Shown: positions 1 to 64,000 of the stretch, piece after piece
Position numbering within the stretch: the stretch's first letter is position 1
How the letters are laid out: each line of letters begins with the position of its first letter
NCBI RefSeq assembly: GCF_018350175.1
Contig: NC_058368.1
Span: 682,001 to 746,000 of the forward strand
DNA length: 64,000 nt
From: Felis catus
Taxonomy: Eukaryota
Reading direction: 5' to 3'
The notes under the pieces: generated by a model
Seen by the model: only the letters and a program-made list of their open reading frames with translations
What the model was told of the DNA's origin: nothing
Database searches by the model: none
Program-made: the position numbers and the translations under genes

Positions 1-39
1 CTGGGCAGCAGCCTGGACCACAGGAAGAGGTGTCACACT

Positions 40-1256
40 GCCCCCACCCCCAGCCAGCACACCACCTCCCCCCAGCCCTCCCACCAGCAGCGGCCAGCAA
101 GCCCTCCCCACCACTGCCCCCTCCCCCAGCAAGCCTACCCCCTCCCAGCCAGCCCACCTCCTCCCCTCCAGCCCTCCCACCACCTCCCCCCAGCCAGCCC
201 ACCAGTGCCAGCCAGCAAGCCCTCCCCACCACTGCCCCCACCCCCAGCCCCCCAACCACCTTCCCCCAGCCCTCCCACCACCTCCCCCTAGCCCTCCCAC
301 CACCTGCCCCCCATCCAGCCCACCACCTCCCCCCCAGCCAGCCCACCACCTCCCCCCAGCCCTCCCACGACCTCCCCCCCAGCCAGCCCACCACCTCCTC
401 CCAGCCCTCCCACCACCTCCTTCCCAGCCAGCCCACGACCTCCCCCCTCAGCCCTCCCACCACCTCCCTCCCAGCCAGCCCACCACCTCCCCCCAGCCCT
501 CCCACAACCTCCCCCCCAGCCAGCCCACAACCTCTTCCTCCCAGCCCTCCCACCACCTCCCCCCCAGTCCTCCCACCACCTCCCCCCAGCCAGCCCACCA
601 GTGCCAGCCAGCAAGCCCTCCCCACCACTGCCCCCACCCCCAGCCCCCCAACCACCTTCCCCCAGCCCTCCCACCACCTCCCCCTAGCCCTCCCACCACC
701 TGCCCCCCATCCAGCCCACCACCTCCCCCCCAGCCAGCCCACCACCTCCCCCCAGCCCTCCCACGACCTCCCCCCCAGCCAGCCCACCACCTCCTCCCAG
801 CCCTCCCACCACCTCCCTCCCAGCCAGCCCACGACCTCCCCCCTCAGCCCTCCCACCACCTCCCTCCCAACCAGCCTACCACCTCCCCCCAGCCCTCCCA
901 CAACCTCCCCCCCAGCCAGCCCACAACCTCCTCCTCCCAGCCCTCCCACCACCTCCCCCCCAGTCCTCCCACCACCTCCCCCCAGGCAGCCCACCACCTC
1001 CCCCCCCAGCCAGCCCACCACCTCCCCCCCAGCCAGCCCACCACCTCCCCCCCAGCCAGCCCACCACCTCCTCCCAGCCCTCCCACCACCTTCCCCCAGC
1101 CAGCCCACCACCTCCCCCCACAGCCCTCCCACCACCTCCCCCCAGCCAGCCCACCAGTGCCAGCCAGCAAGCCCTCCCCACCACTGCCCCCTCCCCCAGC
1201 CAGCCCACCACCTCGCCCCAGCCCTCCTACCAGTGCCAGCCAGCAAGCCCTCCCCT
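40..1256. repeat. C-rich/G-rich hierarchical minisatellite (~22-nt monomers; 396-bp higher-order duplication)
   Basis: Alternating CAGCCAGCCCACCACCTCCCCC and CAGCCCTCCCACCACCTCCCCC monomers; the marker GTGCCAGCCAGCAAGCCC recurs at 205 and 601 (period 396) and again near 1157 and 1233. Confidence 0.9.
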
Positions 1257-1914
1257 TCTCTGACCTGCAGCTCTCCAGGTAGCTGCTTATGAGTACAGGA
1301 TATTTTCTCAGACCTGAGTGGACACAGAAGAGGAAGCGGGTGTGCAGTTTGGGATCCTGTGAAGAGAGGGATTCTTGGACAGCCCTTCTGCCCTGTGCAC
1401 TCCATTTCCACCCTGCCTCCCCTGGCCCCCAGCCTCAGTGCAGCTCGCACAGTACCCTGACCCCCTACTAATCGCAGAGAAGGGTGTGGAAGAGGAGAAG
1501 AGTGAGGTTGGAAGCCTGAGCAAGTGACAATGGAGCAGGGGAAGGAGAGCCACTTGGGACCGGCATTTAAAGCCCTGGGCCGGGATGGGGTGGGGGTCAA
1601 AAGGTTAGGGCCTGGTGGGTATTCACTGTCACTGGTAGAGGTACCACTTGTGAGGGTGATCCCTAGGGGAGTGTGGAACCCCTCCCCCCATTCTTACTGT
1701 TTCTCTTGGCTTCACTTTTGTCCCCCTCTCCCTGACTTGGTGCTCTAGTGCACCTCATTAGGGTTTGTGACCAGAGTTTGGATGAGTTTGAATTTGAATG
1801 AATTGAGTTTGTATTTCTAGCACCCAGGTTTTTACATGTTTGGGGTTTGGGGTGTTTTTAGGTTGTCATCCTTGATAAAGGAAGTGTATCCATCAAAAAG
1901 AAAAAGAGAAATAG

Positions 1915-3510
1915 GGAGCTGAACCATGTGAACATCTGGGGGTTGCTCATTCCAGGTAGAGGCAACAGCATGTGAAAGGGCCCTGTGGTGGGAGCAAGCC
2001 TGATATGGTCAGGGACATCAAGGAGGCCACTGTGGCTAGAGCAGAGTGGAAGGGGAAAGCATGGCAGCAGATTGGGTCAGAAAGGTGGTGTGGGGGTCAG
2101 TTCACGTCAGGATACAGGACAAGTTATTGTCCTTAGTTCTGAGTAAAATGGAAGCCACTAGAAGATGTTTGGCAGAGGAGTGATATGATCTGACCTGTTT
2201 TATTAGGATCATACTAGCTGCCATGTTGAGAACAGTATGAAGAAGGTCAGTTGGGAGACATCTTAGGTCACGTGGTCTGGAAAACAGACTCCAGGTAAAA
2301 ATTTGTTCTCAGGAAGCTTGTTGGGAAGTGCTCCTGTAAGAGAGTGAGGGAATCAGGACGTGGCAAAAGGAGACATTGAGCCGTGACACCTCTAGCATAT
2401 AATGCATATGAGTCCTCAGATGATCTCAGAGGGAGCTGCGAAGCTGGGATAGCCCCTCAGAGATATTCTGAATTGAGGCCGGGTGCCAAGCTTTGTGCTC
2501 ACAGAGGCATCAGTCACTGGATGTGGCTGCCTGTGGAGAGGGGTCGTAATCTTGGGTGAGGCGGTCCACCTTTTGCTGAGTACCGTCTGGGGAAGGACTC
2601 AGCAGAGGACACTCCCAGCAGCCTTGGTCCTGAAAAGGACAACTGGGAGCATGTCATAGCACCAAACGTAGGTGACCATTCAAGCGATTCGTTCAAGGAT
2701 GACGGTTAACAATGGGGGTGGGTAAGAAATGATTTGGTCTGGCAAAGGATTGAAGGTAGAACCAGTAAGATTTGCTGATGGACATGAACACTAGAGAAAG
2801 TCGAGTGTCAAGAATGAAGCCAAGGTTCTTGTCCTGAGCAACTAGAAGGACTGATCACGTTTGCACGTACTGAAATGGGGAAGGTGGTAGGAGGGCAACT
2901 TGGGAGGACTGTCAGGAAGCCATCCTCAGTCGCATCACACGAGACGCTGATGTCCAGATGGAAACGCTGAGCAGGAAGTTAGGCATTTGAGTCTAGAGTG
3001 CAGGGAAAAGTTAATTCCCAGCGGAGTCGTAACTGGGGAAGTTGCCAGCACTTAGGTTCTGTTTAAAGTCCTGTGTCCCCTTTAGATCACCAAGAGAATA
3101 GGTAGGGAGGGAAGACCAACATGCCGTGGGTTGGGAGAGGAGGCTGGTCAGCAAAGGAGACAGAGAGGGAATGGCCAGTGAGACACCCGGGGGGCCTGGG
3201 TCTCCGGAAAAATGATAATTCTGTCAAAGGCTGCTGACGGATCAGGTAGAGTCAAGGCCGAGACTTGACCTTTGGATTCAGCAATAAGGAGATCATCGAC
3301 AATCTTGACAATTGCCTCTTTGATGGAGCAGTGGGTGTGAAAGCCTAATTAGAGTGAGTGCCAAAGAAAATGGGGGGAAAGAGGAGAGAAAATGAGACCG
3401 TGGCTGAAGAGAAGTGGAATCAGATTGGTTTCCTTTTTCTTTTAAGATGAGAGAAATCATGGCACGTGTGTGAGCCAGTGCACGAGAAAAACACTGATGA
3501 TCCAGTAGAG
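1915..3510 (-). mobile_element. Old L2 LINE fragments, interrupted by an LTR
   Basis: Typical antisense L2 text (GGAAGCCACTAGAAGATG...GATCTGACCTG, GAGCAACTAGAAGG, GACTTGACCTTTGGATTCAGCA); boundaries approximate. Confidence 0.6.
2260..2660. mobile_element. ERVL-class LTR remnant (LTR16/LTR33-like)
   Basis: TCTTAGGTC...AAACAGACTCC...GGGAGCTGCGAAGCTGGGATAGCCCCTCAGAG resembles ERVL LTR consensus as recalled; the L2 resumes afterwards. Confidence 0.45.
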
Positions 3511-3519
3511 GGAGTGTGA

Positions 3520-3925
3520 GATGTGTGTTCACACCCCCAAGCAGTAACTCAGTTCTGACACTGTCTGCCTGGAAATAGTGTCCAGTCCCACAGGTTAGTC
3601 CCGCAGGACTGCCCTCCTCCCCTGCTGTCACTTCAGAGGCTGGTCCCGGGTCCCACAGAGCCTGATGCGGGGCTCTAACTCAGGAATTGCGAGATCATGA
3701 CCTGAGCCGAAGTCAGCCACTTAACTGACTGAGCCACCCAGGCGCCCCTCCAGAAGTCACCTCTCTAACATAAACTCGGATGTGGTTGAAAGGGGTTTGT
3801 TATGAATATGGAGATGCCCACATTGTTCTTCTCACTTGGGAGATGCTGAGGGCTGTGGGAACTCTGTGCGAGAAACAGGCACGAAGACCGAATACGTATT
3901 TCTTGTTCTAAATCACAGTGGCACA
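3520..3925. mobile_element. MER21-like LTR remnant containing a partial minus-strand SINE (~3653-3749)
   Basis: CAGTTCTGACACTGTCTGCCTGGAAATAG...CCCACAGGTTAGTCCC...ACTTCAGA and GTGGTTGAAAGGGGTTTGTTATGAATA...TAAATCACAG motifs. Confidence 0.6.
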
Positions 3926-4479
3926 GCGGGGAGTGGTACCCCTTCTGTAGCAGGACTGAGGGGGAGAGGTAATGCTCAAGTGCCATGCTGGGCCACAGCC
4001 AGAAGTTCACAGCTAGTGCCCCCAAGGTCATGGGACAGAAAGTCAAGCTCATGGGCACACATGCGGGTTGACTGCCAGTGTGCCGTGAAGGTTGTTTTCT
4101 AAGATTTGACCTCATCGTTGGCTCCTAACACTAAAGGCTGCACTGAACGGCTATCAAGACCTCTTAGGAAGATAAAAACATCTGAGTCTGGTATTGGGAT
4201 ATTCCTCTCTCTGCAGAGGGAAATCAGATTACCTGTCACGGTCACCTTAAACTGGGGAAATGGGTGTGGTGGGTGGAGCGGGTGTGCTGTGTGTGATATT
4301 CGTACTAGTTTGCATACATCTGATCATTGCCTTCCGGCCACTCTGATCCAAACCCTCATCCCAGAGGCGGTTCAGGGAAATGTCATAGACTTTGTCTCTG
4401 TCCTGGTGTGGACTCCTCGTAAATGTTCTACTATATATTAATCTCTTTGGAGCCACGTAGGAGCTGTGACCCCATGGTT

Positions 4480-4880
4480 ACCACTTCCTATGAGTCAGGC
4501 CCTGGATTGAGTTTTTCACAGGCTGTATTTAATTCTCCCCAAAACTCTGTGACGTGGCCGCTGTGATTATGCCCATTGTTTAGATGAGGGATCTGATGTG
4601 CGGAGATGTTAACTGTATGATAAAGCACAGATTTCAACGCAGATCATTGTGACTCGCGAGGCCAGCCTCCTCAACCAGCGGTCTAGCGCAGAGAATCCGG
4701 AGTTCGAAAGACTTAGCTTCATATCCTCGCTCATTCTATTCTAGCTCTGCGACCTTGAGGAAATTATTTAACTTCTTTGTGCCTCAGTTTCTTCATATGT
4801 AAAATTGTGAGGATTAAATATAGTGAATGTAAAGTAGGGCATTTTTTCATAAGCAGTAGATACAAAACAAATGGTGATTA
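4480..4880. mobile_element. Two adjacent MIR fragments in opposite orientation
   Basis: CCCATTGTTTAGATGAGGGATCTGA (minus core) and GTGCCTCAGTTTCTTCATATGTAAAAT (plus core). Confidence 0.6.
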
Positions 4881-5922
4881 TGTTAAAAGGAGAGTCATGT
4901 ATACATTACTGTGGATTAGAAAACTTCTGCCATTTGATATTTTAAACCTGATGAAGATTTTTTCCATGGGGAAGTTTGCCCAAAAAATAACTCCTGATTT
5001 AGCAGTGAATTTTCCACTAATTTGTGATTAGACAGCCGGCCTGTAGGTTGACTTTGAATATCCAAACAGAGGCCCAAGAGCAGGGACTTGTATATTCATG
5101 GCTCACTTACTTGACTCTTAGAATGAGTTTAATGTTTTTAGTTTAGTAATAAAACTAAAATAGTAGTTTCATCTGAAGGAGGAAAATTAAGATGTCAAAA
5201 ATTAGTACCACTGTATTTATTTCTCTTCTAAGACCTAGTAAAAATACTTTTATCATCATTATCAAATATTCCTTGCTTTCTGAGTGCCCAGTCATACAAT
5301 TAATTACAGAGAGAGTGAAGCTGCAATAGGCCTAACCCCTGGGAGCTCCCATGCGAAGACAGACCTGCTGACTAGATGCAGGCAGGACATGCACAGAGGA
5401 GGATGAAAACATTAACCTAAACCAAAAGACAGTTAGACAGTGATCCTATCCATCAGTTACAGGCGGAGCGTAGGTGCCCTTGCGGGGTTTTGTAAAACTG
5501 GATATCCTAGAGACAGATGAAGAGAGTTCCATGCACGGGAGCGCGTGATAGCCTCCTGGTCAGCGATCTGTGTGACTCCTCTGCCGGGTGCTCTCTGACC
5601 TTCTACAATGGCTTGGAGTCACCAGACACCCAAGAAACTCTGGGATTCAATCCTTTGGGGTTATCTTGGGCCATGGCCAGTCCCCAGTTCCAGGGAGCTG
5701 CCTGGTGAGCAGATGGCTGCCACCAGCTGGTGAGGCCTTTGTTTGAAGCACCCTGGAGGGTGCTGACCTGATGATTTGGAGAAAATCAAATTCTTTTTTA
5801 AATGGATGTGCCTTGAATTTTTTCTCTGGTGTGGCACATTTTTTCTCTGGGGGCAGCCCAGTTTACTGTGAATCTGGTTGTGGACAGCTTTTTTGTATAA
5901 GTTCATAACCTTTATTCTTTTT

Positions 5923-6124
5923 TGTTTTGTTTTATTTGTTTATTTTGAGAGAGAAAGAGAGCAAGCAGGGGAGGGGCAGAGAGAGAGGGAGACAGAATCC
6001 CAAGCAGGCTCCGTGCTGTCAGCTCAGAGCCTGAAGAAGGGTTCGATCTCAGGAACCATGAGATCATGACCTGAGCCTAGATCAAGACTCAGACACTTAA
6101 CAGACTGAGCCACCCAGCCATCCC
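5923..6124 (-). mobile_element. CAN-SINE (SINEC)
   Basis: Reverse-complement SINE body; TSD ACCTTTATTCTTTTT at 5908-5922 and from 6125. Confidence 0.9.
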
Positions 6125-6896
6125 ACCTTTATTCTTTTTAATTTTTCATTTCACTCTCTTCCCAGAGGTTATTAATGACAAACGGTTAAATATTTTTTCC
6201 TCATTATTGCCACATGTTTAAATGTTACTGTTTATTATATGTCTAGGTGTTTTGCTTTGTTTTTTTAATTTTCAAATGTTTAAAGACTGGCCTTTTCTTA
6301 AGCAAGGGAGTGATGTGATGAACACAGTCCATTTAGTAAAATTAATCTGATAGGAATAGAGACAGCATGTAGGAGTGGAAAAGAGTTGATTCAGGAGTCG
6401 TCTAGACAGGAAGAAATGAGCATGGATGAGAAAACCCATGGAGGGCTGTGCACAGAGAGGTAAAGGAAGAAGTGTCAAGACCTGAAAACAGGCCAGATAT
6501 AAGAACCCTTCTGGAATAGTGTCTGGGCCCATGTGACACCAAGGAGAGATCAAGATCCACACATGAAGGGACCACTATGTTGCCGCCTTAATGGAAGTTG
6601 CATTGCTTCTGTTAAGCCATTGTTTACAATATTGTAATACTAGTGACTTTTATTCTAGCCATGTGTGTATGAATTTCCTAAAGATGTAGCTACTATGTTT
6701 TATAATGTAACATGGACTCTACACCATAACTGTAGAATGCTCTAGCCCCTGAAGCCAGCATTGGGAGTTTGAGGGACATGATGCAAATTCAAGCAATTGA
6801 AAGAAAATATACATTGTAGTTTCCATTAATAATTGTTCCTGCAAATGTTGTTCCATATGGTTTCATCAAGTACATGGATTTTTTGTTCTTCTTCAG

Positions 6897-7028
6897 GTCA
6901 TTGTTTTTCAGACATATACAAATCAAAGTTCTGTGCCCATTGAGGCAAAATATATTTTTCCCTTGGATGATAAGGCAGCTGTCTGTGGTTTTGAAGCATT
7001 CATCAATGGGAAACACATAGTAGGAGAG
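6897..7028 (+). CDS. PARP4: PARP4 exon (VIT domain), 132 nt, phase 0-0
   Basis: ttcttcttcag|GTCATT...GGAGAG|gtaagg; VIVFQTYTNQSSVPIEAKYIFPLDDKAAVCGFEAFINGKHIVGE. Confidence 0.96.
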
Positions 7029-7802
7029 GTAAGGGGAGAAAATGCACTGCGATCGCTCTTTGGTTTCAAAGTAAGTTTCCCATTTACTCAAATGTTTCTC
7101 ATCTGAGTCCCCATAGCTATAAGGTTGAGTAGCAACCTTGTCATAAGACAGAAATAATCTTTGAAGAACCAAGCACTTGGGCAGTTGGCTTCCTGGGACA
7201 CATCCCTCCCTGATTAACTGGTTTCTGTTCCTGTCTGTCCAGTGTTCATCAGTCAGTGCCTTGCAAATTCTTTGCCTAGCACTTCAGAAAAGATCAATTT
7301 CAGTATCAAAAGTTTAAGAGAGGCACATAGGAAAATTGGTGAAGCCCTTATACAGTTTTGCAAACAATGACCCTCTGCGCCCTGCTGTAACAGACAGACT
7401 GAGGTGATGGCTATTGTTGTAAGAAAGGGTGTACCAAAAGAAATAACAAGTGATACATTCTTTGTTTATTCTAAGGATTAGCCCACAATTGCAATAACTG
7501 CTATTTTGTTAAATTTAAGATTTAACTTATTATTTTTGTTCAACATAAAATCCCAATCAAATATTTTTTTCACTATTGACTGTGAAATATTTTGGTCCCA
7601 ACATCATCATTTTGGCCTTTTAATATTCAAATTCTTATTAGGTAATTACATGTTAATGACCACTTTATATAGGTTTCATTTCACCTTAGATGCTTAGTTT
7701 TCTGGTTTTGCATAGGTTTTAATAAATATTGATGAAGTTTTTCTTGTTAAAGTCTGAAATCACTATTCATGTTATGACTGGCTTGAAAATAATCTTTTCC
7801 AG

Positions 7803-7889
7803 GTTAAAGAGAAGGAAGCAGCCCACCGTGAATACCGAGAAGCCATCAGTCAAGGCCATGGCGCTTACTTGATGGACCAGGATGCACCC
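7803..7889 (+). CDS. PARP4: PARP4 exon (VIT domain), 87 nt, phase 0-0
   Basis: tcttttccag|GTTAAA...GCACCC|gtaggg; VKEKEAAHREYREAISQGHGAYLMDQDAP. Confidence 0.94.
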
Positions 7890-8213
7890 GTAGGGCTTGA
7901 TATTCATGCATTCCTCTAACATACTTACCAGAAGGGAGAAAGAATTGGAATAGGACTTGAAACATGAAATTCATAGTAGAAACTGGGATAATTTATGCTG
8001 TTTTAGGCCTAGAGTTTAACTTGCCATTAGTGAGGGGAGGTCAAGCTGGTCAGAACCATTTGGCTCACCTGAATGTGGGAGGAAACGGTGTCAGAATTGC
8101 CAAACAAATAAGAACAGCTACTTCTGTCCTTGGGAACAGAGTTTCCCAGAAGTGACAATGAAAAGACATTTGGGGTACGTAATCTTCATCTTCTGGTAAA
8201 AGAGTGTAATATA

Positions 8214-8550
8214 CAGTTGACCATTGAACAACACAGGTTTGAACTGCATAGATGCACTTTTAGGCAGATTTTTTTGGATAAATACAGTACAGCCTTGTAA
8301 ATTTATTTTGTCTTCCTTATGATTTTCTTAGGAACAGTTTCTTTTCTCCAACTTACTTCATTGTAAGATTATAGTATATAACATATAGCATGCAAAACAT
8401 GTGGTAATTGACTGTTTATGTTATCAGTAAGGCTTCCAGTCAGCAATAGGCTATTAGTAGTTAAATCTTTAGGGAGCAAAAGTTATAAGCAGATTTTTGG
8501 CTGTATGGGGATCAGTACCCTTAACCCCCATGTTGTTCAAGGGTCCACTG
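8214..8550. mobile_element. Tigger2-derived MITE (TcMar-Tigger; Tigger2a-like)
   Basis: TIRs CAGTTGACCATTGAACAACA and TGTTGTTCAAGGGTCCACTG (18/20), flanked by TA on both sides. Confidence 0.88.
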
Positions 8551-8977
8551 TATATGCATTTTTCTTAGAACTAAGCCTACCTAGCAATTTATCCAGTTTC
8601 CACCACATCATATCCCAGGGAGGCATTTCTGCAGAGTCCGGAGACAGGTCCAGATTCTTTTCATTCTGATTAATTGCTTTCATAGGGATAAAATTGTGGA
8701 GAATCTGGAAGCAGGTACAGTTACCATGCCTACTAGATTTCTTCTTTTGAAAGATAAGCAGGAATTCTCCAGGTAAACTAAGAGGTAAGGGCCTGCAGAC
8801 AGAGGGGAGACACATACACAGGCTGTAACAGACCTGAAAAAGCATGGTTCCTTGGGAAAATAGAAATATTTCGACTTGGCTGGAGTGACACTGATAAGAA
8901 TTGCCTTTGAGAAAGAACGCTCAAGTGGTGACGAGAAGGTTGGAGTGGCCTGAGGGACACCTCAGGGCAGGGGAGAT

Positions 8978-9257
8978 TGTCTAGTTTGCTAAGTTGGCTT
9001 TACCAACAAACACTTATTTCTTACAGTTCTGAAGGAAGGGAGGTCCAAAATGATGATGGTGGATTTCTTCCTGGTTTCCTCATATAGCAGAGAGTAGGTG
9101 CTAGTCTCTTCCTCTTCTTATGGGGACACTAATTCCATCATGAGGCCTCATTGAAACCTGCTTACTTCCCAAAGGCTGCACCTCCTAATACCATCCCAGT
9201 GGGTGTCAGGGTTTCAACCTATGGGTTTGGGGGGAACACAAACATGCAGACTGTCAC
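8978..9257. mobile_element. MaLR LTR (MLT1-like) inside L2-like sequence
   Basis: TTATTTCTTACAGTTCTG...TAATACCATC...GTTTCAACCTATGGGTTTGGGGGGAACACAAACATGCAGAC motifs. Confidence 0.65.
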
Positions 9258-10494
9258 GGAGAGGAGTTTGGTGGCCCTTGTGGTAATCTAGGCAAGAAGT
9301 GGGATGAGGGCCCAAACTAAACTACTAAGGTAGTGACGGTGGAAACGGAGAGGATGCAGCACATCCGAAAGATGCCAGGGCGGTGGAGTGCACAGACTGA
9401 AGCCAGATTGGAGGGTGTGGCAGGGAGAAACGAGTCAAGAGTAACACTGGGATCAGTGTGGCTGTTCATCAAGGCAGGGATTTGAGAGAAGCAGATCCTT
9501 CGTGGGTGTGGAAGTGACAGGTGCAGGAGGAGATGATGAGTCTAAGAGACTGATGGGACTTTGTAGGGACAGGTCCCTGAGACAGCTGGTCAGGCATCAG
9601 GAGAAAGGTCTGCACTGGGCGTGGGGATCTGGGAGTCATCGGGGGAGGCCCTAAATTGACATGGTGACACATTGGGCATCATGCAAGGATGCAGCCCTGG
9701 GACACCTGCCTTTAAGTGTTGGTTGGCAAAGGGAAAGCAGAAAAAGACCTGAGCTGCCATGCCCAGATTCCCTAGCTTTCTGGCTTGAGGAAGCTTAAGT
9801 CTAATTCAGCTTTAAAGTATACAGTGTTTTCTCTTCCTAAGATTCCTTGGATTAAGGCACAATAAAGAGTGTGTCAAAATTACTAGACTCAATTTTGCCT
9901 TGGTCCACATTTAGGATATATCTATCTAAATTAATCTTATATTTAGTGCATTTTGAAGTAAGGTTAAAAAGAACAAGGTGGAGTGGTCATGAAGTCCATA
10001 ACTGAAAATATGTTTAAAAACCACACGTACTTATTAGGTAATAGGTCGAAAGCTGATTTCGTTTCCCTCCCTTCCCCTCCAAACTGTTTCCTCCTCCTGT
10101 TTTTCTGGTGGTAATAATGGCGTCACCACTTACGCAGTCGACCAGGCGGGAACCCAGGGCATCACCCTTCGGTCCTCCCTTCCCTGTTGTCCATCATCCA
10201 TCTCCAAGTAATCATCTGTTCAGGTTTCTTACCAGCTTAGGAGGCCTGCCCATCTCACCACCTCTCCTATGGCCACTACTGTGGGGCCCACCGTCATCCC
10301 CTCAGCCCATCAGTACAGTGCCCAAGACCCTCCCAAGCCTGGCCTCACCTGCCTCAGCCTCATTGCACTACGTCCTTCCTCCCACTTCAAACCCCAGTGA
10401 GCCTGAGCTATTATTCGTCATCTTGAAAACATAATGCCATTTGCAGAGGCCCTCATTCTGGTTGGAATGTCCAGACTCCATCTGCTCACTTAAT

Positions 10495-10585
10495 TTCTTT
10501 TTTAAGTAAGCTTTATGGGACTTGAACTCATGACCCTGAGATCAAGAGTAGCATGCTCTACTGACTGAGTCAGCCAGGTGCCCCT
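10495..10585 (-). mobile_element. Short old CAN-SINE
   Basis: GAACTCATGACCCTGAGATCAAGAGT...CAGCCAGGTGCCCC. Confidence 0.75.
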
Positions 10586-12011
10586 GTTTGCTTAACTTAA
10601 AAGACACGTATATTTGAAAAGCCTTGGCTTCAGCGTCTCTCCACGTAAGGGAAAACTAAAGTTGTCCTTGCCTTCACCCAGGACCTTGCCTGCCACCCAA
10701 GCAGGACAGACCGCTGCTTTCTGCTCCTCTGGCAACAGTGCATATCTGCCTCACTACTCTTCATACACTATTTACAAAGATAGAGGTCTAGTTTGTCGTC
10801 CCAAATATTTAAGCAAGGAAGTAACAGAAAAGGGCAAATAAAGAGTTAATGAGGAAATGCAGAGGAAATTTCGAGGCCAAGTCGGAAGCTGAGAGAAGCT
10901 GAATCAAGGGCCCAGCCTCCGTGGACGGAAGCTGCCGAGTGAGGGCTAGCTTCCCTGTTACTCTAGACCAAGATGCTAGCCCCCTCGGAGCCCGTAGGGG
11001 AATCCACAGTTCCCGTGCCCCATCTGTCCCTTGAGGGGCTCGTCACTCTTTGGAATTCAGTTCACTTGGCTGCCTTGCAACTCAGTGTTCTGGCAGTTCA
11101 AGACAAGTTACAGTTTTGTAGATTATCCGGCTTGTTGCAACAGAAGTGACATCTTGCATCTGTAGCCTACATAGAAACGGAAGTGCAGCCCCACTCTATT
11201 CCGTGGCAGTCCCTCAAATGAGCCCCAGGTTTTTATGCACTTCTTTCAAGGACAAACACTGTTTACTAATCATCTCTCCATTGTTTATCCCTTCGTTGGA
11301 ATCCATTTCTTCATTGGGTGTTCTTGCAAATGGATATTATCATTAGTATTATATGCTCCTAAACATACTGAATTTCATGGCAGTACAGTCAAGCAGAACA
11401 GAAGATACGCTTGGGGTATTAAGAGCTTCTCTGTGTAGGATCAGAAAAAATAGATCTGTTCTGTCTTTTTTCTGCCCTAGTCATTCATGAGTCTGTCTCC
11501 TTATGCAGTGATTATAATGCCCCTTTAAAAGAAAATGAAATGCCTTTTCTAAATAAAATGATGAGTAAACTGTAGGGTGAGAGAATTAAGTGAGGACCAA
11601 GTTAGCGAGAACTGCTGAAGCTCTCCGGCTCCTGACAGAATTACTGCCAGATGCTGTGGAGGTCGGAGAGGCTACAGGCCCTTCCAGAAGGGGCTGTCTG
11701 GAGGCTGGCTGTGCAGAGCCCGTGCCCAGGGCCTCTGTGCGAGGACGAGGACGGTGAGGCTCCCCAGTCAGGGTGGGGTCCTGCTTCCAGGGGGCCTCCC
11801 CTCCCTCTGCCCTTTGTAGATGTCACACCGTTCCCACCCCTGGGGACCAGCTCCAGGATTCTCCTTTAGCACTACAAAACGGTATATGCCCATTTTCTGA
11901 GGAAGACTCTGGCAGATTGTAATTTAAGTGGCTCATGTAATAGGGGGGATTAACTAGCATAGAATGCATATGCTTTTGAGTGGAAAGATGAGTAATGTGT
12001 TTCTATTTCAG

Positions 12012-12176
12012 GATGTTTTTACTGTTAGTGTTGGAAATCTACCCCCTAAGGCCAAGGTCCTGATCAAAATTACCTACATCATGGAACTCAGCATCCAAGG
12101 CACCAGGGCCGTCTTCTTCATGCCCGCCACCGTAGCACCCTGGCAACAGGACAGAGCTTTGAATGAAAACAGTCAG
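12012..12176 (+). CDS. PARP4: PARP4 exon (end of VIT), 165 nt, phase 0-0
   Basis: tctatttcag|GATGTT...AGTCAG|gttcgt; DVFTVSVGNLPPKAKVLIKITYIMELSIQGTRAVFFMPATVAPWQQDRALNENSQ. Confidence 0.96.
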
Positions 12177-12838
12177 GTTCGTATGCTTAAGAAAGATTTA
12201 AAGAAGCTTTTTTTTGGTGATTTATTCACAGGGAAGAAAAAGTATCCAAAATAATCTAATCTTCGTGGTGCAAAATCCGTTTTGCTGGCATTTCTGCATT
12301 TAGATACAAGGCACAGTTACACTCAATGGGTATCATATTTTTATTCTGTTCAGTCACTTAAAAAATTTTTGTGTCTCTACTTACATGTTCATTATGAATA
12401 ATTTAGATAAGCATAAAGAATGCCAAGAAACCAAAGAGGAAAATTTAAACAACCCTTAATTCCATTGCCAAAGATAGTAGCCCAAAGCTACTGGTTAACA
12501 CTTTGTTCCTATTTTGTATGTATTTATATAAACTGTGTTTATATGTGTATATGTATATATAGGTGTATAGGTATATGTGTGCATATACACTCATAGAGAC
12601 ATATGTATAGTTGAAAATCTCTATTAAAATGGTCATAAATTATCCCCAATATCAGTTGCATTTTAGAAGTTACTGTTTTTCCATGACCAAATGTTCTGTG
12701 TCTCGCCACTCCAACATGAGACCAGCTGTCTCATAGCTGCTGTAGGTTGTGGCCTTGGCAACACTACTTTCAGCTTTGAGGTCTCATTGTGAAACTTAAT
12801 AGATACTTAGTTATACATGTATATTTTTCTTTTAACAG

Positions 12839-12885
12839 GATACAGTAGAGAAGATTTATGTAAAGGAAATAGGAACAAAGCAAAG
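12839..12885 (+). CDS. PARP4: PARP4 exon, 47 nt, phase 0-2
   Basis: ttttaacag|GATACA...CAAAG|gttagt; DTVEKIYVKEIGTKQ(S). Confidence 0.94.
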
Positions 12886-12946
12886 GTTAGTACCAAAAAT
12901 ATAAAACCCACCAGTCATTGAATGGACTGGTTTTAAATTTTCATTT

Positions 12947-12950
<4 letters not shown>

Positions 12951-13000
<50 letters not shown>

Positions 13001-13161
13001 TTACATATGTATTATATATATTTATTTGTATATAACTTTAAAATTATATATAAATATGTGTATTTAAATATGTATATTTAAATATGTATATTAAAATTAT
13101 ATATACATATTTATATACGCATATTTATATGTATATTATATATGTGTGTATATATATATAA
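12951..13161. repeat. (TA)n microsatellite and AT-rich degenerate repeat in a short PARP4 intron
   Basis: Pure (TA)n at ~12952-12993 followed by TATATG/TATTTA variants. Confidence 0.9.
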
Positions 13162-13238
13162 TTTTTAAAAATGACTACAAGTAGTTGTTTAATATTTAAG
13201 ATTATAGACTCAGACAACTTTCTCTTCTTTTTTGGTAG

Positions 13239-13317
13239 CTTCTCTTTGTGTATGTCCATTGAGATGCCATATGTGATTGAATTCATTTCTAGTGATACAC
13301 ATGAACTGAGACAAAAG
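13239..13317 (+). CDS. PARP4: PARP4 exon, 79 nt, phase 2-0
   Basis: ttttttggtag|CTTCTC...CAAAAG|gttagt; (S)FSLCMSIEMPYVIEFISSDTHELRQK. Confidence 0.95.
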
Positions 13318-13359
13318 GTTAGTAAATCTTTGGTTTATTCTCTAAGAGCTCTTATCTTA

Positions 13360-15590
13360 GCATAGTTTTATTTTATCAAGGCAATACACACACATGGCTT
13401 AAAAAGTTACGTAATCATAATGCTAACAACGGCTTCTACAACAAGCTGCAGTCGGTTCTACCCTGCCGCTTCCAGACCCGCCTCCAGAGGCAGTGAACCA
13501 CTTTAAATACTTTACCTCCTTTCTGCTGGCCTCCAAAGTTGTGAATGATACATTTTTTTACTGCTTGTTCTTGACTCATCTATTTCAAAAGTTTTTTTTT
13601 GGCTTCTTACTGTGGTAGATGCAAATCTGGTTATCTTGCCTCTCCGCTACCCTCAGTCGCACACAGATTAAAACTCTTCGGAATACTGTTTTTCACTGCT
13701 GAATGCTCCCAGTAATTTGGAAATGTTTTCCCCCTGAGACCCTCTTCCTTTTCCGTGTCTCCACTGCAGCCCAGCCTGGTTACTGCAGGGCAGGGGTTGT
13801 CCCAGGGCCTTTCTTTTCTGATTCTCCTTTGCAGGACTTTTGTTCCTTATCCTCGTTCTTGTGTTACTCCTTCCATTGGCAGAGCACAGCCTCCATTCAC
13901 TTCCTGAGTAGGTGGAGTGTGTGGGCAGCAGTGCCTGAAGCTGTCCTCATCCCATGTGTTAATGCTGATCATTTGTTGAGGTTTTCATCTCGGGTTGAAA
14001 ATCACCCTGTGAAAATACTGAAAACGTTATCTTCTAGCTTCTAGCGTTACTTCTGAGAACTTAAATGCTATTCTTATCCCCCATTCCTTGTATGTAATCT
14101 GTTTTGTTTTGTTTTAACCTCTACAAGAATTTCAGATCTTCTTTTTATCCCTGGTATTCTGAAATTTTATAAGAAGGTGATACTCATTCATTGTATGCAA
14201 CTCGTAGCCTTTAGTGCTGGAAATTTTTGTTATATTTTTAAAAATAAGTTGTTCCTCTCTCCTGTACCTTTTGCATTGCCTTTCAATCAGGTGTCCCCTG
14301 GATGGAGCCTCTTGTTTTCTTTCTTTTTTTCTCCTGTTGACCATTGTATTGTTTTCTTGTTCTACTTTCTGAGTGATTTTTTCAATTTTAAATTCCAACC
14401 ATTCTACTGAAATTTTTATTTTAGTTCTAATATTTTTAATTTGCAAGAGCTCTTTTCTGCTCTGTAAATATTACTCTTGGGGGGCACCTGGGTGGCTCAG
14501 TCGGTTCAGTGTCCAACTCTTGATTTTGGCTCAGGTCGTGATTCCAGGGTCATGAGATCGAATCCCACATCAGGGCTGCACTGAGCATGGAGCCTGCTTG
14601 GGATTCTCTCTCTCCCTCTGCCTCTCCCTCATGTGTTCTCTCTCTAAAATATGAATGAATGAATGAATGAATGAATGAATGTTCCTTTTTTATAGCATCT
14701 TTGTGTGTTTCATGAATGCAGTACCTTCCTTTCTTGTCTCTCTGAAAATACATTTTTTCTTCTCTTCCCTGTGTTGTGTCCTTTTTCTTTGAGCTCTCTT
14801 TTCCTTCTGGCTTTTGCTTTTTGTTCTCTATATTTTGTGTTAGAGGCTTTTCCTTAAATGCCTGGGTGACCCCTCTGTGCTCGTGTCTAACTGAGACACA
14901 CACAAAGCTAGCTAGATGCTGTGAGGTGGGGCGAGTGGATGGGAGGCCCTGCACGGGAGGCCCTGGCAACTGGCTGGCTGTTTGATGGTGAGTCTCATGG
15001 TAGTGTTTTAGCCTTTATGCAGTTATTCAGAACTCCTCTAGGGTATTCATAAAGTATGACTGGGGAGAGGGACTGAGGGGCCCACACTTAGGATGCCACC
15101 TTGCACGTCCTTCCCCAGTTTACGTCACTGCACACCTATGCTTCGTTATACCTAGGATTCCTGTAGATACTCTTTGCTTGAATTTCTCTAAGTAATGAAT
15201 CTTCAGTTTCCTTAATTGAGAGAACAGGGCTCTAGCTATCGGTGCTAGCTGCTTGGCTACTTAGAGCAGGGAGGAGGTCTGCACCAAGGCAACTGAGTGC
15301 ATAGTCTCCTCGCTAGTACTGTTGTTTTCTGCAGTACCTCCAAGGTGTGACCCTTCCTGAGTCGCTGCAGTCCTCCACCCAGATGGTAACTTCCTCCACT
15401 CTCTGTACACCTTCCACCACACCTCTGTCAGCTTTGTTGAGATCTCTCATCTGCGATCGTCTTCGTTCCTACTCTCCATGTCTTTAAGGGTTGATACCCT
15501 CTAATTGATTCCCTCTTATGGTAGGGGGTTTTAGGATTTTGGTAGAGAATGGAGATAAACACATGCATTTAGTCCATCCTGAGCAAGAAG
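13360..15590 (-). mobile_element. Ancient L1 (L1M-type) 5'/ORF1 remnants
   Basis: Minus-strand ORF 14132..14446 resembles decayed L1 ORF1 (...IKFQNTRDKKKI); T-rich plus strand; boundaries approximate. Confidence 0.5.
14479..14680 (+). mobile_element. CAN-SINE with (ATGA)n tail
   Basis: GGGGCACCTGGGTGGCTCAGTCGG head, CT-rich body, ATGAATGA tail. Confidence 0.9.
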
Positions 15591-15595
15591 CCCTC

Positions 15596-16075
15596 TGCAT
15601 CAGGTAGCTTTTGCTGTGAAACAAACAATCTCAAAACTTTATGGTTTAAAACAATAACATTTGTTATTTCTCACAGTTTTGTGAATTGGCTGGGCAGTTC
15701 TAATGGGCTGCACTGGCTTGGCTGGAACAAGATGGTCTAGAATGGTCTTATTCTAATACCTGGCTATTGGCCTGGTGTCATCTGGGGTGACGACCACGTG
15801 TCTCTCTTCATCAGGTTAGCTCAGCTTCATGCGTATGGTAGTGAGAGAGTTCTCAACAGCAACAGGAGAAGGTGAGACTCACTGCACAAACATTTTCCAA
15901 GCCTCTTGCATCACATCTGCCAATATCCCATTGACCAAAGCAAGCCACACTGGCCACCTTTGGATTCAAAGGCAGAAAAAGGCCACTTCCTGACAGGAAG
16001 AGCTGCAAAGTTGCATTGCAAAGGGGCCAGCACACAGGAAAGGAAAACCCTTGAGGCCATTTCACAGTCTATCAC
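15596..16075. mobile_element. MaLR LTR (MLT1-like)
   Basis: TG...TTTGCTGTGAAACAAAC...TTAAAACAATAACATTTGTTATTTCTCACAG...CCATTGACCAAAGCAAGCCAC...TCTATCACA. Confidence 0.7.
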
Positions 16076-16161
16076 ATTGCCTTTATTGTTTAAAGCATAT
16101 AATTCACATTTCCAAAAGTGATTCTGTTTATGAAAACGTAATTTAAGAATTAGTCATAATT

Positions 16162-19129
16162 GGGGATGCAAGCTGGTGCAGCCACTCTGGAAAACAGTAT
16201 GGAGATTCCTCAAAAAAACTAAAAATAGAACTACCCTACAACCTAGCAATTGCACTACTAGGCATTTATCCACAGGGTACAGGTGTGCTGTTTCTAAGGG
16301 ACACATGCATCCCCATGTTTATAGCAGCACTATCAACAGTAGCCAAAGTATGGAAAGAGCCCAAATGTCCATCGATGGATGAATAGATAAAGAAGATGTG
16401 GTATATATATACATTGGAGTATTACTCAGCAATCAAAAAGAATGAAATCTTGCCATTTGCAACTACATGGATGGAACTGGAGGGTATTAGGCTAAGTGAA
16501 ATTAGTCCGTCAGAGACAGACAAAAATCATATGACTTTACTCATATGAGGACTTTAAGAGACAAAACAGATGAACGTAAGGGAAGGGAAACAAAAATAAT
16601 ATAAACACAGGGAGGGGGACAAAACAGAAGAGACTCATAAATATGGAGAACAAACTGAGGGTATTGGAGGGGTTTTGGGAAGGGGGATGGGCTACATGGG
16701 TAAGGGACACTAAGGAATCTACTCCTGAAATCATTGTTGCAGTATATGCTAACCAATTTGGATGTAAATTTTAAAAAAATAAAAAAATAAAACAAGTTAA
16801 AATTAAAAAAAAAAACAATGTACAGGGATATATGGGAAAAAACCAACATATTTAAGTATTTGTTTATTTATGTGAAAGGACCCAAAGATTATTATAAGCT
16901 TGAAAGATGGAGTAATTTGCATATATGATATGTAATTTTAAAATTTTTATTGGTGGATGAGAGTGGTTGAACAAAGTAAAGCCTCCATTTAGTTATTCAT
17001 TATTTCCATTCAGTATTTCATATGTGTTGCTTGCTACATAATATTTTAACATTTGTCTGAATTTGAAACAATATGGCACATTAATTTATCAGAATACTGT
17101 ATAATAAATACTAAATAATAAATTTCTTTTGTTAGATGCATATTATTCAGGATCACTTATTATGTTTATATAATTTTGATATGAAGTAGAAGACTGTATT
17201 ACAACTTGGAGTTTGTTTTAGAAGATGATAGAAAATTCTGTGGAACCATAATTTTAGAGTTGCGCTTAGGGCTAACAGCCAATGCTTAAATAGTTTAATA
17301 ATTTATTATTAGGGTTTTACTATATGTAGTTGTTATGCTTCTAGACATTTTTTCTGCAGTATTTCTGGGATAATTTGCACTAAAATTAGTTTTTTAAAAG
17401 GCCATAAGGGGCGCCTGGGTGGCGCAGTCGGTTAAGCGTCCGACTTCAGCCAGGTCACAATCTCGCGGTCCGTGAGTTCGAGCCCCGCATTGGGCTCTGG
17501 GCTGATGGCCCGGAGCCTGGAGCCTGTTTCCGATTCTGTGTCTCCCTCTCTCTCTGCCTCTCCCCCGTTCATGCTCTGTCTCTCTCTGTCCCAAAAATAA
17601 ATAAACGTTGAAAAAAAAAAGGCCATAAAATATGAGAGTTAACTATAAATCCAAGGAATCACTCAATTTTAATTTGCTTCACCAACGCCTGGTACATATC
17701 AAGAAATTCATCTTTCCTACAGAATAAAGGATGTCTGTATATATGGGACATAATTTTTTTTTTTTTTTTTTACTAAACACCTTGTCATATTAAATGAGGT
17801 AGTTTGTAGGGCATACTAAGGAGTTCAGAACACATGGGAAAGCTATTTTCTATCTCTTAATAAAGTGATTAAAAAGCATTCGTTGGACCAATGGAAGTCA
17901 CATAGTGACAACCTAAATAATTATAAATATTAATCTTCATGCAAGTCGTATCATCTTCCAAATTTAGCAAGTAAGAGAAGGCATTCCTAATAAGAGATGT
18001 AGCACACACATTTTTTTCATAGCAAAACATATGGAATCCACCAACAAAATACTAAAAGATAACATTAATTTTAAAAAATTAATCTGTCAGAATCACAATC
18101 TATGTCATATTTCTGATCCTCTACAAATTATAGTCATCATTTTGTCACTCTATTTCAGGTACAATTAATTCCTCAATCTGGTTCCATAAGCTTCAAAAAC
18201 ATCCTTGGTTCTGTTATGGACAAATTTTCTTCTATTCATACCTTCCTTCTTCTCTTTCAATTTATCTTCCACTTGACAAATTTATTATAGCATCTTGAAT
18301 CATCTACCTATAGTTCTCTATATAGTCTCAGTGCTATATGAGAAGTCAAATGACTTAATTTTCTCATTGATAAGGATTGTCATTTGGAGGCAAATTGTAT
18401 CTCCTTTCCCCCTTTTGTTAATCAAACACTTTATTCTACATGTATTCATGTTAAAGAATAACAGAAAATCTTTAAGGAAAAGAAAACCCACAATATAACA
18501 TCATAAAAGCCAATCGATTTATGTAGAAGAAATTTAGGTAACAGAAACCCAGATTCTTAGAATGGAAAAAAAGTTTTTTGCCTTAATGCAGAAAGTCCCT
18601 GTATAATATCCCAGAAACATGGTTAATTGTCTTTGCTTAAACAATTCTAACAGTGGGGAATGCACTACTTTATTAAGGAGTTCATTTTATTGATGGACAG
18701 CTTTAAAATTTGGAAGTTCCACCTGATACTTGTTCATTTTTTCATAGAGAGCATGAGCAAAGTGCACATCTAATGTAGCTGACCTCATCTAGGCTCTGAA
18801 CAGGGGCATGTTCCCTGCACTTGTGTGTTTTGTATTCCAGATGATTTGACAGCAAATAGCCGTGCAAGAATATCTACATAGATTCTTTTATTTAAAATTT
18901 TATGAAGATAATAAAATACTTTCTTGATAACTGAACTCATACTCTGAAATGAGAACCTGAAAACACAGTGAATTACAAATCTCTTTTTCCTTCTCACTAA
19001 GGATAGGATGAAACTCTTCACCCATGTGCCTGAAATAACTCCAGTCTAATCTGGATCCTGCATGATGTGCCCTCTATAGGTTTTGCCCTATTCAACATGA
19101 CCTACAAATACATTTGCTTTAAAAAAAAA
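16162..19129 (+). mobile_element. 5'-truncated carnivore L1 (16162-~16815) with ~2.3-kb 3' transduction and second poly(A)
   Basis: L1 ORF2 end and 3'UTR, A-tail at ~16773-16815, unique DNA, A-run 19121-19131; TSD AAGAATTAGTCATAATT (16145-16161) / AAGAAGTAGTCATAATT (19130-19146). Confidence 0.85.
17408..17616 (+). mobile_element. Young feline SINE (SINEC_Fc-type)
   Basis: GGGGCGCCTGGGTGGCGCAGTCGGTTAAGCGTCCGACTTCAGCC..., CpGs retained, TSD AAAAGGCCATAA (17396-17407 / 17617-17628). Confidence 0.95.
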
Positions 19130-19157
19130 AAGAAGTAGTCATAATTATAAGATTTCT

Positions 19158-21848
19158 TTTTTTTGTTTGTTTGTTTTTTAAAGTATACTTGCTTTATTGT
19201 TTTTCTTAATGATATATATCATTAAAAAATTCAAAGACTCAAAATCTGAATTCCCAACAATAATCATTACCCATATTCTCTGAATGTATTCCATCTACAT
19301 CTTCCAATATACAGAATGAGAGGGGGCAAGTTAGATGGCTAGTCAGAAAGAAATAACTTTTGAAAATGGAATGATACAATATATTTTCATATAAAGATAG
19401 AAAACTGATTAAATTTTACTTCAATGTAACTGAAATAAAAGGAACAGAAGTAAAGCTGAAGGAATTGATCAACTTGAATGCTTCTTCGTAAAAAGAAAAG
19501 CTTACCTCTAAATTTAAAATGGTCATGACCGCAGGTGCTTAGTATGTTTTTGACTGTTTCAGCTATGCAAAGTATCCACTGACTCCCTGCTAGAAAGGAA
19601 GAGGAAAGTATCACCTTACAAAACCCACACTTGCTTAATTTTTATATTTAAATAGATTCGGTACTCATCACTAGGTATTTTTGATTTACCACGTTTTTCT
19701 ATTTATTGAGCTATTCTGATTAACTTCTTATTCTGAAATCTCTTGATTTCATTGTCAGTTTGTATGTCTGTGTGTTAAAAACAAAACTTACATGAGCTAA
19801 GTTGACTAATGCCTTGCATAGTGTCGGTGTTTCTGTTGATTACAGATGAAGCAACACTTGGCTGAATATACAATTTTTGATTTATACTTCCACATTAGAA
19901 CTGTGCAGTCATTTCTCAACTATCTCCTAATGTTAATTATGTGCAAGTCATATGTATCTTCATCAAAAAGGATTAGAAATATTTTCTTTTTTTTATATGA
20001 AATTTATTGACAAATTGGTTTCCATACAACACCCAGTGCTCATCCCAAAAGGTGCCCTCCTCAATACCCATCACCCACCCTCTCCTCCCTCCCACCCCCC
20101 ATCAACCCTCAGTTTGTTCTCAGTTTTTAACAGTCTCTTATGCTTTGGCTCTCTCCCACTCTAACCTCTTTTTTTTTTTTTTCCTTCCCCTCCCCCATGG
20201 GTTCCTGTTAAGTTTCTCAGGATCCACATAAGAGTGAAACCATATGGTATCTGTCTTTCTCTGTATGGCTTATTTCACTTAGCATCACACTCTCCAGTTC
20301 CATCCACGTTGCTACAAAAGGCCATATTTCATTTTTTTCTCATTGCCACGTAGTATTCCATTGTGTATATAAACCACAATTTCTTTATCCATTCATCAGT
20401 TGATGGACATTTAGGCTCTTTCCATAATTTGGCTATTGTTGAGAGTGCTGCTATGAACATTGGGGTACAAGTGGCCCTATGCATCAGTACTCCTGTATCC
20501 CTTGGATAAATTCCTAGCAGTGCTATTGCTGGGTCATAGGGTAGGTCTATTTTTAATTTTCTGAGAAACCTCCACACTGCTTTCCAGAGCGGCTGCACCA
20601 ATTTGCATTCCCACCAACAGTGCAAGAGGGTTCCCGTTTCTCCACATCCTCTCCAGCATCTATAGTCTCCTGATTTTTTCATTTTGGCCACTCTGACTGG
20701 CGTGAGGTGATACCTGAGTGTGGTTTTGATTTGTATTTCCCTGATAAGGAGCGACGCTGAACATCTTTTCATGTGCCTGTTGGCCATCCGGATGTCTTCT
20801 TTAGAGAAGTGTCTATTCATGTTTTCTGCCCATTTCTTCACTGGGTTATTTGTTTTTCGGGTGTGGAGTTTGGTGAGCTCTTTATAGATTTTGGATACTA
20901 GCCCTTTGTCTGATATGTCATTTGCGAATATCTTTTCCCATTCCGTTGGTTGCCTTTTAGTTTTGTTGGTTGTTTCCTTTGCTGTGCAGAAGCTTTTTAT
21001 CTTCATAAGGTCCCAGTAATTCACTTTTGCTTTTAATTCCCTTGCCTTTGGGGATGTGTCGAGTAAGAGATTGCTACGGCTGAGGTCAGAGAGGTCTTTT
21101 CCTGCTTTCTCCTCTAAGGTTTTGATGGTGTCCTGTCTCACATTTAGGTCCTTTATCCATTTTGAGTTTATTTTTGTGAATGGTGTGAGAAAGTGGGCTA
21201 GTTTCAACCTTGTACATGTTGCTGTCCAGTTCTCCCAGCACCATTTGTTAAAGAGGCTGTCTTTTTTCCATTGGATGTTTTTTCCTGCTTTGTCAAAGAT
21301 GAGTTGGCCATACGTTTGTGGGTCTAGTTCTGGGGTTTCTATTCTATTCCATTGGTCTATGTGTCTGTTTTTGTGCCAATACCATGCTGTCTTGATGATG
21401 ACAGCTTTGTAGTAGAGGCTAAAGTCTGGGATTGTGATGCCTCCTGCTTTGGTCTTCTTCTTCAAAATTCCTTTGGCTATTCGGGGCCTTTTGTGGTTCC
21501 ATATGAATTTTAGGATTGCTTGTTCTAGTTTCGAGAAGAATGCTGGTGCAATTTTGATTGGGATTGCATTGAATGTGTAGATAGCTTTGGGTAGTATTGA
21601 CATTTTGACAATATTTATTTTTCCAATCCATGAGCAGGGAATGTCTTTGCATTTCTTTAAATCTTCTTCAATTTCCTTCATAAGCTTTCTATAGTTTTCA
21701 GCATACAGATCCTTTACATCTTTGGTTAGATTTATTCCTAGGTATTTTATGCTTCTTGGTGCAATTGTGAATGGGATCAGTTTCTTTATTTGTCTTTCTG
21801 TTGCTTCATTGTTAGTGTATAAGAATGCAACTGATTTCTGTACATTGA
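19158..21848 (-). mobile_element. 5'-truncated young L1 (L1_Fc-like, ~19982-21848) with ~0.8-kb 3' transduction
   Basis: ORF2 C-terminal fragment open for 450 codons (20329..21681); perfect 17-bp TSD ATAATTATAAGATTTCT (19141-19157 / 21849-21865); T-tail 19158-19179; minus-strand AATAAA at 19198-19193. Confidence 0.92.
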
Positions 21849-22222
21849 ATAATTATAAGATTTCTATTGAAGTTTCTATTTATACTATTCTAAGTTATGA
21901 TTATCTATTATACTTTCTGCTATATCCAGATAGTTCTAACTGAATACATAGACCTATAACCTTAGGATCCAGGACTTGAGACTGTCTTAAACGTATCTAA
22001 ATTTGACTGTGTACATCAACCTTAGCATTTCAGGAGGGTAACTGATATAATAATGGTCACACTTCTCAAAGCATCATAATTTTAGAATTTATGACTACAA
22101 TGTTGATTGCTAATGGTGTTATATAAATTATGCAAGGGTTTGCTACTTGAAAGGCAACTTCAAATTGATACTATGGTATTATTCCATTATTTACTTTGTT
22201 GTCATTGTTGTTTGTTTTGTAG

Positions 22223-22360
22223 AGTACAGACTGCAAAGCTGTAATTAGCACCATGGACGGTAGCTCCTTAGACAGCAATGGATTCTCCCTTCACGTCGGT
22301 TTATCTGATGCACATCTCCCAAGAATGTGGGTCGAAAAACATCCAGAAAAAGAAAGTGAG
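22223..22360 (+). CDS. PARP4: PARP4 exon, 138 nt, phase 0-0
   Basis: ttgttttgtag|AGTACA...AGTGAG|gtatgg; STDCKAVISTMDGSSLDSNGFSLHVGLSDAHLPRMWVEKHPEKESE. Confidence 0.95.
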
Positions 22361-23850
22361 GTATGGTCCTTCTTACTTAAAAATGAGGGACACTATTAAA
22401 AAAATATTTCAAATACATTAATTAAATTTGGAATTTACTGATAGTCCTGGAAAACTAGCATTGCAAAATGAACTCTCACCATTCCAAGATTTTACAACTA
22501 AAAATACTTATGGGATCTGGCATGATAAACTTCTGAGGTTTCAACCAAGTTCCTCATGTGGCATGTTTCTCTATAATGACTTTATTTTTTACCTTAAACC
22601 CCACTGAAAACAAAAAATGCCTTCAGACATTACATTGTTAGTCTGTGTATTTTTATAGTTTTTAAATATTGATACTGTAAAAACAGATACAAAATTATTT
22701 ATGGCCATAAGACCATTTGTGTCCCTATGACAAAGAATCTCTTCTTATTAGAATAAAAAATCGAGAATGACATCAGCCAGATGGCCCAACAAGGTGTCCT
22801 TCACATGTATCCCCCCCGCCAACAACAATTTGGCATCTATCCATGGACAAAGTGCCATTTGGGAACTTTGGGATCTAGTTAGGGGATTTGGAAATGCCAA
22901 TACAGCTCAAAAGTGAGGAGAACTGTTTTGAAAAGGCAGGCTTGCACCCAGGAGGCTGACTTGCTGACCATGGTCCTGGCTGCAGGCACCATCTGTGCCC
23001 CCAGATATCCTGAAAGTACCCTATACTTGGCTCCAGCCTCCTCACAGTCACAATCTTCAAGCAAGCCTGTGAGTCCAGGGACACTTCCATCTACAACCTT
23101 GAAGATTCTGAAAAGGCTGTCAGAAGATTCTGAAAATTCTCAGCTCTAACCCCCTCCTAGCTGCAGTCCACAAGCAGTCCTGTTGGCATAGGACCGATAC
23201 TCATGTCTGCACCTCAGGAGATCCAGAAAGGGCCTTATACTCTGCTTCAGCCCTCCAGCTATGGAGGGTCGGTCCACCCAGAGACCCCATGGAACATATC
23301 TATCTTCACCTTCAGAGCCAAGTCTGCAGATCCCAGTCATGGCTGTGGAACCTGAAACAGTTGTGGTGCTTGGTTCCAGCCCCTCTGAACTGTAGTCCAG
23401 GGCCAATCTTGTCCACTAGAGACTCATCCAGCAACTAGGCAGGAGTATTTCCAGGGACCTAGTGGAAGCTACACCCATCCATGTACCTGATGGTACATGG
23501 TCTAATACCATGTACCATAGTAGGTCTGATAGGTCTGATGACTGAGAACCTATGGACTCTGAAGTGGATTCTCATCCCAGGTGACTCTACTGAACAGGTT
23601 CTGAGGCAGACCCACCCACCCAGGGACCAGACGTGCTCAACCCTCTGGTAACAAGAATATCAGCTGCAGACCACACCATAGACTTAGGAACAGCCTCAAA
23701 ATTGACTCCAATTCTGCACAATTGTGATTCCAGAGGTAAACCCACCAACCAGGGAACCAACAGGAAAAGGTCTTTACCTGCCAAACTAGTGCAAGGTTAT
23801 GCACAGATACCAGTGCAAGGTTATGTAGATCATGAAGAATCAGGCAAACA

Positions 23851-24070
23851 GGGGCGCCTGGGTGGCTCAGTCGGTTAAGCATCCGACTTTGGCTCAGGTC
23901 ATGATCATTGTTCGTGAGTTCAAGCCCCATGTTGGGCTCTGTGCTGACAGCTCAGAGCCTGAAGCCTGCTTCAGATTCTGTGTCTCCCTCTCTCTCTGCC
24001 TTCCTCTGCTCATGCTCTGTCTCTCTCTCTTAAAAATATATAATAAATATTAAAAAATTAGGAAAAAAAA
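23851..24070 (+). mobile_element. CAN-SINE
   Basis: Full SINE; TSD AAGAAT(C/T)AGGCAAACA at 23835-23850 / 24071-24086. Confidence 0.93.
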
Positions 24071-25255
24071 AAGAATTAGGCAAACATGACACTGCCAAAG
24101 GAAACTAACAAAGCTCCTGTAATTGACCCCAAAGAAATGTAGATCTATGATTTGCTGACAACAAACTCAAAATAATCACCTTAAGAAAACTCCATACAGT
24201 ACAAGGGAAGACAGATAAACAACTAAACGAAATCAGGGAAACAACATGTGAACAAAATGAGAAGTTTAATAGAAATAGAAACCATAAAAAAGAACCAAAC
24301 AGAAAGTCTGGAGCTTAAGAATATAATGACAGGAGGATCCTGGGAAGATGGCGGCTTAGGAGGACACTGGGCTCACCGCACGTCCTGCTGATCACTTAGA
24401 TTCCACCTACACCTGCCTAAATAACCCAGAAAACCGCCAGAAGACTAGCAAAATGGAGTCTCCGGAGCCAAGCTCAGACGAGAGGCCTACGGAAGAGGGT
24501 AGGAAGGGCAGAGAGGCGGTGCACGCTCCACGGACTGGCAGGAGGGAGCCAGGGCAGAGGGGCGGCAGCCAGCCAAGCAGAGCCCCCGAGTCTGGCTTGC
24601 AAAAGGGAAGGGGCCAGACGGAGTGTGTTCCGACAGCAAGTGGGACTTGACATCTGGAAGGTTATAAGCTAACAGCTCTGCTCGGAGAACGGGAGGTCTG
24701 GAGGACAACGGGAGGGAGAGTTGTTGAGCCCTGGACGACAGAGCTCAGCTTGGCGGGGAACAAAGGCGCTTGCCAGCGCCATGTCCCTCGCCCATCCCCC
24801 AGCCAAAATCCCAAAGGGAACCAGTTCCTGCCAGGGAACTTGCTTGCACCACGCAAACACCCAACGCTGTGCTTCTGCTGCGGATCCATCCCTCCCGTGG
24901 GTCTGACTCCCTCCTGGTGCCGCAGGGCACCTCCCGAAGCGGATCTCCGAAGGAAAAGCGAGCTGAGCCTGCCCCTCCCACCCCTGTGCACCTTCCCGAT
25001 CCAGCTAATACGCCAGATGCCCAGCACCACAAGCCTGGCAGTGTGCAAGTAGCCCAGACGGGCCACACCACCCCACAGTGAATCCCACCCCTAGGAGAGG
25101 GGAAGAGAAGGCACACACCAGTCTGACTGTGGCCCCAGCGGTGGGCTGGGGGCAGACATCAGGTCTGACTGTGGCCCCGCCCACCAATGCAAGTTATTCA
25201 AGACAGTACAGAGGAAGTGCCCCGCAGTCCCGCACCACTTCAGGCACTATCCAAA

Positions 25256-26149
25256 ATGATGAAACGGAAGAATTCCCCTCAGAAAAACGTCCAGGAAATA
25301 ACAACAGCTAACGAACTGATCAAAAACGATTTAAACAATATAACAGAAAGTGAATTTAGAATAATAGTCATAAAATTAATCGCTGGGCTTAAAAACAGTA
25401 TAAAGGACAGCAGAGAATCTCTTGCTATAGAGATCAAAGGACTAAAGAACAGCCAGGAGGAGCTAAAAGATGCTATCAATGAGCTGCAAAATAAAATGGA
25501 GACAACTACGGCTCGGATTGAAGAGGCAGAGGAGAGAATAGGTGAACTAGAAGATAAAATTATGGAAAAAGAAGAAGCTGAGAAAAAGAGAGATAAAAAA
25601 AATCCAGGAGTATGAGGGGAAAATTAGAGAACTAAGTGATGCACTAAAGAGAAATAATTTGCGCATAATTGGTCTTCCAGAGGAGGAAGAGAGAGGGAAA
25701 GGTGCTGAAGGTGTACTTGAAGAAATAATAGCTGAGAACTTCCCGCATCTGGGTAAGGAAAAAGGCATTGAAATCCAAGAGGCACAGAGAACTCCCTTCA
25801 GACATAACTTGAATCGATCTTTTGCACGACGTACCATAGTGAAACTGGCAAAATACAAGGATAAAGAGAAAATTCTGAAAGCAGCTAGATAAACATGCTG
25901 TAACATATAAAGGGAGACCTATAAGACTTGTGACCCATCTCTCTACTGAAACTTGGCAGGCCAGAAAGGAATGGCAGGAAATCTTCAATGTGATGAACAA
26001 AAAAAAATATGCAGCCGAGAATCCTTTATCCAGCAAGTCTGTCATTTAGAATATAAGGAGAGATAAAGGTCTTCCCAAACAAACAAAAACTGAAGGAATT
26101 TGTCACCACTAAATCAGCCCTACAAGAGATCCTAAGGGGGATCCTGTGA
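25256..26149 (+). pseudogene. L1 ORF1p, disrupted
   Basis: MMKRKNSPQKNVQE... coiled coil; frameshift in the A-run near 25595; RIIGLPEEEE...KEKILKAAR followed by a premature stop at 25892. Confidence 0.88.
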
Positions 26150-26199
26150 GACAAAGTACCAGAGACATTGCTACAAGCATGAAACCTACGGACATCACA

Positions 26200-29100
26200 A
26201 TGACTCTAAACCCATATCTTTCTATAATAACACTGAATGTAAATGGACTAAATGTGCCAACCAAAAGACATAGGGTATCAGAATAGATAAAAAAAACAAG
26301 ACCCATCTATTTTCTGTCTACAAGAGACTCATTTTAGACCTGAGGACACCTTCAGATTGAGAGTGAGGGGATGGAGAGCTATTTATCATGCTACTGGAAG
26401 TCAAAAGAAAGCTGGAGGAGCCATACTTATATCAGACAAACTAGACTTTAAATTAAAGGCTGTAACAAGAGATGAAGAAGGGCATTATATAATAATTACA
26501 GGGTCTATCCATCAGGAAGAGCTAACAATTATAAATGTCTATGCGCCGAATACAGGAGCCCCCAAATACATAAAACAATTACAAACATAAGCAACCTTAT
26601 GGATAAGAATGTGGTAATTGCAGGGGACTTTAACACTCCACTTACAGAAATGGATAGATCATCTAGACACATGGTCAATAAAGAAACAAGGTCCCTGAAT
26701 GATACATTGAATCAGATGGACTTGACAGATAGATTTAGAACTCTACATCCCAAAGCAACAGAATATACTTTCTTCTCGCGTGCACATGGAACAGTCTCCA
26801 AGATCACATACTGGGTCACAAAACAGCCCTTCATAAGTATACAAGAATTGAAATCATACCATGCATACTTTCAGACCACAATGCTATGAAGCTTGAAATC
26901 AACCACAGGAAAAAGTCTGGAAAACCTCCAAAAGCACGGAGGTTAAAGAACACCCTACTACAGAATGAATGGGTCAATCAGGCAATCAGAGAAGAAATTT
27001 AAAAATATATGGAAACAAATGAAAATGAAAATACAACAATCCATACGCTTTGGGATGCGGCAAAGGCAGTCCTGAGAGGAAAATACATTGCAATCCAGGC
27101 CTATCTCAAGAAACAAGAAAAATCCCAAATACAAAATCTAACAGCACACCTAAAGGAAATAGAAGCAGAACAGCAAAGACAGCCTAAATCCAGCAGAAGA
27201 AGAGAAATAATAAAGATCAGAGCAGAAATAAACAATATAGAATCTAAAACAACTGTAGAGCAGATCAATGAAACCAAGAGTTGGTTTTTTGAAACAATAA
27301 ACAAAATTGATAAACCTCTAGCCAGGCTTCTCAAAAAGAAAAGGGAGATGACCCAAATAGATAAAATCATGAATGAAAAGGGAATTATTACAACCAATCC
27401 CTCAGAGATACAAGCAATTATCAGGGAATATTATGAAAAATTATATGCCAACAAACTGGACAACCTGGAAGAAATGGACAAATTCCTAAACACCCACACG
27501 CTTCCAAAACTCAATCAGGAGGAAAGAGAAAGCTTGAACAGACCCATAACCAGCAAAGAAATTGAATCGGTCATCAAAAATCTTCCAACAAATAAGATTC
27601 CGGGACCAGATGGCTTCCCAGGGGAGTTCTACCAGAAGTTTAAAGCAGAGATAATACCTATCCTTCTCAAGCTATTCCAAAAAATAGAAAGGGAGGGAAA
27701 ACTTCCAGACTCATTCTATGAAGCCAGTATTACTTTGATTCCTAAACCAGACAGAGACCCAGTAAAAAAAGAGAACTACAGGCCAATATCCCTGATGAAT
27801 ATGGATGCAAAAATTCTCAACAAGATACTATCAACTCGAATTCAACAGCATATAAAAAGAATTATTCACCATGATCAAGTGGGATTCCTTCCTGGGATGC
27901 AGGGCTGGTTCAACATTCGCAAATCAATCAATGTGATACATCACATTAATAAAAGAAACGATAAGAACCATATGATCCTGTTAATGCAGAAAAGGCCTTT
28001 GACAAAATTCAGCAATCTTTCTTAATAAAACCCCTTGAGAAAGTCAGGATAGAAGGAACATACTTAAAGATCATAAAAGCCATTTATGAAAAGCCCACAG
28101 CTAACATCATCCTCAATGGGGAAAAACTGAGAGCTTTTTCCCTGAGATCAGGAACACGACAGGGATGTCCACTCTCACCGCTGTTGTTTAACATAGTGTT
28201 GGAAGTTCTAGCATCAGCAATCAGACAACAAAAGGAAATCAAAGGCATCAAAATTGGCAAAGATGAAGTTAAGATTTCACTTTTTGCAGATGACATGATA
28301 TTATACATGGAAAATCTGATAGACTCCACCAGAAGTCTGCTAGAACTGATACATGAATTTAACAAAGTTGTAGGATACAAAATCAATGTACAGAAATCAG
28401 TTGCATTCTCATACACTAATAATGAAGCAACAGAAAGACAAATAAAGAAACTGATCCCATTCACAATTGCAGCAAGAAGCATAAAATACCTAGGAATAAA
28501 TCTAACCAAAGATTTAAAAGATCTGTATGCTGAAAACTGTAGAAAGCTTATGAAGGAAATTGAAGAAGATATAAAGCAATGGAAAAACATTCCATGCTCA
28601 TGGATTGGAAGAATAAATATTGTCAAAATGCCAATACTACCCAAAGCTATCTACACATTCAATGCAATCCCAATCAAAATTGCACCAGCATTCTTCTTGA
28701 AACTAGAACAAGCAATCCTAAAATTCATATGGAACCACAAAAGGCCCCGAATAGCCAAAGGAATTTTGAAGAAGAAGACCAAAGCAGGAGGCATCACAAT
28801 CCCAGACTTTAGCCTCTACTACAAAGCTGTTGTCATCAAGACAGCATGGTATTGGCACAAAAACAGACACATAGACCACTGGAATAGAAAAGAAACCCTA
28901 GAACTAGACCCACAAAAGTATGGCCAACTCATCTTTGACAAAGCAGGAAAGAACATCCAATGGAAAAAAGACAGTCTCTTTAATAAATGGTGCTGGGAGA
29001 ACTGGACAGCAACATGTAGAAGATTGAAACTAGCCCACTTTCTCACACCATTCACAAAAATAAACTCAAAATGGATAAAGGACCTGAATGTGAGACAGGA

Positions 29101-30013
29101 AACCATCAAAACCCTAGAGGAGAAAGCAGGAAAAGACCTCTCTGACCCCAGCCGTAGCAATTTCTTACTTGACACATCCCCAAAGGCAAGGGAATTAAAA
29201 GCAAAAATGAACTACTGGGACCTTATGAAAATAAAAAGCTTCTGCACAGCAAAGGAAACAACCAACAAAACTAAAAGGCAACCAATGGAATGGGAAAAGA
29301 TATTTGCAAATGACATATCGGACAAAGGGCTAGTATCCAAAATCTATGAAGAGCTCACCAAACTCCACACCTGAAAAACAAATAACCCAGTGAAGAAGTG
29401 GGCAGAAAACATGAATAGACACTTCTCTAAAGAAGACATCCGGATGGCCAACAGGCACATGAAAAGATGCTCAGCGTCGCTCCTCATCAGGGAAATACAA
29501 ATCAAAACCACACTCAGGTATCACCTCATGCCAGTCAGAGTGGCCAAAATGAAAAAATCAGGAGACTATAGATGCTGGAGAGGATGTGGAGAAACGGGAA
29601 CCCTCTTGCACTGTTGGTGGGAATGCAAATTGGTGCAGCCACTCTGGAAAGCAGTGTGGAGGTTTCTCAGAAAATTAAAAGTAGACCTACCCTATGACCC
29701 AGCAATAGCACTGCTAGGAATTAACCCAAGGGATACAGGAGTACTGATGCATAGGGCCACTTGTACCCCAATGTTTATAGCAGCACTCTCAACAATAGCC
29801 AAATTATGGAAAGAGCCTAAGTGTCCATCAACTGATGAATGGATAAAGAAATTGTGGTTTATATACACAATGGAGTACTACATGGCAATGAGAAAGAACG
29901 AAATAGGACCCTTTGTAGCAACGTGGATGGAACTGGAGAGTGTGATGCTAAGTGAAATAAGCCATACAGAGAAAGACAGATACCATATGGTTTCACTCTT
30001 ATGTGGATCCTGA
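26200..30013 (+). pseudogene. L1 ORF2p (endonuclease/reverse transcriptase), disrupted
   Basis: Split over ORFs 26357, 26599, 27009, 28184 and 29390; contains [38 protein letters not shown]; early TAG near 26284 and several frameshifts. Confidence 0.92.
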
Positions 30014-30238
30014 GAAACTTAACAGAAACCCATGGAGGAGGGGAAGGAAAAAAAAAAAAAGAGGTTAGAGTGGGAGAGAGCCAAAGCATAAGAGACTGTT
30101 AAAAACTGAGAACAAACTGAGGGTTGATGGGGGGTGGAAGGGAGGGGAGGGTGGGTGATGGGTATTGAGGAGGGCACCTTTTGGGATGAGCACTGGGTGT
30201 TGTATGGAAGCCAATTTGACAATAAACTTCATATATTG

Positions 30239-30255
30239 AAAAAGAAAGAAAGAAT

Positions 30256-30310
<55 letters not shown>

Positions 30311-30322
30311 AAAAGAAAGAAG

Positions 30323-30372
<50 letters not shown>
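30239..30372 (+). repeat. (GAAA)n microsatellite derived from the L1 A-tail
   Basis: About 130 bp of AAAG repeats directly after the L1 AATAAA and 3' end. Confidence 0.92.
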
Positions 30373-30374
<2 letters not shown>

Positions 30375-30978
30375 TCAGTAGAAAAAAAATAAATCACAGT
30401 GACTGCTGCTTACCAAAAAAAAAAAAAAAAAAAAAAAAAAGAATACAATGACAGACTGAAAAATTCAAGACAGAGCTTCACCAACTCCCTTAATCATGCA
30501 GAAGATAGAATCAGCTAACTTGAAGACGGATCATTTGAAATTAAAGGTATAAAAAGAAAAGGAATGAAAATGAGTGAAAAAAGCCTACATGAATTATGGA
30601 ACACTATCAAGCAAAAGAATGTTTGCATCATGGGCATCCCAGGAAAGGAGAGAAAGGGGTGGAAATATTATTCAAAGAAATAATAGCTAAAATCTTCCTA
30701 AATCTTGAGGGAGAGATGAATAACCAGGTTCAGGCAGCTCAGAGGACCCCAAGCAAGATCCATTGAAAGGAGATTACTCTAAAACACATTATAATTAAAA
30801 TATTAAAAATCAAGGACAGGGAGAGACTTTTGAAAGCAGCAAGAGAAAAATGGCTCATCACATACAATGGAACTCCCATAGGGCTATCAGCAGATTTTTC
30901 TGCAGAAACCATGAGGTCAGGAGGGAGTGTGATGATATATTCAAAGTGTTGAGAGGAAAAACTGCCAACCAAGAATAC

Positions 30979-31924
30979 TGTCTTTTGTGTTCCTGGACCC
31001 AGTTCCAAAGGCAGGTAGGCGGCTTCCCAACATACCACTATACTATGTAAGTCCAGGTTGTTACCTGTACTTTGACCAACTAGCTATAAATCAGAGATTC
31101 CCACAATCCTTTCCTCAGTTTTTATTAGCTTGCTAGAGCAACTCACAGAACTCAGAGAGGAATTTTACTCCCTAGGCCACCAGTTGATTACAAAGGCATG
31201 TAACTCAGGCACAGCCAGATGGCAGATATGCATCAGCAAAGTCTGGGGAAAGGGTACAGACCCTCCATTCCCTCCAGGCACGCTACTCTTCCACATCTCC
31301 ATGTGTTCACCAATGTGAAAGCTCTCCGAAGCCCATCTTTTGGGTTTTTATGGTGGCTTCATCACATAGGCATGATTGGCAAGAATTATTGGCCATTGGA
31401 GATTGATTCAGTGTCCAGTCTCACTGCCCTTCTAGGAGTCTATGGACAGGACTGAAGGTTCTAACTCTCTGATCATATAGTTGATTTTCCTAGCAACCAG
31501 CCCCCCTCCTTAGGTGGGGATCCAAAACTCACCTCATTAACATAACAAAAGACACCTTTATCACTCTCATCACTTAGGAAATTCCAAGGGTTTTGGATTA
31601 AAAAAATTTTTTTTAATGTTTATTTATTTTTGAGAGACAGAGAAACAGAGCACGAGCAGGGAGACGCAGAGACAGAGGGAGACACAGAATCCAAAGCAGG
31701 CTCCCGGCTCTGAGCTGTCAGCACAGAGCCCCACACTGAGCTCAAACTCACAAACCATGAGATCATGACCTGAGCTGAAGTCGAAGTCAATATTTAATGG
31801 ACTGAGCCACCCAGGCACCCCGGAAATCCCAAGGGTTTTGGGAGATGTGCGTGAGGAACAGTGGACAAGACAAAATATATATGAGTTGACCAAATATATA
31901 TGTCTTATAAATCACAGTATAGCA
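30979..31924. mobile_element. MER21-like solo LTR inserted in the old L1 ORF1
   Basis: TG...CA ends; GCTATAAATCAGAGATTCCCAC, TTGCTAGAGCAACTCACAGAACTCAG, CATAACAAAAGACACC motifs; the host L1 rejoins across it. Confidence 0.75.
31598..31821 (-). mobile_element. CAN-SINE inside the MER21-like LTR
   Basis: TSD GGAAAT(T/C)CCAAGGGTTTTGG at 31577 and 31822. Confidence 0.92.
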
Positions 31925-32259
31925 TAAACCCAGCAAAACTGTCCTTCAGAAATTAAGGAGAGATACATTCCCAAACAAAAGCTAAGGGAATTCATACTGG
32001 ACCTGACTTATGAAAAATGGTAAAAAGAGTTCTTGAAATGAAAGAATGCTAGAAAAATACAAGCTTCCACTTGTGGAATGAATAAATCATGGGAATAAAA
32101 GGAACAGCATAGAGAATATAGTCAATGCCATTATAATAGATGGTAGCTATACTTGTGATAAGCATAGCATAACGTATGAACTTGTCAAATTACTATTTGT
32201 ACACTGGAAACTAATGTAACATTGTGTGTCAAGTACACATCAATAAAAAATTTAAAAAT

Positions 32260-32587
32260 GGGGTGCCTGAATGGCTCAATCAGTTAAGTGTCCGAAATCT
32301 CTTAATTTCAGCTCAAGTCATGATCTCATGGTCATGAGATTGAGCCCTGTGTCAGGCTCTGCACTGGGCCTGAGGCCTTCATGGAATTATCTTTCTCCCT
32401 CTCCCTCTGCCCCTTCCCACCTCAAAAAAAATTGTCCTTTTTAAAAAGCAATTTAAAAATTGGGGTGCCTGGGTGGCTCAATGGGTTAAGCGTCCAACTC
32501 TTGCTTTTGGCTCAGGTCATGATCTCACAGTTCGTGGGATTGAACCGTGTGTCAGGCTCCATGCTGCCAGCACAGAGCCTGCTTAGG

Positions 32588-32630
<43 letters not shown>

Positions 32631-32705
32631 GTCCCTCCCCTGCTTGCTCGCTCTCCCTCTCTCAAAATAAACATTTAAAAACTAAAAATAAATAAAAATA
32701 AAATA
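32260..32705 (+). mobile_element. Two tandem CAN-SINEs (32260-~32430; 32462-~32705)
   Basis: Two GGGGTGCCTG...TGGCTCA heads, each preceded by AATTTAAAAAT. Confidence 0.85.
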
Positions 32706-33729
32706 AATTATATGATCCTGTCAATAGATGCAGAAGAAGGGTTTGAAAAAATTCAACACCCTTTCATGATGAAAGGTCGGAACAAACTGAGTATAGAAGG
32801 TTACCTCAACATAATAAAGACCATATATTACAAACACAGCTAACATTAGACTCAATGAAAAACTAAGAGCTTTTTCTCTAAAGTCAGAAATAAGAGTGCC
32901 TACTCTAGCCATTCCTATCCAATGTAGTGCTGGAAATCCTAGCTAGAACAATTAGGCAAGAAAAAGAAATGAAAAGCATACAAATAGGAAAGGAAAAAGT
33001 AAAATTGTCTGTGTTTGCAGATAACTTGATCTCATGTATAAAAAAACCCTAAAAATTCCACTAAAGCACTGTTAGAACTAATAAATAAATTCAGGAAAGC
33101 TGTAGGATACTATAAGAAAACTATAGACCATGGGACACCTGGGGGAAATACTTAGGAATAAATTTAACCAAAGGAAGTAAAAGACACGTACATTGAAAAC
33201 CTTAAGACACTGATGAAAGAAATTGAAGAAGGCACAAACAAATGGTAAGATATTTCATGATGGAACCACAAAATACCCTGAATAGCCCAGGCAATCTTGA
33301 GGAAGAATAATAAAGCTAGAGGCATCACACTTCCTGGTTTCCAACTATACTGCAAGGCTGTAGCAATCAAAACAGTGTGATGCTGTTGTAAAAACAGACA
33401 CATGGACCTATGGAACAGAATTAAGAGCCCAGAAATAAACCCATGCATTTTTGTCAACTAATATTTGACAAGGGAGCTAAGAATATTCAACGGGGAAAGG
33501 ATGGCCCTTTCAATAATTGGTGCTGGGAAAACTGGATATCTACATGCAAATGAATGAAATTAGGCCACCATCTTACACCACTCAAAAATTAACTCAGAAT
33601 CAGGGCACCTGGGTGGCTCAGTCAGTTGAGCATGTCTGACTCTTGATTTTGACTCAGGTCATGACCCCGGGGTCATGGTATCGAGCCCTGCCATCAGGCT
33701 ACACATTACATCTACACAGCTACACATCT

Positions 33730-34192
33730 GGAGCATCACATGCTACAGAGAAATCATTCATGGAAGGGAGAGTCAATAGATGCGGAAACTTCATTGTTAA
33801 TCTTATTTTAAGAAATTGCCACAGCCACTCCAGCCTTCAGCTGCCACCATCCTGGTCAGTCAGCAGCCATTGACATCGAGGCAGGACCCTCGGCAGCAAA
33901 AAAATAACTATTTTTTTTTAATGTTTATTTATTTCTGAGAGAGAGAGAGAGAGATTGAGAGAGAAAGAGATTGTGAGTGGGACACAGAGAGAGAGAAAAT
34001 CCCAAGCAGGCTCCCTGCTGTCAGTGCAGAGCCCAACACGGGGCAATTGCACATTTAATAGACTACACTGTAGTGTAAACATAACTTTATATGCGCTAGG
34101 AACCAAAACCTTTATTTACCTCACTTTATTGTGATACTTGCTTTATGGTGGTATTCTGGAACCGAACCCACAATATCTCCAAGGCATACCTA
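33730..34192 (+). mobile_element. Tigger1 3' fragment interrupted by a partial minus-strand SINE (~33912-34045)
   Basis: AAGAAATTGCCACAGCCACTCCAGCCTTCAGC...CAGTCAGCAGCCATTGACATCGAGGCA and terminal ...CTGGAACCGAACCCACAATATCTCCAAGGCATACCT match the Tigger1 end as recalled. Confidence 0.8.
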
Positions 34193-34259
34193 TACCAATG
34201 TAAACAAGCCAGACCAGTTTAAGATAAACACCAGTCCAGCACCTTTTTTCTTTTTTTAG

Positions 34260-34455
34260 GCCTGCATGCTTGTTTTTCAACCAGACCTCAATATCGCACT
34301 CCCTGACCTAGCTGAGAACAATGAAGTGATTATTTGTCTTGATTGCTCCGCTTCCATGGAGGGTGCGACATTCTTGCAAGCCAAGCAAATTGCCTTGTAT
34401 GCACTGTCCTTGGTGGGAAAGAAGCAAAAGATAAACATTGTCAAGTTTGGCACAG
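34260..34455 (+). CDS. PARP4: PARP4 exon (start of vWA domain, MIDAS DxSxS), 196 nt, phase 0-1
   Basis: ctttttttag|GCCTGC...GCACAG|gtgagt; ACMLVFQPDLNIALPDLAENNEVIICLDCSASMEGATFLQAKQIALYALSLVGKKQKINIVKFGT(G). Confidence 0.96.
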
Positions 34456-34562
34456 GTGAGTGCTCTTTGGCCCCAGTCCAAAGCGTGCTTCCTCCTTAAT
34501 ATGAACATGCTCATGAGTAGAGCTAATGGCTGTTAGTACCCTGACCTCACCTATGGAGTAAG

Positions 34563-34815
34563 AGGTAGCATAGCATGGAGTTCAAGAACCAGAACACCGG
34601 AGCCAGATCCCTGGCTTCACATTCCAACTCTATCACTTACTAGCCCTGGCTGTCACGTTGGGCAAATTACTTGAACTTTTTATACCTCAGTTTCCTCATC
34701 TGTAATATAAGTGTGATAGTTCCTACCTCACAGCGTTGTTGTAAGGATTGAGCTAATGCCTGTAAAGGATTTAAAACAGTGCCTATCACATATCAAGTGC
34801 TTTATAAATACTACT
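34563..34815 (+). mobile_element. MIR
   Basis: TTGGGCAAATTACTTGAAC...CCTCAGTTTCCTCATCTGTAA...CCTACCTCACAG core. Confidence 0.8.
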
Positions 34816-35457
34816 AGTGTTCCTAGCAGCTGAACCAAATGCAAGACCCTTGGTTGCGATGTATGAGGGTCCCAAGCATATGGGCAGAACATGTGAAATC
34901 AGCACAATGTAGAAAATCTATAAGGGTTCAGCAAGCATCAGATCAGCCCTTTTAGAGGAAAAGCAATACCATCCTCCAGGTGGGGGTCCAGGGACATGTC
35001 GGCCACCAGAAGAAGGTATTTCAGGAATGAGAGAAAGAACCAGAGTAGAGTGAGGGGGCAGTCCGGTCCTAATGATTCTTACTTTCCATCCCATTGAGCA
35101 GAAGACCTGCCCTTTTATGAAGGAGCTAGGGTCTGCTGCTGCTGGGCAGAGGTCAGATAAGCCTGGGAAAACCAAGGCCCTGGAAGGAGAACGTGTCCCT
35201 GCCGTGGCCAGGCTGCTTGTGCTGTTGTGACACCCCACATCTTACTTTGCATGAGCAGTCTGCTACAGAACAGAAGTCTACATGTAATTTTATTCAGGAC
35301 ACTTTGCATTGTAAAGTGCATAGTTTCAGTGCACTAGAGTTTATTATTTAAAGGAATAGTGTGGTGAATTTTTGGTATGTTAAAACTATCAAACATTGTT
35401 AGTGGTCAGTAAAGTGAATATTTCGTAGCTACACCTCACGCCAATCTTATCACACAG

Positions 35458-35525
35458 GTTACAAGGAATTATTTTCATATCCCAAGTACATCACAAGCAA
35501 CAATGTGCCAACAGAGTTCATTATG
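35458..35525 (+). CDS. PARP4: PARP4 exon (vWA), 68 nt, phase 1-0
   Basis: atcacacag|GTTACA...ATTATG|gtgagt; (G)YKELFSYPKYITSNNVPTEFIM. Confidence 0.94.
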
Positions 35526-36102
35526 GTGAGTAAAAGGACCTTCCTTCATCTCTTGGGTCTTTTCCTATCAAGGATTAACAGTACTGCCCAGACTTACTCC
35601 CCCCGCGAGCGCTATTAGAACACCCCCAGTCCTTCAGTTTTTGTATGTTGGTAGCTCTTTTATTTTATTAATAAAAGCCATATGAACTCACTAAAGAAAA
35701 ACTGGAAATTAAAAAAGGTAGAAAGAAAAAAATCGCCCACATTCCTACCACCTAAATGCAGCAGCGTTGGAATGTTTTCTTCTGTTCCTTTTTTTCTATT
35801 TCTGAAGACAGAGCAAGCTGAGAATGACTAATTGCTTCCTCAATCCATGCCAGCAAACCCTGGGGAAGCATAAAAAAAGTCAAATAAGTGTCCACTGATA
35901 ATATTATAGTGACTGTGTGACATAAAATAAACTAAGAGGATATAAGTGTAGTTGTTGCACAAATGTATAATTGAGAAAAAAATATATCTTTTCAGTGACG
36001 ATGTCTCTAAACCCTCACTGAGACGTGCTTCAGTAAATGATGACAGTTAATGGTGAATAGACCCCAAAAGTAGTAAATAACCTTTCACTTCATTTCCTCT
36101 AG

Positions 36103-36290
36103 TCTGCTACACCTACCATGGGAAATACAGACTTCTGGAAAACACTCCGGTATTTAAATTTACTGTACCCTTCTCAAGGGTTACGGAACATTCTCCTTAT
36201 ATCCGATGGGCACCTCCAGAATGAGAGTCTGACATTGCAGCTTGTGAAAAGAAATGTCCAACACACCAGGCTGTTCTCCTGTGGTATTGG
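36103..36290 (+). CDS. PARP4: PARP4 exon (vWA; GNTD and ISDG motifs), 188 nt, phase 0-2
   Basis: tttcctctag|TCTGCT...TATTGG|gtaagt; SATPTMGNTDFWKTLRYLNLLYPSQGLRNILLISDGHLQNESLTLQLVKRNVQHTRLFSCGI(G). Confidence 0.96.
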
Positions 36291-36608
36291 GTAAGTGTGG
36301 GAGGTCTAGTGACACAGTGAACACTGTGGGTGAAGAAGGCAGCCTGTGGGCAGGGTTTTTTTTGTTGGCCTACACAGGATTTCTAGAAGTTTTGATAACG
36401 GTGTATAGAAACTGTTTAGCATATAGTTGTAGAGCTCTGGGCTCTGAGACTGCCTGGGTCTCAATACCTGAATTGGCCATTTGTTAGCTCTGACCTTGGG
36501 CATGTTGTTAAATCTCTTGTGTATAAAATGAAGATGATAGTGAAAAAGTCATAGATTTAATAGATTTACTCTGAGGATTCAATGAGCTCATATATAAAAA
36601 GTACTTAC

Positions 36609-36740
36609 GGGGCACCTGGGTGGCTCAGTCAGTTAAGCGTCTGACTCTTGATTTTGGTTCAGGTCATGATCTCACTGTTTGTGAGTTCCAGCCCCGTGTA
36701 GGGCTCTACACTGACAGTATGGAGCCTACTTGGGATTCTT

Positions 36741-36789
<49 letters not shown>

Positions 36790-36869
36790 GCCAAGCTTAC
36801 AATCTCTCTGTCTCTCTCTGTCTCTGTCTCTCTCTCAAAAATAAATAAATAAACATTAAAAAAATAAAC
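36609..36869 (+). mobile_element. CAN-SINE with expanded (CT)n, inside a MIR
   Basis: TSD ATAAAAAGTACTTA at 36594-36607 / 36870-36883. Confidence 0.92.
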
Positions 36870-38574
36870 ATAAAAAGTACTTAAGAATAGTCTTAAGAAC
36901 AGAGATGGCACACGGCAAATACCAAGTCAACGTTAGATATTATTATGTTACATAAAAATCCAGATTTCCAGCCTATCCTGAGAAGCCTGAAGTGCTGGGC
37001 GCACCCCCACCCCTGGTGGTTTGTGACCAGGGCTGAGGGTCCCACCCAGGCTCTTGCTCCTTCACACCTTTGTGGTGGCTGCCACATTTGCATTTTCAAA
37101 CCCTATAATGGACTTAAGATCTCTCTCTCTGGAGGCTAGACCCTCTTCATTGTTGGAATGAACCCCCACCCCAATTATAGTTAGCTGTTTTGGACGAAAC
37201 CGAGGTGTATGGTGTAAACATAAGGAAAACACCAAGGGCCAGACTGGTGTTTGCACAGAGCATGCCTGCACCCTCGTCTCCTGGGACTCTCCCCCACATA
37301 GTCACCATCCTGGGAAATGATCACCAGGCCTCTCTATTCTGAGGCAGTGCATGGAGCGGGAGAGCTCCTCAACACAGGGGTAGGGGTGGAGGTGGGTGTT
37401 GCTGTTCTCTGGGGCCACTGTGCTGTCCTGGACCGGGGTCCTCCTCAGGCCTCGGCCATGACTTTCAGGAGCTGGAGCCCTAGACACCCTTTGAGGGCCC
37501 TGTACCCAAGCCAGACCTGCCTGCCCAGAGGGTCTTCTCCTCTGTCTGCCCTGCCTCAGTCACAGCTCCAGTCCTGTTCCCTAATGTGAGAGCTGGGCAC
37601 CACAGACCAACCAGGAAATTATCCAGCCCCCTGTGGACTTCCCCAGCAAGTGCTCCTACATGGACTTCACCTGAGTAACTTGTGCCTGTACACACAGGGG
37701 GCTGGCCGCAACACGCTGCAGGGACCTGCCTCCTCCCTGCTCCCCTGACCGTGTGGCAGAGGCAGTGCCAGGGTCGTGGCTCAGACATCAGTGCAGAAGA
37801 CACCGGGCCCCGTTGATTCCTTTTTTGCTGAGGGCCTGTCATGAGACAGATGCGCCTTGGTGCAGGACCACAGTGCCGGGTATGGGGAGCCAGACAGCAA
37901 ACAACCCAGTAAGCTCAAAGGGAGATGGGTTTTCCTAAGTGCCACGAAGGCAATAGGGGAGGACGCCGTGATGGGGGTGGGTGGGCACAAACCTCCTTTG
38001 GGAGGTGACTTTGTGCTCTCACACAACCCAGCCTGAGGGAGCTGGAAGTTTTACTGATTTTCTGTCAGGTTTTTAGGATCTTTCTACAGGTTTCTCATAC
38101 TCATTTGTGTCCACAAACTCTAGCAAGATGTGAGTTCTCTAGGAGTAGAGACTGAACTATTGCCTATTGTAACAAGCTGTCCCCTGAGGTCCACACAGCA
38201 GGAGCAAAAACAGATTCCAAGCAGCCTTACTAGCTGATGAAATTGGTAAAAGAGAAATAAACTCCAGCTTAGGGGGATTCTCTAACTGGTGTTGTAGTCA
38301 CCACCAATTAATTTTGAAGACTAAAGACAAATCCAATCTTTAATAAATAGGTTAAGACATATTTCAGAAATAAATAACTTTCTTAAGCTCTTTTCCTGAA
38401 AAATAATTGTTTCTTTATTATTTTAGGAGGAACGTCTCTAAGAAAAGCTTTCTTAATAGTTACAGAATTATTATCAAGAGAAATTTAATACGACATTGTC
38501 ATTCAAATAGCAAAGCTTATTTTTGCTAGAAAGACACTTCCCTATCCTTTTTGCTATCTAGTTGTGCATCATAA

Positions 38575-38805
38575 TTTTTTAATGTTTGTTTGTTTGTTTG
38601 TTTGTTTGTTTGTTTGTTTGTTTTGAGAGACAGAGAGAGAGAGCAGGGGAGGATCAGAAAGAGAGGGAGAGAGAGAATCCCAAGCAGGCCCTGCACAGTC
38701 AGCGCAGAGCCCAATGCGAGGCTTGATCTCACAAACCATGAGATCATGACCTGAGCCAAAATCAAGAGTGGGACGTTTTATCGGCTGAGCCACCCATGTG
38801 CCCCC
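38575..38805 (-). mobile_element. CAN-SINE with (TTTG)n tail
   Basis: Reverse-complement SINE; imperfect TSD AG(T/A)TGTGCAT(C/T)ATA. Confidence 0.9.
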
Positions 38806-39248
38806 AGATGTGCATTATATTTGAAGATGTAGACTTTATTAACTCTTTGCCAGTTCTTGGCCTTTGGGATCAAATTTGGGTAACTGACATTCATTGAAAG
38901 CAGGTTGATATTTTTACCAGTATTCTGATAACTTTTCAGAGGTTTTTCAGAATCATCTATTCTCTCTTTTGGTAAATCAGGAGTCAAGAATTTCTGCTTT
39001 TTTTTTTTTCTATTGTGAAAGAGAAATAGGTTTTCTGATATATGGGAGCCTAAATTACCCAAAGCTTCAGATGTTTCATACTGTCTGTCCTGAGTTTTAT
39101 CTCTCTAACCTCAACTACAGAAAAGCAATTCTTCTGCATATAATGTTTCCTCTATTGAGTTCTGAACTATATCAACACTGTTAACTACATGTACTTCAAA
39201 AACATTTCTAAAATTTCTTGAAGATTATAACATGTGAAATGTGATCAG

Positions 39249-39348
39249 TTCTACAGCAAATCGTCATATCTTAAGGACTTTGTCCCAGTACGGTGCTGGA
39301 GTATTTGAGTATTTTAACTCAAAATCCAAACACAGTTGGAAAAAACAG
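39249..39348 (+). CDS. PARP4: PARP4 exon (vWA), 100 nt, phase 2-0
   Basis: gtgatcag|TTCTAC...AAACAG|gtacgt; (G)STANRHILRTLSQYGAGVFEYFNSKSKHSWKKQ; the acceptor lacks a pyrimidine tract. Confidence 0.92.
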
Positions 39349-39629
39349 GTACGTTTCTCAAACATCTTATTTCTAGTTTTATGCTTATATGTGGAAATAA
39401 TATCTTCTTACAAATCCATTGACAGTAACTTCTGTGTTTTCGTTAATAGAAAGGGGCCCTACAAAAAGGCCACAGGCCTGAAGGTATTGCACCCTCAGTT
39501 ATTGTCTAACATCTAGCAGAAACATTCTCCTTAATTGGGTCATTCTCTTAGCTTGTAGTTTGATTTCTTCTTTATAAAGTATCATGGGGGATTTTTAAAG
39601 GTAAAGTAGTATCCATGTTTTGTTAGCAT

Positions 39630-40485
39630 TATCTGTCATTGTGGCAAAATATACATAAAATTTACCATTTAACCATTTTTAGTGGCATTCAGTGGCATTA
39701 AGGCACATTCGTAATGTTGTGCAGCCGTCACCTCCATCCATCTCCAGAATTTTTCACCATCCGAAACAGAAACTCAACTCATTAAAGAGCTGCTCCCATT
39801 GTACCTACACCCCAGCCCCTGCCAACTACCATTCTACTTTCTTTCTGTGAATTTGACTACTTTAGATACTTCATGTAAGCGGAATCCTATAGTATTTGTC
39901 CTTTTCTGCCTGGCTTATTTCACTTGGTATAATATTTTCAAGATCTATGCACATTGTAGACTATGTCAGAATTTTCTTCCTTTTTAAAGGCTAAGTAATA
40001 TTTCATTGTGTGCACACACCACATTTTGTTTATGGGTTCATTTGTTGATAGACATTTGTGTTGCTTCCACCTTTTAGTTGTTATGAGTTATGCTGCTCTG
40101 AGTATTGACACATAAGCATGTGTTCAGGACTCTGATTTCAGTTATTTTAGGTGTATACCCAGAGGTGGAATTTCTGGGTCATATGGTAATTCTGTGTTTG
40201 GCTTTTTGGAACTGCCATACTGTTGTTCATAGCAGCTGCACTATTTTATATTCCCATCAGCAATGTACTAGGGTTCTAGTTTTTCTACATAATCAATAGC
40301 ACTTGTTGTTTTGGGGATTTTTGTTTTGTTTTGTTTCATAATAACCATTGTAGAGTGTGAAGTTGTATTTCATTGGGGTTTTGATTTGCATTTTCCTAAT
40401 TACTAGTGATGTTGAACAACTTCTCATGTGCTCCTTGGGGCCATCTGTACACCTTCTTTGGAAAACATCTATTCAAGCCCTTTGT
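39630..40485 (-). mobile_element. Old L1 (L1M-type) 3' end
   Basis: TTTACCATTTAACCATTTTTAG...CTGGCTTATTTCACTT...GGGTCATATGGTAATTCT...TTGATTTGCATTTTCCTAAT. Confidence 0.8.
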
Positions 40486-40613
40486 AGGATTAATTTGTAT
40501 AATTGGAATCTACTCCCTGCAAAAGTTGTGTATTAGTAATTAACTAATGGAATGATTTAGGGATGTTTTGCACGTTTAAATTATGTGCTAATGCTATTAA
40601 GAACTCTATTTAA

Positions 40614-40835
40614 GGGGCTCCTGGGTGGCTCAGTCGGTTGAGCGTCCAACTTCAGCTCAGGTCGTGATCTCACGGTCCGTGAGTTTGAACCCCACATCGG
40701 GCTCTGTACTGACAGCTCAGAGCCCGGAGCCCGTTTCAGATTCTGTGTCTCCCTCTCTCTCTGCCCCTCCCCCATTCATGCTCTGTCTCTCTCTGTCTCA
40801 AAAATAAATAAAAATTAGAAAAAAATTTTTTAAAA
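40614..40835 (+). mobile_element. CAN-SINE
   Basis: TSD AAGAA(C/T)TCTATTTAA at 40599-40613 / 40836-40850. Confidence 0.93.
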
Positions 40836-41023
40836 AAGAATTCTATTTAAAATCTTTTTGAAAAAGTACCCTGAGCAGGAAGGAGGAAAAGAAAAAAAAA
40901 AAAAAAAAAAAAAAGCAGAGAGCTACAAATCCTGAAAGATAGAATGTAAAATTATTCTCAGTGTTAAGTCACTATTTTCTGGGTGTAACATTGAAAGAGA
41001 AATAATTCCTTTCTTATAAATAG

Positions 41024-41194
41024 ATAGAAGACCAGATGACCCGGTTGCATTCTCCAAGTTGTCACTCTGTCTCCGTCAAGTGGCAGCAGCTAAGTGCAGA
41101 TGCACCTGAACCCCTGCAGGCCCCAGCCCAGGTGCAGTCCTTGTTCCTCAACCATCGACTCCTTGTCTACGGATTTATTCCTCATTGCACACAG
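41024..41194 (+). CDS. PARP4: PARP4 exon, 171 nt, phase 0-0
   Basis: ttataaatag|ATAGAA...ACACAG|gtgagg; IEDQMTRLHSPSCHSVSVKWQQLSADAPEPLQAPAQVQSLFLNHRLLVYGFIPHCTQ. Confidence 0.95.
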
Positions 41195-41476
41195 GTGAGG
41201 AAGCACATGGCTGGTTTTAGTGTGGGAAGAACAATGTATGTTGCCAAGAGTTCTATTTTTCTTTTCTTTCTCTTTTCTTTCCTCTCCTCCCCCCAGATCA
41301 TAATATGCTGGCAAATTTTTCTGCTTCTGCAAACATAATGGGTAGTTACCTAGGGACATCGGGGAGCCTTTTAACTTCCATTGAAAGGAGAGAGAAAATC
41401 ACTGTGAAACTAACCAAGACACTGTGGAGTGAAAAAGCTAATAAGGGATTTCCTTCCCACCCCCACCCCGTTTCAG

Positions 41477-41557
41477 GCAACTCTGTGTGCATTAATTCAG
41501 GAGAAAGAATTTTCTACAATGGTATCAACTACTGAACTTCAGAAGACAACTGGAACT
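41477..41557 (+). CDS. PARP4: PARP4 exon, 81 nt, phase 0-0
   Basis: cccgtttcag|GCAACT...GGAACT|gtaaga; ATLCALIQEKEFSTMVSTTELQKTTGT. Confidence 0.95.
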
Positions 41558-42923
41558 GTAAGATTCAAAACTTGAACTATGAACTCACTGTTTGAAAGTT
41601 GTCATCATTTAATATTTTCTTGTATAATGCTCCCTGTACATCCTTTGTTGCTCCTGTTTCTCTGTGTTGACACTTCAGTATACAATATGATGTGGAGGAT
41701 TGTTGTCCGTACAAATGAGGACACTTGCATTCAGTTTCTAACACCAGTACTTCTTCTTCTGAGGTTCTTGAGTCTCGTGTATCCACATGAGCATCAGTGG
41801 CTATGAATAACTGCAATGAAACTTGGCATTTTACACGTGAACAGTTTTTAGGGGAGGTTCTCGAATGTGTCCATGGCTCAATAAAAGTTAAGTGCCACGA
41901 TCCACCCATGTTATTTCGTATTACTCAGTATAAGAGTGCTAGGCCAAGAGTAAACATATATTGAGAGTGTGTTTGTTTTTTCTACTTTTGGATTAAAAGC
42001 AAATGAATTATCACTGAAAAGTTTGTAGTATTTGCATTAGTACTTGATCTACTATAGTCAGACCTGGAAAATCCCTCACCTATGTATATTACATGTGCAG
42101 TTTGCTATTCATAGAAGTATTTGCATAAGCAGATAAACTATTTCCCAGACATTGCAGATTTTTGTTTTTTGTTTTTTGAATAAAATATGACTTGCTTTTT
42201 TACCCCAAATCAATAATTATAACTTATTATTTGCACGTGATGTGTGTATAGAAGTTTAGGGAATCTCCATATCGGTTTAAAAATTGAATCTAAGGAGGAA
42301 ATTAAGTCAAACGATTTTGCCTGGGAAGAGGTCATTCTCCATGAAATTGCAGTTTTTATAGTGGTACTTTCTCTGTGAGCTGTGGCCCTACTGATAACAA
42401 AATTACAAGAGTTGAAATTATTATGGAAATGAGACATTGCCATTTAACATCAGTTGTGTTTCTTCGTTGGAGAGAAAGGGAGGCGATCCTTTACCCCACA
42501 CTTCCCAGGGCACCCTGCCCTTCCGAGTGGAGGTCACATTCACGGTGGGGCATCGCATCACTAGGCTGACTCATCCTACAGAAGAACAGCTTACGGTTTT
42601 TGAGATAAACTGAAGTGGCAAAATACCCTTTCACAGAAAAGGCAAAACTGTAGGGACAGAAAACAGATGAGTGGGTGCCAGGGGCTAGAGGTGACAGCCA
42701 GGGGCATGAGGAACTTTTGAAAGTGAAGAACTGTTCTGAATCTTTATTTCAGTGTGGTCATCACAACTGTATACATTCGTTACAGCTCACCAAACTGGAC
42801 ACTTTTAAAAGGGGTGAATTTTTTGTATGTACTGTTATACCTCAAGTTAAAAGTGGTTTTCTAAGTAAGACTTCAGTTAGAAGCCATTTGAATCTTTTTT
42901 TCCCCTTTGCTGCTTCAACATAG

Positions 42924-43004
42924 ATGATACACAAGCTGACAGCGCGAGCTCTGATCCGAGATTATGAAGATGGCATTCTCCATGAAAATGAAACGAATCA
43001 TGAG
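42924..43004 (+). CDS. PARP4: PARP4 exon, 81 nt, phase 0-0
   Basis: ttcaacatag|ATGATA...CATGAG|gttcgc; MIHKLTARALIRDYEDGILHENETNHE. Confidence 0.95.
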
Positions 43005-44081
43005 GTTCGCTCTTTCCCTTGTTCTTGATGCTTCTTAAATTGATTTTATCCATGGAAACGTAAAGTGAGGATAGCTGGGTAGAGAAGCATGTGGGGGGGG
43101 GGTGGGAATTCATTGTTGTGTCTGTATTTTCTGCACCTACGGTGCTCAGTACATGTTCATTAAATGGATCAATGAAAGAGCAGATGTCATTGGTTTCCTG
43201 AGAATTCTATGACCATTTTACTCATCAGAAAGAGACCAGAAGAGGGCTCAGAGGACAGTCACTGAGTGCCTGTCATAAATATCACCTTAGATTTCATACA
43301 TTGTAGGCGCTGGTAGTCTCATCATAGTGATGAAGCAGCCCAGGTGCAGGGCAGGTAGGTGAGCAGCCTAAAGACAGACAGTGGAGCCAGAGCCTGCCCT
43401 GCTCCTTCTTCACTGAGCCGATGCGGCCCCTGGAAGGGGGTCCCACTCAGCCAGCCCACCGATGGCCTGGTGCCTCTGGAGCTGTGAACTTAAATGAGCT
43501 TAGGAGCAGTCATACCCAGTGCCCTCCCAGAAAGAAGGCACCAGCGTGCCATGCCTGGCTGTGAATGCAGTCACAGCCAGTGATAGAGGGCCTTGTGTTT
43601 TCACCGATCTCCCTTGCTGCCCTTGGATTAGCAGCCTGTGTTCTGCTTTACTTTAGGCCTTCTTTCCTCTAGGGGCAGCTGACCAGCCCTGCCACCAAAC
43701 ACTCCTGAACAGGTCCCTCCACCTCTCCACACCTTGGACTCCCCATCTTTAAACTGGGAGGCGTGGACTGTCTGTAAAAGAATGCAGAAGCTCACCACAC
43801 TTGAGGATGAGAGTTCTTTGTTAACCGTAAAGAGCTATGTAAACATGAATTATTTTTTCTCTGACTTAGCCAGTCACTTGATACTAGTTTGCAGAGTCCC
43901 CTACTCAAGACATTCACACAGGGCCATTGACTCAATTTAACTTGAAATGCTAATTGTAAAATGCTTTATTTTATAGAAAAATGCCTTGTTAGATTATTTA
44001 ACACTTGTTTTATTGGTCATACATGGCTAACTAGTGAAAAATAAAGTGAAATGTGACTACACTTGTTTGATTCTATCCTAG

Positions 44082-44177
44082 ATGAAGAAGCAAGTGTTAA
44101 AATCCCTGATTATTAAACTCAGTAAAGAAAACTCTCTCATAACACAATTTACAAGCTTTGTGGCAGTTGAGAAAAGG
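44082..44177 (+). CDS. PARP4: PARP4 exon, 96 nt, phase 0-0
   Basis: tctatcctag|ATGAAG...AAAAGG|gtatgt; MKKQVLKSLIIKLSKENSLITQFTSFVAVEKR. Confidence 0.96.
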
Positions 44178-44765
44178 GTATGTATTGTTGTTAATTCATG
44201 GCTATTTCATTTGTATTTGCATATTAAGAAAATTTCTCTTGCTCTGTCACTGACAGTATCCACATTCATGACTCACAAAGAGCAGGGGAAGAGGGCAGGG
44301 AGGACCATCAAAGCAGGGCCTTGCATTCATGAAGGGCCTCACAGTTAGCGTTTGTGATAATCTCTCTAAATGAGTCACATGTACTATTATTTTTAATGTT
44401 ATAATTATTAGTTATGTGTGTACTTCTGAGATATACTACAATTTTGTTACATTTTGCTATTTCTCATCTTTTATTAATGCGAGACCCTCAAAAAGTAGAA
44501 AGGGCTTGAGCTTCCCCTCCCGTGAGAGGCCCTTTCTCTTTCATAAATTTAAGAGGAGAACCCACAGAAGGCACTTTGTACACGGCACCCAGCTCAATAA
44601 AGAGGAAAGCTAAGCGTGTGCCTCTTTCTCTCTCTCCCTCTTGTGGCCCAAGACACCCAATCTGACACCCAAACGCACTAAGGATTCACCAGGCTTTAGA
44701 ATATATAGTAATCATTTGATTTGATAATGTCTGTTTTATTTCTACCTAATTGTGATTCGATATAG

Positions 44766-44888
44766 GATGGTAAGGAGGCACCTTCTCCTAATATTCCAAA
44801 TATTATGGAACTTATTGCCAAAGAGGATGTAGATTTCCTGCCATACATGAGCTGGCAGGAGGAGCAACCAGATGCCAGTGTGGTACAG
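44766..44888 (+). CDS. PARP4: PARP4 exon, 123 nt, phase 0-0
   Basis: tcgatatag|GATGGT...GTACAG|gtaaat; DGKEAPSPNIPNIMELIAKEDVDFLPYMSWQEEQPDASVVQ. Confidence 0.93.
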
Positions 44889-46159
44889 GTAAATGTTAAT
44901 TACCAAATAAGTCGATATTGTGTTTTCATATTTTAATGATGGTGAGGGGAACCCTTTGCTAAAATAGCACCCTATTGCTTGTATATGCAGAAACTGTTGT
45001 CTCCCTCATAATGGAAAATATTTGCGCATTTATAAAAAAGCTGTTATGTGACTGAGAAAGCCACCATATATAAATGTATTTATAGAGTCCCAAAGGAGAA
45101 CAACTGTGATTTGGCTTCATTCATAGACAAATGAACTGCCATACAGGAAACTAAAGTTATTTATTCTAAGTAATTGATAGGTTCATCATGAAAGTAGTGA
45201 TAAAAGTCCTATATAGTAATCTAAATCCACCACGAATAATTCTTAAAGCTAATAGTGCTTTATACTGTGGCCTTTGTAGCCAGAAACAGAAGCTGAGAAA
45301 TGTGACTTGCATAGAAAGTGGAAGGCATATGCAAAACCAAAGGAACATAACAGTGCTATTAGACCCTTAGGTGTCTAGGTTGGTTAAAAAAAAAAAAAAG
45401 CCAAAATTTTGGAATTCAGAATCTAACGAAAAAATTTGAGAGGAATTTTGGGAAAATATGCAACATTCATTTTCCTCGATCCATTTTGAAGTTATTATGT
45501 CAGTTAAGAATATAAAAACACATCAGATATCATTTGCTTGCTTTGCTCATAAAACCATGTTTTGAGATGGTAAATGACAACAGAGCAACAACAAAACCAC
45601 AGATGTTTCCTCAAATCCTGCATGCAGAATTTTTGTTTTGTTTCATCTTCTAGTTGTCTTTAAAGAAAGGAAAGGCGAAGAATAACTTCTGAAAATCCTG
45701 TTTCCACATTTTTTCTGAGTTTACTTCTCTGGTCACATAGTTCCTCCTAGATCAAAGAGAAATTGTAGCTGCCACAGAAGAGATGGGCAGTGGCAGGGTT
45801 GGGGGGTGACTGCAGCCCCCCTCGCAGACACAGAGGTAGGTGGCCTCTGAGGCAGCTCTCCGGTTGTTGCAAGCCCGCTGCCCTCTGGCTGAAGTGACTT
45901 CCAGGGGATTTAAAGAGCCTGCAGCTTTACTCCCCCTGCTCATTTTTTGCTCTTCCCCTTTTGGGAGCCAGACACTGAACACCAGGACATTCAAAAACAA
46001 CTGCATATATGGGAATAATTAAAAAGTGTCTGCACAAAACCAACGAAAAGCTCAGAAAAGACCTACGAAGGCATTAAGTTTACTTCAGGCTGATTCTCAG
46101 CACAGAGACAGCCTACAACAATTAAAAAAGGAAAAAAAAATAACAAGAAGCTTTTAGGC

Positions 46160-49142
46160 TACTAGGAAAGGGAAATCCCTCGTTTGATGAAGGGCACAAA
46201 TGAAGAACTTAAAGTTAATGTCATATTTAATGGTAAAATACTGAATGGCTTTCCCCTCAGGGTGGGTACAAGGCAAGGATGTCTGACCTTACCACTTCTG
46301 TTCAACATTGTACAGAATATTCTAGCTGGTACCTAAGGCAAGAAAAAATATATAAAAAGCATACAGGTTGGAAAGAATCAAAACTTTCTTTACTCATAAG
46401 CAACCTAATTGTATATGTAGAGCCTCTTAAAGACTCTATAGAAAGATTAGTGGCACTAATAAGTGAGTTTGGCAAAGTTACAGGATGCAAGGTCAATGTA
46501 AGAAACCAACTGGATTTCTGTATACTAGTAATAATCAGAAACTGAAATTTAAAAAACAATAGCACTTATAATACCATAGAAAATACAAAATACATAGAAT
46601 CAAATTTGACAAAATATAAGCAGGACCTATACATTGAAAGTTAAAAAATTGCTGAGAAAATTGCAGTTGAAGAAGACCTAAATAGATGTTCTTGAATCAG
46701 ATGATTCCATATTGTTAAGATATTGATTCTCCTCAGATTGATATATAGATTCAATTCAATACAAATCAAAGTCCCAGCAAGTTTTTTTGTTTAGAAATTG
46801 ACACACTCCATAACCAGTAAAAAAAAATTGATTCAGTAATCAAAAATCTCCCAACAAACAAGAGTACAGGGCTGGATGGATTTCCAGGGGAATTCTACCA
46901 AACATTTAAAAAAGAGTTAACACCTATTATTTTGAAGCTGTTCCAAAACAGAAATGGAAGGAAAACTTCCAAGCTCACTCTATGAGGCCAGCATTACATT
47001 GATTCCAAAACTAGACAAAGACCCCACTAAAAAGAACTACAGACCAATTTTCCTAATGAACACGGATGCAAAAATCCTCAACAAGATACTAGCCAACCGG
47101 ATCAAATAATACATTAAAAGAATTATTCACCACGACCAGGTGGGATTTGTACCTGGGATGCAGGACTGGTTCAATATCCACAAAACAATCAATGTGATAC
47201 ATCACATCAATAAAAGAAAGGACAAGAACCATATGGTCCTCTCAATAGATGCAGAGAAAGTGTTTGACAAAATACAAAAGCCTTTCTTGATTAAAAAAAA
47301 ACCCTCAAGAAAGTAGGGATAGGAGGATCACACCTTGAGATTATAAAAGCCATATATGAAAGACCCAATGCTAATATTATCCTCAATGGGGAAAAATTGA
47401 GGGCTTTAAGGAACACAAGGTCAGGAATACAAGGATGTCCACTCTTACCACTGTTATTCAACATAGTGTTGGAAGTCCTAGCCTCAGCAATCAGACAACA
47501 CAAAGAAATAAAAAGCATCCAAATCAGCAAGGAGGAAGGCAAACTTTAATTCTTCATAGGTGGCCTGATATTCTATGTGGAAAACCTAAAAGACTCCACC
47601 AAAAAACTGCTAGAACTGATATAGGAATTCAGCAAAGTCACAGGATATAAAATCAACGTATAGAAACTGGTTGCATTTCTATACACCAATAATGAAGCAA
47701 CAGAAAGAGAAATCGAGGAAGCAATCCCATTTACAACTGCACCAAAAACCATAAAATACCTAGGAATAAACCTAACCAAATTGGTATAAGATCTGTATGC
47801 TGAAAACTATAGAAAGCTTATGAGAGAAATTGAAGAAGACACAAACAAATGGGAAAACATTCCATGCTCCTGGATAGGAAGAACAAATATTGTTAAAATG
47901 TCGATACTACCCTAAGCAATCTACATATTCAATGCAATCCCTATCAAAATAACACCAGCATTCTTCACAGAGCTAGAACAAACAATCCTGAAATTTGTAT
48001 ATAACTGGAAAGGACCCCAAATAGCCAAAGCAATCCTGAAAAAGAAAACCAAAGCTGGAAGCATCACAATTCCAAACTTCAAGATGTATTACAAAGCTGG
48101 AATCATCAAGACAGTATGGTACTGGCACAAGAACAGACACATAGATCAACGGAACAGAATAGAGAACCCAGAAATGGACCCACAAATGTATGGCCAACTA
48201 ATCTTTGACAAAGCAGGAAAGAATATCCAATGGATAAAAGTCTCTTCAACACACGGTGTTGGGGAAACTGGACAGTGACATGCAGAAGAATGAACCTGGG
48301 CCACTTTCTTACACCATACACAAAAATAAACTCAAAATGGATGAAAGACCTATTTTGTAAGACAGGAAACCATCAAAATCCTAGAGGATAAAACAGTCAA
48401 CTACCTCTTTGACCTTGGCCACAGCAGTTCCTTAACTTGAGATGTCTCTGGAGGCAAGGGAAACAAAAACAAAAATGAACCATGGTGATCTCATCAAAAT
48501 AAGAAGCTTCTGCACAGCAAAGGAAACAATCAGCAAAACTAAAAGGCAACCAACAGAATGGGAGAAGATGTTTGCAAATGACATATCGGATTGGATTTGG
48601 ATTGGATTGGATTTGGATTGGATCCAAAATCTATAAAGAACTTATCAAACTCAACACCCCAAAAAACAACTAATCCAGTGAAGAAGTGGGAAAAATACAT
48701 GAAGAGACACTTTTCCAAAGAAGATCCAGATGGCCAACCGACACATGAAAGATGCTCAATGTCACTCATCATTACGGAACTTCAAATTAAAACCACAATG
48801 AGCTACCACCTCACATCTGTCAGAATGCCTAAAATTAACACCTCAGGCAACAACAGATGTTGGCAAGGATGCAGAGAAAGAGGAACCCTTTTGCACTGAT
48901 GGTGGGAATGCAAAGTGGTGCAGCCACTCTTAAAACAGTAGGGAGGTTCCTCAAAACATTAAGAATAGAACTACCCTATGACCCAGCAATTGTACTACTA
49001 AGTATTTTCCCAAAGGATACAAAAATGCTGATTCAAAGGGGCACATGCACCCCAATGTTTATAGCAGCACTGTCGACAATAGCCAAAGTATGGAAAGAGC
49101 CCAAATCTCCATCGGCTGATGAATGGATAAAGAAGATGTGTG

Positions 49143-49185
<43 letters not shown>

Positions 49186-50615
49186 CATACATTTATATAT
49201 ATATATATTTTATATATAATATATATAATATAATAGTACTCAGTGATCAAAAAGAATGAAATCTTGCCATTTGCAACAGTGTGGATGGAACTAGAGTGTA
49301 TTATGCTAAGTGAAATAAGTCAGAGAAAGACAAATATATGATTTCACTCATATGTGGAATTTAAGATACAAAACAGATGAATATAATGGAAGAGAAGCAA
49401 AAATAAGATAAAAACAGAGATGGAGACAAGCCATAAGAGACTCTTAAATACAGAGAACAAACTGAGGGTTGCTGGCGGGTGTTGGGTTGGAGGGAAGGGC
49501 TAAATGGGCAAGGGGCATTAAGGAGAACACTTGTTGGGATGAGCACTGGGTGTTATATGTAAGTGACAAATTACTAAATTCTATTCTTGAAGTTGTTACA
49601 TTATATGTTTACTAACTTGGATTTAAATTAAAAGAAAAAACACTAATTTCAAAAGATAAAAAATAAATAAAGTTAATGGCACTGAAAAAAAAAAAGAAAC
49701 TGACACACTAATTTCAAACGTTTTATGTAAGGGTAACAGATCTTGGCTAGCCAAAACAACTTTGAAAAGGAAGAAAATGCTGGAGGCCTTACACTATCTG
49801 ATTTCAAGACTACTATTTTATAAGGCTACAGTAATTAGGAGAGTGTGATATTGGTGTAAAATAGACATCTGTACCATGGGAACATCACTGGAACATGTAA
49901 CAGTTGGAACAGAGTAGAGAGTCTAGAAATATACCCACATATATAAGGTCAATTGATTTTCTACGAAGGTGTCAAGGTAATTCAATGGGAAAGGGTGATT
50001 TTTCCCCAACAAATGTTTCTGGAACAATTGGATAGCCATATATGAGACAAAAATGAACCTCTGCCCTCAGCTCACACTGTGTGCAAAAATTGATTGGATT
50101 GCAGACTTGAATGTAACAACTGAACAGTGCTAGAATATCTAGAAGAAAAAGTAGGAAAAAATGTTAGTGAATTTGGGTTGGACAAAGGCTTCTTAATTTT
50201 TCTAGGGTTTTTTGTTTGTTTGTTTGTTTGCTTTGAGAGAGAGGGAGCATGACCAGGGTGGGGGCAGATAGAGGGGGAGAGAGACAGTCCCAAGCAGGCT
50301 CCATGCCGTCAGCACAGAGCCTGATGCAGGGCTTGATCCCACGAACTGTGAGATTATGACCTGAGTCAAAACCAAGAGTCAGACACTTAGCCAACTGAGC
50401 CACCCAGGCACCCCAAGTTTTCTTAAATTAAAAAAAAAATCTGTAAAAAATTGGTGAATTGGACTTCACTAGAATCAAAACTTTTGCTCTTTGGGTTGCC
50501 TGGGTGACTCTATCAGTTGAATGTCTAACTCTTGATTTCTGTCCAGGTCATGATCCCAGGGTTACGGGATCAAGCCCCACATCAGGGTCTGTGCTGAGCG
50601 TGTAGCCTGCTTAAG

Positions 50616-50661
<46 letters not shown>

Positions 50662-51170
50662 TCTGCCTCTCTCCCTGGCTCGCATGCACACACACACTCT
50701 CTCTCAAGTAAATAAAAAACAAAACAAAAAAACCACACAAACTTTTACTCTTCAGAAGACCCCCTTTAAGCAAATGAAAGGGGAAACCACACAGACAGTG
50801 AGAAAATAGTTGTAAAACATACCTGGCAAAGACTTATCTAAAATATAGAAAGAAATCTTAAAATTCAATAATAAGAAGATCCAATAAAATAATGAACGGA
50901 TTTGAACAGACACTTCACCAGAGAAGGTATACAGATGGCAAACAAGCATATGAAAAGATGCTGCACATCAGAATATGCAAGTTGGAGCCACAGGGAAATA
51001 CCTTTACATACCCACCAGCATGGCCTAAAAGGGACTGACACTACTAGATGTGGTGAGGATGTGGAACAACCGTAACTCCCACGCGCTGCTGGTGGGAGTA
51101 CAAAATTGCACAACCATGGTGGAAATTCTTTGGAAAGGACTACTCTTTTTTAAAAATAGCTCTTTTACAT
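46160..51170 (+). mobile_element. Old L1 ORF2 remnants hosting a younger L1 and SINEs
   Basis: Decayed ORF2 text (LISEFGKVTGCKVNV) resumes after 49709; SINEs at ~50207-50414 (-) and ~50493-50735 (+). Confidence 0.7.
46808..49694 (+). mobile_element. 5'-truncated carnivore L1 (decayed ORF2 plus 3'UTR)
   Basis: RT-to-C-terminal ORF2 remnants with stops; (TG)n at ~49145-49182; TSD AGAAA(T/C)TGACACACT at 46793-46807 / 49695-49709. Confidence 0.9.
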
Positions 51171-51276
51171 TGGTAAAATGACAAGCTAATTATTTTTTTA
51201 AGATTTTATTTTTAAGTAATCTCCAAACCCAATATGGGGCTCAAATTTACATCCCCGAGATCAAAAGGCACATGCT

Positions 51277-51402
51277 TGGGGTGCCTGAGTGGCTCAGTCG
51301 GTTAAGGTCCAGCTCTTGACTTCAGCTCAGATCATGAGCTCACAGTTCATGGGTTCAAGCCCCGCATAGGACTCTGTGCTGACAGTGCAGAGCCTGCTTG
51401 GG

Positions 51403-51456
<54 letters not shown>

Positions 51457-51615
51457 CCTCTCCCTCTCCCTCTCCCTCTCCCTCTCCCTCTCCCTCTCCC
51501 CCTCCCCCTCTCCCTTTCTCCCTCCCTCTCTCCCTCCCCTGCTCATGCACACACACTCTCTCTCTCTCCCTGTCTCCCTCTCTCTCTCAAAATAAATAAA
51601 TACACTTAAAAAAAA
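51277..51615 (+). mobile_element. CAN-SINE with long (CT)n/(CTCTCC)n tract, inserted into an older minus-strand SINE (~51190-51655)
   Basis: The host SINE text CCCCGAGATCAAAAGGCACATGCT resumes as AAGAGTCACATGCTCTAC...AGCCAGCCAGGTGC. Confidence 0.85.
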
Positions 51616-52278
51616 AAGAGTCACATGCTCTACACCTGAGCCAGCCAGGTGCTGCCAGTCTAATTATTTCCAAAATATCTCAAACTTGTAATTCATATAA
51701 AACTAGATTTTATTTACATGCAACTTTTTAGGAATGACTCTTTAACATTCAAATAATAGTAGTAACATAGCATCCTTAATTCCCTTTTGTTTTCCACGTT
51801 ATTCAAAGTCTAGTGTAAAAATATATTCATTTAGTTACTTTACAGCTTTTGAAATTTTTGTCAGTTTTCTCAGTTTCCTAATATTGCTGTAAAGCAGTAT
51901 AAAAGACTAGAATAATTTATTTCAAATTATCAGCTTATTTTAGGGCTAATTTACACATTATGATACTGCTATTATAAAATCTTGTACAAGACACTTCTTT
52001 GGTCCTCAGTTTCCTCTTGTATAAAATGAGAGATATTGAAATTCCAAGATGCTAAGAACAAAGAGAAACTAAGATATTTGATGTGTTTATTGTTGCTGTT
52101 CTCTCCAGATCTCAGACTCTGTATCTACAAAACAAGGACATTGTACTTAAATTATCTTGAATATCTCCTCTTTTCAATGCTCTGGGATAAGCAGCTGCTT
52201 GTCTGCTTGGAAGTCAACTACTAGGAAGGATGTTCATTTTATTCTGTGTTTTCCCTTACATTTTTCCCTTTCGGGCAG

Positions 52279-53283
52279 CCTCTTTCAGCATTCTCTACAC
52301 GGAATGAAGAGCTGCGACATCATTTGACTAACAGAAAACTTGGATCACCTAAGCTGGAAGTTTTTGAAGATTTTGAAAAGGGTTGCTTCAGCTCCCCACT
52401 ATCAGAAAAATCTTTAACACTCAATTTCGCATGTGAAGATGTGGAAATGCCATCGGATATAAGTCAGATGGATTCATTTCAGCAAACAGGAACTGAACCA
52501 TTATATAGAAGTGACCCTTTCCTAAAACAGGGTGCTTGCAGTATTTCTGCTGCCCATAGGTTAGCCTGTTTGGAAGTTGAGCCCGTAATTGGTTCTCGTT
52601 TCCACTGTCCTTCCCACTTACATCGTTCAAAGGCTTGTCTTGCTTCTCCTGCTAGTTCTGAACAGTCTGGTCCATCTGAGAATGACCAAGACCTTCAAAC
52701 TGACAGTTGTAGTGATTCTTCCCTTGAGTCATCTGCCGCTTTCAGACTGTCTCTCCTGCCTTTGAGCTCCTTTGCTTGTGTTCCTTATTCAGGTGACTCA
52801 TATAACTTTGGACAGGTTGATCTACCTGACAGTTATCAAGGTCATAAGACTGACAATTGTGCTAGCAATTCTCTTGAGTTGGACTCTCCCCCACAGCCGA
52901 ATACTTTTTTCTCTCCTCCTAGAGTTCCTTCCTCTGGTCTACCCAGAGAGTTTGACTTTCATTACCCTTCTGGTTCTCCTCTTTATTTTCAAAATTCCTC
53001 AGTTCATTCGAGCACCGCTTACAAGCCACGGATAGATCTGTTTGCTAACACAGAATTGGAGGCTTCTTCAGCAAATGTTTGTGCCATAATTTCATCATCT
53101 ACTTCAAGTAATGGGCATTTTTCTGAAACAAAAAATGTTGAAACACCAAGATTTCAGAAACGTCGTTTGGCAAAATCTGTTCTAACAGGAAGTGCCTTTA
53201 CTGCAAGCTTTCAGGCACAAAAAGATGAACAAAGCTGGATGAATTTTGTGCCTTGGACCAAACTCTTCAGTCTACAAACTGAG
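52279..53283 (+). CDS. PARP4: PARP4 large Ser/Pro-rich (probably disordered) exon, 1005 nt / 335 aa, phase 0-0
   Basis: tttttccctttcgggcag|CCTCTT...ACTGAG|gtatta; lies inside ORF 52246..53322; ends VPWTKLFSLQTE in frame with the next exon DGFWKL. Confidence 0.92.
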
Positions 53284-53879
53284 GTATTAGTCTTATTTCT
53301 CCTTAAGTCTGTGGTTAATTAGCTTCATAGTTTAGAGCAGAGCTATTCAAAGTACCTGGTCGTTTATCAGTACAATAGTGAGGTAAGTGACTTGTGGCAG
53401 AATGTAAATCAATACACTGCTTCTTCCATTGAGAAAAATTTTCCAAAAAAAAGTCAACAATAAATACAGCGTGCTTGATAATGGTATTTATCTATCTAGT
53501 TTTAACTGTTAGGCTAGAATATCATGCAAGTGAATGTTAATATTCCTCAGTTGAAAGTTAATCATCCCTGAACGGGTCATGGGGTAAGACCTTGATTTCC
53601 TAGGTTCTAGAACAGGTGAATTGCAATTATGTACATTTCCCACTTTGACGTAGAGGACGAGAGCTGTAAGTATACTCTAATTGTTTTCACATATGGTCTT
53701 AGGAATATCACTCAACATGTAAGACTGTGTTAGAGCTTATCATTCCATTTGTGAAGCTAATAAACACTAAGTGAACTTAGTTCCTGCGCTGGTACTAAGA
53801 CCCAGCCTCATATCTGTAATTATTTGTTTTAATGTAAAGTAGTTTAGTAAAGTGGAAACTCAACTTGATTTAGTGTAAG

Positions 53880-54330
53880 ACTAAATTTGAGCCGCGGTTA
53901 GTACTTTGTGATTTGAGGCAAGTCGGATAACCTTTCTGAGTCTCAGTTTCTTCATCCATATACTGGGGATAATAATAGTGTCTGCCTCATAGAGTAGTTT
54001 TGAGGTTTAAACATGATCATAACAGCTGTCCAGCTTTTTTTTTTTTTTTTTTTTTTTACCTGGAAGAGTGTCCATGAAAGCAGTGTAGGAAGCAGTACAG
54101 CAGATGCTGCTGTCTCTGGGCCCTGGAGCCAGACTAGTAGAGCTTACATGGTGCCTCTGCTGCTTGTTAGTTGTCTGACTGTGGACAAGTTGCTTAACCT
54201 CTCTGTACCTCAGTGATCTCATCTGCAAGGTGGGAATAGTAATAGTCTCTCCATAGGAAGTGGCTAAAAAGATTGTTTTTCTTAAATCTAAGCACCTAGG
54301 ACTAGTTTAATACTAGTTGGCACATACCAC
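53880..54330 (+). mobile_element. Two MIR fragments
   Basis: CTGAGTCTCAGTTTCTTCATC and GGACAAGTTGCTTAACCTCTCTGTACCTCAG cores. Confidence 0.7.
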
Positions 54331-54517
54331 TGCTGTTATTTTTCAAATTATTGCCATAGAGTCTGTGTACCTGCCTATGACCTCATCCACCTTTCTGCTT
54401 TCTGTATTAGCTCCTCTGGGATCTGAAGTTGATAGACTTTAAGGTCAAGATCCCCATGTTCAGGCTTACGACCACCTCGTAATATGTAATAAACATCAGC
54501 CTTAAAAGTAGAGACTT

Positions 54518-54739
54518 AGGGACGTTTGGGTGGCTCAGTTGGTTAAGCGTCTGACTTCAGCCGAGTTCGTGATCTCATGGCTCATGAGTTCGAGCCCTGC
54601 GTCAGGCTCTGTGCTGACAGCTCAGAGCCTAGAGCCTGTTTTAGATTTTGTGTCACCCTCTCTCTCTGCCCCTTCCCTGCCCATGGTCTATCTGGCTCTC
54701 TCAAAAATGAATAAACATTAAAAAAAAATTTTTTTTTTC
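54518..54739 (+). mobile_element. CAN-SINE
   Basis: TSD AAGTAGAGACTTAG on both sides. Confidence 0.9.
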
Positions 54740-55081
54740 AAGTAGAGACTTAGCTGGGGTGGGCAGGGGACAGTAAGGTCATTTTAAAGAGCATATTCAC
54801 CGTAACAATTTTATATTTAGTAAAAATTTGTCATTTTCATATTTTTGACTTCATAAAGGCACATTTTTAATATTGAACAAAAGGAATCATGCTACGTAAA
54901 AGTTTGAGAAACATTGGTTCAAAGCATTACTAGAAGAAAAAATTCATAACACCATTTTTTTAAATGCCTGCACATGAGTCTCTTTCCAGACTTTTTATAA
55001 GTGCCATCTGATACATACTGTCCATAGTGTTTTTGAGATTCCTAACAATACTATGTCACTAGTATATGAAGAACTTTGACT

Positions 55082-55290
55082 TAAACTTTTTTTTCATTTT
55101 TGAATATTTTATTTATTGTTGAGAGACAAAGACAGACAGAGCAGGGAAGGGGCAGAGAGAGAGGGAGACACAGAATCCAAAGCAGTCTCCCTTCTTGGAG
55201 CTGTCAGCACAGGGCTCAACCCCATGAACTGTGAGATTATGACCTGAGCCAAAGTCAGACGCTTAACTGACTGAGCCACCCAGGCGCCCC
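55082..55290 (-). mobile_element. CAN-SINE
   Basis: Reverse-complement SINE; TSD TGAAGAACTTTGA. Confidence 0.9.
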
Positions 55291-55469
55291 TGAAGAACTT
55301 TGATTTTAAAAATAATAAAAATGATAATAAAAATTTTTTACAATACAAATTTTAGAAATGTCTTAATAAACTGAATTTAAATAATTGGAAACATTATTTA
55401 TTACATAAATTCTTATGTATGTGATTAAATTTCAAAAATGTGGCTTAAATTTGCTTTTTTATTTCATAG

Positions 55470-55569
55470 GATGGCTTCTGGAAACTTACATCAGAACTGG
55501 GATTTATTTTAAACCTTAATACAAATATTTTAAACAGCTTTCTTGAACAAAAAGGCATTAGATCTCTAG
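55470..55569 (+). CDS. PARP4: PARP4 exon (C-terminal MVP-interaction region), 100 nt, phase 0-1
   Basis: ttttatttcatag|GATGGC...CTCTAG|gtaagt; DGFWKLTSELGFILNLNTNILNSFLEQKGIRSL(G). Confidence 0.95.
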
Positions 55570-55756
55570 GTAAGTCACCATTTTTCTATTAATTAAATGG
55601 CATGCTTTTAACTGTTGTAAATTTTGTTGTAAACTAGTATACTAATATGATAATTATGTAAGTTACATATGAGTGGAATTATATTTGTTAACCATCAAAT
55701 GAAACAAGAGGACCAGTTTCTAGTCATATCTTTACCACTAATTATGGTATTACCTG

Positions 55757-56147
55757 TGTAAGTTAATTAGCATAAGTAACAATAACTTCTGTTTTAAAAA
55801 TCCAAAATTTCAGTAGCTTAACACAAAGATTATTTTCTTGCACATATCACAGTCAAATAGTAGTCAGCAGGAAAATTCCACTCCAAGTTTTCATTTACAG
55901 GCCCAGGCTCTGTCCATATTGTGGCTCTACCATTATCAAAAGTGTCTTTAAAATTACTCTAGTGAAAAGGAAAGAAGAAAATACTGCTCTGGCATTACCT
56001 ACCTGGTAGATAGTAAGAGAAAGACAAACTGGGGCAGGAACTAGTCACAGAGCCCCTCCCAGATACAAGAGGGCTGGAAAATACACTTTAGCTTGGTGTC
56101 CAGGAAGAGAAAACAGCTTTGATTAGTGTCTAGGCAGTCTTTGCCAG
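55757..56147. mobile_element. Old MaLR LTR (MLT1-like)
   Basis: CCAAAATTTCAGTAGCTTAACACAAAG...GAACTAGTCACAG...GGGCTGGAAAATACAC motifs. Confidence 0.55.
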
Positions 56148-56508
56148 AGCAAGTTCAATCTCTGTGGACCTGTTTCTTGTCATGATAATGAAGGGGATGG
56201 TTAAGCAAGTGGTTTGAAGGTCAAATGCTAGTCTTAGGTTAAGACATTTTTTTTTTAATAAAAACACATTATTAAATAGTAGTCAGTATTCATTGAACAG
56301 CAGTGTCTAACTACCCTGCCATCCCCTCAAAAAAGTCAGGGTTTTCATACTCCAGGCTTATTCCAGAGTTAGCAGGTCTTTGTTTGTTTGACTTGCACTA
56401 CACCAAAAAGGAAAGGTGAAAATTTGCATGAGGAGAATTCTACTTCCTGGAATGATAAAGGAGCTTGAATCTGACTAAATCTCTCACCAGTAAGATTTAG
56501 TAAGCTCA

Positions 56509-57413
56509 TTGGGACCTCATCAAAATAAAATCAGATAAAGGGTTAGTATCCAAAATCTACAAAGAACTTATCAAACTCAACACCCAAAAAACAAATAATC
56601 TAGTGAAGAAATGGGCAAAAGACATGAACAGACACTTCTCCAAACAAGGCATGCAGATGGCAAACCAACACATGAAAAAATGCTCAACATCACTCATCAT
56701 CAGGGAAATACAAATCGAAACCACAATGAGATACCACCTCACCCTTCTCAGAATGGCTAACATGGACAACTCAGGCAACAACATATATTGGCGAGGATGC
56801 AGAGAAAGAGGATCTCTTTTGCACTGTTGGTGATGATGCAAGCTGGTGCAGCCACTCTGGAAAACAGGATGGAGGTTCCTCAAAAAACTAAAAATAGAAC
56901 TACCCTACAACCTAGCAATTGCACTACTAGGCATTTATCCACAGGATACAGGTGTGCTGTTTCAAAGGGACACATGCACCCCCATGTTTATAGCAGCACT
57001 ATCAACAATAGCCAAAGTATGGAAAGAGCCCAAATGTCCATCAATGGATGAATGGATAAAGAAGATGTGGTATATATATATACAATGGAGTATTACTCGG
57101 CAATCAAAAAGAATGAAATCTTGTCATTTGCAACTACGTGGAAGGAACTGGAGGGTATTACACTAAGTGAAATTAGTCCATCAGAGAAAGACAAAAATTA
57201 TATGACTTCACTCATGTGAGGACTTTAAGAGACAAAACAGATGAACGTAAGGGAAGGGAAACAAAAATAATATAAACACAGGGAGGGGGACAAAACAGAA
57301 GAGACTCGTAAATATGGAGAACAAACTGAGGGTTATTGGAGGGGTTGTGGGAGAGAGGATGGGCTAAATGGGTAAGGGGCATTAAGGAATTTAGTAAGGA
57401 AGTAAATTAAGGA
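56509..57413 (+). mobile_element. Carnivore L1 fragment truncated at both ends, no poly(A)
   Basis: ORF2 C-terminus and 3'UTR ending ...GGGGCATTAAGGAAT; TSD ATTTAGTAAGCTCA at 56495-56508 / 57414-57427. Confidence 0.87.
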
Positions 57414-57914
57414 ATTTAGTAAGCTCAGATAAAGTATTTTAAAACCACTCTTTTAAGGCCTGGAATGCAATAAAAAAAAAAAAAAAAGGCAGAAACTAGA
57501 AGGATCAAAATCCCTGAAAAAAGGAAGAAAATGAGGTGAGTTCTACATTTACTCAACTATTCACCCAAAGGTACTTCTCAGTTCATGAGGCACATGAGAG
57601 GTTAGAACTGAAATGGAAAGTCTTAATGGGATAATGACATAGGAGTTAGAGTTCAAGGCTGCCAGAGTGGCCGGAAAGTAAGGGTGAAACTCCTAAAAAG
57701 GAAGGAGCCACAGAGCCCAGAGCTCTGAAATCTGCATACAGATTCCCTCAGATTGTTGGCTCTCCCCTAACCTGTACATACACGTGACTTCAAGGAATCC
57801 AGAAAAAAAGCAACAGCTGGAGAGAAAAAGAGCAGAGATTCCAGCTGCTGCCAGGTGTTGGGGAGACAGAGTTTGGTGTTTGAATTATACCAAATTAGAA
57901 TTGACAAACATCTT

Positions 57915-58362
57915 GGGGTGCCTGCGTGGCTCAGTCGGTTAAGCATCCCACTTTGGCTCAGGTCATGATCTTGTGGTTCCTGAGTTCAAGCCTTGTGTTG
58001 GGCTCTGTGCTGACAGCTCAGAGCCTGGAGCCTGCTTCAGATTCTGTGTGTGTCTCTCTCTGCCCCTCCCCGACTCGCGTGTGTGCGCTCTCTCTCAAAA
58101 ATAAATAGGGGCACCTGGGTGGCGCAGTCGGTTAAGCGTCCGACTTCAGCCAGGTCACGATCTCGCGGTCCGGGAGTTCGAGCCCCGCGTCAGGCTCTGG
58201 GCTGATGGCTCAGAGCCTGGAGCCTGTTTCCGATTCTGTGTCTCCCTCTCTCTCTGCCCCTCCCCCGTTCATGCTCTGTCTCTCTCTGTCCCAAAAATAA
58301 ATAAACGTTGAAAAAAAAATTTAAAAATAAACATTAAAAAAAATTTTTAACAACAAAAAAAT
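57915..58362 (+). mobile_element. SINE-in-SINE: young SINEC_Fc (58108-~58322) inserted in the A-tail of an older CAN-SINE
   Basis: Inner TSD AAAAATAAA(T/C)A at 58097-58107 / 58323-58333; outer flanks share AAACATCT. Confidence 0.88.
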
Positions 58363-59910
58363 AACTTGTAAACATCTCAAGTTTTCTACTAAAACCCAAA
58401 AAGGGTAAAAAGGACCATAAATCAGGGAAAAAACAAAATTGGCCCCTTAACAAAGCCTAAAACAAAGCTTTTACAGGATACACCAGAACATAACTCAACA
58501 CTCTTTTGAAGAAGATAACATACTTCAGGGGCTCCACAACCTTCAATGTACACTATAGAATGAAAATTTAATAACACACAAAGAAGCAGGAAAATATGAC
58601 TTATAATCTAGGGGGAAATGGCCTATAGATGCTGACCTCCAGGTGCCCCAGATGTTGGAATTAGCAGATAAGGATTTTAAAACTGCTATTATAAATACAG
58701 TAAAGGTTTACCAGAAAATAATGGGTGAACAAATGGGAGAATCTCAGCAAATAGATGGAAACTCTAAGAATCAAATGAAAATTCTAGAACTGGAAAATAA
58801 AATTATCTTCAATGGAAAGGTCATTGGATGGGCTTAACTGCAGAATGAACAAAACAGAAAAAAGTATCAGGTAACTTAAATTATAATAATATAATGTGGT
58901 AATAAAAATTATCCAAACTGAAGCATAGAAAAAAAAAAATAGAATGAGGTAAAGAAGAGAATCCAGGACATGTGAAATGGTATCAAAAGGTTTTACACTT
59001 GTGTAATTGGGGTCTCAGAAGGAATGAAAGTAGATAGAAAAATGTTTGAATAAATAATAACTGAATTTTTTCTAAAATTCTTGAAAGACATCAACTTATA
59101 GATCCAAGAAATTCAGTATAACTTCAGGCAGAATAAATACAATTAGAACCGCATTTGAGTAGACCAGAATCAAACTGCTGAAAACCACAGATAAATCTTA
59201 AAGCAGACAGGAAAAAAGACACATTAGAGTCCAGAGAATATCAATAAGAATTTTATATTCACATCAGAAATAATGGAAGCTACAAGAAAATGGAACTGTA
59301 TCTTTACATTTATTCATTTTTTGAGATAGAGACAGAGTGCAAGTGGGGAAAGGGCAGAGAGAGAGACACACACACACAGAATCTAAAGCAGGCTCCAGGC
59401 TCTGAGTTGTCAGCACAGAGCCTGATGTGGGGCTTGAACTCATGGACCATGAGATCATGACCTGAGCCAAAGTCAGACACTTAACCGACTGAGCCACCCA
59501 GGTGCCCCAGAAAATGGAATTATATCTTTAAAGTGCTAAAAGAAAAAACCTATAGACTAAGAACTCTATATCCAGCAGAAAAGATCCTTTAAAAATAAAG
59601 GAAACTTTGTTTCCATAATCATAAAGACAGAGAACAAACTGGCAGTTGCTAGAGGGAAAAGAGTTGGGGGAGGGCAGATGGGCAAAATGGGTGAAGAGAA
59701 TTAAGAGGTACAAACTTCTAGTTATACGTAAATAGTGATGGAGATGAAAAGTACAACATAGGGGGCGCCTGGCTGACTCAGTCAGTTAAGCATCCATCTC
59801 TTGATTTTGGCTCAGGTCAGGATCTCACAGTTCCTAAGATGGAGTGCTGCATCACAGAGCCTGCTTGAGGTTCTCTCTCTCCCTCTCTCTGCCCCTCCCC
59901 TGCTTGTGCA

Positions 59911-59964
<54 letters not shown>

Positions 59965-61443
59965 ATAAGTAGACATTTAAAACAAAAGAAAAGTACAGCA
60001 TAGGGAATATAGTCAATAACACTGTAATAACAGTGTATAATGACAGATGGTAACTACATCTGAATGATTGTGAGTGTAGTATAATGTGTACAATTACTGA
60101 GTCACTGTTATTCACCTGAAACTAACATAACATTGTATGTCAACTATACATCAGTTAAAAGAAAAGAACACTAAGCACAAGGAAATACAATGTATGCATA
60201 TATATGTATGTATTCAGATTAACAAATAAAAAGCCTGAAAAAAAGGAAAAAAATGAAATTAAGGAAATAAGGAAATTAACAAAAGACAAACAAAAGCTGA
60301 TTCAGGGTCAAAGGATAGAAGATCAAAATACAAAAATCAATTTTAATTCCATTCCATTTGCTAGCCACAAATCATGGGAAAATGCAATTAAAAAAATTTT
60401 TAATGTTTATTTATTTTTGAGAAAGAGACAGAGACAGAGCATGAGCAGGGGTGGGGCAAAGAGAGAGGGAGATACAGAATTTGAAGCAGGCTCCAGACTC
60501 TGAGCTGTTAGCACAGAGCCTGATGCGGGGCTCAAACCCATGTGAACTGCGAGATCATGACCTGACCCAAAGTTGGACACTTAACCAACTGAGCCACCCA
60601 AGTTCTCCAGAAAAGCAATTTTAAAATACTATTTATAGTGGTATTAAAAATATCAAATACCTAACAATAAATTTTTTAAAAGATAGGCAAGATTTTTCAA
60701 ATGAAAACTACAAAACATTATTGAGAGAATTCTTAAAAGATCTAACTAAGTGGAAAAAATTTCTCTCAAAACAAGACGGTGTCAGTTCTCCCCAAAGTGA
60801 TCTATATATTCAATGCTGTGAATAACCATGCCTACAAATTTGATAATCTAGATAAAATGGACTTATTCCTTGAAAGACAGTATCTGCCAAAGTCACTCAA
60901 GAAGAAATGGAAAATAGGAATAGACCTATATCTATAAAATAAATTGAATCAATAATTAATAACCTTCAAAACAGAAAGCACCAGGCCCAGATGAGTTCAC
61001 TGGTGAATTCTACCAACATTTAAGGAACTAATTATAGCAAGTCTTTATGGTGTCTTTCAGAGTATAGAAGCAGAGGGAATAATTCCTAATTCATTCTATT
61101 CATTCTAATTCATTCTAAGGGCAGCATTACGCTAATGCCAAAACTAGACAAAGACATTACTAGAGAAGAAAACTACAAACCAATATCTCTCAGGAACATA
61201 GATGCAAAAATCCTCAATAAAATATTAGCAAATTGAATCCAAAAAAGTGTAAAAAGAACAACATACATGACCAAGTGGGATTTATCACAAGTACAACATG
61301 GCTGGTTCAACATTAGAAAATCTATCAATGTGATCCATTACATCAACAAACTAAAAACAAAAAAATTACATGATTATACCAATAGATTCAGAAAAAGCAT
61401 TTGAGAAGATCCAATACTCATTCATGCTATAAAATCTCAGTAA

Positions 61444-62174
61444 CAAAGTATTGAAAGAGCCCAAATGTCCATCAACTGATGAATGGATAAAGAAGATGTG
61501 GTATACATGTACAATGGAATATTACTTAGAAATCAGAAAGAATAAAATCTTACCATTTGCAACAATGCAGATGCAACTAGAGTGTGTGTTATGCTAAGCA
61601 AAATAAGTCAGTCAGAGAAACACAAATATCGTTTATGATTCACTCATATGTGGAATTTAAGATACAAAACAGATGAACTTAGAGGAAGGGAAGCAAAAAT
61701 AAAATAAAAACAGAGAGGGAGGCAAACCATAAGAGACTTTTTTTTAAATTTTTTTAACATTTATTTATTTTTGAGACAGAGAGAGACAGAGCATGAACGG
61801 GGGAGGGGCAGAGAGAGAAGGAGACACAGAATCGGAAGCAGGCTCCAGGCTTTGAACCATCAGCCCAGAGCCCGACGCAGGGCTCGAACTCAGGGACCGT
61901 GAGATCGTGACCTGAGCCAAAGTCGGATGCTCAACCGACTGAGCCACCCAGGCGCCCCATAAGAGACTCTTAAATACAAAAAACAAACAGGGTTGCTGGT
62001 GGGGTATTGTGGGGAGATGGACAAAATGGGAGGTGAGCATTAAGGAGGGCACTGGGTGTTATATGTAAGTGATGAATCATTAAATTCTATCCCTGAAATC
62101 ATTATTACACTATGTGTTAACTAAAACGTGGATCTAAATAAAAATAAAAATAAATTAAATAAATAAATAGATAA
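61444..62174 (+). mobile_element. L1 3' fragment inserted in an older L1, itself containing a minus-strand SINE (61739-61958)
   Basis: TSD ATAAAATCTCAGTAA at 61429-61443 / 62175-62189; SINE TSD ATAAGAGACT at 61729-61738 / 61959-61968. Confidence 0.88.
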
Positions 62175-64000
62175 ATAAAATCTCAGTAAACAATGAATAG
62201 AGGAGAACCTCTTCAACTAAAGACTATCTATAAAAAACTTACAGCTAATATTATGCAAAATGGTGAGAATATAGAAGCTTTTCCATCAAGATCAGGTACA
62301 AGACAAAGATTTCCCCTCTCTCCACTCCTTTTTAATATTGTACTAGAAGTCCTTGCTAATGCAATAAGGCAAGAACAGAAAGTAAAAGATCTACAGATCA
62401 GGAAGGAAGAAATTAAAATTTTCTTTGTTTACAGATGATATGATTGTTGACGATTCAAAATAATCAACAAAAAACTCTTGGAACTTAACTGGAATTAAAA
62501 TTAAAACTTAAAAAAAAGAAGCCTTAATCAGATTTGCAGCATGACCCTGATACCAAAACCAGACAAGGACACTACAAGAAAAGAAAATTACAGGCCAATA
62601 TTCCTGATGATTACAGATGCAAAAATGCTCAACAAAATATTAGAAACTCAAGTTCAACAATTCGCTAAAAGTATCATGATCAAGTGGGATTTGTTCCAGG
62701 GATGCAAGGATGATTCAACATCTGCAAATTAATCAACATTATATACCACATTAACAAAATGAAGGATAAGAAAAATCATATGATCGTCTCAGTGGATACA
62801 AAAAAAGCATTTGACAAGTCTTTTTTATCACTTATGTTAAAAAGTATTCTCAACAAAGTGCGTATAGAGGGAATGTTTCTCAGCCTAATAAAAGCCATGG
62901 TTGACAGGCCCAGAGCTAACATAATATTCAGTAGTGAAAAGCAGAAAGCTTTTCCTCTAAGATCAGGAGCCCAATGATCTTAGGCAAGGATGTCCACTAT
63001 CCTCATTTTTATTCAACATAGTATTGGAGGTCCTAGTCAGAAAGAGGTCCAATGCAAGAAAGAGAAATAAAAGGCATCAAATCAGAAAGGAAGAAGTACA
63101 ACTATCACTATTTGCAAACTGACATGATAGTATATATAGAAAACCCTAAAGACTCCACCACAGAACTATTAGAACTAATACACAAATTAAGGAAAATTGC
63201 AGGATACAAAATCAATACACAAAATCAGTTGTGTTTCTATGCGGTAATAATGAACTATCAGAAAAAGAAATTAAGAAAATAATCCGATTTACACGTTTCA
63301 AAAAGAATAAAATACCTACGAATAAATTTAACCAAGGAGGTGAAAGACATACATAAAAAGTATAAGATACTGATGAAAGAAATTAAAGTAGACACAAATA
63401 AATAGAAAGCTATTCCATGCTCATGGATTGGAATATTGCTTAAATGTTCATACTACCCAAAGCAATCTACAGACTCAATGCAATCCTTATCAAAACTCCA
63501 ATGGCATTCTTCACAGAAATAAACAATCCTAAAATTTGTACAAAACCACACATACCCTCTCTCTCTCTCAAAAGAAACCAAAAAAAATCCCAAAAGAAGT
63601 CAAGTTTTTGAAAAGATTGATAATAATCACAAAGTTCTTGCATGAGTGAACAAAAAGAGAAAGAAGGCATTATAAAGAATATTAAGAATAAAAGAGGGTA
63701 GTTAATGAAAAGTGGTAGAGAGATTTAAAGAATAATAAGATCTTATGAACAGCCTTATGCCAATAAAGCTTAAAACTTAGGTGAATTTTCAGAAAATATT
63801 AAATTTACCACACCCAACTGAAGACAAAATAGAAAGCTTGAATAATTCTGTAGTGATTAAAGAAATTAGTTTAAAACCTTCTCACAAAGAAAACAACACT
63901 AGGTTGAGATTATTTTACCCCATTCTTCTACCAAATATTCAAAGAACAGATAATTCCAACCTAGGAAAAATATGAGAATACTTTTCAGCTTATTTTACTA

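Follow-up and report, generated by a model that had tools for sequence, protein, structure and literature searches.

The question raised by this locus is how one intron of PARP4 in Felis catus came to hold two truncated L1 elements in opposite orientation, each joined to DNA that is not L1. The window analyzed here is the whole 64-kb stretch of Felis catus DNA, in which the insertion site lies between two plus-strand PARP4 exon pieces, one upstream at 13249-13317 and one downstream at 22229-22360; these match residues 722-744 and 747-790 of the Felis catus entry, respectively, at 100% identity, supporting the placement in a PARP4 intron that the initial annotation had claimed. The PARP4 exons read through intact. 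We consider it likely, with a probability of roughly 0.78, that two sequential L1 TPRT insertions on opposite strands occurred at one 28-bp site in this intron, each most likely with a partnered 3' transduction. The target shared by both units is 82% A+T.

The two units are opposed, tail to tail, and have a common layout, i.e., a truncated L1 3' end, an L1 A-rich tract, DNA that is unique in the window, a poly(A)-signal hexamer, an A tail, and a repeat. Unit 1, on the plus strand, begins with a 5'-truncated L1 3' end at 16162-16772, recognized by ORF2p homology and consisting of the last ~135 codons of ORF2, with the frame broken, and the 3' UTR. Its frame at 16147-16386 matches human ORF2p residues 1162-1216 (E 5.5e-13) and shares 77% identity with the ORF of the minus unit over 57 aa, while the L1 part is 94.3% identical to another copy in the window at 56835-57390. 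An internal A-rich tract at the L1 3' end (16773-16815, from the sequence and TRF rows at 16773-16815 and 16772-16819), which we read as the source element's own tail, is followed by non-L1 stretch 1, a putative 3' transduction of 2,305 nt at 16816-19120. Self-comparison of the window revealed that 16816-17395 and 17629-19129 match themselves only; the exception to single-copy status is a plus-strand SINE at 17408-17616 with its own perfect 12-nt duplication (17396-17407 and 17617-17628; repeat family D4, 17396-17628 in all), for which 16 further matching stretches were found in the window, the best at 95.8%. In a script search, the surroundings of the T18 run (17754-17771) yielded no duplication match of at least 8 nt. 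Unit 1 ends with a terminal run of 9 A at 19121-19129 (11 with the first two A of the repeat), and the only signal hexamer found at this end is the variant AATACA at 19107-19112, 8 nt before the run, a hexamer known to serve as a variant poly(A) signal; both were read from the sequence.

Unit 2, on the minus strand, carries 1.85 kb of a 5'-truncated L1 3' end at 19995-21848, which is 96.4 to 96.6% identical to a longer L1 copy at 28383-30247 that extends 5' beyond the truncation point of the unit. Its open frame of 507 codons (20329-21852) matches human ORF2p residues 733-1236 of 1,275 (E 1.6e-233), and stops being open about 39 codons short of its expected end. A 13-nt A-rich tract lies at the L1 3' end (19982-19994), with the alignment to the longer copy stopping at 19983, and next comes non-L1 stretch 2, a putative 3' transduction of 802 nt at 19180-19981 that is single-copy in the window. 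A hexamer scan detected a canonical AATAAA at 19193-19198, 13 nt before the terminal A-rich tail, which spans 22 nt at 19158-19179 (from the sequence and TRF at 19158-19176) and is T-rich on the plus strand. The neighboring long L1 (25169-30247) was considered as the source of unit 2 and rejected, as it is followed by a (GAAA)n array and not by stretch 2. Exact-string scans gave no match for stretch 2 or the left flank among metagenome contigs, nor for stretch 1 among genome contigs, two collections in which cat DNA is hardly to be expected. In public sequencing data, 24 runs from 7 organisms had word shares of 0.36 to 0.64 with the query, values that say little about origin since ~38% of the query is L1 or SINE. 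Altogether, the ORF2p matches of the two units bear out the earlier description of two opposite L1 units with a long open ORF2 in the minus one, and the two stretches (2,305 + 802 = 3,107 nt) agree with the estimate of about 3.1 kb of non-L1 DNA. Pfam searches found no family in either L1 frame (C-terminal parts of ORF2p), nor in the frames taken from the two non-L1 stretches (15) and the flanks (12), and Rfam and ARAGORN gave no match on 15400-22600; with no Pfam, Rfam, or tRNA content in the non-L1 stretches, the origin of the extra DNA is therefore not named by gene or RNA content.

Whether this extra DNA arrived with the L1 elements depends on what the flanking repeats enclose. Target-site duplication 1 has a left copy of 17 nt at 16145-16161 and a right copy at 19130-19146 that agrees at 16 of 17 positions, with the mismatch at 19135 (repeat family D14, 94%; also recovered in 17-mer scans), and it brackets 16162-19129. 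Target-site duplication 2 has copies at 19141-19157 and 21849-21865 that are identical at all 17 positions, and it brackets 19158-21848; the repeat search of the window lists this pair as family D10 at 19141-19160 and 21849-21868, identical over the first 17 nt. Both lengths fall in the range of about 7 to 20 bp expected for duplications made by TPRT. The right copy lies 364 nt from the downstream PARP4 exon piece. In both units, one copy of the repeat lies exactly where the L1 is 5'-truncated and its partner directly after the terminal A tail, so that each pair encloses L1 together with the extra DNA. If 16816-19120 and 19180-19981 were instead ancestral intron, around which plain L1 fragments had inserted, these 17-nt repeats would be coincidental. 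Nothing was found in favor of this reading, and three results argue against it. Both 17-mers occur at the two claimed places only in the 64-kb window, with up to 2 mismatches and on both strands, i.e., one partner each compared to chance expectations from shuffles of 0.07 for duplication 1 and 0.06 for duplication 2. When the 17 nt immediately 5' of each L1 start were compared with all DNA downstream of the L1 body, the claimed copies, positioned exactly at the tail ends, were the only matches with at most 1 mismatch, and none of 300 shuffles produced such a match for either unit. Finally, a duplication flanking the L1 alone was sought for both units and none comparable was found, the best scores being 8 and 7 versus 14 and 17 for the repeats that enclose L1 and extra DNA. 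We thus regard an ancestral origin of the two stretches as very improbable. Repeat 1 also has a 13/17 match at 19968-19984, next to the unit 2 internal A tract; this was judged to be due to chance, since the pairing would involve the wrong end of the structure.

The central copies of the two repeats overlap by 6 nt at 19141-19146, and the same 6 nt are also present at 16156-16161 and 21849-21854. They occur three times because the two 17-nt targets shared them, and since the second duplication must have needed a template already carrying the first, the triplication implies that the insertions were successive rather than one event. In the proposed history, event A would have begun with a nick in the minus strand, presumably at 16144/16145, and copied a plus-oriented RNA in which ~0.6 kb from the 3' end of an L1 was followed by the A-rich tract of that element, 2.3 kb of DNA from farther downstream, and a poly(A) tail; a staggered second nick would then have left 17 nt duplicated. 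Event B would have begun with a nick in the plus strand, probably at the right edge of the second repeat, and copied a minus-oriented RNA that joined the 3'-terminal 1.85 kb of an element from a younger L1 subfamily to the 13-nt A tract, 0.8 kb of sequence lying downstream, and a tail, likewise duplicating 17 nt. The outcome would be an inert 5.7-kb addition to the intron, of which ~3.1 kb is unrecognizable as repeat. The L1 endonuclease prefers TTTT/AA; the nick-site motifs, read by eye, are TCTT/AAAT for unit 1 and TTCT/ATTG for unit 2, each with four pyrimidines followed by a purine, with the former nearer to the ideal consensus and the latter departing from it. The initial annotation had proposed two separate TPRT events on opposite strands with 17-nt bracketing repeats and a 6-nt overlap between the central copies, and this proposal is sustained by the two repeat pairs and the opposed units that each end in an A tail at a repeat; all coordinates and strings that it gave for the paired structure match the sequence.

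A single concerted event would account for the opposed units in another way, whether by two L1 particles priming both strands of a staggered break, by twin priming, or as an assembly artifact that joined reads at L1 repeats. The tail-to-tail geometry does superficially resemble the inverted chimeric insertions described in the available part of PMC11702581, and simultaneous L1 events are reportedly discussed in the preprint 10.1101/2024.08.27.596794. The anatomy, however, already contradicts such an event. Judging from the mechanism, priming of both strands should place the truncated 5' ends in the middle of the structure and one long duplication outside it, whereas here the tails are central with host target DNA between them, each unit has a duplication of its own, and the shared 6 nt are triplicated. 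The L1 parts belong to different subfamilies, with a K2P distance of 0.32 over 601 nt, which therefore excludes duplication, inversion, or twin priming of one RNA; twin-priming inversion is ruled out by this distance between the arms together with the two duplication pairs. Matching duplications at four junctions are likewise not expected from misassembly, and a concerted origin is consequently given hardly any weight. A different link between the insertions would be that the fresh poly(A)/poly(T) tract of the first, lying beside the duplicated AT-rich target, predisposed the opposite strand to cleavage by the L1 endonuclease. We hold such coupling to be very unlikely; were it true, tail-to-tail L1 pairs with overlapping duplications would form a recurrent, mechanistically coupled class rather than chance neighbors, and the locus would provide a three-state character (empty, one insertion, or two insertions) for felid phylogeny.

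Given two successive insertions, the relative age of the units was considered. The structure does not reveal which event came first, as either order would yield an identical product. Three comparisons lean weakly toward a younger minus unit, namely, repeat identity (17/17 versus 16/17 in the plus unit), distance to the nearest copy in the window (0.035 versus 0.055), and the state of the ORF2 frame (open versus broken). The earlier claim that the minus event is the younger one is thus favored in direction by all three, but the numbers are small and the structure lends it no order.

What each RNA template was is a separate matter. Both extra stretches are best fitted to the anatomy as putative 3' transductions: transcription of a source L1 would have passed the element's weak poly(A) signal and ended at a downstream one, the hexamers near the two terminal tails being candidates for the latter. 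The available text of PMC13009371 describes a mechanism in which the L1 signal is bypassed and a poly(A) signal lies 10 to 30 bp upstream of the end, and it indicates that ~25% of insertions carry transduced sequence. Two transduction-bearing insertions at one site are improbable beforehand, at roughly 1 to 6% of such pairs if 11 to 25% of insertions carry one, and part of the appeal of this case therefore reflects selection. Some features of unit 1 weigh against transduction. Stretch 1 is long, with 2,305 nt, or ~2.07 kb once the SINE and its duplication are subtracted; read-through transcription must pass five AATAAA and two ATTAAA in it outside the SINE tail; and the unit would end at a non-canonical hexamer with an A run of just 9 to 11 nt.

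These features bear on the alternative that L1 machinery made the insertions from one or more templates other than read-through RNA of an active L1. Such a template could be a host transcript (intronic, lncRNA, or UTR) that included an old L1 3' fragment and was reverse-transcribed in trans, or a chimera formed when the reverse transcriptase switched from a cellular RNA to an L1 RNA tail. The truncation of both units inside L1 leaves no sign of a full-length source or of a start at an L1 promoter, and stretch 1, with its length and many unused signal hexamers, resembles an intron or a long non-coding transcript. On the other hand, the 507 open ORF2 codons of unit 2 and its 96.6% identity to a near full-length copy fit a coding-competent source, and in both units the A tract lies exactly at the L1 end with unique DNA thereafter, as in a standard genomic L1 and its flank. 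Copying in trans is also opposed by cis preference, as L1 proteins have a strong bias toward their own mRNA. Insertions in which two reverse-transcribed RNAs form a chimera have been described, as the available part of PMC11702581 indicates. On balance, a non-read-through template appears unlikely, though it keeps some weight, and read-through transduction is preferred for both units.

The locus matters chiefly for annotation. Some 3.1 kb of this PARP4 intron, probably retro-copied from two other loci, would be taken for unique sequence; hidden retro-copied DNA of this type can introduce errors into orthology maps, read mapping, and conservation scores. The source loci, if found, would name two once-active felid L1 progenitors, and the stacked insertions could act as a stepwise presence/absence marker in Feliformia. 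The locus also offers a clean teaching example of one AT-rich site used twice, on opposite strands.

With respect to known systems, the closest layout is that of partnered L1 3' transduction, reportedly described by Moran in 1999 and by Goodier and Pickeral in 2000, in which duplications enclose the whole as they do in both units here. The differences are that stretch 1 (2.3 kb) exceeds most reported cases and that the present units are known from insertion anatomy, not from source loci. The median length of whole partnered insertions is 445 bp for somatic and 1,520 bp for germline data, as given in the available text of PMC13009371, and a source L1 as far as 15 kb upstream is still accepted by one pipeline (PMC10191854). 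Canine LINE-1_Cf insertions also carry 3' flanks, with 18 such sequences among dimorphic dog L1s in the accessible part of PMC7980453; these come likewise from a carnivore L1 lineage, whereas the host here is a felid and the copies are old. Twin priming, or L1 5' inversion, also yields L1 in both orientations at one site, but it inverts part of one RNA inside one duplication pair, unlike the two subfamilies, two pairs, and host DNA between tails seen here. A literature search for overlapping duplications or tail-to-tail L1 pairs did not find the exact arrangement, a weak negative given its incomplete coverage. Reuse of single integration sites by independent L1-endonuclease-mediated insertions is reported for NF1, APC, F9, and BTK in the available part of PMC3219598, and the present site is similar in that two independent events fell within a few AT-rich bases; the reused sites in that text are separate disease alleles in different people, whereas here the insertions are stacked on one chromosome, on opposite strands, with 6 nt triplicated. 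L1 3' transduction and integration-site reuse are both well-known textbook phenomena, and this locus is a further case.

By local tblastn with the cat protein, 17 PARP4 exon pieces were placed on the plus strand, and the double insertion, i.e., two L1 units opposed tail to tail, lies between those at 13249-13317 and 22229-22360, where it makes up 5.7 kb of a host intron of about 8.9 kb; the PARP4 intron location and the figure of about 5.7 kb agree with the initial annotation. Relative to PARP4, unit 1 (16162-19129, plus strand) is in sense orientation and unit 2 (19158-21848, minus strand) in antisense orientation, with 364 nt separating the right copy of the repeat that flanks unit 2 from the next exon. 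A large PARP4 exon corresponds to a 365-residue frame (52225-53319), which matches a PARP4 entry of Felis catus at 100% identity across 77% of the frame, and entries of Panthera onca and Prionailurus at 95-96%. The start of this exon (52276-53283) differs between entries, being 52441 in UniProt for Felis catus and 52276 for Prionailurus and Panthera, through either an alternative acceptor site or an annotation difference.

Each unit is flanked by a 17-nt repeat, and the coordinates and sequence of both pairs proved correct when the sequence was re-read and an independent repeat search was run. This search returned repeat 1 (family D14) at 16145-16161 and 19130-19146, with 16 of 17 positions identical, and repeat 2 (family D10) at 19141-19160 and 21849-21868, with the first 17 nt identical. 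When the 64-kb window was scanned on both strands with up to two mismatches allowed, both 17-mers were confined to their two places each, with 0.07 (repeat 1) and 0.06 (repeat 2) matches expected from shuffles. The 17-mer immediately preceding each L1 start was also compared with everything downstream of that L1 body; for both units, the only matches with at most one mismatch were the partners just described, and none of 300 shuffles per unit yielded one. A 13/17 match to repeat 1 at 19968-19984, adjoining the internal A tract of unit 2, was judged a chance likeness between AT-rich L1 target sites. Because each copy either coincides with a 5' truncation point or immediately follows a terminal tail, and because a search for a repeat around the L1 sequence alone found nothing comparable in either unit (best local scores of 8 and 7, versus 14 and 17 for the pairs above), the repeats are, on the evidence available, target-site duplications of the whole units. 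The L1 endonuclease prefers TTTT/AA. The inferred first-strand nicks, TCTT/AAAT for unit 1 (minus strand, 16144/16145) and TTCT/ATTG for unit 2 (plus strand, right end of repeat 2), both consist of four pyrimidines followed by a purine and lie near this consensus, the latter being a loose fit.

In unit 1, L1 homology extends from 16162 to approximately 16772 and includes a frame (16147-16386) matching human ORF2p residues 1162-1216 (E = 5.5e-13) and sharing 77% identity with the ORF2 of unit 2 across 57 residues; this frame is broken near its start, with two overlapping frames. A 43-nt A-rich tract (16773-16815) is followed by 2,305 nt (16816-19120; stretch 1) without a second copy in the window except for a SINE at 17408-17616, which has its own perfect 12-nt duplication (family D4) and matches a further 16 parts of the window. 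Stretch 1 closes with the hexamer AATACA (19107-19112) and an 8-nt spacer, and a terminal run of 9 A (19121-19129) directly precedes the right copy of repeat 1. Stretch 1 also contains a perfect T18 run (17754-17771), beside which no signal hexamer was seen and around which a scripted search found no flanking duplication of at least 8 nt; the run may be a microsatellite or represent the tail of a minus-strand retrocopy that went unrecognised.

Read on the minus strand, the L1 part of unit 2 occupies 21848 to 19995. It shares 96.4-96.6% identity with a longer L1 (28383-30247), whose further extension in the 5' direction fixes 21848 as the 5' truncation point. An open frame of 507 codons (20329-21852) aligns with human ORF2p residues 733-1236 of 1275 (E = 1.6e-233) and is lost about 39 codons short of the expected end. 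There follow a 13-nt A tract (19982-19994), 802 nt unique in the window (19180-19981; stretch 2) with a canonical AATAAA (19198 down to 19193) 13 nt before the tail, and a 22-nt A-rich tail (19158-19179) abutting the left copy of repeat 2. The longer L1, which spans 25169-30247 on the plus strand of the next PARP4 intron, is of the same young subfamily as the L1 of unit 2 (K2P 0.035); pieces of its ORF1 (Transposase_22; 25551-25889) and endonuclease (26476-26886) were detected, its frames are broken into several pieces, and a (GAAA)n array begins at about 30250.

Both units therefore share one order, i.e., L1 end, own A tract, unique DNA, poly(A) signal, and tail, with the duplications enclosing all of it. 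This textbook layout, exactly that of published L1 3' transductions, supports stretches 1 and 2 as putative 3' transductions, in which read-through RNA of a source L1 would have been copied in with the L1 end, its own A tract, downstream DNA, and a tail. Such transcription is described as bypassing the L1's own signal and ending 10-30 bp past a downstream one, with roughly a quarter of insertions carrying downstream sequence (PMC13009371); dog L1s are reported to behave likewise (PMC7980453). Among somatic L1 insertions in normal colon clones, 1% carried partnered and 10% orphan transductions, by a pipeline that allowed the source L1 to lie as far as 15 kb upstream (PMC10191854). Against transduction, stretch 1 is long, any read-through RNA would have ignored five AATAAA and two ATTAAA hexamers outside the SINE tail, and the hexamer at its end is non-canonical and followed by a short A run. 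The template might instead have been a template-switch chimera, or a host transcript in which an old piece of L1 merely happened to lie, but we regard this as unlikely, since L1 proteins show cis preference and unit 2 retains a long open ORF2. Searches of the extra DNA with Pfam, Rfam, and ARAGORN gave no hit. Exact-string scans of metagenome contigs (stretch 2 and the left flank) and of prokaryote contigs (stretch 1) gave no match either.

The L1 parts of the two units differ by a K2P of 0.32 over 601 aligned nt, placing them in different subfamilies and ruling out twin priming of a single RNA as well as a duplication. The two tails are separated by host target DNA, and the duplications are separate for each unit. 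The 6 nt common to both targets are present three times (16156-16161, 19141-19146, and 21849-21854), a triplication that requires a second staggered cut in DNA already carrying the first duplication, from which we infer that the insertions were sequential. Had one break been primed on both of its strands, the truncated 5' ends would be expected centrally, within one long outer duplication; the opposite is seen. Repeats, anatomy, and triplication thus support two L1 insertions with separate target-site duplications, as initially interpreted. Their order is not readable from the anatomy, either order giving the same final structure. The minus-strand event had been proposed as the younger, and unit 2 does look younger by repeat identity (17/17, versus 16/17 for unit 1), K2P to the nearest copy in the window (0.035 over 1,852 nt versus 0.055 over 553 nt), and frame state (507 codons open versus broken), thin as this evidence is. 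These figures fit insertions some millions of years old.

By self-BLAST, about 26% of the window matches another part of it, and with retro-insertions this dense, close pairs are expected by chance. Among these matches are those of two SINE copies lying head to tail (57908-58331), which adjoin at 58107 (57915-58107 and 58107-58319) and form another close pair of retro-insertions. A C-rich minisatellite at 118-1156, built of about 44 copies of a 23-nt unit with a 396-nt higher-order period, has long open frames in several reading frames, with no Pfam match. An incomplete literature search for overlapping duplications or tail-to-tail L1 pairs, a weak negative, returned no description of this exact arrangement. 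Reuse of a site is itself documented: three sites in NF1 were each used twice by independent L1-mediated insertions, and further same-site reuse is reported in APC, F9, and BTK (PMC3219598). The locus adds one more well-formed case of processes already known.

Follow-up and report, generated by a model that had tools for sequence, protein, structure and literature searches.

Two opposite-strand L1 insertions with overlapping target-site duplications in a PARP4 intron of the cat, each probably carrying a 3' transduction

The window analysed here, a stretch of 64,000 nucleotides of the Felis catus genome, includes exons of PARP4. In tblastn with two felid PARP4 proteins, P0006 and P0008, the segments 13249-13317 and 22229-22360 match residues 722-744 and 747-790 of P0006, respectively, with 100% identity. 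Two L1-containing units of opposite orientation, which we call unit 1 and unit 2, sit in the intron between these two exons. Placement in a PARP4 intron, as the original prediction had it, follows from the exons encoding the VIT domain, the PARP4 names given with the source and the exon mapping on either side. The PARP catalytic family (PF00644) was also searched for in the cat's own genome, and none of its 15 matches there lies near the window. The features of the locus are as follows, TSD standing for target-site duplication, L1a and L1b for the L1 parts of units 1 and 2, T1 and T2 for their non-L1 parts, and C42 and C11 for the sequences of the same assembly that carry the paralogs of T1 and T2.

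13249..13317, plus strand: PARP4 exon upstream of the site (tblastn with P0006 and P0008, 100% over 23 aa)
16145..16161, no strand: left copy of TSD1, AAGAATTAGTCATAATT, with T at 16150
16162..16763, plus strand: L1a, a 5'-truncated L1 (end of ORF2 and 3' UTR) of an older subfamily, its frame broken
16764..16815, plus strand: A-rich tail of L1a, read as the genomic tail of a lost source element
16816..17407, plus strand: first part of T1, non-L1; paralog C42:45372761-45373376 (minus strand), substitutions 6.4%
17408..17616, plus strand: CanSINE within T1, with a 12-bp TSD at 17396-17407 and 17617-17628
17617..19120, plus strand: second part of T1, non-L1; paralog C42:45371264-45372760 (minus strand), substitutions 5.3%
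19121..19129, plus strand: poly(A) tail of unit 1, not templated at C42; the run of A's (19121-19131) extends into the first bases of TSD1
19130..19146, no strand: right copy of TSD1, with G at 19135
19141..19157, no strand: left copy of TSD2
19158..19170, minus strand: untemplated poly(A) tail of unit 2, T-rich on the plus strand; the C11 sequence is unrelated here
19171..19988, minus strand: T2, non-L1; paralog C11:168055845-168056676, substitutions 2.6%
19989..19994, minus strand: short internal A-tract of L1b, taken for the tail of the source element
19995..21848, minus strand: L1b, a 5'-truncated L1 of a young subfamily with a canonical 3' terminus
21849..21865, no strand: right copy of TSD2
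22229..22360, plus strand: PARP4 exon downstream of the site (tblastn, 100% over 44 aa)

Unit 1 and the CanSINE lie in sense orientation to PARP4 and contain poly(A) signals; between the end of unit 2 and the PARP4 exon downstream there are 364 bp. Because of these sense-strand signals and this proximity, an effect on the processing of the PARP4 transcript is conceivable.

Each unit is enclosed by its own 17-bp TSD. Direct comparison of the sequence and a repeat finder agree that the copies of TSD1 share 16 of their 17 bases, differing only where 16150 has T and 19135 has G (repeat family D14), and that those of TSD2 share 17 of 17 (family D10). The hexamer ATAATT (19141-19146) is common to the central copies of the two duplications, and it is present three times at the insertion site. 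Neither 17-mer has a further copy in the 64-kb window when up to two mismatches are allowed. From base composition, the number of chance matches expected per window is 8e-4 for TSD1 (at most one mismatch) and 2.9e-5 for an exact TSD2, or 1.3e-3 if one mismatch is tolerated; for a match at a fixed junction (+/-5 nt), the values are about 1e-7 and 5e-9, respectively. The region 15500-22500 contains nine exact direct pairs of 15-mers, whereas 200 first-order Markov simulations averaged 0.19 such pairs and never gave more than 5. All of this bears out the original prediction for the positions of TSD1 and TSD2 and their shared ATAATT, and for a plus-strand and a minus-strand L1 unit, both bracketed by a separate 17-bp TSD. 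We also searched with the left flank for a second haplotype or a paralog, which matched only old repeat fragments, and two scans of metagenome contigs with 29-nt words from the flanks gave no matches.

TPRT of an L1 leaves a TSD of about 7-20 bp around the whole insert, and the L1 endonuclease nicks at the consensus TTTT/AA. For unit 1, the AATTT that precedes the left copy of TSD1 places a nick at TCTT/AA on the bottom strand (16144/16145); for unit 2, the ATTGAAG that follows the right copy of TSD2 places one at TTCT/AT on the top strand (21865/21866). Both sites are L1-endonuclease-like, and the second fits a minus-strand insertion. Both units combine the hallmarks of TPRT: a canonical L1 3' terminus, a 17-bp TSD, a poly(A) tail abutting that TSD and a TTTT/AA-like nick site.

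The two L1 parts are an inverted match to each other at 72-81% identity (repeat finder). L1a aligns to the 3' ends of its nearest genomic copies, which are about 93% identical to it (about 7% apart), and its ORFs reach only 79-82 aa. L1b has an open frame of 507 aa (20329-21852) corresponding to residues 733-1236 of human ORF2p, which matched 8uw3_A in a search of PDB sequences (E = 1.6e-233), and its nearest genomic copies differ from it by 1.1-1.4%. Pfam matched none of the three proteins searched (the L1b ORF and the L1a ORFs). L1a and L1b both align to the 3' ends of many genomic copies. For both elements, sister copies part into unrelated flanks past the canonical 3' termini typical of the subfamily; in the L1a sister copies L019-L021 these flanks begin after the same A-rich tail.

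Beyond the L1 parts lies DNA with a single match elsewhere. Two candidates were scored in the cat's own genome for T1 without its SINE, itself and C42, and two for T2, itself and C11, which leaves a single paralog per block within the assembly. In both cases the homology stops exactly where the window copy gains an A-tail that has no template in the paralog: C42 reads TTTTTAAACC where the poly(A) of unit 1 begins. T1 carries the variant poly(A) hexamer AATACA at 19107-19112, about 14 nt after which the homology ends, and T2 carries AATAAA (minus sense, 19193-19198), beginning 28 nt before the end of homology. At its other end the homology begins at CACT/AAAACC in C42 and, in minus sense, at ATATT/AAGAAAA in C11. 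Both boundaries look endonuclease-like, an appearance that is partly forced because the paralog's A's merge with the A-tail in the alignment, and therefore only the T before the A-run is informative there. The CanSINE in T1 has many copies elsewhere, at 93-98% identity. It is flanked by its own 12-bp TSD (AAAAGGCCATAA), and C42 has the target once and no SINE; it is thus a third event, later than the transduction. Since the CanSINE (17408-17616, about 0.22 kb) came later, the foreign DNA amounts to about 2.9 kb, so that the prediction of some 3.1 kb from two other loci was right about the loci and too high in amount.

Both units are laid out as L1, A-tract, unique DNA and A-tail inside one TSD, which is the layout of a 3' transduction. 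We therefore looked at what adjoins the paralogs. There is no L1 matching those of the window within about 9.6 kb upstream at C42, and no adjacent L1 at C11, where the L1 matches within about 8.3 kb number just two, both far off and in the wrong orientation (an A-rich tail of 75 bp at about 3.1 kb and a 72% fragment at about 7.9 kb). Thus a source L1 directly upstream and in the same orientation is absent at both loci. The own-genome search found no sibling insertions sharing T1 or T2, and therefore nothing independent points to a 'hot' element at C42 or C11. None of the seven ORFs in or overlapping T1 and T2 matched a Pfam family, giving no sign of exon shuffling. With no L1 at either source locus, 3' transduction is the likeliest account of these units but falls short of proof; the missing source L1s lower its certainty without removing the units from the class, since genuine transductions often show no adjacent L1. 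The earlier proposal of 3' transductions is in this sense upheld by the single paralogs and untemplated poly(A) and weakened by the source loci, and T1 and T2 would be 'parentless' transductions, produced by read-through from L1s since lost.

The paralogs also allow the two events to be placed in time. T1 differs from C42 by 5.3-6.4% substitutions (K2P 0.056-0.067) and T2 from C11 by 2.6% (K2P 0.027), an approximately twofold difference (Fisher p = 0.0004-0.0025). The lower source divergence of T2 and the nearer L1 copies of L1b (1.1-1.4%, against about 7% for L1a) indicate, on this comparison of sequences, that the minus-strand unit 2 is the younger. The original prediction had the same order, arguing in part from the perfect TSD2; the divergences sustain the order, while the argument from TSD2 is weak, since the final arrangement would be the same whichever unit came first. 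It is divergence, not the overlapping TSD structure, that orders the events. Assuming a neutral rate of 2.2e-9 per site per year, the ages would be roughly 13-15 My for unit 1 and roughly 6 My for unit 2.

Taken together, the locus probably records two independent, sequential TPRT events at one 28-bp AT-rich site of the PARP4 intron, by L1s that carried 3' transductions. In the first, the L1 endonuclease would have cut at TCTT/AA on the bottom strand. The copied RNA would have come from a source L1 of the older subfamily, read through into about 2.1 kb of flank at a locus that is now C42:45.37 Mb, and would have been polyadenylated about 14 nt past AATACA; that this is a weak variant hexamer, not AATAAA, counts against the reading. 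Its insert would have been 5'-truncated to about 0.65 kb of L1, with TSD1 formed around it. In the second event the top strand would have been nicked at TTCT/AT, 28 bp from the first nick, and a young L1, its RNA extended by read-through over about 0.8 kb of flanking DNA at what is now C11:168.06 Mb and polyadenylated after the canonical AATAAA that starts 28 nt before the homology end, would have been inserted with 5' truncation to 1.85 kb of L1. TSD2 formed around this insert, taking in again 6 bp that belong to the right copy of TSD1. A later event brought the CanSINE into T1. The source L1s, absent from the assembly, were presumably polymorphic 'hot' elements that were never fixed, and their loss would leave the transductions parentless.

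Another way to view the composite units is as chimeras made by template switching or RNA ligation, in which reverse transcription starts on the poly(A) of a C42 or C11 transcript and then joins the A-tail of an L1 RNA. This would give the same layout without an L1 ever having been at C42 or C11, and it would sit well with paralogs that adjoin no L1, with the want of sibling insertions and with the short internal A-tracts (only about 6-8 nt in L1b); a jump onto poly(A) would tend to leave break points rich in A, as they are here. Chimeras of L1 with other RNAs are documented in the available part of one report (10.1101/2025.02.02.635956), but in the chimeras catalogued there the other RNA lies 5' of the L1, which forms the 3' end, the opposite of the order found here. 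Template switching would also require a rare event to have happened twice at one site, while transduction is common, and at both paralog boundaries the A-run is preceded by a T, as expected of an endonuclease site. Parentless sources are, moreover, the majority among dog transductions (24 of 27, as given in the accessible portion of PMC13141329). We therefore consider such chimeras an improbable origin for the two units.

Two further readings were considered. The first would make the whole structure one complex event, by twin priming or by a pair of TPRT reactions running at the same time at a staggered break. The nick sites are indeed only 28 bp apart on opposite strands, and tumours reportedly show synchronous L1 events. 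By our reconstruction of its geometry, however, a single event predicts outward poly(A) ends, L1 5' ends joined in the middle of the insert and one 28-bp TSD, whereas the tails here face inward, the 5' ends outward, and there are two different 17-bp TSDs with ATAATT in triplicate. The twofold difference between the source divergences of T1 and T2 and the different ages of the L1a and L1b subfamilies also speak against it, and we rejected this reading, for which only a very slight chance remains. The second would have the non-L1 DNA be ancestral intron lying between two plain truncated L1s about 3 kb apart, the TSD matches being due to chance. T1 and T2 are intron-like in that they are AT-rich and non-coding, down to the lack of a Pfam match in the seven ORFs. 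Against this stand the odds of chance matches at the junctions given above, paralog homology of each block that ends at an A-tail without a template there, and the finding that neither L1 part alone has its own TSD. Ancestral intron is thus effectively refuted, and is the least credible of the readings considered. Returning to two sequential transductions, it may be asked whether the second hit was a matter of chance. A bolder version, which we regard as speculative and doubtful, is that the 28-bp site is a recurrent L1 endonuclease target, or was made more accessible by the first insertion; in either case the second hit, on the other strand and millions of years on, would not be due to chance. 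T1 and T2 would then also be the sole surviving footprints of two extinct 'hot' felid L1 loci. If they are such footprints, they could serve as dated phylogenetic markers.

The locus illustrates that L1 can carry unrelated DNA between chromosomes, with about 2.9 kb from two others now lying in a PARP4 intron. A repeat masker would probably call T1 and T2 unique sequence. The two units show that 'unique' intron can itself be retrotransposed. One short AT-rich target can take two hits in events millions of years apart, and in old transductions the source elements are usually gone. Unit 1, the CanSINE and unit 2 also provide three dated presence/absence markers for felid phylogeny.

L1 3' transduction was reportedly described by Moran in 1999 and by Goodier and Pickeral in 2000. 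Both units resemble it in having an L1 3' end with an A-tract, unique foreign DNA, an untemplated poly(A) after a hexamer, one 17-bp TSD around the unit and an endonuclease-like site; they differ in that the source L1s are missing at C42 and C11, and T1 is comparatively long, with about 2.1 kb. The available part of PMC13141329 attributes 3' transduction to read-through of the weak L1 poly(A) signal and states, citing Halo et al., that only 3 of 27 sources of dog transductions adjoin an L1; it explains the parentless canid cases by a segregating source element absent from the reference. In those cases, as far as described there, transduced DNA likewise maps to a single locus without an adjacent L1, but they are young and dimorphic, whereas the felid pair is old (2.6% and 5.3-6.4% from source). 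The L1 chimeric insertions of 10.1101/2025.02.02.635956 are, in the portion available, similar in being composites of L1 and non-L1 DNA in one TSD, and different in that the L1 forms their 3' portion. Twin priming leaves segments in inverted orientation within a single TSD, unlike the layout here. A search of the literature, in the parts of the sources that were available, found no description of insertions combining opposite strands, overlapping TSDs and a double transduction. A further likeness is to the nested, clustered or near-parallel retroposon insertions of the phylogenetic SINE/LINE literature, where independent TPRT events also share a short AT-rich target; the pair here is set apart by its opposite strands, the 6-bp overlap of the TSDs and a transduction in each unit. 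The mechanism is one already known, and the pair in the PARP4 intron is a new instance of it.

Both L1 units lie in an intron of PARP4, since they are flanked by PARP4 exon pieces at 13249-13317 and 22229-22360, with unit 2 standing 364 bp upstream of the latter. This host gene, named in the original prediction, is confirmed by VIT-domain pieces in plus-strand ORFs (6801-7103 and 11958-12251), by matches of the 6801-7103 ORF to felid and other mammalian PARP4 proteins, and by 17 plus-strand exon pieces mapped by tblastn with two felid PARP4 proteins. The PARP catalytic Pfam model found no match near the window, which is uninformative. One large exon piece at 52225-53319 (plus strand, ~281-336 aa by tblastn), matching a protein labelled Felis catus at 100% and a Prionailurus one at 95.5%, may represent the variable C-terminal part of the protein. 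Separately, several reading frames of either strand are open for unusual lengths within positions 1-1700 (minus, 564 aa; plus, 429 and 426 aa), none with a Pfam match, a pattern suggesting repetitive, compositionally biased or stop-poor sequence and not a gene.

Features of the two units and their target-site duplications (TSDs)
16145-16161 and 19130-19146: TSD1 copies, 16/17 bases matching (T at 16150, G at 19135); sequence and repeat finder, family D14
16162-16763, plus: L1a, the older-subfamily, 5'-truncated L1 of unit 1 (L1 3' end, ~0.6 kb), then an A-rich tail to 16815
16816-19120, plus: T1, the non-L1 block of unit 1 (2.3 kb)
17408-17616: CanSINE in T1 with its own perfect 12-bp TSD; repeat finder, family D4
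19121-19131, plus: A-run of unit 1, abutting the right TSD1 copy
19141-19157 and 21849-21865: TSD2 copies, 17/17 bases matching; sequence and repeat finder, family D10
19158-19170, minus: T-rich run of unit 2, directly after the left TSD2 copy
19171-19988, minus: T2, the non-L1 block of unit 2 (0.8 kb), followed in window order by a short T-run and L1b
19995-21848, minus: L1b, the young-subfamily, 5'-truncated L1 of unit 2 (1.85 kb), abutting the right TSD2 copy

Sequence and repeat finder thus place both predicted TSD pairs at the same coordinates, with the central copies sharing the 6-bp ATAATT (19141-19146). In a scan of the 64-kb window allowing up to 2 mismatches, each 17-mer occurred only at its own two places. 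Chance expectations per window are 8e-4 for TSD1 with up to 1 mismatch and, for TSD2, 2.9e-5 exact or 1.3e-3 with one mismatch; at a fixed junction they fall to ~1e-7 (TSD1) and ~5e-9 (TSD2). Two scans of metagenome contigs with 29-nt words taken from the flanks gave no match.

L1a and L1b are 72-81% complementary (repeat finder, I1-I3). Comparison with sister copies elsewhere in the genome, whose homology extends as far as the A-rich tail with unrelated flanks beyond, shows that each terminates at the canonical 3' terminus of its own subfamily. The long open ORF2 claimed for the minus-strand element is present as a 507-aa frame matching human ORF2p residues 733-1236 (E = 1.6e-233); a Pfam search of this frame gave no match. 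The next PARP4 intron carries a near full-length L1 (24400-30400, plus strand), with Pfam matches in the order Transposase_22 (25551-25889), Exo_endo_phos (26291-26886) and RVT_1 divided between two frames (27003-28022, 27965-29371); over its 3' part (28383-30234) this element shares 96% identity with L1b.

A single staggered break primed from both 3' ends could in principle insert both units together. It predicts, however, A-tails beside the flanks, L1 5' ends joined centrally and one 28-bp TSD, whereas the tails are central, there are two distinct 17-bp TSDs and ATAATT occurs three times. Read from the sequence, the arrangement would therefore need two sequential events. Structure cannot order them, because either order yields an identical final sequence; the predicted younger age of the minus event rests instead on divergence. 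Counting substitutions only, T1 differs from its paralog on contig C42 by 6.4% (37/580 sites) and 5.3% (79/1479) in its parts before and after the SINE, and T2 from its paralog on contig C11 by 2.6% (21/802). Both T1 parts differ significantly from T2 in this respect (Fisher p = 0.0025 and 0.0004, respectively). L1a has its nearest genomic copies at ~93% identity, and those of L1b differ by 1.1-1.4%, both figures being biased towards low divergence as the best of many. By these divergences unit 1 is the older; an assumed neutral rate of 2.2e-9 substitutions per site and year gives rough ages of ~13-15 My for unit 1 and ~6 My for unit 2.

Searching the window's own 2.43-Gb assembly bore out the claim that the non-L1 blocks come from two other loci. 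T1 without its SINE has a single other copy, at C42:45371264-45373376 on the minus strand (2/2 scored candidates for each half being itself and C42), and T2 has one at C11:168.056 Mb (2/2 candidates, itself and C11). No coding sequence was recognisable in the two blocks, a Pfam search of 7 ORFs in or overlapping them giving no match. The predicted ~3.1 kb of such DNA reduces to ~2.9 kb, because ~0.22 kb is the CanSINE, which has many copies elsewhere in the genome at 93-98% identity and whose target is present once, without the SINE, at C42; it is thus a third event, inserted later into T1. At the outer end of T1, C42 runs on as unrelated TTTTTAAACC where the window copy has an A-tail, and C11 likewise has unrelated sequence where T2 has its A-tail, so both tails are untemplated. 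The inner ends of homology, CACT/AAAACC at C42 and ATATT/AAGAAAA at C11 (minus sense), look like L1-endonuclease sites, though only the T preceding the A-run is informative, as an alignment cannot tell leading A's from an A-tail. Poly(A) hexamers precede both tails: AATACA begins 14 nt short of the T1 end and AATAAA 28 nt short of the T2 end. Together, these junctions indicate that C42 and C11 were the donors and the PARP4 intron the recipient, with polyadenylated RNA as the intermediate.

The window contains ~19 CanSINE copies and ~6 L1 3' ends, so that a TPRT event occurs about every 2.6 kb and an L1 3' end about every 10.7 kb. Crude extrapolation under uniform placement would put the number of L1-L1 pairs no more than 28 bp apart in the hundreds per genome; if 10-20% of L1s carry transductions, both partners would be transducing in some tens of these. 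The double-transduction case is neat, not unexpected. The window has further abutting or neighbouring retroelements: two same-orientation plus-strand CanSINEs 3 bp apart (57915-58104 and 58108-58300; 78% and 95% identity to the T1 SINE), another retroelement landing directly beside an older one, and a tail-to-tail pair of a plus-strand L1 3' end (61570-61741) and a minus-strand CanSINE ~24 bp away (61765-61958; 90% identity). No paper on the exact combination of opposite strands, overlapping TSDs and two transductions was found among those listed by a literature search (12 of 40 for the overlapping duplications); the mechanism is already known, and the double insertion is a new, well-resolved instance.

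The predicted 3' transductions are supported by the non-L1 blocks, their single paralogs and the untemplated tails; a parent L1, however, is absent at both sources. When the region was compared by blastn with 10-kb stretches surrounding the C42 and C11 copies, no L1 adjoined either, and no match to the window's L1s lay within ~9.6 kb upstream at C42. C11 gave only two L1 matches, distant and wrongly oriented (a 75-bp A-rich tail ~3.1 kb off and a 72% fragment ~7.9 kb off). C42:45373376 (in stretches L011/L012) and C11:168056676 (in stretch L013) resemble intact L1 target sites with nothing inserted, and we presume them to be the former seats of two now-lost active L1s, the sources of the units. 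Read-through transduction from these, with L1 and flank contiguous at the source, is our best inference. The main rival, a template-switch or RNA-ligation chimera of L1 RNA with another RNA, fits poorly with the order of parts: L1 chimeras, as catalogued in 10.1101/2025.02.02.635956, have L1 on the 3' side, whereas here it lies 5' of the non-L1 block. A like configuration is reported for dogs, where, in the account given in PMC13141329, only 3/27 mapped transduction sources have a reference L1 at most 50 bp upstream and the 'parentless' majority is ascribed to source elements segregating in the population; both felid cases likewise have no L1 at the source locus.
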